DNA of 64,000 nucleotides, from NCBI GenBank assembly GCA_964016885.1, contig CAXHJY010000639.1, forward strand, positions 62,001 to 126,000, in the 5' to 3' direction. Every line of letters begins with the position of its first letter. Position 1 is the first letter of the stretch. Both the position numbers and the translations under genes were made by a program. The notes beneath the pieces were generated by a model. That model had not been told where the DNA came from, made no database searches, and saw only the letters and a list, made by a program, of their open reading frames with translations. Below, piece after piece: positions 1-64,000 of this stretch. This DNA is from Eledone cirrhosa. Its lineage: Eukaryota.

Positions 1-400
1 CAACCCTTCAGTGGAGCCTGTCTCAACACAGTTCCATCACTTTCGACTGGTACTCAGCTGGATGGCGACTGCTTGCACATCAGTGTTTTCCTGAGGTTCG
101 GCCTCTGGGTCTGTCAGCCTCATGAAGGCTGCTGCAGTACCACTGTGGATCCTTTCGGTCTCCACTCACTGTCATGCCGTTACAGTGCTAGTCCCCTCCC
201 ATGCCATGCTGCTCTCAACAAGATCATAAAGCATGGCCACAGGCTTTCTTTCCCAGCTTGAGCTAGCAGAGCTGGACCGATGGAACAGCAAAAGGCCAAA
301 CAGCATGACAATCTTCCTGTTCTGTGGAGTTAGGCCCCTCATCTAGGATGCTGCATGCTGTGACACCTTCTCTAGTAGCAACCTGGGGCATTTGGCTACC
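1..400 (+). mobile_element. Degenerate C-terminal fragment of a CRE-like non-LTR retrotransposon (zinc knuckle + restriction-like endonuclease)
   Basis: Translation across frames gives 'CCSTTVDPFGLHSLSCRY...CHAALNKIIK' then 'LDRWNSKRPNSMTIF...LI*DAACCDTF'. This matches the RLE-clade pattern C..VD..G.H.LSC...RH..LN.IIK...DGKRPDG.T..P...L.WDATC.DT. Stops and frameshifts are present. Confidence 0.7.
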
Positions 401-3400
401 GGCCAAGTATCACTGCTTTCTGATAGGTTTGTGGTAAAGCCTGTAACAGTGAGACTTCTGGTGTACTTAGCTCCTGGACCACATCCCTGCTCACTGCTAT
501 TGGAGTGGAGTTGGCTGCCCACAGATGCAAGCCCCACAAGGTGGAGTGGGTGTTTCAGCGCATCTCCCTTGCCATCTTCTGGGGTAATGAATTCTCCATC
601 CTGTCAGCCATGACCAAGAGGCGGAGGGTAAGTTAGTTGGAGGTGGAGGATTCAGACGTCACACATACACCCATACTCGACCACTTACACAGTCCAACGA
701 GTTAGTTAATATAGTTTAAAATGTGCTATTATGGCATGAAGGTAAACAAAACATAAAAGAAATATTTGTGGACTGCTAGCTATTGAGAGCCATGATAATA
801 ATATATAAAATATAATGTTTTTAACAGAAATATATTCTTATGTTATATTATTTTCATTTCACCAAATTATAAGTAACCATAAACGTGTTTTGAGCTATTT
901 AAAGCACTGCCAGCTAACATCATATACAACGTTGAATAGTTGCTTTTGATCATATATACAATGTACCATATATTTTGAATTAAGATTTTGCAGGTCCAGT
1001 AGATAAGCTATATGTTGGTTTTTGTGTCGTATTTTCATAAAAAACAAGTGTGACATATATAAGAACTATATATTTACTCTGCTACTTTATTGATTATGTC
1101 TAAATACTTATGACTCACACACACACATACCTGTGTTTGTGTATGTATATAATATATATATAATGGGTTTTAAATGATGATGATGATGATATATCTGCCT
1201 GTGTGTTAGTTTCTGGTGTTTAGCCAATTAAAATTCAGCAGAAATGTGTGGAATTTGTGTCTAGAATAATTGAATATAATCACTGAATATCAATTGCCTG
1301 TTTGTGCTAATATACAAAGTAAAACCGAGTATTTATGAATGAATTTTATATTATGTAATGCTATTATATAATATAGTAATTGAGATTTCTTTGGGTTTGT
1401 TTTTTAGATTTTTGTTGTGATCCAAGTAGTTGTTGAAACATTTAATTCCAATTATTAAAATATTAGATATATATCTAAGCTATTTTGACATGATAATTTT
1501 TTTAAAAAAATAAACAGATTATTTAGATATTTCTTTAAATTACCAGTTTTTCAACTATTTAAAAAAAAGTAATTAACATTGTTATAATAGCTTTAGAATA
1601 TTTATCTTATTAACAAAATAACCCATTTAACGTTTTTGTTATATGCTGAATAATATAGCTTTATATGACTTCACAATAAACATATTTTTACTTTTTTAAT
1701 ACAACCTGCATAAAACTGCCCCTGGTTCTATGATACAAAACTGCTTATTTTTCTATTTGTAAAAATCTTTGATTATTTTTATGATAGTTTTTATTAAGAT
1801 ATGTTCTAAACACTAACTTACTAATGAAAAGTTAACTATTTTATTAAATTTTTACAAAAGTTTTATTTTAAAAATTAATTGACTCACATTTCATTAGGTA
1901 ACAAAAAAATTAAATTAATCATTTCTAATAGAAGAGAAATTCAACTGTTGCAACACATTTTCATTTGTCAGTCACTTTTTTCATTGTCCAAAACTAAAAC
2001 AAACCACCAGTATTTGTCAGCCATGTACTACTTATTTGTAAATTACCTAGTTTATTAGAGAATTAAAAAAAAGATGAATTAACAAAAACACATATCTTAG
2101 GAACATTTTGTTTGTTCATTTTTCAATGCAAGAAAACTGATGTATTATAAGAGTAATAATGATCTAGGCAATGATTCAGTCATTGTTGTGTAAACCACCT
2201 AACAATTTCTACTTCCAGTTTGGCACTCCATCAAGTTGGTGTTGCTCTCTTCTGTTCATGCTCTACAGCTGAGTAAAAGAGGGTAAGTGGAGTTCACCAA
2301 AGCACCAGAAATATGATACAAATGTATGACTCTTGTCAAGAGGCCAATAACCACTTAGCTATAATGACACATTTAAGGAATGATGATGACATGTTGTCAA
2401 TAAAAAAAAAACCTATATAGAAGTATAAAGCATTAATCCATTGTCACTGAATACAAATTTTAATTACTAAATTTAGAGATTGTTTTAGCAAGTCTGTTTT
2501 ATGGAGTTACTCTTAACTTTTACTTGTCCCACACTTTTCTTTATTACAAAGTTATTATTAATTGTTTATAGCCCTCCCTTCTGTCCACCTTCTCCACCTC
2601 AGTTAACCCCCACTCCCCAACTGCCTTCCAAACCTTTCTCCTTGGCCAATTCATGCCACCATGGAAAGAAAGAAGTGTTCCCACCATATTGTGCTTCCTC
2701 CCACATCCCCAAATCCATTTTCCTTGTCCAACCCATGTCAACCTAGAGGAAAGATGTGCTTCCTATTCCCACCCCAAAATCAGTTCCTTGTCCAACACAT
2801 CTCTTTCCTTGTTCAACCCATGCCAACAGGGAATGCAATTCACCTCCCCCATTCTTCGTCCAACCTATACCAGCATGGAAAGAAGAAATAAAGTATTAAA
2901 AAAAAGCATTTCCTCTCCATTGTCTCCATTGTGCTCCCTCCATTGTGCTCCCCCCCTCCATTGTGCTCCTCTCCCTCTTACACCTCAGAATATATCACCA
3001 AACATAATTCACTCTCTTCCAATGACTTCCATGACCAAACGTTTCTTCTCCCATGTTAATACATTTTCCCTCTAAATGTAATCAGATTAGCATTACAAAC
3101 CTGCTTTTGTAATATCTAGATTAATAGTTGGGATGGTGTATATACTTTAGTCTGCTTTTCCAAAAAGAAGTAAAAAAAAAATGTAATTCAGTTAATTCAC
3201 AAACTTTCTGTCTCTGATACCCTTTAGAGTCTGATTCACCATCATGCTGTGATTTCCATGACACCACTCATAACAACACCAAAGTCTTCATTTTCAACTA
3301 GCTAGCTGTGCCAAATACCTTATAGGAAATTATGTATCTCAATCCTTTCACTACTTCTCAGCACTTGTTCTGACTTTTTTTCCTCCCTTAACTCCACAGC

Positions 3401-4955
3401 AAACCTTAATCAAGCTTTTCATTTTGAGATGTTCTTTAAATTTTTAAATCTCAAACTTTTGAAAGTTTCTATTAAGCATACTAATCTAACTTGCTTTTTT
3501 GCCTTTTCTTTGAAATGCTACTTATGAGCTGAGGTAATATGAACTACAGCTCATTATTAGGCTTTTCTGTCCCTACTTCAGATCAATTTTGTGTTTTAAA
3601 TCCCATCAGAGTTGACTTGAACTTTCACTCATTTGAGTTTTATTCAATTTTAATAAAATAACAGATAGTGTGAGAGTCAGGTCAATCGACACTATCCTCT
3701 TCTTACAAGAGAACATTGTTTTTTTTTTGTTTTTAAAAGATGACTGCTATTCTACCTTACAAAGTCCATAAAATAGGTACCAACAAAAATACATGTCATT
3801 TCATAAACTTCACAGAGAAAAATGTGTGCAAAATAGAATGATTTTGTTTTTAAAGAATGATTTCTAACTTAGGCACAGAGCCACCTATTTGGAGTAAGTT
3901 ATAGTAGATTAAATCAAACCCAGTACGTAACTGAAGGTAAAAGTGAGCTTAGTGGAAGTTGAATTGAGAATGTAAATGAATATAACTAAATATCACAAGG
4001 AATTTTGTTTGACATTCTACTGACACAGTTATAGATTTGCTAAAGAGAATATTGAGTAGTAGCTATACAGATATAGATAGACATCTAATGTGAATGGATG
4101 ATCAACAATTTAGAGCTACTGACAGTAATTTAAGAATTGGTAGAATCAGATCTGAATATGAAGACATAACCACAGAACTAAAATGATACCTTATTGCAAA
4201 CCCTGCATGGAAATAGCAGAAAATTTAATATATGATGATAGTGATAACATATTAGACTATTGTACATTATTCCCTCCTTTCCTTTAACCCATAACTCCTG
4301 GTGGATTCATTAAGGCACTGTAGTGAGTGAGATACAGCAATTCTTGGGCATTTTAAAAACTTGGTGGAGCCCATCTCCTTTCCATGTCTGAAGACAGCTG
4401 ATTTCTTTCAGAAAAGTAGAGAGAGCGAGAGAGAGGGGGGCGGGGGGGGGGGGATACAGAGGAATAATCGACCCCAGTAATGAGCTGGTACTTTATTTAT
4501 CAACCTAGAAAGAATGAAAGACAAAGTTGACCTTGAAGGGATTTGAACTCAGAGTGCAGCGAGCCAGAACAAATACCACAAAGCATTCTTTCCAAGTTTC
4601 TAACAGCTCTACCAATTCGCTGCCTATATTATTATGTTAGCTGCTAAAATAGATCAATCTTTATAAGTTCCATGTTGTCACATGAAATTTCTTAGTCACT
4701 GTTTGTACACACTGAAAATATTTTATTAAAAAAAAAAATATGTTTTTAAATACTATTCTTCATATCTATTCATTTTGTAAAACAATTTTTTTAAAATATA
4801 CTTTTGTTAAATTGTTTCACAAAATTTTAGACTTAACAAATGTAAGTTGTAGAAAGAAAACTATTTATATCACATTATCTCATATAAAGTACCAGTAATG
4901 CACTGGGTAATTGCTGGCCTTGTGCTTAAAGTAGAAACAATTATCTCATATATGT

Positions 4956-5143
4956 GTGGTGAATTGGCAGTATCGGTAGAGGGTCAGACGCCATGCTTTC
5001 CAGCATAGTTACATCCTTTTACGGTCTGAGTTCAAATCCCGTCGAGGTTAACTTTGCCTTTCATCCTTACCAGGTCAATAAAATAAAGTACCAGTAATGA
5101 ACTAGGTAATTTCTGGCCTTGTGCCAAAAGTAGAAACAATTAT
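4956..5143 (+). mobile_element. tRNA-derived SINE (family 1, tail ...GGCCTTGTGCCAAAAGTAGAAACAATTA)
   Basis: A-box-like TGGCAGTATCGG and B-box GAGTTCAAATCC. The same body recurs at 6224, 31641, 56094 and 59453. An extra partial tail sits just upstream (4886-4943). Confidence 0.8.
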
Positions 5144-6223
5144 TGCATATATGTGTAAACTGCTGAAGCAAGTTTTTATTTTTTTAAATTTTTTTTATTA
5201 AAGATTATTATTGCCTGATATAAATATTTTTTTCTTTTAAATGGTAAAGTTAATAATTATGATGCATTCTTTTGAAACCACAGTCATTTACTCTTTCGAT
5301 GTTTGAAACTGCTTGACTAAATCTAGTTATGTGTTTGCTTTCATCCCTTTTGATACGGATTTCAAATTTTGTTTGCATCAAATTTGGCTTTTACCCTACC
5401 AACATTCTCCATCGTTTTTACTTCAACTTTTCCATGCTAGCATAGGTTGGACAGGACTTTTTACAGCTGGAAGCCCTTCCTGACACTAACCTTTTTAGTC
5501 GCCTTTTACATAATTTTTAATTGGATAATTTGAGGAGGCAAGGCAGCAAACATGACCTTTTTGCAAGACCTCTGTCATTGGTGGATGGAAAGTGAGAAAG
5601 AAACCATGACTCCTAGATTATTCTCAGACCAGACACATGATCCACATGCTTCCAACAGAATGGACTTTTCCACAAGCACCCAAGAGTGAGGTGGTAATTA
5701 TAAACTGGGTGATAAATTGAGCTTACCATCTAAGAACAGGTACAGTCTATCTGACAGCTTCTGCTCAGTTTAACATCTACCCAATTTCACCCTGGGTCAA
5801 TCTGAGGCTATAGTAGAAGACGCTTGTTCAAGATGACATGTAGTGGGATTAAATCTGGAATCACGTCAATGTAGAGCAAACTTTTTTCCCACACAGTTAC
5901 ACCAGTAATAAGAAAACCTTTCGTAAAGAGAAAAATAATTTATTAACTGTGGTTGACCAGTACCTCTATAAAGCCCCACTATATCAGATTGATAGGCATC
6001 AGCAGCTATAAACAAACTATATTTTTCCTCCACCTCTTTTTTTTATCTCTTTGTCCTACCCTCATCTTCCATAGTAATTATGATTTTTATTTCTTTTCAA
6101 GCTTGAATGTATTGATTTTCAATCTTTAATCTATTGGCTTAATGTTTAATTTTGTTAGCATAAGGTTTGGGTCAGGATATTTTATTTCTGTTTTGGAATA
6201 TAAGTAACATGATGTGTTTATAA

Positions 6224-6414
6224 TAATTGTTTCTACTTTTGGCACAAGACCAGGAATTACCCAGTGCATTACTGGTACTTTATTTTATTGACCCCGTAAG
6301 GATGAAAGGCAAAGTTAACCTCGGCGGGATTTGAACTCAGAATGGCAAGGGCCGTAACTCTATGCATCAAAGCATGGCATCCGACCCTCTACCGATACTA
6401 CTAATCCACCGCAC
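6224..6414 (-). mobile_element. tRNA-derived SINE (family 1), full length with target-site duplication
   Basis: Reverse complement of the 4956 copy, flanked by the direct repeat TTTATAATAAT (6217-6227 and 6417-6427). Confidence 0.85.
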
Positions 6415-9400
6415 TATTTATAATAATACTGGCACTAAAGAGTCAGCTTTCTCAAATATAATGTCCTAGTGTTCGATTTTGGAGTAGGTATTTCTTCTTT
6501 GGTCTGTAGCTGGAACTGGTTATCTAATTTTCTGCCAAATGAATGTATTATTTACAGCAAAATAATAGTTTGGAAAAGTGAGGTTAATAGATAAAGTGTC
6601 ACTTATTATATGGGACAAATTTAGTAGTGTGAAACTTGCATCAACTTTATATGTTTCAGAACATTCTGAAATGGCTTCTAAGCATGGATTGATAGTTTTG
6701 CTGCATACCCATCCCCTCTATTTTTCTACAGTATTTTTATAAGTGAGATCTTCAATTGCTTTCAGCCATTGATAATTGGTGCTCTTGTTTAAAAAAGTGT
6801 CTATTATATTTCAAAATGCATGAACTTTTGTTTGCTGCAAAATTGCTGAGTGAAAAAAGAAAAAAAACACCCACCAGGTTATTTGACTGGAATAAAACTC
6901 AATAATTACACATTAAATATATTAAAAACAGGAATAAGGGCAATAAAATGTGGAGCATACCACCTAGAATATTCAAGATACCGTCATTAAATAAAGGTTA
7001 AATATAATAAAAATATTGATGAAATTTCTTGTAAATATGACTGCATTCAAGTGGTTAGCAGTGTTTGTTTTTATCATTATCTTAATAATAATTTCCTTTT
7101 TTCAATTCATAAATTTACTATTTATTCAAAGCTTTATTTGGCAATTGACTACTTATTAATCTGATAAATATTAGATACTCTTGAAGCTATTTTCTTCATC
7201 ATATTTTGAATAATATTCACATTCTGAAGAAATGTAAATAGAAGCAGCCAAAGCTAGCAAGAAACCATTGTATACTTAGAAATATCATTGCAGTAGACTA
7301 ATTCAATAGTATTTGTTATATGACTCTGTTGAGCTGAGTCAGCTGTCTTTTAGATTGTGCTGAGCATATCTTCAATGCCTACTTCTGCCCACTCATTGCC
7401 AGTTGTCTTTGTATGCTTGTTTGCAAGCCATGATGGGATGGATAGTATGTGTGAGGTATCATGCAGCAACTCCTCCACAACAAACGTGTACATGAGACAA
7501 TGAGAGAGAGTCACTATATGCTCATTAGACCTGTTAGAAATAGCAGCTAAATTTCCCTCAAATCATACTGTCTTTTAAAAAAAGACACATTGGATGATAT
7601 CGTCATGCACTATATCTGAATAAAAGATGGCATGATCATAGCTGGAATGCTTTTAATAACATGTTTGCTTAATGAGGACCAATTAAAGCAGTAACAATGA
7701 ACTTGTGCAGGATCTGGTAGAAAAAAAAATTGTGGTTTTAACCAATGAGAGTTTTTGTTGGAAAAGATGACAGTCAATCTCATAGAGTGAAATAATCTTA
7801 AGACACTGGAATATTGTAATTTAAATAGGAATCCTTTAAAATGGGTGGTTTTGTTTCATAGAATCAAAGGCAGTTTTGGGTGGGTTGATATTGAGTTAAA
7901 ATGAAAATGTTTACCAAACTTTGACACTAAAAACAGTAAACTTTAAGAATTTCCAAGTAAGATAAGATGGAGTTGTTACCTGCCTTCAGAAACAGAAACT
8001 GTTAAGAAGACTGTCAGATGAATTGTGCCTTTTTTTCAAATGGTCAGCTTAGTCACACAGTGTTATGGTTCAATCTGATTAATATACATATCTAAGGTCT
8101 GAGGAGGCTTCTATATGTTAGCACTTTGCTCAAGTTTCATAGTATTTAATGGAAGACAGACAAATTCTCCTGAATAGGATGCCAGTCTATTGCAGTTAAC
8201 TTTTCCAAAGGAGGTATTCCCAAAAGCTATATTTTTGTGTCCAGAAATGCACTGATACACCTGGGGTACTCAGTATGCTCGGTAAAATGGTTGGCATTAA
8301 GAAGGACTCCCCAGCTGTTGAAACCACAGTAAAATGGAGCAAATAAGCAAGACACAATCGCCTGAGCCATCTAACCCCTGACCCTGACAATCTGTCCAAC
8401 CCATGCCAGCATAAAAAAGCAAAGAAAATAAAACGGATGTAAAATGATGATGAAGAATCTACACGCAAGTGGTACAATGCTTTATTCATTGAACCATCTA
8501 ATTTCTATAAACCCTAGTAGGTTTTGAGTCATTAATTCTACTTTGTTTTCCAGTTATCCCATTTAATACTCTTTGATGTTAAAGTAGACTTGTCATTTAT
8601 TTTTAAATATCTAAATGCTACCAATTAGATTGATTTTAGTTACATAATTAGTTACATAATAAGCCTAAAAATTTAAATAGGAGTAGTATAAATCTAATCA
8701 GGGAAAATTATAAATTCATTATAATCTGTAATTTAATAGTTTGAACCTTACAAAAAGGATTTCTGATAATATTGCAGTCCTTTATTATAGAAGTTTAATT
8801 TTATATGGTAGTAGTGTTCATATTGGTTTATAAACTTAATACATACTATAAGACTTAGCTGTAATGGCTAGCTGTTTCTCATTATACCAGATTACACAGT
8901 TCATTTTTGTTTGTTTTTTGTTTCATAATTTTTCTATTTAGTTACTATTGTCTTGTTGCTGTCTGACATAAAATTATTTTCCTATATGTACCTAACATAG
9001 ATATTAATTATTACAATTATGTGTCATTTCTTTTGCTATAGTCTAAGTTGCCCCATTTATATGTTAGAAGTATTTATCATAGAAGAACAACAAAAAATAG
9101 CTATTTTGAGTGATTTCAAGAATTTAATTGTACAAGTTTGTTTTATAAATTGGCTTCCAGTCAAGTTAGAGCATTCAGTTAACATTTTTTTTATTTAGGT
9201 GCTTTCGTGTGTGAATTATCTCCTGCAGCAGACAAGATAGATTTATAGTTAAATTACTTCCAATGATATAATTATGGCTTAATTAATTGAACATCTTATT
9301 AACTAACTTGATAAGACATTGAATGATTAAATATATGTTTCTATGTGCGCATGTGTGGTTCTTACACAATATATAAAACTTTAAAACATGCATTAATTGT

Positions 9401-11069
9401 GAAATGGAATATTTTCCTGTTTTCTGTTAAAAAGTCTGTTTTTATATTCTTCTTTTATGATTTTCAACTTAATTATTTTCATGGTAAATACTGAATGAAC
9501 TTTTTTCTGACCTTCATAGCTTTGCTGTAATCTTTACTAATAAGCTTATTTTTCATTATAGCTGGTGTCCTAATAATAATTTTAATACATTGCAAAAACT
9601 CTTATATGTCTGAACAGTTTTTTATAGTTACCTTTTTTTTTATTGTTGATACTTTATGCAATAGAAAAATAAGCCAATATCTTCAGACATCCAACTCAAA
9701 TAAATGTAATATTCATTATTTTTCTTCTACAAAATTAATTAAAGTAAATCCTGAATTCAAGATTTTCTTGTCTTTAAAGCTTAGAAATTAGTGTAATTTA
9801 TAATTAATTGTAAGTGATATGAAATTTTGTTTCTTTTCCGTTCTTACAAAATGTCTCTAGCATGGAAAAGCAGATGTGATGATGATGATGATATTAACTA
9901 TCACTGTCACTGCCTTACACAACTTAATCTCTTCTTACTGTATAACCCCGAACAATCTCTGAACTTTCTGATACTTCAAGTCACATATCATGTTGGATCA
10001 TTGTTGTGTGTTCACTGCACCTCTCTTCTCCAAGCATCTTGTCCCTCACTAAGTTTGGCCTGCCAACAGAAGCTGTCTTTTTGTAAGGATGCTGCTGTCA
10101 GGAATCAAGGTATTCTATTTACCCAAGCAGCCCAAATTTGAAATGATGTTTCTTTAAATTTTGGATAACATTTTCTAGTGTTATAATAAACGTAAGAAAA
10201 CAACAGAGACTCCTTTTTTGTATAACACCATTAACTGTTGGAGGATTAGTTAAAATGGTTATTAGTTTTTGACTGCATCTTTGGAAGTCTAAGAAAGAGC
10301 AGAAAATATTTCTTTCAATTTATTTTTATTGGCTTTTGTTAGCTATTGACCTAATTTGGAATAACTTTATACTACTGCTTGTTGATATTTTTGTTGGGAA
10401 GTTCTCAACAATTTTGTTTGGGTGGAGACAGTGATGGCTGTTTATACATACATACACAGGTGTGTGTATGTATATACACACACACTCGCACAAACAAACA
10501 AACATATATGCATATATATGTCAGGTTGCTCTTCAGCACTGGGTTATATGTTACCAAACATATAACCCAGTACAATCTATGCATTCTCGGGTTGTCAACA
10601 ACTAAACCAGCAACCCCACCAAGCTTGCTTGGTGAGTGAGGGTGATTTTTTTTTTTTTTTTTTTTTTTTTCTGAAAAAGTACAGACATCGCTTGATATGT
10701 GACATTTTTTGCAATGCATGATATTGCTGGCCATAGGCAAGTCCTTAGCAGGACTAAAAAACCATGTCTGTGATTGTTCACACTGACATTACTCGAAATC
10801 AAGTTGCAGCCATTATATATATATATATATGACAAGAAAAAAAAGAAAAAAAAAAGTACTCAGTCTATCCTGTAAGGCGGTCATGCTGGTGACAATAAAA
10901 AGTGCCCAGCCCACCCTGTAAGATTTTTTTTTTTGATGCCATGATAAATACCACCCAGTACACACTGGGCTAGCATTAGGAAGAGCTTTCAGCCATAGAA
11001 ATCAAAATACAGATCGATATGAGCAAGACTGAAAAAATGGACATTAAGTAATGATGATGATATATGTAA

Positions 11070-11735
11070 AACTAATGAGCAAAAAATCAATACATGTTTA
11101 TTATGTTTGAATTATTTTTGCAATAAATTTGCTTAGGTTTAGCTGGGTTCTAACAATTATCACGTCTTCAGATGTGCACATATGCGGATAGGGGACAGAT
11201 ATATAACCAGACTGGTTTTGTACCTGTCGGCATATGAATATGTTTACTGGGTGCATTTTATTGTGGTATCAGCACTATAACTTTACAGAGTATTTTATCA
11301 TGGTACCAAGGCTGTTGTGTTCTTAGCAGAGCGAAGAGAGATTGTACAGAAATAGGAAATGAGAGTATGACAGAAAAGGTTCTGGAGAGGAAGTAATGGC
11401 AGCTACATGTTTGTTGCTGAGATGAGAGAGAGGGGAGGAGACAAGGAGAGGAGAGAGAACAAGTGTTAGGTTGTACATATTGCTAGAAGTGGCTTTGAGA
11501 TAGCTGGCAACTCAGAAGGGGTTATGGTAGAGGATGTATATATATATATTTAAGAGGGTGTTAAAGTTTGCTTGAAGCATTGTGAAATGTGTAAAATACG
11601 TAGTTTAGAAAGCCACAACAATGCAGATGGGAAATCTCGAGGTAGGAAGTGAATGATATCTATCATTCACTTCCTACCTCGAGATTTCCCATCTGCATTG
11701 TTGTGGCTTTCTAAACTACGTATTTTATATATATA
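11070..11735 (-). mobile_element. Probable Penelope-like element remnant with terminal fold-back
   Basis: Degenerate hammerhead-like CTGAAGA..GAAC on the - strand (11144-11171), a perfect 67-bp inverted repeat at 11592-11727, and (TA)n-like borders. The family assignment is inferred. Confidence 0.45.
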
Positions 11736-13389
11736 TTTATTAGTACACTCGGCAAAAGTGGTTGGTATTAGGAAAGGCATGCCAAAATGTATTTTAGTGA
11801 GATATAGTCACCTGAGCCACCTGGGAGAACAGTAGTTCTGATAAATTACTGACTTTGAACATGGAAAAACAGGCATAAAATGATGATGATGATATATATT
11901 TATTTTTTTAATCATTTTATTAGACATACATTAAGTTTGTTAATAAAAACTATGAAAATAGGCTCAATCCCGATTAACACTTCATTGATCTTCATGAGAC
12001 TGAGATATAAATCTTATATTTTCCTTGGTGTGTTTACACTTGTTTTTCTATGTTTGTACTAATCCATAACGTTGGATCAGATATTTTATAGCTGAAAGCT
12101 CTTCCACGCAGCCATGAAGTGGGAGAATTCTGTTGATAAAATCTTAAGCTGATTTTCCCTCACTTCATCTCACCCCACCCTTTGCACTGGTACAATTGCT
12201 GTCACTTGAATATTTTACATGTGTAATTAAGTTTAATGTTGGGTTTTATAAAATTGATCTCTTTTCATATATCTTCATCTGAGGACTGATAAACATTGAT
12301 TCAAATTGTAGTATACAGTTGAAATTTGATGTTACTTTGTACAATGATTAAGAAAAGTGAAATTGCTTAACTTAGAATCAAATCTACATTGCAGACTCAG
12401 TTTATTGGGAGCTATTCCTAATAATTTTTTGTTTTTTACCCCAAACTATAACTCAGTGGAAATTTGTCTTTACCCATGTTTATTCTAAGGGAATCAAATT
12501 AAACTTACAGAAAGGGACTGAAAATGCTATAAGAATTTCTCTTTTTCATTGGATGAAACATTTAAAATAAAAAGAATAACTGTACAAATTACTGTTATAT
12601 TTGGGGAGGGTCATGTCCTAATATTGCCAGAAAAACTACATCACCTGGAGAGATAACTCTTTAATTTTAATGTGTCCCTCGAAAATTCCTTCACAGTAAC
12701 AAAATATATTTATGTATTTAGTACTTGTCACTTCATTTCTCGCTTCCCAAACGTTGCTTTAAAATACCAGTCCAGGACAGTGGATTGGTGAAATTGTTAG
12801 AGCATCAGACAAGATACCTTGCAGTGTTTGTTCTAGTTCTTTGCATTCTGAGTTCAAATCTTGCTGTGGTCTGCTTTGGTGGTTTAACTTCATCACCTGG
12901 CCCTCAAAACCTTTATTAGAGTCCACTCGGTTGCAAAGATTTGGACTGTGATTCCAGTTTGAGAATACCTTCTCACCTGGATCATGACCCTGCTCTTCTC
13001 TCCCTGACTGAACAGTAAAAAAGTGTAATATATATGTGAAATTTTGTTGTTATAGAATCAAAACTTCCTAGAAAGATTTTATTTAGCACACACTGATAAT
13101 TTTCCTATTCCTATTTACCCTTATATTTCTATTGATCTCTATTTTGATTTACATGACAAATGTCTGAAAATTGATTAAATGTTACAGCTGTTATGGTGCA
13201 TTAATTTTAGTTTAGATTCACTGCTCAGCTTATTTCCATCTGGTTTTACTGAACTGAAAGGCAGATTCCCTAGTAATGCAGTTTTTACTTAATTTTTTAC
13301 ACCAAACTACCTGAGACTGCTGCTAATTCTACAATTCAAAGCTGTTCATTTTAATGAGTTTAAATTTATTTAAAATGTTTTCACCATAA

Positions 13390-14857
13390 TCTATACATAT
13401 ATATAAAACTGAAATTGTCTGTGTGTGTGTGTGTGTGTGTGTCCTAATTTTTGCAAAGTCTATACAAATCCACATTTCTACTCCGATTGACTTCAAACTT
13501 GCATTTATATATTCCTTGTGGTCTAAAGATATTAACTGCAGCTTTTATTTTTCAATTTTCTGTTGTTAAAGGGATGTTAGGCGCAGGTTAGCGATCTCTC
13601 TCTCTTTCTTAGTCTATCTTTTTAGATAGATACATAGCTATAACGTCGCGCCCTTATAATATCTGTCTGTATGTCTGGCTGTCTCCATTACGACATTATG
13701 AAAACATTGTTCTCATTACTGACATATTATCTTCACTATTTTCCGTTCATTGCCAGGGAACATCTTCACGAACCAAAGTATCGTGTTCCTGTTTTCCTTC
13801 GGTTGCAACGTTTTTTGAAATATTTACTTCTGCGTTCACAGATTGTTTTTTTTTTAGTTTCAGAAGATCCCGTTAAGGGTGAAAGCGGCGATTCTTTGCC
13901 TAAACTTTAATCTGTTATTTTAATATATATATATAATTATATATTCGTGTACAGATATTTTTGCATACACAAAAACAAAATATAAACAAACGTATTTATT
14001 TCACGAAAGCACAGACGGTTTATCGTCATTGTTACTGCCGATATGCCACCCAAAAAGTCCCACTACTTTTGGCACAAGGCCAGCAATTACATAGTCAACG
14101 GTTTGGAAATCACATGCATCACTGACGAGTTTACTCCTTACTCTACCAGTTAGTCTTATTGAACTTCGTCCTACTTTTAGGTCATGCCTCGAAGGAAGAG
14201 ATACTCCAGTGGCCGAAATACTGTGAAAGTGGCAAGATAAACAAGGCGGGCAAACGAATCTTCAGTGGAATCTGCTATTCGACGGTCGCAAGATGCTGAA
14301 CGTACTGCCACCAGAAGAGCACTTGAAACAAACAACCAACGAATCATTAACTGAACCGTGTCAGCTTTGCAATGTCTATCAATAAATCCCAGGGTCAGAC
14401 TCTAACTGTTGCTGGCCTTCTTTTGGAAGAGTCATGTTTTTCACATGGGCAACTATACGTTGGCTGCTCAAGAGTGGGAAGCAAGACAAATCTCTTTGCA
14501 TATGCCCGACACAGAAGAACAAGGAACATTGTGTACAAGGAGGTGCTACAATCATTGTTTAGGTAGACGAGGCAGAAGGGGATATACACGATTGGCTGAA
14601 GAAGGACAAAACTGTGTTAGTAGTACGACCAACGGCTGCTATCACACCAACAGCAGCAAAAACAATAACAAAAAAGAGAGGGAACGCAATTACATGCTTT
14701 TGAAAAATCTTAATGGAAAATCATTTGCCTAAGCACAAAATATAGACACCATCCCCAAGCGGAGGTATTCCGTACTTCTCTGTACTGTTTCAGAAAGGAG
14801 GGATAAATATGCCAATCTATGTTTAGAAGCCCGCGCAGTGCCAGGCCATTCTGCTAG
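13390..14857 (+). mobile_element. Non-autonomous Helitron (internal-deletion derivative of a RepHel element)
   Basis: 5' TC preceded by A and 3' CTAG followed by T. A GC-rich imperfect hairpin (GCCCGCGCAGTGCCAGGC) lies just before CTAG. It retains an N-terminal piece (MPRRKRYSSGR...RRANES...RRSQDAERTATRRALET, ~14184-14330) fused to the Pif1-helicase C-terminus. Confidence 0.9.
14357..14566 (+). pseudogene. Helitron Pif1-family helicase C-terminal fragment
   Basis: FAMSINKSQGQTL...LLLEESCFSHGQLYVGCSRV...TRNIVYKEVL are the terminal helicase motifs of Helitron RepHel proteins. Confidence 0.9.
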
Positions 14858-15869
14858 TTTTATGTAAAATCCTCTAGTTTTGTTCCAAACACCAGCTAAA
14901 GTTAATTATATTACTAAATTTTTCCAAATTCTTCATTATTTTCAAAATTATTTGAAAATCATAGGTAGTGTATTTTATTAGAAATATGGTGACAGAAGAA
15001 AAAATGTAAAATATTTAAATGGAAATTGGTTAGTCATATTACTGGTACAATTCTCAATGTGCATAAAAAATGTAACCATTTTTTTTATTTGCTAGTTTAC
15101 AATTAACTGTTTTTCCATAAATCTAAGATCGTATTTCTTAATGAAAATTTAATATCCAAATTCTTTGACTAAAAAAACTGGTTCTACTAAAATTCCTTAC
15201 AGGCAAACTATGTGTCTGGGGTATAAAGCACTTGACTGTTTTCACTGTTAGTGTTCAGAATGAGATTTTGTTGACTAAATTAGATAAATAACTAGCTAGC
15301 TTTTTCTTAAAGTTTAGCTTAAGTGTAACATTTACTGCATAAATTTCAACATTACTGAAAATAATGATATTTTTTTTTAGAGGAGGAAGGGCACACCCAT
15401 GACCTTTTGCAGAGTATTCAAGACTGTGGGGAAGAAATTCATATATTATTCTCAGACAAGAAATCTGGTGTAATTATTTGCAATACAGTGTACTCTACTA
15501 ATGGTGGATTAGGTCTAATGACTGAAACTCTCATTAGCTGTGAAAATAAGATGGTGTTGTTGATCATGCTGTTCAATGAACTTTCTCCCTCTTTATACTG
15601 TGTCATTTCTCTGTGATGTCCATCATTTTATCTATTTCATATCAAATCTTTGTTACTCTTCTACCTCTTCCAAAATCAATCTGTGGTTGTTTTTAACCCA
15701 TCATCTATCATCCCTTCTCATTTGTCCACACTTAACATAGTCATCCTTGTTGCATATATTATCCAGCACCTTTCATATTCTGTTAAAATTCTTAATTCAC
15801 TTATACTTAATTTTTCTTGTAAGATAACACACCTAATGAACAATACTCAACTTATTCTAATTAGTAGTA

Positions 15870-16405
15870 GAGGAGGTTTCTAAAAGCATAGTAACTAGAA
15901 TAAGAACAAGATGACAACAAAAGATTTCTCTCTGTGAACAAAAGGCTGACTGAATGATGCCTCTGTGTGAAGTGTGATATTGGATGGAAGTGAGGCATAG
16001 GCAATAAATGCAGAAGATATGTGAAGACTGGAGAGAAATGAAGTGAACATGCTTCGATGGATATGTAATTTTAATGTGTATGAACAGTAAAGTATGGATG
16101 AGCCATGAGAAAAATTGAGTGTAAGAGGAATCAAATGTAGTGTGCAAGAGAAAAGACTGCGTTGGTATGGACATACTATGTATATGGATGATGATCGATT
16201 GGTGAAGAAGTGGCAGGAGTTCCTAGTGGTAGGAAGCTGCAGTAGAAAGAGACCAAGGAAGACTGGGCAAAAGTGGTGAGAGTTGATCTCAAAATGCTTT
16301 ACAGAGGAGATGACAAAGAAGCACAAAAGGTGGAGGGAGGTTGTGTTGGAAAAGACCCATCAAACCCCTGCAAACATGGAAAAGTAAATGTATGATGATG
16401 ACGGT
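15870..16405 (+). mobile_element. Old degraded RTE LINE 3' end
   Basis: Similar to the 3' ORF region of the RTEs at 22050-22460 and 27770-28270 (e.g. GAAGACTGGAGAGAAATGAAG...ATGCTTCGATGGATATGTAAT, AGACTGCGTTGGTATGGACAT). It ends in the shared CATGGAAAAG...GATGATG tail. Confidence 0.8.
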
Positions 16406-17301
16406 GATTCTTGAATCACTTTAGACTGATAGCATCTGCTAACTATGTTTCATTGAAAACCATAGTGAAATGAAACAGAGAGAGATAGAAAAGAGGCGAT
16501 TCTAACTGGCAGTCCACTTTTAGCTTTGATTTAGTCAAATATATACTCACCAATGTTAATATTGAATATGTTTTCATTGTTTCAAAGCAGAAGTATACAA
16601 GTCTTACAAACACATCTTTGAAATATCTATGACCATAAAACTAAGAATATAATAAACAATATTGAAATAGGACAGTTGAAATTGAGACCATGTGTCTTGA
16701 TAATGCTGAATTTAAATTGAAGAATTGATTGGATGCTTCTTTTGCTATATTTTCAACAGATATGGTGAACGATGTGCACACCGTATCTATGTAGTAGATA
16801 TAGAATGGTTAAGTTGGCGAAGTTGTTAATGCATTCAAAACCACACCAGGCATTTCAGTGTGTCTCGAGATGGGACATTAAATTCTACTTGTCCTATTTT
16901 ACTTTTCTGGAGAAGTGGTACCTGCTCTGGATTAAAAGTCACTAGTGTTGGATAAGCATCCATATGGAGGAAATGAGATTTGTCTTTCATTTGTTACAGT
17001 GTTAAAGAGACTGGTGGTATACACCATACCTAGGTTCTTGGTTGTTCCTGATAGGATTATTATATTTTTTATTGTAAATGTTATCATGTCTCTAAAGACT
17101 GGCTCTTTTAATTCTCTTGTGCTACATTCCTAATGTCATGTTTGATAATTAGTTCTCAAGTCTTCATTTAATTCAGGTAATTGTGAATGAGAGGGAACAG
17201 TTATTTCAACTGAATATCCAATGTTGTTTTCTATCAAATTTTACTAGGTGAAATAATGTTTTCTTTTTTTTTTTTCTATTACAGAGTTGCTCACTGACAC
17301 A

Positions 17302-17491
17302 ATGTCAGGTCCACCACCACCACCACCACCACCTCCTCCTCCATGTGCACCACCACCTCCAAAGTTTGGTGCCAAAAAACCATCCAATAATAATGCCAAA
17401 CCTGTTGATAGAAATGCTTTACTTGGAGAGATTCATAAAGGTACAAGACTCAAAAAATCCTCAACCAATGACCGCAGTTCACCAGCTGTTG
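17302..17491 (+). CDS. WIPF: WIP/verprolin-family (WAS/WASL-interacting protein) first coding exon: poly-Pro + WH2 domain
   Basis: Acceptor tttttctattacAG at 17283-17284 and ATG at 17302. Encodes MSGPPPPPPPPPPPCAPPPPKFGAKK...DRNALLGEIHKGTRLKKSSTNDRSSPAV, matching the WIP N-terminal WH2 (RNALL.DI.KG.KLKK..TNDRSAP). Canonical donor G|GTGAGT, phase 1. Confidence 0.93.
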
Positions 17492-17994
17492 GTGAGTACA
17501 AATGAATTTATCATAAGTTATTATTTCATATTTATATATATGTTATAGCAACTGAAATTATCATGTTTTAGCAATTGAAATTATAAAAAACACCAAAAGA
17601 ATTTTGGACAATTATACTTTATTCTTTTTAACTTAGTGCAAACTTGATAGAAATTTTGGTTATCAAAATTTAAGCAAGTATTGCACCAAGAAAAATATAG
17701 ACTTCGGCAATAAAGGAGAGTAAGAATTTATTGGCTTTAACATATGTTTCTGTGTCTATTATAATAGTCTACATATGCTGATTACAATATATATTGTTCA
17801 ATCATATGCAAAACTTAATTTTCACATGTCTTCAGAAAGCTTAAAATTGTTTGTGGTAGTTATCAAGATTATACTTATTAATCTTTGTTACATTTTTGTA
17901 TCAATATCAATTCTCAACTTACTATCATTTCTACATATATCACAGTGAACAAAACTATATATTACTATCATCTCTATCAGTGTCTACATGGTCA

Positions 17995-18190
17995 CTCAAC
18001 CTGCTAGTAATAGCAAACAATTTCACCTCAAACAGCACCCTACCATCTTAAAAAAAAAAAGAACACATTGGAAAGAGTAATGAAGTCTTGGATATATTAT
18101 CTGAAAATAAGATGGGATGGTCATGACTGGAACACTTTGATCATAATTCAATTTGGTCAGCGCTGACCTGAGGATAAGCAACACCAACTA
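17995..18190 (+). mobile_element. Abundant ~190-bp SINE-like repeat (family 3; ACCTGCTAGAAATAGCAGC...GCTGACCTGGGGCTAAACAAC)
   Basis: Recognisable diverged copies also occur at ~7525(+), 45530(-), 46780(+), 47060(+), 47835(+), 53965(-), 56590(-), 60155(+) and 60435(-). Confidence 0.7.
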
Positions 18191-19342
18191 TACTGTATAT
18201 ACATGTCCCTGCCAATATAGCTGTATGCTATATCATCTGTACACATGTTATCCCATCTAATGCACATTGGATTTTACAATTACACATATTCATTCATATT
18301 TTTTTTTTCTGCAAAATTAACTGCTTTATATTTCCTGTTCATTAAGCAGTGTAGTTTTGCTTACTTATGTTTGTTGTTAACTAATTTAGTGGTGAAACTA
18401 AAACAAAAACTAATGTTCTATTTTTGTTTTTAAATTTTTTCTGATTTGGTTTTCAGTTTATTGTAACAATTGGGATAACATTTGGATAATATTCACTGTT
18501 TTCTTTCATCAGAAGAGGCAGTAGCATTTTTAGTCACTTCCTAAACAAGTAGTTGGTATAATTAACTAGGCGGGATTTTGTGCAGTTTAACCCTTTTAAT
18601 ACCAAACTGCCTGAAACTACCCCGGATTTATGATACAAAACTGCTCATTCTAAAATGTTTATCCATATATTAAAACCTTTGATCCAAAATTTTATTATAT
18701 AAATTATAATCAATTATATAAATTTTAATCAATTTAAGCGTCTGTATAGAACTAGAAAGCTGTTATGTAAAACATTACTTAACAGTACATCAGTACAATG
18801 GGAAATAATATATATGGATCTTATTTAAACCTTAACCTTCTCGCTAACTACCTTAACCTTAATTCTGTCGTATTTTTCAAAACAAATCTTCTTCTTATAT
18901 ATTTTATATATATTTTGTTATGCTGGCTAAATTATATGCCCCAAATACGAGGACTTTATTTAAACTCTTAACCTCTGCTCCCTTCTATCTTCACCCCCCC
19001 CCCCTCTATATCATACTGGTTCGCCACCAATCCCTTCCTCTCTCTCCAAATATAAAATAAATCCTGCAAGTACGAAACCTCAAAAATCGCCAACCCTATT
19101 CAGGATAGGCTGCTATCATGGTGTAATGTAACGTACAAATATTTCTTCACTCTTCTCACCATTTTAATTCCCTAGTCCATTCATCAATCTGTATCATTTC
19201 TCCCCGAATCCAATCTTTGCTTTTCTATTCGATAATTCTAGCGTATTTTTCAAAAAAAATCTTGTATTATTGTTTTATGCTTGTTAAATTATGCCCAAAA
19301 TACGGGGATCTTATTTAAACCTTAACCTTCTCGCTAACTACC

Positions 19343-22300
19343 CAATATCCCTCCCACCCGCCCCCACGCACCACCATTATTACGTGGGCCAATCATAAGT
19401 CAGCGGCCTATGCTATCGCCTACCTGGTTGCCTTTCGATATGATGGATGGACTACGGAATTTTGGAGAGTTTGAATAGAAAAAATCTGGACACTCAGTGA
19501 CAATGCCAAAGATAAAGACAAATTCACCTCATGGACGAGAATGCAAGGACTCCTCCTCTTTGTTTCGGCCGCGGATGGCTAACATACCCCCGCGCCCCAC
19601 CGCTCCCACCCTCCAAACGCAATCCAAAACTTCAGAGTTGGTACCAACAAGGTTGTAGAAATGCTTGAACGTAAGGAGGTCGATGTTTGTTGTATTCAAG
19701 AGACCAGGTGGAGGGGTGGGTCTGCTAGATTCATCGTGGGTAAAGAACGATGCTATAAGCTTTTCTGGGTGGGAAATGACAATGGGTTGGGTGGAGTAGG
19801 AATCATGGTAGCAGAAAAGTGGGCAGATAAGATAATAGACGTGAATAGAGTGAACGACAGAATAATTAAAATAAGACTTGTCCTCAATAGAACTACTGTG
19901 ACAGTAATATCTGCGTACGCACCCCAATCCGGACTGCCCGGCACTATAAAAGACAGATTCTATGAGACACTGATGCTCACTACCTCCCAAATAACCGACA
20001 GTGACTATATAATTATTGCTGGCGACCTAAATGGTCACGTTGGACAACGTTGTGACGGCTATGACGGAATCCATGGAGGCTATGGGTTTGGTACTAGAAA
20101 TGAGGAAGGCTCCAGAATCCTGGAATTCTGTGACGCAAATAACCTAACTATCTGTAACACTAACTTCAAAAAACGAGACAATCACCTGATCACCTATAGA
20201 TCGAGGGAACACACAAGCCAGGTAGATTATATCCTTACCAGGAGACGTGACAGAGTGTCTGTTGTAAACACTAAATCCCTCCACCATGAAGAATGCACCT
20301 CTCAACATAGACTCATAATTAGCAACCTCATAGTCAGGACGAGACGTATTCGACAACAGAAGAGGACTATCCTCAGGAGAAAAATATGGAAGCTAAAGGA
20401 CCCCACAGCCAGTAATAATAAATTTAAAAGCATATTACTTGATGCTTTTGATAGTAAGGAAGAGCAATTAGTCGTACAATATAGAGGAACAGTGGGAATT
20501 CCTGAAAGCTAACCTGCTGAAGGCGACAGATGAAACCTGTGGCTGGAGCAGGCCTATAGGCATGAGGAGAGTAACTTGGTGGTGGAACAGTAAGGTGGAG
20601 AGGTCAATCAAGGCCAAAAAGCAGGCTTGGAAAGCATGGCGGGATGGGGGAAGTAGAGAAGACTATCAAGTGGCCAGGAGGGAAGCTAGGAGACAAGTGT
20701 ACTTCGCAAGAAGGGAAGCAGAGGAAAGAAAGTTCAAGCATGTTCTACAACGCGAGGACCAAAAACGTGAGGTGTTCAGGATTGCTCGGCAATGTGTCAA
20801 GGAAAACAGTGATATTGTCTGGGAGAAGTGTGTCCTTAATGATGATGGTGTACTTGCCATCACTGACGCTGATAAGAAGGTAGCTTGGAAGTGTCACTAC
20901 GAAAGGCTACTAAATGAGGAGAATAATTGGGAGAAAGACAGTCTCCCCCACATCGACCCAATAGAGGGACCAGCAGTGCAAGTTGAAGGTAGTATAATAA
21001 GTAAGACGATCAAAGACATGAAGACGGGCAAGGCGGCCGGGCCTTCGGAAATAGTTGCCGAAATGCTGGAAGCATCTGGAACGGTGGGACACACTATGGT
21101 CACCCGGATAGTAAACCAAGTCATACAGAATGGGGTCGTTCCGAAGGACTGGCGCAGCAGCATCATCATTAACTGCTACAAGGGTAAAGGTGATGCCCTA
21201 GATAGGGGAAACTATAGAGGCTTTAAATTAATTGACCAGGTCATGAAGGTCACAGAAAAAGTAATAGCGCAACTAATCAGAGAGCGATTCGATGTAGACG
21301 AAATGCAGTTCGGGTTTGTGTCAGGTAAAAGTACAACAGACGCTTTTTTCATTGTACGACAACTACAGGAGAAGTACCTAGCTAAAAGTAAACCCCTATA
21401 CTTAGCTTTTGTTGACTTGGAGAAAGCCTTTGACAGAGTACTCCACTCAATTATCTGGTGGGCCCTTAGAAAACTAGGTGTTGATGAATGGCTTGTGAGA
21501 GCTATACAAGCCATGTATAAAGAAACAGTCAGCAAGGTTAGAATTAACAACGAATATAGTGAAAAGTTTAGCGTAAAAGTTGGTGTTCATCAGGGCTCCG
21601 TCCTTAGCCCCCTACTATTTATTATTGCCCTTCAGGCTATAACAGAAGAGTTCAAGACCGGCTGCTCATGGGAACTCCTATATGCAGATGATCTAATGCT
21701 CATAGCTGAATCAATGGCTGAACTAGAGAAGAAATTCCAAACATGGAAGCATGGCCTGGAATCAAAAGGCCTTAAAGTTAACTTGTCTAAGACTAAAGTT
21801 CTAGTTTGTAGGAAGGAAAATAGGGCACCGGTCCCATCTGGGAAATGGCCATGCTCAGTGTGTAGGAAAGGAGTAGGTAGAAACTCCATTTTTATGTCCC
21901 AAATGCAAAGTATGGGTACATGAAAGATGTAGTGGGATCACAGGTAAGCTAACTAAGAATATAGATTTTATATGTGGCCGGTGCTCTGGTGCAATAAGTA
22001 GCAGCAAGTGCCCACAGAATACTAACTCATTCCATTGCACAGATGGTTCTATAGAAATAGTGGACAGCTTCCGTTACCTGGGTGACAAAATCAGCAGTGG
22101 GGGAGGGTGCTCTGAAAGTACAGTAGCTAGAGTCAGAACGGGATGGAAAAAGTTCAGAGAGCTTATACCACTATTGGCCGCTAAAGGGTTCTCTCTAAAA
22201 ATGAAAGGCAGGCTGTATGATGCCTGCATACGAACAGCAATGTTACATGGCAGTGAGACCTGGGCATTGTGTGCAGAGGATACGCAGACTGGAGAGAAAC

Positions 22301-22597
22301 GAAGCTTGCATGCTCCGCCGGATGTGTAATAGAAATATACGTGAACGGCAAAGCATAAACGAACTAAGGGAGAAATTAGGAATAAGAGGGATCAGATGTT
22401 GTTTACTCGAGAGAAGACTACGTTGGTATGGTCACGTGATGCGCATGAAAGACGACAGCATCCAGCCGTAGAAAACCCGCCAGACAGTCCTATGCGAGCA
22501 AGACGACCACTCTTGCCTCAAGTGGGAAAACTCCCGTCCAAACCCATGCAAGCGTGGAATATGGACGTTAAACGATGATGATGATGATGATGATGAT
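19343..22597 (+). mobile_element. Near full-length RTE-clade LINE (AP endonuclease + reverse transcriptase + PHD-type finger), frameshifted
   Basis: APE ORF 19661-20512 (CIQETRW, SAYAPQ, IAGDLNGHVG, QVDYIL). RT ORF 20562-21923 (QFGF, FVDLEKAFD, GVHQGSVLSP, YADDL). The C-terminal part is broken by frameshifts and the element ends in a (GAT)n tail. The 5' boundary is approximate. Confidence 0.95.
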
Positions 22598-22897
22598 ACA
22601 TCCCCAATCTATTGCAAGTGAAATCATTTCATAAAAATATAATTAGTCAAGGGTAAGAAAAATTTGAGGAAGAATCTTGAGATATCATCAGATAAGCTCT
22701 CAAATTTCAATCCTCTACTTTCTTAACCAGATCTGACAACATGTCAAACACTGAGCAATGTTACAAAAAGAAGACTATGCTAACTTCGAACTGGAGATAT
22801 ACCATTGAATTACATTTTATCACAAACTGGTGGTAGAAAATCACCTCTGTGTTCTTTGGCACTATTTGTTCCAATGTAAAAACTATTGGTCTGATAT

Positions 22898-23273
22898 CAT
22901 CATCATTTTACGTCCGCTTTTCCCTGCTTGCAAGGGTAGGACGGGAACTGGCTTGATTTCTACAGCTGGATGCCCTTCCTAACACCAACCTCATTTACAG
23001 TGAGTGCTGGGTGCTTTTTTTTTCCGTGGCGCCTACACGTTCACTTTACAGTATGGGCTGGGTGCTTTTTTGCCGTGGCACCTCCACGACCACTTTACAG
23101 TGGAATGATAGGGACTCCAGTTCCTATCATCTCATTTCTACAGCTGAGTAAACTGGAGCAATGTGAAATAAAGTGTCTTGCTCAAGGAAACAACACATCA
23201 CCTGGTCTGAGAATTGAACTTACAACCTTTCGATCGCAAGGCCAATGCTCTAACCACTCAGCCATGTGCTTCA
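22898..23273 (-). mobile_element. tRNA-derived SINE (family 2) with RTE-type 3' tail
   Basis: tRNA-like head on the - strand at ~23200-23272, RTE-shared tail ending in (GAT)n, and flanking direct repeat TGGTCTGATAT (22887-22897 and 23276-23286). Confidence 0.88.
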
Positions 23274-23290
23274 ACTGGTCTGATATATAT

Positions 23291-23624
23291 GGAGGCACAT
23301 GGCTTAGTGGTTAGAGCATTGGCCTTGCAATCGAAAGGTTGTGAGTTCAATTCTCAGACCGGGTGATGTGTTGTTTCCTTGAGCAAGACACTTTATTTCA
23401 CATTGCTCCAGTTTACTCAACTGTAGAAATGAGATGATAGGACTGGGGTCCCTATCATTCCACTATAACGCGGTCGTGGAGGTGTCACGGAAAAAAAGCA
23501 CCCAGCACTCACTGTAAATGAGGTTGGTGTTAGTAAGGGCATCCAGCTATAGAAATCAAGCCAGAATAAGTTCCCGTCCCACCCATGCAAGCAGGGAAAA
23601 GCGGACGTAAAATGAAATGATGAT
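23291..23624 (+). mobile_element. tRNA-derived SINE (family 2) with RTE-type 3' tail
   Basis: A box TGGCTTAGTGG and B box GAGTTCAATTC. Nearly identical to the adjacent inverted copy. Tail CCATGCAAGCAGGGAAAAGCGGACGTAAAATGAAATGATG. Confidence 0.88.
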
Positions 23625-23631
23625 ATATATA

Positions 23632-24427
23632 TAGTAATATACGTGAACAGCAAAGCATAAACTAGTAATATACGTGAACGGCAAAGCATAAACGAACTAA
23701 GGAAAAAATTAGAAATAAGAGGGATCAGATGTTGTTTACTCGAGAGAAGGCTACGTTGGTATGGTCAGTGATGCGCATGAAAGACGACAGCTGTATAACA
23801 AAGTGCAGACCCAGAAAAACCTGGGACGAGCTGATAAATTCCGACCTCACACACTTACACCTCTCCAAGACAATGTCACTGGACCGAGACCTTTGGCGGT
23901 ACTCAGTAATAGAGAAGACCCGCCTTACCTAAATACAAAGTAAAACCTACTACAGTCAGTAGGCATCTCTAACAAAATACACCCCCATCCCACCACCCCC
24001 ACCCCATCCACACCGCCCTTTCAATGTAAAGTTATGTTGGTGCCACAACATCCAGGCCGAAACAAATGAGATCGTGTAGGTGTCACGACAAAAAAACACA
24101 CAGTCCACGCTGTAATGTGGCCGTGTAGGCAACACGGTAAACACTTCCCAGTCCCACACTGTAAATGTGGTTGGTGTTAGGAAGGGCATCCAGCTGTAGA
24201 AAACCCGCCAGACAGTCCACGCTGTAATGTGGCCGTGTAGGCAACACGGTAAAAACCTCCCAGCCCCACACTGTAAATGTGGTTGGTGTTAGGAAGGGCA
24301 TCCAGCTGTAGAAAACCCGCCAGACAATCCTATGCGAGCAAGACAACCACTCTTGCCTCAAGAGGGAAAACTCCCGTCCAAACCCATGCAAGCGTGGAAC
24401 ATGGACGTTAAACGATGATGATGATGA
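23632..24427 (+). mobile_element. 5'-truncated RTE LINE copy (same subfamily as the 19343 element) with internally duplicated 3' UTR
   Basis: Near-identical to 22330-22460 (GGGATCAGATGTTGTTTACTCGAGAGAAG). Has a ~120-bp tandem duplication within 24100-24330 and a (GAT)n tail. Confidence 0.88.
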
Positions 24428-24499
24428 TATATATATAGAACACTTGTAGTCAAAAACAACGGAAGTCAACAAGATCTATCTCTCTCTCTCATATATATA

Positions 24500-24820
24500 T
24501 GAGAGAGAGAGATAGATCTTGTTGATTGACTACAAGTGTTCTTGTTCAAACAACAGAACAACCTGGTTGTGAAATTGACGTGTAAGTAGTTGACCAATCC
24601 ACAAGCTTGTGCATTGTTAACAGAATATTCAGGGAGACAGTGAGTGACAAGACTTGCTTGTACATTTCAATTACAAATATAACTCATTTTTCCAGCTAAG
24701 TAGACTAGAGTAATGTGAAATAAAGTATCTTGCTCAAGGACCCAATATGCTGTCGGCAATTGAACTTACGACCTTACAATTGTTAGCCAAAACCCCTAAC
24801 CATTAAGCTACACATCTTCA
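24500..24820 (-). mobile_element. Older tRNA-derived SINE related to family 2
   Basis: The - strand head reads TAGCTTAATGGTTAG...AAGTTCAATTGCC. It shares the core CCTTGAGCAAGA.ACTTTATTTCACATT with the 23291 copy. Confidence 0.7.
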
Positions 24821-25544
24821 CACACACACATATATATATATTGTTGGGTTAATAAAAATTAGCACCATCCCTGTCTTTATTAGGGTCTCCTAGACAAGAG
24901 AATGAGATGTTTGAGTGAGGTTAGAATAAACAGATGTCAGGTTTTAATTGTTGCAAGTTAGCAGGAAACATTGCTAATTAAGTATGGAGTTGCAAAGGGT
25001 TATAGTCATGAGGAAAAGAATTGTAGAGTGTTTAATAAGAATGTTGAATAGGAAATTATAGTAATAGTATCATGAGAAATGTATGCAGTGTGTGGTTTTA
25101 GGTAGAAGGTACATAGTTAAAAAGTTAAAACAAAACCCCACCAAAAATCATTGGCTTTAGAGTTAGACAGGGTTGGAAAGAATTTCGATGTGTTGGTTTA
25201 TATAATGAGCAAACAGCTTTTTCTTCTCTGGATACACTATCACAGGTGACTCATCTGGGATTACCACATTAACTGCTATTCAAACAACAAAACAAACTTT
25301 TCAATACAATTTTCAACTAGGTAGAGTCTCTATAAGATATTACTAAATGTTGTTCATATATAAGGTGTGCACTGGCTTCAACTGTTACTTTTCCCTGTAA
25401 TTTTCCAACTAATCATTCACATTCTCACCTATATTTGTTGCTCCTTTATTTTAATCCTGAATTTACATGTTTGTATTTTTTTAACCTGAATTCTAATTTT
25501 TGAATGTGTGTGTAGTTTGGACTTTAACTTTTTTTTTTCCATAG

Positions 25545-25661
25545 GGAATAAAAAGGCTTCACCATCCTCAAAATACAATACAATAGGTGTACATACACAC
25601 CGACAACATCAACAGCAACAAGTAAAGGATACTGCATTATGGAGAAGAGGAAGCCAAGATG
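25545..25661 (+). CDS. WIP candidate cassette exon A (39 codons, phase 1-1)
   Basis: Strong acceptor ttttttttttccatAG. Open frame (G)NKKASPSSKYNTIGVHTHRQHQQQQVKDTALWRRGSQD. Donor G|GTAGTT. Length 117 nt = 3n. Not in the ORF track because it is short. Confidence 0.65.
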
Positions 25662-27277
25662 GTAGTTGACAAGTACATTAGTCCCATGTAGTGCTTCTAT
25701 GTTTCCAGTTTTTGCCATATTTTTCATCATGTGATATTGACTGCCTGCTTTCACTCTTCTAATATTTGTTGCTGACTTATGCTTTTGTCTATTTAGTGTT
25801 GTCTACATTAATACTCTTAATCAAGATGATGTTGCACGAATAATGACATTAATAATATTAATTTCAATGGTGTTATGATAATAAACTAATAACATATATA
25901 TATATATTTTTTTTTATGTTAAGCATAACTTCAAATATTCCAAAAGTGAAAAGAAGTTGGTATCTTTGAATATTCCATTGGAATTTTTAGCAGAGTTATT
26001 TGAATTCAGTCTAGTTTCAACAGTCATGCTATATTTGTAATAGGGAGAGCAACATGGTAAAATCTGGGGGAATTGCCTTTTCAGATAACTAATAGATTCT
26101 GAAGGAGGATGAAAAAAATATTTGGTTGATGTATTTGGGTGATTTTGGTGATGGTGTGAAACAAAGAAATATACATTAAAGCTGGAGATTCACAAAAATT
26201 TAGAGATAGAACTAAATGGAAGAGACACAATTAATTGAATCAACACATATGGGAGAGTGTAGTCAATTTAATTGTTCCAGTACTAATTATTTTATTAAGA
26301 TCAGATCTTCAGCAATTTAGAGAGATAGTTACCTTTATCTCTATCAGTTCTGTTATCCCTGATAATGATGATAATAATGATAATTTTTTTTCACAAAACA
26401 TTAATCCCAAGATTTGATGAGGAAGGAAACAAGTGAGATGTGATATTTATAACTTTCCCAGGGGCATTAGTAATGTAAGTGAAATTAAATGATGCCAACT
26501 TAAAGTTGAAACTAGGTCATAGACTCAGTTTGTTGAGGACCTAGCATATAGCGCAACACCTAATAATTATAAACAGCTATCAATATCATAGGAAAATATT
26601 TATTGCTTAGAACTAAATAAATATACTGGGAAAAATACTTTATGAACACTTTAGTCAGATATTTTGGAATGTCATAGAAAAGTATATTGTTACTATATTT
26701 TTTATTGAGTAATCTAAATATAAGAATCATTATGACAGTTGTTTTTATTTTTTTTATTTTGCTGTTGGAAAAGATCAAAATAATTTTTTTTTGCATTTTT
26801 AGTCTAATTTAGTATATTGTATAACTTAATGCATTTTAATGCTAAATATCAACATGGTTATAATTTTCAAATGAAAACTTCCTCAATATTAACTTACTAA
26901 CAAGTCCACCACCAGGTTTGCTAATGGTGTTTATTTAATAAACAGTTAGTTTCTAAAGCATAGTAGACACCTGATTGGATTGAACAAAAATCAAGCAAAC
27001 TTATCTGAAATGACTGGTTGTCTTTTGTTTTCTTTAAGTCTTTTGGCTTCTATGTATTAATTTTAATTTAGAATAAGTGCGGCTTTTTTTTTTTTTTTTA
27101 AATTGATAGTTTTCTCCAAAATTACTGTATATACTTGAATATAAGCTACCCCCCCCTCTATTTTATGTCTGAAAAGTGAATAAAAATCCAAACACCGTTT
27201 ATAAGCAGAAGAGTCTAATCAATACATGTTTAGATGGTGTACTTTTGAAATTATTTATGAAATTTTAATAGTTTGAT

Positions 27278-28626
27278 GTTCTTAGCCCTCTCATGTTCAT
27301 CATAGTCCTGCAGGCAATAACGGAGGAGTTTAAGACCGGATGCCCATGGGAACTCCTGTATGCTGATGACCTCACACTTATAGCTGAATCTATGGTAGAA
27401 CTAGAGAAGAAATTCCAAACTTGGAAGCAGGGACTAGAAAGAAAGGGTCTCAAAGTCAACATGACAAAGACTAAGGTCCTTGTAAGTAGACGAGAAAACA
27501 GAACCCAGATCCCCTCAGGGAAATGGCCTTGTTCAGTATGTATGAAAGGTGTAGGTAGGAACTCCATTCTCTGCCCCAAATGCAAACAATGGGTACACAA
27601 GAGATGTAGCGGGATCTCAGGAAGCTTAATTAAGAATGTAGGCTTCACATGCAGCAGCTGTACTGGGACAGCAAGCAGCAAACAGCCACAGGAAACAAGT
27701 ACCACCAATCTCTGGGAGGGCTCTGTAGAGACAGTAGACAGCTTCTGCTACCTAGGTGACCGAATTAGCAGCGGAGGTGGGTGTTCAGAAAGTACAATAA
27801 CAAGGGTAAGAACGGGATGGAAGAAGTTCAGGGAACTACTACGACTGCTAGCTGCAAAAGGCTTCTCCCTCAAAATGAAAGGCAGACTGTATGATGCGTG
27901 TATCCGAACAGCAATGTTACATGGTAGTGAGATCTGGGCGCTGAAGGTGGAAGACTTACGTAGATTAGAGAGAAACGAAGCCTGCATGCTCCGATGGATG
28001 TGTAATAGTAATATACGCGAACGACAAAGCATAAATGAATTGAGAGAGAGACTGAGCATAAGAGGAATCAAATGCTGTGTGCAGGAGAGGCGGTTGCGTT
28101 GGTATGGACATGTGATGCGTATGAAGGATGACAGCTGCATAAAAAGGTGCAGAGCACTAGAAGTTGATGGAAACCGCGGAGTGGGGAGACCCAAGATGAC
28201 CTGGGATGAAGTGATAAAAGGCGACCTTACCCAATTACACCCCTCAAAGGCGATGACACACGACCGTGACCTCTAGCGTCACGCAGTAATACAGAGTACC
28301 CGACCTCCCATGGGTACAAGCTGAAGCATATAGACAATATGCCCCCACACCATCCCACTGCAAGGTGGTCGTGGAGATGCCACGGCAAAAAAGCACCAAG
28401 CCCACACTGTAAAGTGGATGTGTAGGCGCCACGAAAAAGCACCCAGCACTCACTGTAAATGAGGTTGGTGTTAGGAAGGGCATCCAGCTGTAGAAATCAA
28501 GCCAAATCAGTTCCTGTATGAGCAAGGCATGGTCAGCCGATCAGACACTGCTCACAACAGGACAACCCGTCTAACCCATGCTAGCGTGGAAGAACGGACG
28601 TAAAACGGTGATGATGATGATGATGT
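27278..28626 (+). mobile_element. 5'-truncated RTE LINE (RT C-terminal half, PHD-type finger, 3' UTR, (GAT)n tail)
   Basis: ORF 27293-28276 with YADDL, a C4HC3 finger and RRLRWYGHV.R. Second subfamily, diverged from the 19343 copy. Confidence 0.95.
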
Positions 28627-30674
28627 TTAAAGTGTCATTTAGAGTATAGGTTTTGTTTCACAACTCCATTACATAATGCATTTTTATCATTTGATTCATT
28701 TTATAAAGTTTAAAAAATATCTCTCAAATTTTTGTTTACTTCTGGCCACTCACAGTTGGGAGTATTTGAATGAAAGACACGAATAAGAGAACTTCCTACA
28801 GAGATTCATAGAGTAGAAGAGGAAGGTAGAGACATCAAGTGAGAGAAGACAAAAGCAAGAAGGGTGAGAGAGAACAGGAGCAATAAAATATAAGTCAGAA
28901 GTAAGATTTCAATCTTACATAAGATTGAAAGAAAAAGTATTATTAAGTCAGAAAAACAGTCAACATGTATGTATGTGTGTGTGCACAAGTACATGCATGT
29001 ATGTGTAGGGGATATTTATGTATTAAAAAGATTGAATTATAAAAATTTGTTGGAAATATTTTCAAGGGAATGCATAAATAACACTAATGATGTAGAAAAA
29101 CTGTTCATTGTAAAATAATCACTTCAGATAATTTAGCACCTTATTTATGTAAAATTTGAAGTTCATGAAAATCGACAAAATATTGACCTTGGATATAAAC
29201 TTGCCCCCCCCCCCTTTTTTTTTACTACCAATCTTTTTTTATTTTTGGGATCACATATTTCTTGACTTATATACGAGTATATACAGTACTTATAATTTCA
29301 TATATATATATATATTCAGTGTAATAATATATTATTCCAATCAATTTTCTCTCTGTGCAAACAATAAAATGCCTATTAGCATTTTAATTCAATTCAAGCT
29401 CTCTAACTGCTTTTTATTAGCTAATAGCTATTTCTCTTAATAATTTTGGTTACATTTCACTATAAACAAATCAAATTAAAAAGGGTTCAATAGAGATAGA
29501 CTTTCTAATTCAAGTTTCATTATAATTTCTTTTATTTTTTTTATTTTGCAAGATTCAAAGCAGCTTGATAAGACAAGTAAACTGTATGGAGTATGTCATC
29601 TGCTAATGAGCTTCTCTCTAAAACCATTTAAAAACTTGCATCTCTAGTTTGTTTGCCTTTATTGTCTAAACTAAGTAGCAACAGATGACAGAGATAATTA
29701 ATTATATTCTTTATTGTTCTAGCACTGATTTATCAACTTGTACTTCAAATGATCATGATCAATCACACACACACAAAATAGTTAACAAAAAAATTAGTTT
29801 CTCATTCGTCTCTCACTTTATTTCTTCTGTGTGCATTTGCTAGTCATCTTTGCAAGTATTGCTAAAAAAAAATTTTTGTTTGTTTTTTAAATATTAGTTT
29901 TTAAGTTGTATGTGTATGTTTGCACTTTTTATGCTCTCCCATCAAATTTGTTTCATTAAAATGCTGAATTGTAATGATTATATGAATATATATATATGCA
30001 TTCTTTCTGTTTTTATCAGTTTTAGCCAAATTAGCCACATTAGCCAAATATTCTTGAAAAGTACCTAAAATTAAAGTCAATTAACTACAACTTTTCACAA
30101 TGATCTGTCCACTAGTAAAGATACTAAAAACATTTGAATTAACAAACCCATTCTCTGCTAGGCCATTACAGGATGTTAAGAGTTAATGGAATTTTTTTTA
30201 TCACTCTTTTACAGCTGAAACTACTTTTATGAAATGTTTTAAATTAGTTTTGTAATAAAATACTTGTGTATATGTCTAATTTAGTAGATGACTGCTATGT
30301 GTGTGTGCACAAGTATGTGTGCATGTATGTACGCACAAATGTACATTTTGTAATTTTTAAAAAATTCATTGGCAATGCAACTTCTTAAATTACTTTGCCT
30401 CTCAGTTATTTTCTCCAGAAACATTTAAAATCTAATGAATATAATTTTTTTTCTCTCTCTCTTGTATTTTCTATATGCATGTTTAATTATTGACAGTTTA
30501 TTTTTTTAAATTATATTTCTTGTTTTGCTAGTTTTTCAACTGTCTGTATTGCCACTTAAACATCATGAGGTCATTGTGTAGTGGTTGTTATTTTCTCCAG
30601 ATTATTTTTAATATGATTATCCATTTTCATGTTAATATACATACACTTGGAAATTTTTATTTTTCACTTTGCAG

Positions 30675-31019
30675 ACTGCTCAGCTATATTAATTCAAAGA
30701 AAGAAAATCCTTGAGAAAAAACAAAAAAAAATGATTACAAATCATAAAGTAAACTCATTCAATAATAATGCTAAGACAAGTTATTCAATTACAGCTGCTA
30801 CCAAGAACACTAGTGTCCAAAATAATTTGCCTGTTTTTTCAAAAATCCTTCCAGCTACTATTTCTGAGAACAATGATATTAGTCAAGGACTTAGCCCCAA
30901 TAGCCTAACTAACATTGATTCTGTAAACAATAATGAATTTAACAAACCAATAGATTGGCACATAAAACGAGGCCTTAATGAAGCTAACATACGGTGGATT
31001 TCAAATCTGAAAAAAAAGG
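30675..31019 (+). CDS. WIP candidate cassette exon B (115 codons, phase 1-1)
   Basis: Acceptor ttttcactttgcAG. Open frame (D)CSAILIQRKKILEKK...DWHIKRGLNEANIRWISNLKKK. Donor G|GTATAT. Length 345 nt = 3n. Confidence 0.7.
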
Positions 31020-31640
31020 GTATATATGTTATTGTCGTTCGTACCTTAGTTAACCTCTGCTTTTTGCCTATTTAACGAGCCTCAAACATTTGACGTCAAT
31101 CTTGCACTATAATGGTTTAAACCTCTTCACCTGTTTTAAATTTTTATTTATTTCTTAATTTAGTTTTTCTGTTTCACTTCAGTTTTTCCCATTATAGTTA
31201 ATATGTTCCCTTGTGCAAGTTATAATTATGTTTAATAGATTTCGCCAGACCCAAGCGATAAGAGAAAATGTTCATTAATCATTGTGGTTTTCTTGATCTT
31301 CTATTTTATGAATATTAGGGAACTTTCCTTACCCACATTATATAAATAGCATAACCTGAATATCAAAATAGTAATAAGTTAATTTTCATGTGGTCACAAA
31401 AAAATTACATGGAACACATCATGTTACTCATGTAATTCAAATACCTGGGATTTTTCAGATTCCTACCATAATAAAAAAAATACAAGCCTATTCCAGAACT
31501 TATTAGATAGAAATATTGTTTTCTCAATCAATATTTGTCAGCTCAAATTATAAGCTCATTTAATGTATAATTGGGATTGTCCTTCAAGTGGACACATAGG
31601 CTTTGTGTGTGTTTCTGTGTGAGAGAGAGAGAGTGGCATA

Positions 31641-31742
31641 GATAATTGTTTCTACTTTTGGCACAAGGCCAGCAAACTAATCAGTGTATTACTGGTACTT
31701 TATTTTATCGACCCCGTAAGGATGAAAGGCAAAGTTAACCTT
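31641..31742 (-). mobile_element. 5'-truncated tRNA-derived SINE (family 1)
   Basis: Matches the 3' half of the 6224 copy (TAATTGTTTCTACTTTTGGCACAAGG...GGCAAAGTTAACC). Confidence 0.8.
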
Positions 31743-31949
31743 AATGTGCACAAGATAGTGCTTAGATATCCTTCATACATTTTGTGATCAAGTAGATATA
31801 TGATCCTGTTTAAGATCCTCTACACTCTGCCTACTAACATTAAAGTTATTGTAACACACATTTAGAAACTGCATTTTACCTCAGCACATTTCTAGACTAC
31901 CATTCTCTTGTTCATGTTTATTTTTTTTTTGTGTGTGTATGGTTATATA

Positions 31950-33400
31950 TCTATTATATTATCTATAATATTATAAAGCTGAGTATCGTGTGTATGTATG
32001 TATGTCTCCTACACACCTCTCTATAGTTTGTTAGCTTTACTCTCTCCGTCGCTCTTCCCTCTCTCTATAATAGATCATTCCCCTTCTCTATAATTTAACT
32101 GCTTCACTCTCTCTGTCGCTCTTCACTCTCAAATATTATAAAGTTGAGCGTCTTCTCCGTCGCTCTTCCTTCTCTATATAATAGATCATTATAAAGTGAA
32201 GCGTCGTCTTTCTCTCTCTCTCTCCCTCTTTCACTTTGTCTATAATTTAACTGCTTTACTCTCTGTCTCTCTTCACTCTCTATATGACAACACTCTTTTA
32301 CTTTCCGTTTTAATTGTATCTCTCTCTGTCTAACGGCCTATCTCTCTCTCTTTTCCCCTCTCTCTGTTTTTCTGTCGTCGCTCGCATAAGTAACACACAT
32401 ACACACACACACACTTTCTGTCGTCGCTCGCATAAGTAACACACCCACACACACACTTTCTGTCGTCGCTCGCATATGTAACACACATAATATATCAAAA
32501 CAAAACAGACACACATGCACATACACACATACACACATACACAAACACACATACACACACATATCTATACTTTATATGTATGTATGTATGTAAGATCATT
32601 CCCCCCTCTCTATAATTTAACTGCTTTACTCTCTCCGTCGCTCTTCACTCTCTATATGACAACACTGTTTTAGTTTCCGTATCTCCCTGGTGGACGAGGT
32701 TGAGAGGACTGAGGACAGATGCCTTTCTCTCCGGACAACAATTGATTCCATTCTTTAAGTATCACTTTAGAAGGAGAATCAGGGTGGAGAGAGAGGCACT
32801 GCACCCCAGTAAATTTACTGAAAGGTGGGTGAATGAAGCGAAAATGGCCCGAGTGATTGGACCTTCTCTGTTTATAAGCCTGTAGGTTGAGGAAGAGAGC
32901 AAAAGGAAGAAAGGAGCACTTGCACAACACGCTCCTTGAGTTGAGGGTTGTTCTATCGACGGGGTATTAAACAACCCATTTGTGGCGCCTCCCCCCTATT
33001 AGGGATTTCGATTGTTGAAATTGTTTGTTTTTATATTTTTTTACACGACTGTATGTAAAATCCCCGGCATGTCTTTGTATTGTCCCCTTTCTTGTTGCGC
33101 CCTTGTGGCTAATAAAGAAATCAATATATACACACATATACACACATAGAGAGAGAGAGAGAGAGAGAAAGATTAGGAAAACTACACACACACATCTACA
33201 GAGAGAGACAGAAAAACAGAGGGAGGAGAAAAGAGAGAGATAAGCCGTTAGACAGAGAGAGATACAATTAAAGTGTTAGTTATTCAGATAGAGAGAGAGA
33301 GTCGGAAGGACAATGGGACACAGGAGGGTGTGTGGTATCTTTGCAGTGGAGTGGTGAGGGCAGGTATACCTAGCCGGGCGCCAACCGGACGAGCCAGCTA

Positions 33401-33401
<1 letters not shown>
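31950..33401 (+). mobile_element. Non-autonomous Helitron with internal tandem/inverted repeats and nested LINE fragment
   Basis: 5' A|TC(TATTATA...TATAAAG). 3' CCGG-N7-CCGG hairpin followed by CTAG|T. Internal CT-rich repeated units. Confidence 0.8.
32680..33123 (+). mobile_element. 5'-truncated L1/Tx1-like LINE 3' end nested in the Helitron
   Basis: C-terminal peptide RGLRTDAFLSGQQLIPFFKYHFRRRIRVEREALHPSKFTERW resembles Tx1-clade ORF2 ends. Followed by a 3' UTR with AATAAA (33111) and a (TA)/(CA) run. Confidence 0.6.
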
Positions 33402-33447
<46 letters not shown>

Positions 33448-33539
33448 TGTGCGTTAATATAAGTATATGTATTTATGTATGTATACGTGTGTGTCTGTGT
33501 ATATATATATGTATGTGTGTGTATGAAGGTAGATAAGGT

Positions 33540-33805
33540 TGTCATCATCACCATCATTTTATGTCCGCTTTTCCCTGCTTGCAAGGGAGGGGGGCGACTG
33601 GAACCGATTCTGGCTTGATTTCTACAGCTGCATGCCCTTCCTAACACCAACCTCATTTACAGTGAGTGGTGGGTGCTATTTTCCGTGGCGCCTACACGTC
33701 CACTTTACAGTGTGGAATGATAGGGACCCCAGTCCCCATCATCTCATTTCTACAGCTGAGTAAACTGGAGCAATGTGAAATAAAGTGTCTTGCTCAAGGA
33801 AACAG
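33540..33805 (-). mobile_element. 5'-truncated SINE family 2
   Basis: Near-identical to 22898-23190. Confidence 0.85.
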
Positions 33806-33829
33806 ACACTTTTGTTTATGTATATTGGG

Positions 33830-34600
33830 AATGAATGCTTAAACAAGAAAACTGCTTACTAGAGAGTTTGAGTCAATGGCATCCTTTGAATTGTACAGCA
33901 TAAATATCCAAGCAGGGGAATATGGTATATAGGTCCAGAAGAGATCACGGAGTATATTAATATATATATATTTATATATATATATATATATAGTAATAAT
34001 AATAAATTTGAAGACTAAAATCCAAAGAGGGCTCGATAAGGATAAATATATATCAGATATATAAGAACCGTAGAGCAAATATTTATTAAAATAACAGATT
34101 AAAGTTTAAGCAAAGAATGGCTGTTTCACCCTTTCAGAAGATCCTGTTAAGGGTGAAAGCAGCGATTCTTTGCTTAAACTTTAATCTGTTATTTTAATAA
34201 ATATATATATGTATGTATGTATGTAAAAGGTAAACCGAAATAACAATCCGTACAGTATATGGAAGAGATATATTAGGTTAACGCTTGATATAGCAGAAAG
34301 AGGGTTTTGACGTTTCGGACGCTAGTCCTTCCTCAGAAGAAAGAATGTGAAATAAGATAGATTTAGGGGATGGGCAGGTTAGAATTGGAAAAAATGTCTT
34401 TAGATAGAAATTAGGAAAAGAGTGAGGACCCTGACGGCTGAGCTCCAGCCGTTTCAACAGCTAGATCTAGCTGTCGAAACGGCCGGAGCTCAGCCGTCAG
34501 GGTCCTCACTCTTTTCCTATTACCCACTCTACTACCCTAAGTATCGAGTACTCTGGTGCGTTATGGTCCACCTGGTTTCTTACCACACTTTCTTTGTTAT
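33830..34600. mobile_element. Cluster of Penelope-like element terminal fragments with two fold-back hairpins, embedded in (TA)n
   Basis: Inverted repeats at 34079-34204 and 34412-34519, a hammerhead core at 34308-34336(-), and (TA)n borders. The sequence at 34133-34200 is shared with 13858-13925. Confidence 0.6.
34304..34340 (-). ncRNA. Minimal hammerhead-ribozyme-like motif of Penelope-like element type
   Basis: The - strand reads CTGAGGA-A-GGAC-TAGC-GTCC-GAAAC-GTC-A. This gives the CUGANGA and GAAA core boxes, a perfect 4-bp stem II and a GUC site. Stem I is weak. Confidence 0.6.
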
Positions 34601-34789
34601 ATATATATATATATATATTCAAAATAAGGAAGTGGGGTACAGGACTGCTAGGTTGTGATGGTGGAGGTGGTTGGGGCATGCACAGTGGGGTTAAAGCAGT
34701 GATGCTGAGAATCATCATCATGTATGTATGCTTGCATGCATACATACATACATGTGTGTTATATATATATATATAAATATATATATATA

Positions 34790-35058
34790 TCATCATCATC
34801 ATCATCGTTTAACGTCCATTTTCCATGCTAGCATGGGTCTGGACGGGAATTGTCCCACTTGAGGCAAGATTGGTTGTCTTGCTCAGGACTGTCTGGCGGG
34901 TTTTCTACGTCTGGATGTCCTTCCTAACACCAACCACGTTTACAGTGTGGACTGGGAGGTTTTTACCGTGTTACCTACACGGCCACATTACAGCGTGGAC
35001 TGAGTGTTTTTTTGTTGTGACACCTACACGACCTCATTTATTTAGGACTGGATGTTGT

Positions 35059-35060
<2 letters not shown>
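34790..35060 (-). mobile_element. RTE 3' UTR/tail-only insertion
   Basis: Reverse complement of 24040-24427 with a single copy of the duplicated unit, flanked by (TA)n. Confidence 0.8.
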
Positions 35061-35131
<71 letters not shown>

Positions 35132-35490
35132 ATATGTATATATGTGGTATAATATAAATTGTCTTATTTTCTGTGTGTGTCAGGTAAATGAAGTCTGATT
35201 GAGATAATTATGTGATTGGTTTCATTATAAACTAGTACTATTTACTCATTTTAATGTCAAATCTCAACATATTCCTTTTAAATAGAATTTTCTGGAGGGA
35301 AATTTAATTTTTTAGAGAAATCATGAGTTTTTTTATTTTATTTTACTCATTTACTTTACTATATTCATTTTCTTTTAAAATCCATTAGTTTTAAATTTTT
35401 AAATATTTCATGTAATTAACATCCATTTAATTAACATCAACACCAGATTAGCTTAATTTCATAATGAATTTTATAATTTACCAATTTCAG

Positions 35491-36168
35491 TTCGTCGGCT
35501 ATCGACGCTTTCCTTCCCCGTGATGACATCTTCCAAGTCCAGCTTTGAAATATCACCAACTATGCAGTATTCTTCTCACACATCTTCTGTGCCTCAACAT
35601 TCTCCTAACCAATATGTAGCCCACTTAAAAACAACAAAGGCAGAAACATCACCATCTTGTTATACTTCAGCAGTGTCTCATCAACATAAGAGTTCTGTTA
35701 ATGAAGCTGAGGAGCCTCATCAAATGAAATCTGAAATGATCTCTACTCCATCTTACAGAATTATTCAAGAGTCCTCCTCAAATGATATAAATACTACTAG
35801 CTTTAGTTACTCTGATAACTATCTATCTCCCAACCAATATTCTAACCCATATACTTCTCAGAACATTGAGAATAATGTCAGTGTTACTTCAACATTGCCA
35901 GCACCACCATTGATTGAGCAGATCCAATCTAATTTGAAAAAGTTAAAAAAACACAGTTCCCCTAAAATGGCTAATACTAGGACTAGCTGTGGAAATTCAT
36001 CCAACCTGAAAATAATTCAAGGTTCTCCTTGCCATACATCATCAAAAGCTGCTAAAACACTTGAACAGCAGCTTCATTCTCTGCGCAAGATCTCAGTCAA
36101 CCATAAGACTACATCTTTTGAACCTTCAGCACCAGTCTCAGAATGGAAGCAGAAATTTAAAATAGATG
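35491..36168 (+). CDS. WIP candidate cassette exon C (226 codons, phase 1-1; Ser/Thr-rich, two WH2-like motifs)
   Basis: Acceptor atttaccaatttcAG. 678-nt stop-free frame in AT-rich DNA: (V)RRLSTLSFPV...APPLIEQIQSNLKKLKK...LEQQLHSLRKIS...PVSEWKQKFKID. Donor G|GTATAC. Confidence 0.8.
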
Positions 36169-36802
36169 GTATACAATGCACGGTTATTAGTTTAGAAATT
36201 TGTCATTGGCACTTTGCATAACATTAGCTCTTTACATAACATTTAATTATAGAATTACTTATTTCCTTAAATGTAAACCTACAGTACTACCTTACAGAAA
36301 ATTATATTCAATAAGAACTGGTTACCTTTTCATAATTGTGTATGTGTGTGCATGTCACAGATAGCATTTCACCAGTCACCATTCTATTATTTTAAAAACT
36401 GACTGGGAGAAATACCCAGGGTTGCTGGCTGCATGAAAAATTCATGCAGTTAAGCCTAGAACTTTTAATAAATAGAATTACTCCTGTAGTATGGAGTGAA
36501 AATGATTAGCTAAATAATTAATTCTGGCCAAGAAATGCAGGAGAGATAACTCCTGGATTTGAATTAATTAAAATCAATTAAAAACAGAACGTAGAGGGAG
36601 TGAGTCAAATCCTTGTCAGTATCATGACCACTCTGCATGTTTTTATCTTGCTTGAAAGCATTGTCTTTTCTAATGTAACAAACCCATGATGACATAGACA
36701 TATAGCAGTTTAGTGGATGACAACTGAAGAGAATGACTTGTGGGTGGGTACCTGGGATAATTGTTGCATGAAAAACAAATAGTTAAGTGGGTAGTAAATT
36801 AA

Positions 36803-37033
36803 CCCTTTAGCATTTACATTACTCTATATATACTATTGTATTTTCATGGTAAAGGCTTTATCTCACATAATTACCTCACATAATCTCTCCCATACTATCG
36901 AATCTATGCAATTTTGATATTATTTATTTTGGGAACAATATCTTAACATCAGTATGAGTGGCGGGTTACAGCCGGTTTGAACAGAAAGAGGTGAGAGAAT
37001 CTGGCCAGATACAGCCAGTTTAAATGCTAAAGG
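36803..37033 (+). mobile_element. piggyBac-type MITE
   Basis: TTAA target sites on both sides and TIRs CCCTTTAGCATTTA / TAAATGCTAAAGG. Homologous to the 47095 and 58869 copies. Confidence 0.88.
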
Positions 37034-37618
37034 TTAATGTAGTGAGGTAATTAATTTTAATTCTTTTTTTTTTCTGGACTATATTATGTTAACATCTACT
37101 TTTTCTATTACATTTGTGTTCAGAACCTACAGGTGTCAACTTAACCCTTTCATCTTTCTGGTTTTAATAGAATAATAAGCAGTCAAATACTATTGTTGAT
37201 TTAATCCTCTATACACCATTCCAAAATGTATTGCCTTAAGCTAGTCAGAAAGAAATCAATATTACTCTGACTTTTATTTTAATTAGTGTGTCGATACGAT
37301 TTTTTTTAATGATATACTGTAAATGAAACTTTGTAGACAAAGAATTTTCTTTATCTGACTGACTTCGTTTTGTGTTAGGTGCTAATTATATATAACCATA
37401 ATCCTGATTTGTTAATATAGTAGCAGTTTTAAGAACTTAATAACTTCAGATTTCCATAAAAATTGGTTATCACTTGTTTTTTTAATCAAAAACATTTATT
37501 TATAGATGAAGTGTATTGCAAACTTGTAGCATTGAAAATTAATGTTTTTTTTTTTTTTTTTTTAATATACTTTTCTATTCTGTTTTTAATTATAATTTGA
37601 ATAATTTGAAATTTTCAG

Positions 37619-38407
37619 CTCCCAATTTCAATAGATTTTCTGCTTTTCGGTTGAATATTCGCCAGCCTGGAACTCCTCGGCATAGATCTGCAGCTATGTC
37701 TCATTTTAGACCAGTCGCCTCAACAAATACTCAAATGAGTTCTTATAATGTTACTAAATCTTCAAATATCATTGCAACTAATTCTAATAATGTTTTAACT
37801 ATTGGTGCTAAATTTAACAACTTCAACCAACAAACATATCCAAAAAAGACTGAAAAAGAATGTGTTATCGTTGAAAAGCCTCAACAGCCCTACCAGAAAT
37901 ATAAAAGTTCAGTAACTGGAACTTATGAAACTGCATCAGTTATAGAACAACCCAAGAATATAGCATACAAAGTATCTAACCAGCCTTCACCAAAATCAAC
38001 TATGTCGCAATCAGTGTCTGAGAAAAAACCTGCAGAATTTCTAGAAATTACTCTTAAATCAACAAAATTTTCATCATTATTTTATGGTGCTAAGAAAGAT
38101 CCCAAAAAGGATTACTCACCATATGGAAATTACAAACGATCACCTTATGGAAATCCGTCTTCTTTACTTAAGACTAATAATAATTTAAACCCTTATGTAA
38201 GATCTGTTTCCTACCATGGGCCAATTTCTGATGCTTCCTACACATCTCCACAAAATTCAGGCAGCTATTTCCAACCATTCTTCCGGCCTTCGTTTATGTC
38301 CAATTCTGAGAAAGTATACTTTGAAAATAACTATCAAAAATCAGCTTCAGCGCCATCTCTAGTACAAAGCCGTATCCAATGGGCATTGAATGTGTCTTCA
38401 TCTGATG
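37619..38407 (+). CDS. WIP candidate cassette exon D (263 codons, phase 1-1; Ser/Asn/Tyr-rich)
   Basis: Acceptor aattttcAG after a long T tract. 789-nt stop-free frame: (A)PNFNRFSAF...KPAEFLEITLKST...KSASAPSLVQSRIQWALNVSSSD. Donor G|GTATTG. Confidence 0.8.
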
Positions 38408-41400
38408 GTATTGTTGCTGTTGTGTTCCTCTTATGCACATAGTTTCCTTCTGCTATACAGCCCATTTGTACCCACTGCTTTGTATACCATTCTATGGTTT
38501 AGTGACAAAACTTCAAACTGTGACACCAAGAGAGATTTTTTTTTTAATGAACAAAGCTGACTTTATATTTTTACTCATAAATTGTAATTTCTGATTAATT
38601 ACATCTATTATTGATATTAATAAGAGTAATGAAAGGCCAGCATTGATATAATACATGACAAAATATTTGTGGTGTTTAGCTAGGTCTTTTTATGGTCTGA
38701 GTGCAAGTCAGTCATCTATATTAGTACCCTTATAAATATGTGCCCTTATGATAATATTATGAATCATTATTGAAGCTAATAAGCAGTTCATTAAGTCGCA
38801 AGAACTTCAGAAAGTTGATATTAGATTTAAAAAGTAGGGAATTAAAAGTTTCAACAAAGTATCAATTTCTATAATCAATTATAGTGGGGTTAATCAAATA
38901 CTATTTTTAATGAGCTCATCTATTTTTGATTTGTTAAACCACTTGCCAGTTCCCCTTCTTCTGTGGTCACAAATTCACAGAGTAAATTAAAAGTTTATTG
39001 TGAGACTATAAAAAATCCTGTACTTATTTGAAAGCATAAAGTAATAATGATTTTAATTACTTAACATTGCTATAACTTAGTTGTAAACTGTCTATTGTCA
39101 GTGGTATAAATATATTGTATATTTATCAATAATTTGTTTTAACATCATTGCCTCTCTCCTTATGTTCTTTTAGCTGAATTCATTCTGTTGTAAGCATTCA
39201 GGTTAGGTCTACAATCCAAGGATAACTTCCTCCTTACTTTCCACCTGTCTTGGAGGCCCTGACGAAACTATTAAACAAATTTCAAAGTTCAGAAGTTACA
39301 TCTTATTAGTAGTTGTCATTTAAATCTTTCATTGGGGTTTATAAACATTAACACTACTACACTTCATTTCTCTCCGAGTTGTTCATCTGGTCAGCATGTG
39401 TGATTGTCACCATTAGTCAATGGATGACTGTTTCACCAAGATTGCACATCCACCATTCTGCTTCCCATGGTTTCACTTAGTGGCTTCCAATCCTTGGTTG
39501 CTAACCTCTTTATCAAGAGGTTGTTTTATTCAGCCATTGGGCAAAACCCTATATGGGATATTGATGGGTGATGTGATCAAATCAGACATGTCCAAGCATG
39601 CTTGACTATATAGTGAATAATTGCAGCAAAAGGTTTGTTTTCAATTCCCTTAAGTGTAGATAGTTAATGAAATAGAGATCACTTGACATTTTATTTGCTA
39701 ACAAATAGACTCATAATAAGTGTATTTGTATATGAAAGTAAAATGTGACTGATGTAATTTCAATAGATATGTTAGGAATTGCATGTTAAATAGATGATTT
39801 TGTGTATTAAACCAAAATATGTATAATTAGAATGACTTTCATATTGTATATTATTTGAAGCACAACATATGACACTTAGTTTATATGAGCATTGTTAACT
39901 TTATGGAAGAACTAAAGAGGATTTAAAAAAGAATTATGAAATCTAATTTCAATCATAAAGCTAAACTATTCATCTGGAGTATATTGGTACTGCACACATC
40001 AAAATATTGCTACTCTCTTTCAATAATATATTTTATCCCTGGAGATATTTTAACTGTGATGTTAATACTTTCTCATCCAGATTCCATAGTTCCATAGCAT
40101 ATTTAAAATGGCTAAGATTGTGAATCATAAGCAAGTTTGGTGTTTGTTTAAATATTATTTCTAACTAAGACACTATCAGTTGTGCAGGAGTGATTCTGTA
40201 TAACTGACAAACGTACAGTAGTAGACTTGAACCTATCTGTGTTGCCTGTTTACATATAGGTAAAATGAACTAAGAAGGGTTAAGTGTTTTTACAAGAATG
40301 TATTTAAATGTCATTGATAGGGTATGAACCATCGATTGCTTGCATCTATATTACTTTCTTATCTGCAACTCTGACTTCAATCAATTCAATCAATATACAA
40401 GAATATCTAGCTGTATTGAATTTGTGATCCAGTACTGATAATTTAACTGGTTAGTTCCAATCGACATGTCTAAGAACAAGTTTTCAATTGCTGAATACTT
40501 AAAAAAAAAACACAAGTTGAAAATAGTTTGTATTTAGTTACATTTTGGGTTCAAATTCAACCAGGGTCAACTTTACTTAACCTTTTAGTATTGATAAAAT
40601 AATAATAGACTAAATCTCATCTTGAGCCTATGTTGAAAACATATTTTAGGTTTTCTTTGGTGTGACATACTTATTCTTATTTACTCTTACCTTGGCTCAG
40701 TCACAGTTCAAGCTTTTAGTTGTGAAATTCATTGCATCTTTGTATTGTTTAACATGTTCCCTCTTCACATTAGTTAACAATTAGCACATTGTTTGCTGAT
40801 AGTTAGTGAGAAATAATTATGTAGAAACATAGCTGCTATAGTACTCAATATCAGAGGGTTTCAAAACTTTTTCAAGTTTCCTCATAAGAAACCATTCTCA
40901 GTCGTAGCACTCATACAGTATTAAAAAGTATCATTGAAAAAAAAAAGCAATACAAAATAATATGAATAAATTAAATCCATTGATCAATATGAAAGTTAAT
41001 ATTAATGCAAAGAGTATTAAAAGCTTACTAGAAATAATTGTGCATTGAGGAAAACCTGGTATTATTATTTCCCTTTTTCCAGCAAGTATGGGAGACAAAT
41101 CTGGACAATGTTTTGATTTTATTCTGAGCTCCTCGGCAAAGCATTGACTTCACCAGTACTTGCTAAGTAAATATTAACTGAAAAATATAGAATTATGTAG
41201 AAATTAAATAATTCATAGACATCATCTTCAGGGGAAGCTATTAGGTAAGTTAAATTAGTGAACAGGGAAATGACATTTACATGCTTTATTTATTTGTAAA
41301 TGTCAATAAAACTTAGTAGTAATGTGTAATTGAGACAATTTAATTACAGTTTCATCATTTCCACAACATTTCTCAAAACAATATCCAACTTTTTAAAGTT

Positions 41401-43002
41401 TAACTGCCATATATAGTTTTAGATGCTAAAGTTCGTAATTACTTCCCTGATTAGTAAAGACTCAATTTTATGAATTGATAAAATGTAACACACTATACTT
41501 CAATGAGATCTAACATCAACCTTCCATTTCCTTGCATTTTAGCTACCCACACCTGAAAAGCAGTACCATTCACTTTGGGAAGCATTCTTGTAGATGAATC
41601 AATAGAAATGCATTTGATATTCTTGTGCACTTTTAAAAACCTTTTATATAGTTCTTATTTCTGTTTTGTAATACTTTTATACTATAAATGATTTATTGAT
41701 TGCTAATAATATTGATATGTATTGCCTGCTTGTAATTTTCTGTGAACATAAGTATATTTGGAAAATATTATCTTTGCAAATAAGAACTGTTATGATTTTA
41801 AATTGCCTAATCGTTTTTTTTTATTTATTTATTTTTTAATCATTAATATTGTTATTTGCAAACCAAGCAGATCTTAAATTGAAAATCTTCTTTTATAACA
41901 AACCATGGGAAAGCGGGTGTAAAACGATGATGATGATTATGATGAATTATATATTTACTTATATAGTTATGACTAGTATACAAAGTTATGTCCCTTGTGA
42001 CAGATTTGTTTCCCTTGAAAGTATTTGTCAGCCTCATTATTGCGATTATAAATCATCATCATTATCTTAACGTTCATTTTTCCATGCTGGCATGAATTGG
42101 AAGTGGTCTGGTTATAAAATATTCAAATTTTACAATATGAGATACAGAAATGATTGATATACAGGGCCAAATCATCAAGTAATGCAAGCTGGGAAAATAT
42201 TACAGAGAGTAGTGAGCCAGACTGGACACATTATGGTGTCTAGATCAATGCTTCATGTATCTAAGTTCAAATACCACTGTAGCTTCGGTTTATTTTTCAT
42301 TGTCGAATGTACTCCTCCAACTAATAGTTATACCTAAAATGGAAATGATTAATGTGTGTATTATTATGGGTACTATTGTGTATTATAGTGGGCGTGGTGG
42401 TAATTTTTTTCTAGTGTATAACTGTGGTCCTCTTTTAATCTCTAAATGGAATCATTTCTTTTATGACTCTAATGTTGTTGGGTGAGACATGGATGTTACA
42501 AATTCCTATTTCTGCTTCTCTTTTAATTCAGAGCTTTCTTCTGTTATTAATTAACTTATTTATTTCTCATAGTCTATGGTTCTCTGTAGAAATAATGTGG
42601 TGAATCCTGTCTTTGAAATATCGGGGAGAGCTTTTGCAGAGCAGTAGGTATTGATATGAATGACTATATGTCATGTTTGATACTGGGTATAGAGAGAACA
42701 TAATTCTAAAGACCATAGTTTTCATAGAAGTAAGAGATTTTACCATATGTACAAATAAGAGATTTTCACACATGAACATTTTTCAGTAAAAATGTTGGGG
42801 ATGTTGAATTGTTTTTTATTTTTTTTTAAATAAGTACAATATTGTCTTTGATTTTAATATTTATATTACATAAATTGGTTATATATATATATGCTTTTTA
42901 TATGTTTACTACCATTTTTTTCTCATCTGGTATATGTGGTGGGTTCTGTAAATATACATATTTTTCTCTGTTAGTATTTCTTGATAATTTTTTTTATTTC
43001 AG

Positions 43003-43098
43003 CTAGTCAAATTACGGATAATAAAGAGGATTCAGTTCGATCTTTGGTCAAAGATCGTATCCATTCTTGGGGAGGAGGACATTATTATAAAGATGAGG
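43003..43098 (+). CDS. WIP candidate cassette exon E (32 codons, phase 1-1)
   Basis: Acceptor ttttttttatttcAG. Frame (A)SQITDNKEDSVRSLVKDRIHSWGGGHYYKDE. Donor G|GTATAT. Length 96 nt = 3n. Its motif is shared with the end of exon D. Confidence 0.75.
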
Positions 43099-45961
43099 GT
43101 ATATCCGACTTTATCTTCAAAAGCTTTGATGTGTTGGTAGCAGTCATCACAACAACTAGTTAGCAGCACCTGCATGTATATATGTTCAGTTAAATATGTC
43201 TGTCACTGAATATTGCAACAGTTTTACCCACTATTTGGTTCTACTTCCTTTTAAGTTAAACTATGTATATACTTACTTAGTAATGGTGTTTCCTGAAGAT
43301 GTCATATGCACTATAGTAATTAACAAAACTTTGATTCAGTATAAATATTCTAAAGAACTTCTATTTAAATAAAATACTTAAGAGAAGACTATCAATAAAT
43401 GCACTCGTTGAATGACCTGTAGTTGATTCTCCAATATGGAATGTTAGTGGAGATATCAGTTGCACAGGATCAAATATATATATGGCTTGCAAATCGTTAG
43501 CTAAGTTATAGGTATAAATGATTTAGAGGTTAATATTACAGTTGCTAATTATCCAAGTTAGATATAAATTGTTAAGCTTTTACTAACCTTATGTCATAAA
43601 CTCATGTTCCTATAAAAATATAGAAATATATAACTATTAAACTATTATTCACTGAGAACAAACTCTTTCATACAAGTAGGAACGGTTTTCTTCAAGCGAA
43701 AAACTCATATGTTTGTGATGAGTTTATATAACTGTGCTTAAATGACTGAATAGGAGAATAGGAATTTATAGAACATTCTCATGTGTTTATTTGAGTTAAT
43801 ATCATTTTAAATGTTTAAACAAACATTAAACCAATTAAACCATGTGGTATTAAATATATTTAAAGATTTTAATCTTTGATTTATGCAATATGTTTAAATA
43901 TTCATCTTAATATTCTTCACAATTCAAGCTAGTTGGCATCATAATCCATGCATGTTATCAAACTACTTTGGTTTGAAAATAGTACCTGCATCAATTATTC
44001 AATATATATGTAGTTTTGTTGGGGTTTTTTGCAGAGTTTTTCTTTAAAATATTTTCATTAACACATAAACATTATGATAAGGAATCACTGAAGCAATATA
44101 TTTCTATTTTATCTATAGTTTATGAAACCCCATGTATTAAGATAAGAACTTATCATTTAATCTTTAGCGAGCTTCAGGCATCTATGTCACCAATAGAGTA
44201 ATCTCCCCATAATACATAATGCAATGTCAAGGGAAAAAATTCATAAAAAAATTCAGTGGGCTAAAGGTTAAAAACACTAATGCTGAATTATAGAAGTCAG
44301 GAAATGAAAGCAAAAACATTATTTTTGTTCTATTTTTATACGTAATTCCTGTTTTGTTCCTTTTTTCTGTTGTCATAGGTTCTTGTGTACCCTCATTTGT
44401 TATCAATATATTTACTGGTTTTATTTATTGTTATCTGTTTTTATTTATTATTTTTGTCACAGTGATAATATTGAGCACTACGTAGTTGTGTATACACAAA
44501 AGCACACACACTCACATATATATATATGCATATATATTATATATATCATCATCATCGTTTAACGTCCATTTAAACGATGATGATGATATTTTTTTCTTTA
44601 TTTTGGTGTGATAAATTTACTTTTCTCTCCCTAATTTAGTAATTAATTTTATTTTATTTTCAGTAAATTGCATGTTTATTAAATATGAATTCTAATGTTT
44701 ATTCTTGCTGATTTTTATATCCCAAGAAAAAAATATAACATTTTCATTCAAATTAAAAATATATTTGTTGGTGGTGGTTGTGTGTGTGTGTGTGTGTGTG
44801 GTGGTGGGGGGGGGGTATTGAATATTTGGAAAGTGATTTTATAACTTTCTTTCAATTTTTCAGTGGTTTTGTTAATGCCTTTTGTAATACCATAGACATT
44901 GCAACATGTTTGTTCTTTTCTGTATAGCAACATCACATCATCATCATTACTTCATTTGATGAATTTTCATTACATACTTTGACTGTACAGCTCTGCATAC
45001 CATGCTTTGTTTTGTTTTTGTGCTTATGTTTTTCTATTGTATTGGAAGTACTCTATGTAATATGTATAGAGTGTTGGACCAGTGTTGTTTTCTCTAAACA
45101 TTCCATCATCATCATCATCATGATCCCATCATCATCATTTATTTGGAGCTGTGTGTGATTGTGTATATACTCTATAATTTGTCCACAATTTGTTTCTCTC
45201 AATGATCAATAACTGAGTCATTATGATTTCATAAATCATTTAGCAGGTATTGGTTACCTTTATGTAATCACTTGTATGTTAAACTATTGACTGTGTGCTA
45301 AACTGTTGACTTAGTTCTTTATTTTGGCAGATTAACTACATCACATATTGATATTTGTACTTAATGTGATTTACAACTATCTGAAGATTAATCAAGTGCT
45401 TTCACAATCTACTGCTTTCAGTAGATAGTTAGTAAATAAAAATTCAACCTATGAGAATCACATTCAACAATTTTCAGTTTGTTGTTACCAAGGAAACTGT
45501 AATGTGTTGGGAAAGGGTATTCTTATAACTGTTGTTGTTGTGTAACCCCAGGTCAGTTCAGATGAAACAGACATGATCAAAGGCATTCCACCTGTAATTA
45601 TGTCTATATTTATATCAGAGACTACATTATTCAATGTATCCTGATTTTTATTAAAGCCAGTGAGATACAATTTAAAGAAGATTTGGTTGCTGTTTCTAGT
45701 AGATTCAGCAACTATGCTTTCTTGTTAGATTATGTCCTATGTTTATAATATAGTTATTTTATTGAGTAAAAAAAAATTGGCAGGCTACAAACTGTAGAGG
45801 AAACTGTGTTGTAGATAAAAATTGTGCAGAAGCACATCATGATGATATGCATTACTGAGTTGGTTCTGGGTTCAGTTTTGATGCATGGCACCTTGAGCAA
45901 GTATGCTCTACTCTAACTTCAGATTGAATTTGGTAGATGAAAACTACCAAAGCCCGTCATT

Positions 45962-45994
<33 letters not shown>

Positions 45995-47094
45995 CTCTCT
46001 CTCTCTGTCTGTGTTTATGTCCCATAACTTAGCAGTTCAACAAAAAATAAATTGATAGAATAAGTATCAGACTTTAAAAAATAAGTACTATGATCATGAA
46101 GATGGTTCCCCAGTATTACCATTGTCTAATGATTGAAACTTTTATCATCATCATTTTACACTAGATGGATCTTCCCCTGCAAAATCTGTTTCCAATTATT
46201 GCATTTATTTTTTCATCCCCTCTGTATCTGTAAAAGAATAAAAGAATTTAATCAATCCCAGAATATTACTGGTATATATTTTATCCACTGCAGATAGTTA
46301 GAGTCAAGTTGACCTATATATGATTTTGAATCCAGTACATAGGATATATTGAAATACTCACAAGGCATTTCATCTGTTACACTGTTCTTTCTACCACTCC
46401 ACTGCACTATGTTTAACAAAGACAATGAAGATATCATTAGTTGTGTTAAAATATTCATGCTTCAGAAACAGGAAAGATATCAGTTTAATTTGAAAAACTA
46501 TTCAAGGTATTGATAATCAAATTAAAAAAATTTCTTTATATATCTTCATTTTACAACACAAGTAAATTACATAGCCACATATCAAATTACTGGTCATCTA
46601 ATCCTTGCTAGCAGGGAAAACATACATTAAATGATGATGTATGTATGAATTGTTTGATTATATATAATCAATGGATGGATGAATTCATTTGGTTTCAAGT
46701 AGGGTAGTTGTGATATTCATTCCTTTTTCAAATGAAGTGATATAGCTACTATTGGTAATTATAAATCCATTCAGTAATTCAACCTGCTATAAATAGTAAC
46801 CAAATCTTCATAAAATCACATCTTTCTGTATTAATATAGAAAAGACACATTAGATGATGATGTCCAAGTCACCTGAAAAAGAAGACAACATAATAATGGC
46901 TGGAACATATTTGATCATAGGTCTTCTCAGTCATGGCTGACCTGGGTCTGTACAACAAATTCACCTTTACCACACTAACATTACATACCATCTCTATATA
47001 ATAACCATTACAAAAGTACACAGATAACAAGCATTGTTAGCTGCCTATATACATTGTTTTGACCTGTTAGAAAAAGCAATCAAATATACTTTAA

Positions 47095-47302
47095 CCCTTT
47101 AGCATTTAAACCGGCTGTATTCGGCCAGAACTCTCTCACCTCTTTCTGTTCACACCAGCTGTAACCAGCCACCCATACTGATGTTAAGGTATTGTTCTCA
47201 AAATAAATAATATCAAAATCTCATAGATTCAATATTATGTGAGATAAAGCCATTACCATGAAAATACTATAGTAAATATAGAGTAATGTAAATGCCAAAG
47301 GG
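47095..47302 (-). mobile_element. piggyBac-type MITE (inverted orientation), nested in a family-3 repeat
   Basis: TTAA at 47091-47094 and 47303-47306. TIRs CCCTTTAGCATTTA / TAAATGCCAAAGGG. The flanks join into one family-3 copy (47060-47430). Confidence 0.9.
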
Positions 47303-48454
47303 TTAAATAACATCCTACCATCTTATAAAAGAAAGCACACAATAGATAATGTAGTACTAGATATACTTTGTTTGAATAAAAGATGGAATAGTCATGGCTG
47401 GATCAAGGCTGACCTGAGGCTCAACAACAGCAGCCAGATTGTAGATTCAATTTACTGTGTCTTCTCAATGCTTGCTTTAAAACACATTTTTATTTTGTCA
47501 AAGGCATGAACATCACATAATATTATTTACCTCACTAATTACAAATGTGACATGTACTGTATTATACAGGGGCTGCAACCTGATTTGGATTCTTAGTTGA
47601 AAGCATTTCAACTTTCACTGACAGTAAATAGTTATGATTGTTACAAAATTCTATGTTTCTCTTGTACTTAGTGAAAAAAACCCAATATCTGTTATCGAAA
47701 AATAAAAAAATTTAGTTGTAGAAACTGGAGGTTGATCAAAAATGAATTAATGTGGAAGTTATTCTAAAACTAATTAATAGTAGAATATTATGTTTAAACA
47801 TCAATATTATCAAGTCAATTTAAGAGCTATGTATTTGCTAGAAATAGCAGCTAAATCTCAACTCAAATCACATGCTAACAGCATCTTAAACAAGGTAGAA
47901 CACATTGGATAATGTAGTCCTATATACTGCTAAAAAGATGGGATGATCATGACTGGAGTGTCTTTGATTATAGGTCTACTGACTTAAGGCTAAACAACAA
48001 CACTTAAAATCAAGCCTGGAGCCTAATCAGGCTGGTGTTTATCCTGATTTCATTGATGTTAAACAACTGAGAGCGCAAGATTCAACGTGGGCAGGATGCC
48101 AGTCCATCACAGGTTTAACTCCCAGCTTCTGCTAATGATAATGTTGTTTATACACACATTTTATTATTCATTACTAGTGGTAAAATGTGTGTATAAAACC
48201 AACAAACTACCTGCATCAGTTGTTAGCTGTTGGGACACTGCATCCTTCAAAACTTCCATGCTTCCCAAAATTCACCAACACTAGACCTGATATTCCCCCT
48301 ACATACACACGCACGCATGTGTGTGTCTATCATGACTCATACACTGTTCACTTTCATGACATTTGTACATTATTCTATGTACTATACATGCACCTTTGAT
48401 GAGTTGTAGTGCATCTGAGCACTGTCCACAATCATTTTCATTATGTTATATTAT

Positions 48455-48868
48455 TGACCTTGCCTAATTGCACCTCTCAAAGGTGATGGCACAGGACCGA
48501 GACTTCTGGCATTATGCAGTAATACAGAAGACCCAACTTCCCACGGGTACAAACCGAAGCTGAAGCATATAGACAGTATGACTCCACCCCGCTCCCACTG
48601 TAAAGTGGCCGTGTAGGTGTCATCACAAAAAGGCACCCAGTCCACACTGTAGAGTGGTTGTGTAGGTGCCATGGTGAAAAAGCACCCAGTACTCACTGTA
48701 AATGAGGTTGGTGTTAGGAAGGGCATCCAGCTGTAGAAATCAAGCCAAAATCAGTTCTGTATGAGCAAGACATGGTCACCTGACCTGGCATTGCCCACAA
48801 CAGGACAAGCTGTCTAACCCATGCTAATGTGGAAGAATGGACGTAAAACAGTGATGATGATGATGATA
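48455..48868 (+). mobile_element. RTE extreme 3' end + UTR + (GAT)n tail
   Basis: Colinear with 28220-28626. Confidence 0.85.
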
Positions 48869-49539
48869 TTAAATCAACTTGTGTTACAAATGTAATTATC
48901 AAAATTTCTGCTAATCAAAATATTGGCACAGTGGGTCATAAATTCAAAACTTATTTACTCAACATTGTTTTGTACCCTTAGGCAAGGTATAGCATATTAT
49001 GTTTCTTTATCTCTTAATCTCTCATCTTATTTCATGGAAGAATAAATATATAACTATAGAAATATGCAAATATCGAAATTTGCATAAACAATAATTGCAT
49101 GAAATATTGTGATGGCAATGTATTTGTTTTGCAAGGTTTTTGATATGAAATCGTGTAAATATTGTATGTTAAAAAAAAAGGTGTGGAAAACATTAGGAAA
49201 CATGTTATAAAACGGTTGTGTTTAAATTTCTAAAGAAAAAAAAAACCTTCCAATACAGAAACAGATTTAAATGTCAAGAAAGCAGTGTTGAACCTGAGTA
49301 AGAAGTGCTTTTTTTTCAAATTGCTGAAAACAGAAGCAGTAGCAGTTGCAGCTGAGGCTGCAACCCCAGTAATGGTTCATTTTTGTGTGTCTTTCTGCCT
49401 TATTTATTATATTGAGAATTCTAGCCAAATTGTATATAATAAATCAATAAAATTTTTGTTTTGCATTGAATTATTAGAGTTCTGATAGCTAGTAGAGAAT
49501 AAGGATTAGTTTACAATATAATGTTGTGTGTGAGAGAGA

Positions 49540-50215
49540 TCATGATGTTTACGGCTGCTTTTTCCTGTTTGCATGGGTTTAACAAGTCCTCTTCAAAACT
49601 GTCCTTCTACTTGTGTTGCTTTGTCATCTCATTTGTGAGGTTCAACATCATAAGATCAGCCTTTATTCCACTTGGAACTCCTAGAGCATTTTTGCCCAAC
49701 TGTCATCATTCATATACATTACGTTTATACTAGCACAGTCTTCTTTTCTTTGCAAATAACACCCGATTCCGCTTTTGCCCAATTTTTCTCTTGACTCATC
49801 TGTACTTCGTCATTCATACACACTAATGTTATACAGCCAGTGGAGCATGCTTACTTCATTTCTTTCACACATCATCTGCATTCAATGTCCATGTCTTACT
49901 ACCACACAGCATTGCACTACATACACAGACATCATAGAATCTCCCTTTCATTCAGATAGAGATTCCCTTTATATCTGCAGAAGTATCAGCTTGCTTTACC
50001 TTTTCGACCCTATTCTTATTCTACCTATTATGCTTCCAGTACACCCTCTCCCACTGCTAATTAGGTCACTTTGGTAACATAAGCTATCAACTACTTCTAT
50101 GGTGCCTTCTGAGCATTGGAAATATATTATTTTACTGGTGCTTGTACTCTGACTATCCTGTGCATCTGCCACATAGAAAATCTACCTTCTCTGTTAGCCT
50201 GCCTGCAATTCCACT
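49540..50215 (-). mobile_element. Old degraded RTE LINE 3' fragment
   Basis: The reverse strand resembles 27640-28270 (e.g. GACCTAATTAGCAGTGGGAGAGGGTGT, AATAAGAATAGGGT, CAATGCTGTGTGGTAGTAAGACATGG). Tail at ~49540-49580. Confidence 0.7.
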
Positions 50216-51252
50216 ACATATGTTGTGTACTCACTCATATTTATTGATTTATTGAGGATGATATGTATATTGTCCAAGCAATGAAAAACAAAAGCACATA
50301 AAAATGATGGTGGTAGTAGTGTTGATGATGATAATGTAGTAGTTTCCATAAGCAAACAACTCAACAAAGTTGTTAGTTCCTGTTACTGTTGAGTTGTTCT
50401 GTTAGTGAAATGTCACTTGTCAACTGCAAACCTCCCTGCCTTATCAACTAACAGCTGGGTGTTGACAGGTGACAATTGCCAACTATAATTAAAACTGTTA
50501 TTTCACAGTTATGGTATGTGTGTGTGCATGTATGAGGTATCATCACCATTGTCCGTATCATCATCATTTGTCAATATAATCTGTTACATTATGTAGAAGT
50601 GTCAACCTTTTTGCAGTGTTAGTCATATACATATATATCCTCATTATCATTGTTTTACAGCTGTTTTTCCATGCTTGCATGTGTGTAATTATACATACAT
50701 GTGTCTGTGTGTAAACATACGTATATATTCATTTATCATCATCATTTTACATCCAATTTTCATATTAGCAATGGGTTTGATGGGTGCCATAAACCAAACC
50801 AGTACTTAATTAGCATTACTATCCTCCTAAGTGGGTCAGCGGACCACATTTTGCTCAGACACATTCTTTTTTTTACATGGTTTTTACAGCTGGATGCCAT
50901 AGTGTATCAGGTGTTTTTCATTGTGGCATCATCACTAGGGAGATTATCATGACCATTGTGTAACTAAAGAATCTTCTCTGTCCCTTTTTTGGGGTGGTAG
51001 GCATGGGTGCACTTCGTAACGTCATCTTATTGTTTGAATGTCAACCATTTTATAGAGTGTATTGAGTACATTTTATAATGACACCAACACCAAGGCAAAC
51101 AGGATCCAAAGTGAAAACAGAAGGTAGGTTTAAGGGGAACAGAGATGTATGACAAGTGTGGTGGGGTAAACACTGATGGAATCATGGAAGGGAGTAATGA
51201 AGAAAATAAGGAGTGGCTTTATGAGGGATTACTGGTAGGAGGTTGAATAGGC

Positions 51253-51640
51253 ATCATCATCACCATTTAACGTCCATTGTTCCACTCTAGCATGAGTTAG
51301 ATGGGTTGTCCCGTTGTAAATCAAGCCAGAACAGGTGACCATGTATTGCTCATACAGAACTATTTCTGACTTGGCTTCTACAACTTGATGCCCTTCCTAA
51401 TGCCACCCACATTTACAGTGTGGACTGGTTGCTTTTTGTCATGTCACCAACACGACCACTTTACAGTGTGGACTGGGTGCTTTTTTCGTGGCACCAAAAC
51501 AATCATTTTAGTGTGGACTGGGCGCTTTTTGATATGGCACCAAAACGACCACTTTATAATGTGAATTCGAACACTTGCACTTTAAAGTGTGAACTGGATG
51601 CTTTTTGTCATGCTACAGAGTGGACTGGGCGCTTTTATCT
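51253..51640 (-). mobile_element. RTE-tail/SINE-like repeat with tandem CACTTTACAGTGTGGACTGG units
   Basis: (CAT)n start, shared tail, and 4-5 diverged ~40-bp repeats like those in the RTE 3' UTRs. Confidence 0.7.
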
Positions 51641-52829
51641 CATCATTGTTTAATGTCTGTTTTGATGATGATGATGATGATTTATGGTGCAAAGGGATAA
51701 TTTTAGATACAATTTACTTAGTGTTGGCAGTGTGGAGTTGAAAGTAAATGTGAAAACATTCTCCACATCAGTACAACATGCAGAACTATCATCCTTGAAA
51801 AGTGGAGGAAAGAGGTTTTCCACAAAGGTAGAGAGCATTGACAAAAGATAAAAAATATCAACCGTAGTATGAGAGAGCTTGCAGAATGTGCACAGTATAG
51901 AGGCAGCCGTCATGATTCAGATGATGGCCTTAAAGGATTATTATTATTATTATGAAAGGTCTTGTAGATTGTCCGTATTGGTAAAGTACCGGACAAAATG
52001 GTTTGTGGTATTTAGTCACGACTTACTACATTCTGAGTTCAAATCCCACAAGGTCAACTTTACCTTTTATTCTTCCAGAGTTGATAAAATATAGTAGCAG
52101 TTAAGTACTAAGGTCAATATAATCGATTTCTACTGTATCAAATTGCTGGCCCTGTGTTAGTGTTTGAAAGAATTATTATGAAAGGTCTGGATCTTGAGGT
52201 AAGGACATTCTTCCTAGAACTGGATGGTAGATCAGTGGTCTTGGAAGTGAAGGTACTACTTAAGTGTTTAAGACTGAAGCCAGGCAACCAGACTTGTTCA
52301 AGTGTCTGGAAACACCCTCCTGCTCATTAGTATAAGTGAGCAATAGGAATGGCATCTTAAATGTGGAATTAGCTGGCAGGCTTGATTTTGATTTTCCAAA
52401 TATGTGCTTGGACTAATTGCATTGGGTGGTCCAGGAGGTATCTAAATCTGTTGGGCTACAATATAGAAACTGTCAAGTAGTTGGCTTCAGATCACAAGTT
52501 TGTGATCTTCCCGGTTAACAGACAAGGTCCCAGTTACTGGCTGCTGAACATCTCGTTCCTAATCAAACCTTACAGGGCCTGGTTATTACTGTTGTTTTTG
52601 TGTAACTGGTGTGGTAAGATTTGCTTTGAAAAAAATTTGGTTACTATTTCTAGTCAACCCTCCTTTGTTGGTTTGTACCATTAAACATATCTTTTCTTTG
52701 GTGTCATCTCTGCTTTATATCTGTTAGAAAAGGAGATTCTAGAATTTCTGTTCTTCTGTTTGAACTATAGTTTAATGTGACAATGTAAAAAATGAGAAAG
52801 TTAAATTAAAATAAAGAAAAATCCATTAT

Positions 52830-55007
52830 ATCTTCGTTTCACCTTAAATTGTGCTTCGAGTTCCCAGAGATTCTTGTGACAAAACACAACCATAATATAT
52901 TCTAATATTAAACTTCTCTCCCGCTCGCTCACCTCCACCAGCTTCTGTTAATATAACTATCCAACTTCTACCTGGCTGTCTAATCTATTTATCTATCTAC
53001 CTGGTGTGTGATGTTATTTCAAGTAGTTACGTTTCACGTCCACGCACATGCAATACCGTAACCGTGTTTTCATCCACTTCTTAACTTCGCAAACTATTGC
53101 TATAGTTTGGTATTTTGTTTAATAAAAAAAATACCTCGTGTACAGAGTCAGTAATAGCGGAACTGTGTTTTCATCCTCTTCTTAACTTCACAAACTAATG
53201 CCATAGTTTGGTATTACATTTTATGAAAATACTTCGTGTACAGAGTCAGTCAGTTAGAATCAGAAGCTAAGTAATTCAAATTGTAGAAGCAGTAATGTTA
53301 TTTGTAAAGTCTTTATTCTTTCATTTTGCTTTCGTTTTCGTTACTGAAAGGAAAATCACTAAGTTAATCAAACAATAAAGGTGCTCATACAATTTTTTCT
53401 CTTTATGATCTTATTTATTTGTTTTTCTTTCTCTGTCTCTCTCTCTTACAATCGTTGTACCTATTTTCTTTCATAGTCTGTATTGCAAAGCATCTTTTCA
53501 TTGTGATGTGAATGTACATATATCAGTCTCTTTCATTTTTTGTACCCCTCTTTGCCATTGTATTCTCTCTCTCTCTCTCGTTCACACTAATTTACTCTGA
53601 AGAGGGAGATGCACTTACTATTTTAAATAAATACAAAAAATAACTACAGAAATTTGGCTTCTTATCACCAACTACCACTGATCGATACTTGCACCTACCC
53701 TCCTCTCCCCTCTCACTCTTTTCATACAGTAGTATTCGTAGTAGTTTCTTTATGTCGGTGTTACATACATGCTGCTGCTGCATAAACGTACTGGACACAT
53801 GAGCACAGCTGAGTTATCACCATCATTACCACCAACTACTAGCACCATTGACACCGTCTAATACTGCTGTCTCTACCGTCCGTCTTTTACCCGAACACTT
53901 CAAACACTCTACACGGAAAAACTGCTGAATGAGTGAGTGATATATTACTTCTATTCCATTCATGGTTGTTGTTTTTTAACCCCAGGTCAGTCGTGACCAT
54001 CATGTCATATTTTTATTCAGACATACCACATCTGGGACTACCACTAACCAATATGTCCTTTTTTATTTATTTGAGATATATTAGTTGTCATTTCTAGCAG
54101 GTCAAATGATCAAGTAAAGACCCGTTGGGTGTTTATTTTCAGTTCATATTGATTTCATTCTTATCGTCTGTCTAATCCTCCAGCTTCTCTCGTCTTAATA
54201 GTTCATGTTCCCACTCTATATCATTGAAACTCAATTTGTTCCTCTATGCATATATGTAAAATATAGGTATGCATACATGTATGTTGCATGAATGCATGTT
54301 TGATACTTACTACATATACATATATGTATGTTTACATACGCGCACACACACATGTTTATATATATATATATAATCATTGTCTCTGACCAAGCAGCAAGGT
54401 ACACCATGCTTGACCTTCCTGTCTTGTTTCAGCCAAAGTGCATAATCGTCTGTTCTTAAAAAAAAAAGACTAGGGTGTAATTTGAGAAAGTTTTGGCTGC
54501 CATTTCTAACAGGTCATGATTTGATGCATGTTGTATATGTTTGTGATGTTGCTCTTGTGTATCTATGTATCTGGGGATAACCCTGTGTCGATTGTGTGTC
54601 ATGAGCTGTGCTGCTATTAAATATACTAAATGTATCCATAGTTATGTGTGCGTGCGTGTTATGTCATGTATGTCTACCGGTTTCAATTTAGGTGTGCGTG
54701 TTTATGTGTTCTTTTCAAATAGTGTATTCTTTTAAATCTAAACTATTTCATTTCTTTACATTTTTAATATTATTGTTAGTCATATTTAATTTTCTTTTTG
54801 TCAGAATAGTCCATATATAATATAGGTGCGAGTGAGCTAAACTCTTGGATTTGTCATACGTGTTAGTCTGTGCCCTAAATGTGGTGGCGGTGGTGCTGAC
54901 TACATTCCAGTAGTCGCAGCACAATTCCTTAACTCAACCCTAACAATCCTCCATATCTAAGTAATCATATAGTGTGGTTCATATTCCTTTCCTACTTACT
55001 GTTGCTG

Positions 55008-55053
<46 letters not shown>

Positions 55054-55900
55054 AATGAAAGTATATAAATTATTGTGAGCGTGAAGCCAACAGTGACTAT
55101 AACGTCAAAATGGAAAAATAGTTATATATAGAGAGAGAGAGACGACACACATACATATATACACACTTACATATATACACATACACACATTATATATATA
55201 TATATATATACACACGCATAATACACACACACAGACAGAGACAATTATGAGATAAAAATTCAGTCAAACTAAAGCACATAACCTGCCGACAAGTCTATCT
55301 TGTATTAAGAAGTAGGAAAAATATGTTACTATATATATATGACAGTAATGTTTAAGGGTTGCTATATACATATCTAGATTACTATCCTTACAGATTACTA
55401 TCTATAACTGACAGCCAAAAGTTAATATAGTAGTTGAAGGATTTCTTGTCTAGTGATCCTATGAGTACACAGTTGAAACTCCTCAGTAACAAGACTCATC
55501 ATTTAGTCATATTAAAGAATATTAAAACCCTATTTCGGTTTGAGTACCCATTCTCCCGTTCATGGAGATATTATCTAGCATCTGAAAACTCCGAGTGCCT
55601 AGGAAGATGTAATCCAATTTACCGTGTGTTTTACATAATATGATATATAAACTTTCAACTTTATTCGTTTGAAGGAAAATAATGAATTCCCGAGAGTTCT
55701 TCAATAAGAACTAAGTGCTAGTGTTTGAAATTTCTTTACTGGGTTTTGAAGTCTAAAGGCACACTGGGAAGACCTTTGTTACGGCTTGTTCAAGATTGCA
55801 ACTGAATATCCCTTATCATTTCTTCTGTCACTCTGTGTTGGGTGGGACGTGTAATCATGTTTTAAGACTATTACCACTATGCGAGCTGTGTCAGTCAAGC
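52830..55900. promoter_or_regulatory. CpG-retaining, largely unique intronic region; candidate internal promoter/enhancer
   Basis: CpG dinucleotides are visibly frequent here (e.g. CCGCTCGCTC, TTACGTTTCACGTCCACGC, ACCGTCCGTC), whereas the non-TE intron sequence elsewhere is CpG-poor. It contains a ~100-bp tandem duplication and consensus donors on both strands. Confidence 0.45.
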
Positions 55901-56093
55901 GTTTTGTTTACTTTTTAATAAGTAGCCAGATTGTGCTACTTTTCAGAACTTTTTATTTAACTTAGGCTACTTGCTATAAAATTTTTTTTTTTAAAGTAAC
56001 AATCGTATGGAATACCATACTGTATTATCAGCTAAATAAATTTGACGAGCAGCAAGCAATAAATTGGTAACCTAGTGTTACACAATAGAAAAA

Positions 56094-56258
56094 TAATTGT
56101 TTATACTTTTGGCACAAGGCCAGCAATTATCCCAGTGCATTACGGGTACTTTATTTTATCGACCCCGTAAGCATGAAAAGCAAAGTTAACCTCGGCGGGA
56201 TTTGAACTCAGATCGTAAAGGGACGTAACTCAATGCTGCAAAGCTTCCGACCCTCTAA
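56094..56258 (-). mobile_element. tRNA-derived SINE (family 1)
   Basis: Colinear with 6224-6390. Confidence 0.82.
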
Positions 56259-57902
56259 AAAATAACATAAATTGTTTTGTGTATTTAAAAAAAATGACCA
56301 ATTAGTGGGGAAAAACCCCACTTGTGTATCTTCCAAACCTTAAACTTTATTTCAAAATCCCCAACCAATCCCATCAAGAGCTTTGGTTGGAGAGAGAATT
56401 TATTAGTGTAAGGGCATATTGACTGAATTCATAAAAACAATACTTCAATAAATATGAAACTTGTGTCTAAATTATTTTAGTAATCAAACTGCCCACCATC
56501 TCTCATACACAGTCAAATTAAATGTTCTAATTTTATCAGACTATTATGCTTACACTCACACAGCCATATTCTACATATGTCTGTAGTATTGTTGTCTTTG
56601 TTTAGCCCCTGATCAGCTCTGATCTTGCAAGCCTATGGTCAAAGGCATTCCAGCAATGACAGTCCCATATATTTCCAGACATAGTGTGTGTGTATATATA
56701 TATATATATAGGACTGCGATATTTAATGTCCTTCTAATCAAATGACTAGGGTGTGATCTGGCTTCTATTTTTAGTATGTTTAGTGACTATATAGAGTCTT
56801 ATTAAAAACCACATGTTTCTGTTTACTGATACACTGTCTAATAGATCTATTATAGTATTTGGTCCTATTTCAAGTGATGTGGATAGAAAAAGAAACTAAC
56901 AAGCCTATAATGATGCAGACAAAAAAGAAAGAAAATGCATCCTCTTAATTCTTCACTCTTACTCCTCTATTTTATACACAAAAGGGTTAAAAAGCTGGTG
57001 GGCCATCACACTTTTAGTGTCTTGTTCAGTGCTGACCTACAGATATTTCATTATCTCCCTTTACGTTCTCAGTTCAAATCTTGCAGGTGTTCATCTTAAT
57101 TTTCATTTTTCTTTACCAGTAATATTCTCAACATGATTTCAATCATGTTAATTCAAGTAGCTACATCTCTCCCCCTTATGACCTAAACATATGTAACCCT
57201 GTGTTAATTAATCAGTAACTTGAAAATATACCAATACATTTCAAATGTGCTTTTATCTCATTGAAGTCTAAGTTAAGCAATTTTACCTTTTGATAAGTCA
57301 TCATTAAATGATAACTTTATATCGTTATCATTAATGGTTTATCATTAACGATAAATTAGAAACACTATTCTTTAATTTTTCTTCTCTCTCTCATTTGTTT
57401 TGAAACCTTGAAATTCCTCAGCATTTTCTACATTCCTCTCTGTGTATAATCTGTATTTGTATTTTTTATATTTTTATGTTTCTCACTCTCTTTTATTCCC
57501 CCTACCCAACTTTTTCTTTCTCTCAAAAATGTTTGAATTTTTCCACGTATAAAAAAAGGAAAGCAGAAATGTGATGTTTTATTTGATGTACAAACATTTT
57601 AAATGTTTTTTTTTTTTTTTTAGAGCAACATACTTCCACTTTCTAAATTATTGTCAATTATAAAATTTTAAATCACTAGAGGATTGCAGGAGTAAAACTT
57701 AATTTATGATAATTTCTTTTCAATTTTCTTTAATTTATCTTCAATTTTATTTTCTTGCTTATTATTTTCAATTTTATTTTCTTGCTTATTATTTTCAATT
57801 TTTTTCTTGCTTCTTGAGTAGTATATTAGTATATTTGGAAGATAGTTGAACTGTAATGATTTCCATTATAAGTATTGACAATTTCTTGTTTGTTATTCTC
57901 AG

Positions 57903-58040
57903 GTAAAAAACCAAATGGAGGCTCACCACGTGGTGTCGGAGGTTTTCCTCCAAACAAAGTTGGTGGCATTGCTGGCGAGTTATTCCCTGGAGGAATACCG
58001 AAATTACAAAACAAGAGTCAAAAACCAAGAATACCAGCAG
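57903..58040 (+). CDS. WIPF: WIP/verprolin-family conserved exon: Gly-rich linker + second WH2-like motif (46 codons, phase 1-1)
   Basis: Acceptor ttgttattctcAG. Encodes (G)KKPNGGSPRGVGGFPPNKVGGIAGELFPGGIPKLQNKSQKPRIPA, matching WIP 'GGLF.GGMPKL'. Canonical donor CAG|GTAAGG. In frame with exon 17302-17491. Confidence 0.9.
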
Positions 58041-58868
58041 GTAAGGAAGGCTTCCTCAACTTACAGGATTAATGACATTATCTATCTGACTGTCTGAAAA
58101 TTTGCATATATAGAACTGTTAAGTTACTATTATATTAAATATTTGTTACATACACATATGTCTATTATTGATAAGAGAGTCAGAGGGTGGCAATACCTAT
58201 GATCTTTACAGGCCCTCACAAACTGGTGATGTTGTTGAAATTTATTTAAATATTTGTATGACATTATTTACAGTAAAGTGTGAACAAAGATAACATTTTT
58301 TAGGAAGGAGCATGAAATAGTATTTAGTAAGGGTCTGGTAATTAAGACTTAGTGAGGGGTTGCTGGGAAGCATAGAGATATGTGGCTCTAGGTGAAGAAG
58401 AGATGCAGTTAACTATTTCAGAAGAACAGCAACCATTATGGTTGCAGTTGAAGTTGTAGAAAGAGGATTCAGTACATATAAAGGCTAGTGATTGCAGTGT
58501 GTTGGTGAGTTAGTCAATTAGTTGGTGGACAGATGTAGGCTGCATAAGACATAGTGAAAGTAACCTGTTTAAGAGATCAGTCACTCTGAATAAAAATACA
58601 GGGTAGAGAGAACGCTTAAGTCTGGCCAGGCAACCTCTAAATCTGGTGGCACAAATAATGCACCCAGTTCATGCTATAAAGTGGTTGGTTATAGGAACGG
58701 TATCCAACTAGAAAAAAAATTGCCAAAAATATGACTTGAATAGTAGTCTAATACAAGTTTTACTTAAACCCTGAAAGGGCTCAATATACATTGAGTTGAA
58801 TAGATAATCTTAGGTTTGGTTCATTAGTCCAATTCTGAGGTTATTGAAAAATAAATACACCTCTTTAA

Positions 58869-59076
58869 CCCTTTAGCATTTACATTACTCTGTATATACT
58901 ATTGTATTTTCATGCTAAAGGTTTTATCTCTCATAATATTGAATCTATGAGATTTTGAAATTATTTATTTTGAGAACAATACCTTAACATAAGTTTGAGT
59001 GGCTAGATTTGGCCAGTTTGAACAGAAAGAGGTGAGAGAATTATGACTGGATATGGCCAGTTTAAATGCTAAAGGG
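58869..59076 (+). mobile_element. piggyBac-type MITE
   Basis: TTAA-CCCTTTAGCATTTA ... TAAATGCTAAAGGG-TTAT. Same family as the 36803 and 47095 copies. Confidence 0.88.
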
Positions 59077-59452
59077 TTATACTGAAAGGTAAGTTAAACA
59101 CTAGACTAATAAGGTCATATTTTGCCTGTTCCCATGGTTGCTTCACATTCTTTCTAAAATCTTACGTCTGATACCACAAGTGTTGTTGTATACTCATCCT
59201 AAGGTCATGTCCTAACTGATGTCTCAAGTGTTGTGGCATACCAATCCCAAGATCATGTTCTAACTGATGCTTCAAGTGTTGTTGCTCAGTCATAACCAAG
59301 TATTTATTAAAAATTCAAATATAATGTGTATACAATATTAGCACAATATTCACCCTCGCCAAACACCCTGCCAAATAGTTAAAAAAAAGTAATAAATTGT
59401 GTTGGAAAGTAGCCAGAGTGAAAATGTTTAAGTAAATTTTAAAAATATATAC

Positions 59453-59640
59453 ATAATTGTTTCTACTTTTGGCACAAGGCCAGCAATTACCCAGTACATT
59501 ACTGGTACTTTATTTTATCGACCTCGCAAGGATGAAAGGCAAAGTTAACCTCACCGGGATTTGAACTCAGATGGTAAAGGGAAGTAACTATGCTGGAAAG
59601 CATGTCCGACCCTCTACCGATACTGCCAATTCACCGCCCT
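59453..59640 (-). mobile_element. tRNA-derived SINE (family 1), full length with TSD
   Basis: Colinear with the 6224 copy and flanked by ATATATACATAA repeats. Confidence 0.85.
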
Positions 59641-61602
59641 GATATATACATAAAATATATACATAATGATTGCCTAAGCCAGTTCTGATTTACCTAGATG
59701 ATGATTTAATATGATATTCAATAGGATACTTTACCTTTAAAAATACAAATTTTAGAGTAGCAAGTAGCTCAAATTAAAAAAAAAATAGTATAGTGTCCTG
59801 AAAAGTAGTGTAATCTGCTACTTGTAGCCCAATCTGATATCTCAGATTACCTCTAGCAGCCCATTTTCTGAAGGGATGAGAGGTACAATACCAAGTTCAT
59901 CTCACTTTAAATCATCTTTCAACAATTGTCTTTCAACCATTGCATGGTTATGGTGCTGTTAGCAAGCAATCCCCTGCCTAGTCTAATGCCACAGGTAGAG
60001 GTGGTGTGTCATCATGAAGTGCTTTTTTCTGCAAGTGCATCATGAAATGTAGGCTGCATTTTTAGACATGTGACCTATATTAGTGAAACTTGTATGAGCA
60101 TTAGTCAGTGTCTCGTGAATCGTCCCAGACATGAAGGTTTCTCTGATTGTTATTCGACTTGCTAGAAACAGTAGCCAAACCTCCCTCAAACCATACACCT
60201 TACTATCTTAACAAAGGAAGAACATACAAAATAATATTCTAGAAAAGTTGTATAAAAAATGGCTGATATACCTCTCATAATAAGTTGGCTCAATCAAGGC
60301 TGACATAGAACTAAAAAAACAACACTTCCACATAACTCTCATGTGGCTACATAATAGCTAACATTAGTTAACTCCAATAAATGTAAGCACGTTTTTGTTT
60401 GTTTCACTGTGTAATTATGTTATTTGTGTTAGACATGACCATTACAACTTTTTTAAAGCTTAATGTATCTAGGACTACATTATCCGATGTGTTGTTCCTC
60501 TTTTTTTTTTAAGGCAGTAGGATGTAATTTCAAGGACATTTGGCTGCTAATTCTAGCAGTTCAAATAACCACCTAAATGCTCCTTCATTTATAAACCAGA
60601 TAGTGCACAGTTACATTAATGCATAGTCACACTCAGTTTATCATTAGCACATGAAGTATTCCACTTACTCATATATATCTCAGTTCTTTGATCTATTGTG
60701 TCATTTTGCATTGAACCAATCTGTTTGAACAGATAGTCTTTTTAACATGTCATAGCTCACGGTATGTTTATACCAAATCAGGAAATAGGTGTGTGTGTGT
60801 TTGTTTGTAAGTACATATATTTATTCTTATATCTATATGTATACATTAAACATATGAATGAAACCAGGTTTGGGAATTTAAATATCTCACATAAATTTAC
60901 ATATGTAAGACTACATATTTCCAACATATTCATTTTGAACTCTTGTGGTTTTATAATACAAGTATACAACCAAAGACTATGTATATATATATATATCTCA
61001 GAAAAAAGAGAATCAGTGTTGCGACGAAAGGAAAGGAATTGGACATATTACAATTGTTTCTCGGGCGACCAGCTCAAGGCGCAATTGATAAGGTGATCAA
61101 ACCTGACTCTGAATTTGCGCGGTCCTCGGATACGTCTCGATTCTATGAAGCAGATTTTCCTATTCATATGTATATATGTAAAGTGAATGTGTAGGCACTA
61201 CGGAAAGAAAGCACCCAGTACTCACTGTAAATGAAGTTGGTGTTACGAAGGGCATCCAGGTGTAGAAATCAAGCCTGAATCAGTTCCCGTCTAACCCTTG
61301 CAAGCAGGGAAAAGTGGACATAAAATGATGATGTTGATATATATACATATATATATATGTATGTGTGTGTGTATATGTATGTATATATGTATGTATATAT
61401 ATATATATGTATGTATGTATGTATATGTATGTATATATATGTATGTATGTATATGTATGTATATATATGTATGTATGTATATATATGTATGTATGTATAT
61501 GTATGTATGTATGTATATATATGTATCTATGTATATGTATGTATGTATGTATATGTATGTATGTATATGTATGTATGTATATATGTATATATATATATAT
61601 AT

Positions 61603-62180
61603 GTATCCCAGTACAACCTGTCTCATGGTCGGGTCGTTGGCGACTAAACTGGCAACCCCACCAAGGTTTCTTGGTGAGGAGGGTGACTTTGGACATCCTG
61701 CAGGACTAAAAACAAAACCTGTCAAAGGGCAAAGGAGCTCTTAAGAGTCAATGGCCATCCAAAATCACTGGGAGAGATGACCCCTTAGCCTTTGTCAAGG
61801 CAGAATTCTAGGAGAAGGCAAACTCTGATATAACACCTGCAACTCTGATGGTATCCAATGATGTTGACTTGTTCTTCTTTTTGGTAAATATCATCTTGAT
61901 TAAGAGAGTCGGACTGGCTTTGTGCAGTGCCTTTGCTCACTATAAAAGCTTCACGGCACAGGCATTGCTTTATATCTGGAGATCTCTCTGCACTTGTTGT
62001 CACATGGTACCATGGGCCTAGCACTATGTTTCAATAATTGTCACAAGTGTAGTGTTTGTACCAGAGTTTTCAAGTCGCTGGCTGGACTAAAAAGTCAAAC
62101 TCGTTCAGCGCATTGGTAGGGGTTCTCCTACATGGATATAAAGCAGTGGCCGTACTCGAAAACGAGTTGGCAGCCCCCAT
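61603..62180. mobile_element. Unclassified GC-richer interspersed repeat inserted in TA microsatellite
   Basis: Its start (CCCAGTACAACCT...CGGGTCGT...ACTAAACTGGCAACCCCACCAAG...TTGGTGAG, GCAGGACTAAAAAC) has a diverged second copy at ~10565-10765. Confidence 0.55.
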
Positions 62181-62235
62181 GTATATATATGTATGTATAT
62201 ATGTATGTATGTATATATGTATGTATATATATATG

Positions 62236-62273
<38 letters not shown>

Positions 62274-62731
62274 TATATGTATGTATATATATATATATGT
62301 ATATATATATGTATATATATATATATGTATATATATATGTATATATATATGTATATATATATGTATATATATATGTATATATATATGTATATATATATAT
62401 GTATATATATATGTATATATATATGTATATATATGTATATATATATATGTATATATATATATGTATATATATATATGTATATATATATATGTATATATAT
62501 ATATGTATATATATATATATGTATATATATATATGTATATATATATATGTATATATATATATGTATATATACATATGTATATATATATATGTATATATAC
62601 ATATGTATTATATATATATGTATATATACATATGTATATATATATATGTATATATATATATGTATATATACATATGTATATATACATATGTATATATTAA
62701 TAATGTATATATATATATGTATATATATATG

Positions 62732-62762
<31 letters not shown>

Positions 62763-62907
62763 GTATATATATATATGTATATATATATATGTGTATATAT
62801 ATATATGTATATATATATATGTGTATATATATATATGTATATATATATATGTGTATATATATATATGTGTATATATATATATATGTTGTATATATATATA
62901 TATTGTG

Positions 62908-62941
<34 letters not shown>

Positions 62942-62963
62942 TGTATATATAAATATATATATG

Positions 62964-63058
<95 letters not shown>

Positions 63059-63071
63059 GTATATATATATG

Positions 63072-63134
<63 letters not shown>

Positions 63135-63303
63135 GTATATATATATATGTATATATATATATGTATATATATATGTATATATATATATGTATATATATAT
63201 ATGTATATATATATATGTATATATATATATGTATATATATATATGTATATATATATGTATATGTATATATGTATATATATATATATATGTATATATGTAT
63301 ATG

Positions 63304-63384
<81 letters not shown>

Positions 63385-63429
63385 GTATATATATATATGT
63401 ATATATATGTATATATATATATGTATATA

Positions 63430-63496
<67 letters not shown>

Positions 63497-63573
63497 GTAT
63501 ATATATATATGTATATATATATGTATATATATATGTATATATATATGTATATATATATATGTATATATATATG

Positions 63574-63610
<37 letters not shown>

Positions 63611-64000
63611 GTATATATATATATGTATATATATATATGTATATATATATATGTATATATATATATGTATATATACATATGTATATATATATATGTATAT
63701 ATACATATGTATATATATATAGTATATATACATATGTATATATACATATGTATATATACATATGTATATATACATATGTATATATATATATGTATATATA
63801 CATATGTATATATACATATGTATATATATATGTATATATATATATGGTATATATATATGTATATATATATGTGTATATATATATATTGTGTATATATATA
63901 TATGTATATATATATATGTGTATATATATATATGTGTATATATATATATATGTGTATATATATATATATGTGTATATATATATATATGTATATATATATA
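62180..64000. repeat. >1.8 kb compound (TA)n/(TATG) microsatellite; a shorter (TATG)n tract lies at 61337-61605
   Basis: Directly visible. It produces the spurious YI/IH-repeat ORFs. Confidence 0.98.

Follow-up and report, generated by a model that had tools for sequence, protein, structure and literature searches.

Five additional in-frame exons, likely optional, between the two WH2 sites of a WIP/verprolin-type gene in Eledone cirrhosa

The window we analysed is a 64,000-nucleotide stretch of an Eledone cirrhosa contig (CAXHJY010000639.1, positions 62,001 to 126,000) and contains a WIP/verprolin-type gene with five extra in-frame exons, referred to here as c1–c5, within the first coding intron and between the WH2 sites (Table 1). 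The translation of the first coding exon (E1) has an N-terminal polyproline tract followed by a long WH2, as in WIP/verprolin, and matches Pfam PF02205 (E 2.9e-08, 33.5 bits, above the cut-off of 23.1). The E1 donor at 17491 reads G/GTGAGT (the slash marks the exon end) and is in phase 1, as is the E2 acceptor at 57903. E2 is single copy and gave no WH2 match when searched by itself in Pfam; its LFPGGIPKL motif matches the LFA[QG]G[IVM]PKL of eight arthropod WIPs. When E1 was compared with longer proteins, 12 of 124 candidates matched, none of them a close relative, and the best named ones include WAS/WASL-interacting proteins. When the genome was searched with arthropod WIP C-termini for a proline-rich central region and a WASP-binding domain at the C-terminus, only matches with E >2 were obtained, and the contig ends 3.7 kb beyond the window, in repeats.

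Table 1. Exons and conserved intron segments of the WIP/verprolin-type gene (positions are those of the window).
Feature	Position	Strand	Description
E1	17285..17491	+	First coding exon, ATG 17302; polyproline and WH2-1; strong phase-1 donor (sequence)
c1	25545..25661	+	Candidate exon of 117 nt, symmetric, phase 1; Trp 7 residues before end
c2	30675..31019	+	345-nt symmetric phase-1 exon, Asn/Lys/Ser-rich, single copy; Trp 8 residues before end
c3	35491..36168	+	678-nt conserved exon, single copy; Trp 8 residues before end
Intron start past c3	36169..36230	+	Conserved, out of frame in relative, contains GCACG
c4	37619..38407	+	789-nt conserved exon, single copy; Trp 9 residues before end
Intron start past c4	38408..38500	+	Conserved, out of frame in relative
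c5	43003..43098	+	96-nt symmetric phase-1 candidate exon, single copy; SFM-like VKDRIHSWG; Trp 10 residues before end
E2	57903..58040	+	Phase-1 exon; Gly-rich linker and second, degenerate WH2-like motif LFPGGIPKL (sequence)

Direct joining of E1 to E2 gives a normal WIP V-domain, in which the LKK-to-LF spacing is 40 residues compared to 36–46 in all eight arthropod WIPs (a comparison which omits two yeast-like matches with spacings of about 70). Because the normal WIP spacing is obtained when E1 is joined straight to E2, the five inserts are plausibly optional, and we consider it likely that c1–c5 are. The original prediction had allowed for up to 32 combinations of these exons, and all 32 skip/include combinations are indeed stop-free (109–784 aa through E2), with the figure representing what the frame permits only.

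On re-reading the sequence we recovered the predicted cassette coordinates and lengths, the AG before and GT after each cassette, and a stop-free phase-1 frame in all five. Two of the accompanying claims held in part: phase 1 is the sole open frame in c1–c4 but c5 has frame 0 open as well, and of the pyrimidine tracts said to precede every acceptor, those of c1 and c5 are T-rich but c3 and c4 have A/T-rich TTTCAG acceptors. The latter two score below zero on generic splice-site weights and a stricter splice-site scan retained only c1 and c2, with c1 having a strong acceptor and a weak donor. The best acceptor upstream of each frame was in phase 1 in five of five cases. The stop-free runs of c3 and c4 are as unlikely by chance as had been claimed, with none of 20000 base shuffles leaving either frame open and no 678-nt stop-free run in Markov simulations of positions 29001–48000 (n = 200), in which runs of 345 nt were found in 41.5%; the c2 frame stayed open in base shuffles with P = 0.0001. 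No cassette scored above the Pfam cut-off, and a PDB sequence search with the cassettes returned no matches. A transposon origin was ruled out, as c2–c5 are single copy and the LINE ORFs are located elsewhere. A search for sequencing runs containing this region listed only DNA-like ones, with a query that included intron and so favoured such runs. Three runs (X1–X3, one sample) showed continuous intron coverage with no splice joints among the rows listed and behave as DNA; they match the assembly, and where they differ from it in unique sequence, which is seldom, the differences are intronic (at low power, and with c3 poorly covered).

We also scanned the 40-kb interval with an exon rule (a T-rich AG-free acceptor, a G/GTA donor, and a symmetric, open segment of at least 75 nt), which on the + strand in phase 1 returned exactly c1–c5 and nothing else, although the rule was devised with the five cassettes already known and the test is partly circular. 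The other five strand/phase classes gave two candidates, both at c5, compared to a simulated mean of 0.42 per interval. This expectation, together with the probability of the shorter frames being open in base shuffles (P = 0.086 for c1 and 0.058 for c5), could mean that only c2–c4 are genuine and that c1 and/or c5 are chance AG–GT pairs. We regard this as unlikely, since both have T-rich acceptors, are more GC-rich than their own flanks and carry a terminal Trp at the shared position described below, and c5 also fits the SFM pattern.

Ortholog searches with c3 and c4 found relatives of both. The c3 ortholog (P0013/P0016) shares 72% identity (147/205 residues) and the c4 orthologs P0026, P0028 and P0027 share 70% (191/270 for P0026), 47% and 35%, respectively. 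All four gaps in the c3 alignment and all seven in that of P0026 are whole codons, which is all that a protein alignment can show, though the tblastn match is nonetheless continuous in one frame. The blocks [IV]TLK[SQ]TKFS, SASAPSL and VQ[SC]RI[QK]W are conserved in c4. When neutral substitution to the same identity was simulated, 1.5% of runs still had an open frame for c3 and 0.14% for c4, and at 40% identity none of 2000 did. A weak G/GTAT donor is found at the same position in the c3 and c4 relatives, and all of the full-length relatives run past this shared donor, reading Gly–Ile. Beyond it the frame is lost, with tblastn of P0013 showing a frame change at about 36191–36200 and P0026 matching 38418–38501 in another frame; read-through of c3 and c4 as terminal exons is disfavoured. 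As for the stops and frameshifts in orthologous regions by which the original prediction proposed to judge the exons, indels in the c3 and c4 orthologs keep the frame and frameshifts were seen just past the donor only. It should be noted that two of the seven members of the P0027 cluster (P0030 and P0032) are halves of one copy frameshifted at an A-run, which may reflect misassembly or a null allele. Judged by sequence comparison, c3 and c4 are genuinely coding, are under constraint and keep their donors.

Wider searches added little to this set. The c3 protein search gave three matches, but two of these (P0014 and P0015) were driven by repeats and are unrelated. None of 1272 candidates was a longer protein containing c4 (a weak test, as E1 likewise retrieved no close relative), scans of metagenomes confirmed none of 47 candidates for the c4 alignment and none of 73 for the c3 alignment, and the Atlas gave no usable match for c4 or for c3 residues 125–225.

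Every c3 and c4 ortholog found is an unspliced read-through known from its own sequence, separately from the surrounding gene, and a Met at c4 residue 26 is conserved in all four lineages. Both are compatible with the cassettes being part of a nested transcript, or of forms that begin elsewhere (at the c4 Met) or end early (after c5), and mammals have a truncated mini-WIP (PMC3397550). We find this improbable as an in-frame Met is absent from c1 and c5, P0026 conserves the reading frame of the c4 codons that precede the residue-26 Met, the read-through tails vary in frame and length between species, the cassette phases match E1 and E2 at each end, and the rule scan, which is blind to first and last exons, gave no further symmetric exon. 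P0026 also retains the residues encoded immediately ahead of the c4 acceptor.

Symmetric phase and conserved flanking intron are hallmarks of alternative exons. All five cassettes have symmetric phase and weak donors (none with G at +5; all of the G/GTA class with GTAT in four), the intron flanks are conserved in both of the exons having relatives, and RBFOX-type motifs lie downstream of three of the five. It is possible to suppose instead that some or all of the cassettes are constitutive and that WIP in this lineage is always long-linkered, for which the deep conservation of c4 could be cited. However, the five weak donors differ from those of E1 and E2, both of which are strong in splice-site scoring, and the hallmarks above and the canonical spacing of direct E1–E2 joining also speak against it, making this explanation quite unlikely. 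We favour, as the reasonably probable reading, that c1–c5 are regulated cassettes yielding long, tissue-specific WIP isoforms, with the ordinary transcript likely skipping them.

The cassettes also share a feature at their ends. Trp is scarce, with only six in 670 residues, but occurs 7–10 residues ahead of the donor in all five (0 of 20000 shuffles). The five terminal TGG are all in frame and the Trp is retained in relatives, which disfavours a signal acting at the nucleotide level only. The common terminal Trp suggests either a short motif not yet described or a splicing design shared by the five. The similarity between ends is otherwise slight, with that of the c4 and c5 Trp motifs being weak (E 0.085) and c1 and c5 having VKD..W in common.

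This raises the possibility that c1–c5 are interchangeable and used singly, each setting a Trp-anchored motif at a fixed distance before E2, for which the position of the Trp, the common donor class and the slight likeness of the ends could be taken as support. We consider such single use rather unlikely, and we found no support for the mutual exclusion offered in the original prediction: all of the exons are symmetric so that double inclusion carries no frame penalty, and the introns separating the cassettes (5013, 4471, 1450 and 4595 nt) impose no steric block. In addition, flank pairing scores of 29–41 are inside the control range of 31–137 with no common docking site, and docking/selector pairing is rejected at the sensitivity of this ungapped test. 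None of the 25 longest inverted repeats lies at the exon flanks, and they resemble dispersed repeats. The cassettes have no overall homology and differ eightfold in length (96–789 nt), and with best inter-exon matches of E 0.065–0.085 they are not tandem-duplicated homologous exons. A looser version, in which c1–c5 form a co-regulated kit of swappable modules defined by the weak-donor class and a Trp-anchored motif just before WH2-2, is possible but doubtful; if true, splicing would turn a monomer-binding WIP adaptor into filament-tethered isoforms with tunable spacing between actin-binding sites.

The inserts are predicted to be disordered with short helices resembling WH2 and SFM actin-binding motifs. 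AlphaFold2 modelling of c3 and c4 gave mean pLDDT values of 47 and 42 for the two exons, in either order, with helices confined to motifs: in c3 at residues 140–153, corresponding to the WH2-like LIEQIQSNLKKLKK, and 190–203, and in c4 a single helix at the Trp motif. The c3 WH2-like pattern and predicted 140–153 helix are conserved in P0013 except for one Lys, with no Pfam WH2 match. The c5 VKDRIHSWG resembles the SORBS2 SFM VKSRILQYE, and a loose SFM pattern matches c5 and the c4 block kept in all four lineages but also other places. Compared with the SFM spacing, the c4 Trp motif lacks one residue, and the P8 Phe of an SFM-like match at the c3 end is lost in P0013.

Returning to regulated cassettes as the favoured explanation, the ordinary transcript would likely skip c1–c5 and some tissues would likely include them, with the weak conserved donors and conserved flanking intron suggesting that inclusion depends on splicing factors. 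Inclusion would lengthen the segment separating the WH2 sites by as many as 675 residues, predicted to be disordered and likely to carry actin-binding motifs. On this flexible spacer, c3 would contribute a single WH2-like helix, and c4 and c5 would contribute SFM-like helices expected to bind filaments. The WIP–WASP complex might in this way be tethered to actin filaments, with muscle or nerve the most plausible setting. The two WH2 sites of WIP are taken to be joined by a short flexible linker, and one extendable by up to 675 residues and extra motifs would be a natural test of how WH2 spacing and added filament anchors alter actin assembly by WASP–Arp2/3. The analysis also draws attention to exons, conserved and coding, that gene annotation lacking the right tissue would likely overlook.

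A similar arrangement is that of the mutually exclusive arrays of Dscam1 and 14-3-3zeta, which also have a row of same-phase alternative exons in one long intron, but at this locus we found neither duplicated look-alike exons nor docking pairing. Amongst the WIP/verprolin proteins (WIPF1/WIP, WIPF2/WIRE, WIPF3/CR16, arthropod WIP-like proteins and yeast Vrp1), the polyproline, long WH2, Gly-rich linker and short second WH2-like motif are common to the locus (PMC7407642), which differs in having the five additional in-frame exons between the WH2s and a second motif ending in KLQNK rather than LRST. The only isoform described for WIP in the source available is the truncated mini-WIP noted above, and no description of inserts between the WH2s was found in the open-access literature.

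The SFM proteins provide a likeness at the level of motifs, as c5 VKDRIHSWG and c4 [IV]TLK[SQ]TKFS, both in a disordered context, appear to have the aliphatic P1 and aromatic P8 that are essential, and the SFMs of CALD1 and LSP1 have Trp at P8. In contrast, P4 and P9 of the c4 and c5 matches are non-canonical, and the spacing does not fit for the c1, c2 and c4 Trp motifs. In the portions of the SFM paper available, its validated proteins have no motif-positive mollusc orthologues, and 'WIPF' is absent from its supplementary file.

Short motifs or long disordered inserts are also delivered by alternative splicing in the motif-bearing exons of NCoR2 (PMC4554918) and exon 4a of Big tau (PMC13511027), although these belong to other protein families, are vertebrate and have known expression. 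A close parallel is the Drosophila Zasp52 exon 15e, an optional large exon of an actin scaffold which is tissue-specific and encodes a disordered stretch that includes a putative motif for actin binding (PMC13521563). Zasp52 is an unrelated protein with a single such exon of proven expression and phenotype, whereas our locus has five exons known from sequence alone, with a shared terminal Trp. Deleting the putative Zasp52 motif failed to mimic removal of the whole exon, at least in the available part of that report (PMC13521563), and for this reason the cassette motifs may not carry function. The original prediction did not recognise this system from WIP genes, which agrees with our finding none described for WIP, but the kind is known from exon 15e, and the general principle of optional disordered exons in actin scaffolds limits the surprise. 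Because such exons are already known in cytoskeletal scaffolds, we regard the locus as a new instance rather than a new system.

The five segments lying between E1 and E2, the WH2-bearing exons of the WIP/verprolin-type gene, are real, and on re-reading the sequence we found all of the boundaries and open phase-1 frames as originally described. The 678- and 789-nt open runs of c3 and c4 had been considered unlikely by chance and proved to be far beyond it, with 0/200 simulations reaching 678 nt and 0/20000 shuffles open. The c2 frame was also unlikely to be open by chance (P = 0.0001, shuffles), and c1 and c5 were not significant by open frame only (P = 0.086 and 0.058, shuffles). A fixed-rule scan of the interval, using a rule which was itself shaped by the five examples, returned c1–c5 and nothing else on the + strand in phase 1 (0.42 expected), and the best acceptor ahead of each frame was phase 1. 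A stricter generic splice score retained c1 and c2 only, plus one extra candidate. The donors of c1–c5 all lack G at +5 (5/5), unlike those of E1 and E2.

Table. Features of the locus and associated sequences (window positions unless a further stretch, L-number, is given).
Feature	Position	Strand	Remarks
E1	~17285-17491	+	First coding exon; ATG at 17302; polyproline and WH2 above the Pfam cut-off
LINE-like ORFs	19583-22329; 27272-28276	+	Endonuclease/reverse transcriptase, presumably of a LINE-like family; in the gene's intron and orientation; split over several frames
Inverted repeat	23122-23442		151 nt, upstream of c1; arms 96% complementary, 19 nt apart; would give a long pre-mRNA hairpin
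c1	25545-25661	+
c2	30675-31019	+
c3	35491-36168	+
c4	37619-38407	+
KSASAP in c4	~38338-38355	+	Residues 240-245
c5	43003-43098	+	Two open frames; second acceptor at 42975 enters the c5 frame in phase 0
Extra candidate	50661-50783	+	123 nt, phase-1 symmetric; fails the fixed-rule scan
E2	57903-58040	+	Gly-rich linker and LFPGGIPKL
Repeats to contig end	62100-64000 and L002:1-1970		~4 kb TA-rich microsatellite, then LINE fragment
Second WIP-type WH2	L007:1489-1974 (G000:C15)	-	C-terminal in a proline-rich exon of a different gene
Actin-like ORF	L019:1495-2625 (G000:C3)	-	Intronless, divergent, 376 aa; 76-79% identity to two conventional actins

A protein search with c3, covering 1.84 billion representatives, gave three hits of which one was real (P0013, 72% identity, from a Logan contig), while for c4 three of 306 candidates matched (P0026, 70%; P0028, 47% over half of the query only; P0027, 35%). 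Identity with these relatives is clustered in blocks. Under neutral substitution the frame remained open in 1.5% of runs at the c3 identity, 0.14% at the c4 identity and 0/2000 at 40% identity, figures which exclude the whole-codon gaps of the alignments (4 in c3, 7 in c4). In each full-length relative the open frame runs on across the same donor, giving Gly-Ile. Past the donor, similarity persists in a different frame for both c3 and c4, and therefore coding constraint stops at the predicted donor and the adjacent intron is itself conserved, as is typical of regulated cassettes. The c3 and c4 segments are coding sequence, and the constraint ending at the predicted donor, together with the conserved intron, argues against their being terminal exons. 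Counting against this reading, all hits were unspliced and 2/7 members of the P0027 cluster are one frameshifted copy. DNA-like reads (three runs, one sample) show the assembled sequence at c1, c2, c4 and c5, with c3 poorly covered; what few differences occur in unique sequence fall within introns.

A feature absent from the original prediction, and new here, is a Trp located 7, 8, 8, 9 and 10 residues from the ends of c1, c2, c3, c4 and c5, respectively, with only six Trp among their 670 residues. Such terminal clustering was matched by 0/20000 shuffles in a test that left the choice of residue, of exon end and of four-residue window (within the last 25) free. As the Trp is in frame in 5/5 exons and retained in the c3 and c4 relatives, it is likely to be a protein-level feature, and it links c1, c2 and c5 with c3 and c4, the proven pair of exons. 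It may be an actin or calmodulin anchor, or the relic of an old exon duplication.

The c1–c5 products are rich in Ser, Asn and Lys, and AlphaFold2 with shallow alignments gave a mean pLDDT of 47 (c3) and 42 (c4), with helices restricted to c3 140–153, c3 190–203 and the c4 Trp motif. With LKK at its end, the c3 helix 140–153 conforms to a WH2-like pattern, although it has no Pfam WH2 call. In PMC13364712, P1 and P8 are the essential positions of the F-actin-binding motif VxxLxxxFE (SFM); its table has VKSRILQYE as the SORBS2 motif and shows a Trp at P8 in both CALD1 and LSP1. VKDRIHSWG in c5 and a c4 block conserved in all four lineages fit this loose pattern as putative F-actin-binding motifs. 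KSASAP in c4, which we take to be a 14-3-3-type phospho-site pattern, is kept in P0027 and P0028 and has Met for Lys in P0026.

LFPGGIPKL of E2 matches the WH2-like motif that comes second in arthropod WIPs, and joining E1 directly to E2 gives an LKK-to-LF spacing of 40 residues compared to 36–46 in 8/8 arthropod WIP-like hits (two yeast-like hits at ~70 residues were omitted). Human WIP has a flexible Gly-rich stretch between its two WH2s (PMC7407642). The window (G000:C666:62001-126000) is part of a 129,659-base contig of the 3.0 Gb genome, and the 3′ part of the gene is missing because this contig stops in microsatellite/LINE sequence. With the remainder past the contig end, and no WASP-binding exon found in genome searches using arthropod WIP C-termini, family membership is based solely on the N-terminal domain.

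TGCATG is present in the 200 nt that follow c3 and c5 (background 0.11 per 200 nt), and c1 and c3 are followed by GCACG (0.01 per 200 nt), so that 3/5 cassettes have one or the other; we take both to be RBFOX-binding motifs. Weak donors would make skipping of the cassettes the default, with inclusion switched on by tissue factors, and long isoforms would gain actin anchors and a longer spacer. Mutually exclusive use had also been proposed, and we found nothing enforcing one-at-a-time inclusion, with 32/32 combinations open and no docking pairing above background in an ungapped comparison. The suggested 32 combinations hold in that all are stop-free, and for the same lack of enforcement they are an upper bound only, a few fixed combinations being more likely. 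A combinatorial system was an assumption which would go beyond what the frames show.

Our search of open-access papers, by listing, found no WIP insert of this kind, and the only WIP isoform met was the truncated mini-WIP (PMC3397550). In the filarial nematode proteins P0001 and P0002, four WH2 motifs precede a long tail that carries SFM-like matches, giving the same motif mix in a different architecture. Cassettes c1–c5 differ from mutually exclusive arrays in not being duplicated exons. We liken them instead to Zasp52 exon 15e, which is disordered, is optional in its actin scaffold, and has a putative actin motif that proved dispensable (PMC13521563). The cassette principle is already known, and its predicted occurrence in WIP would be new.
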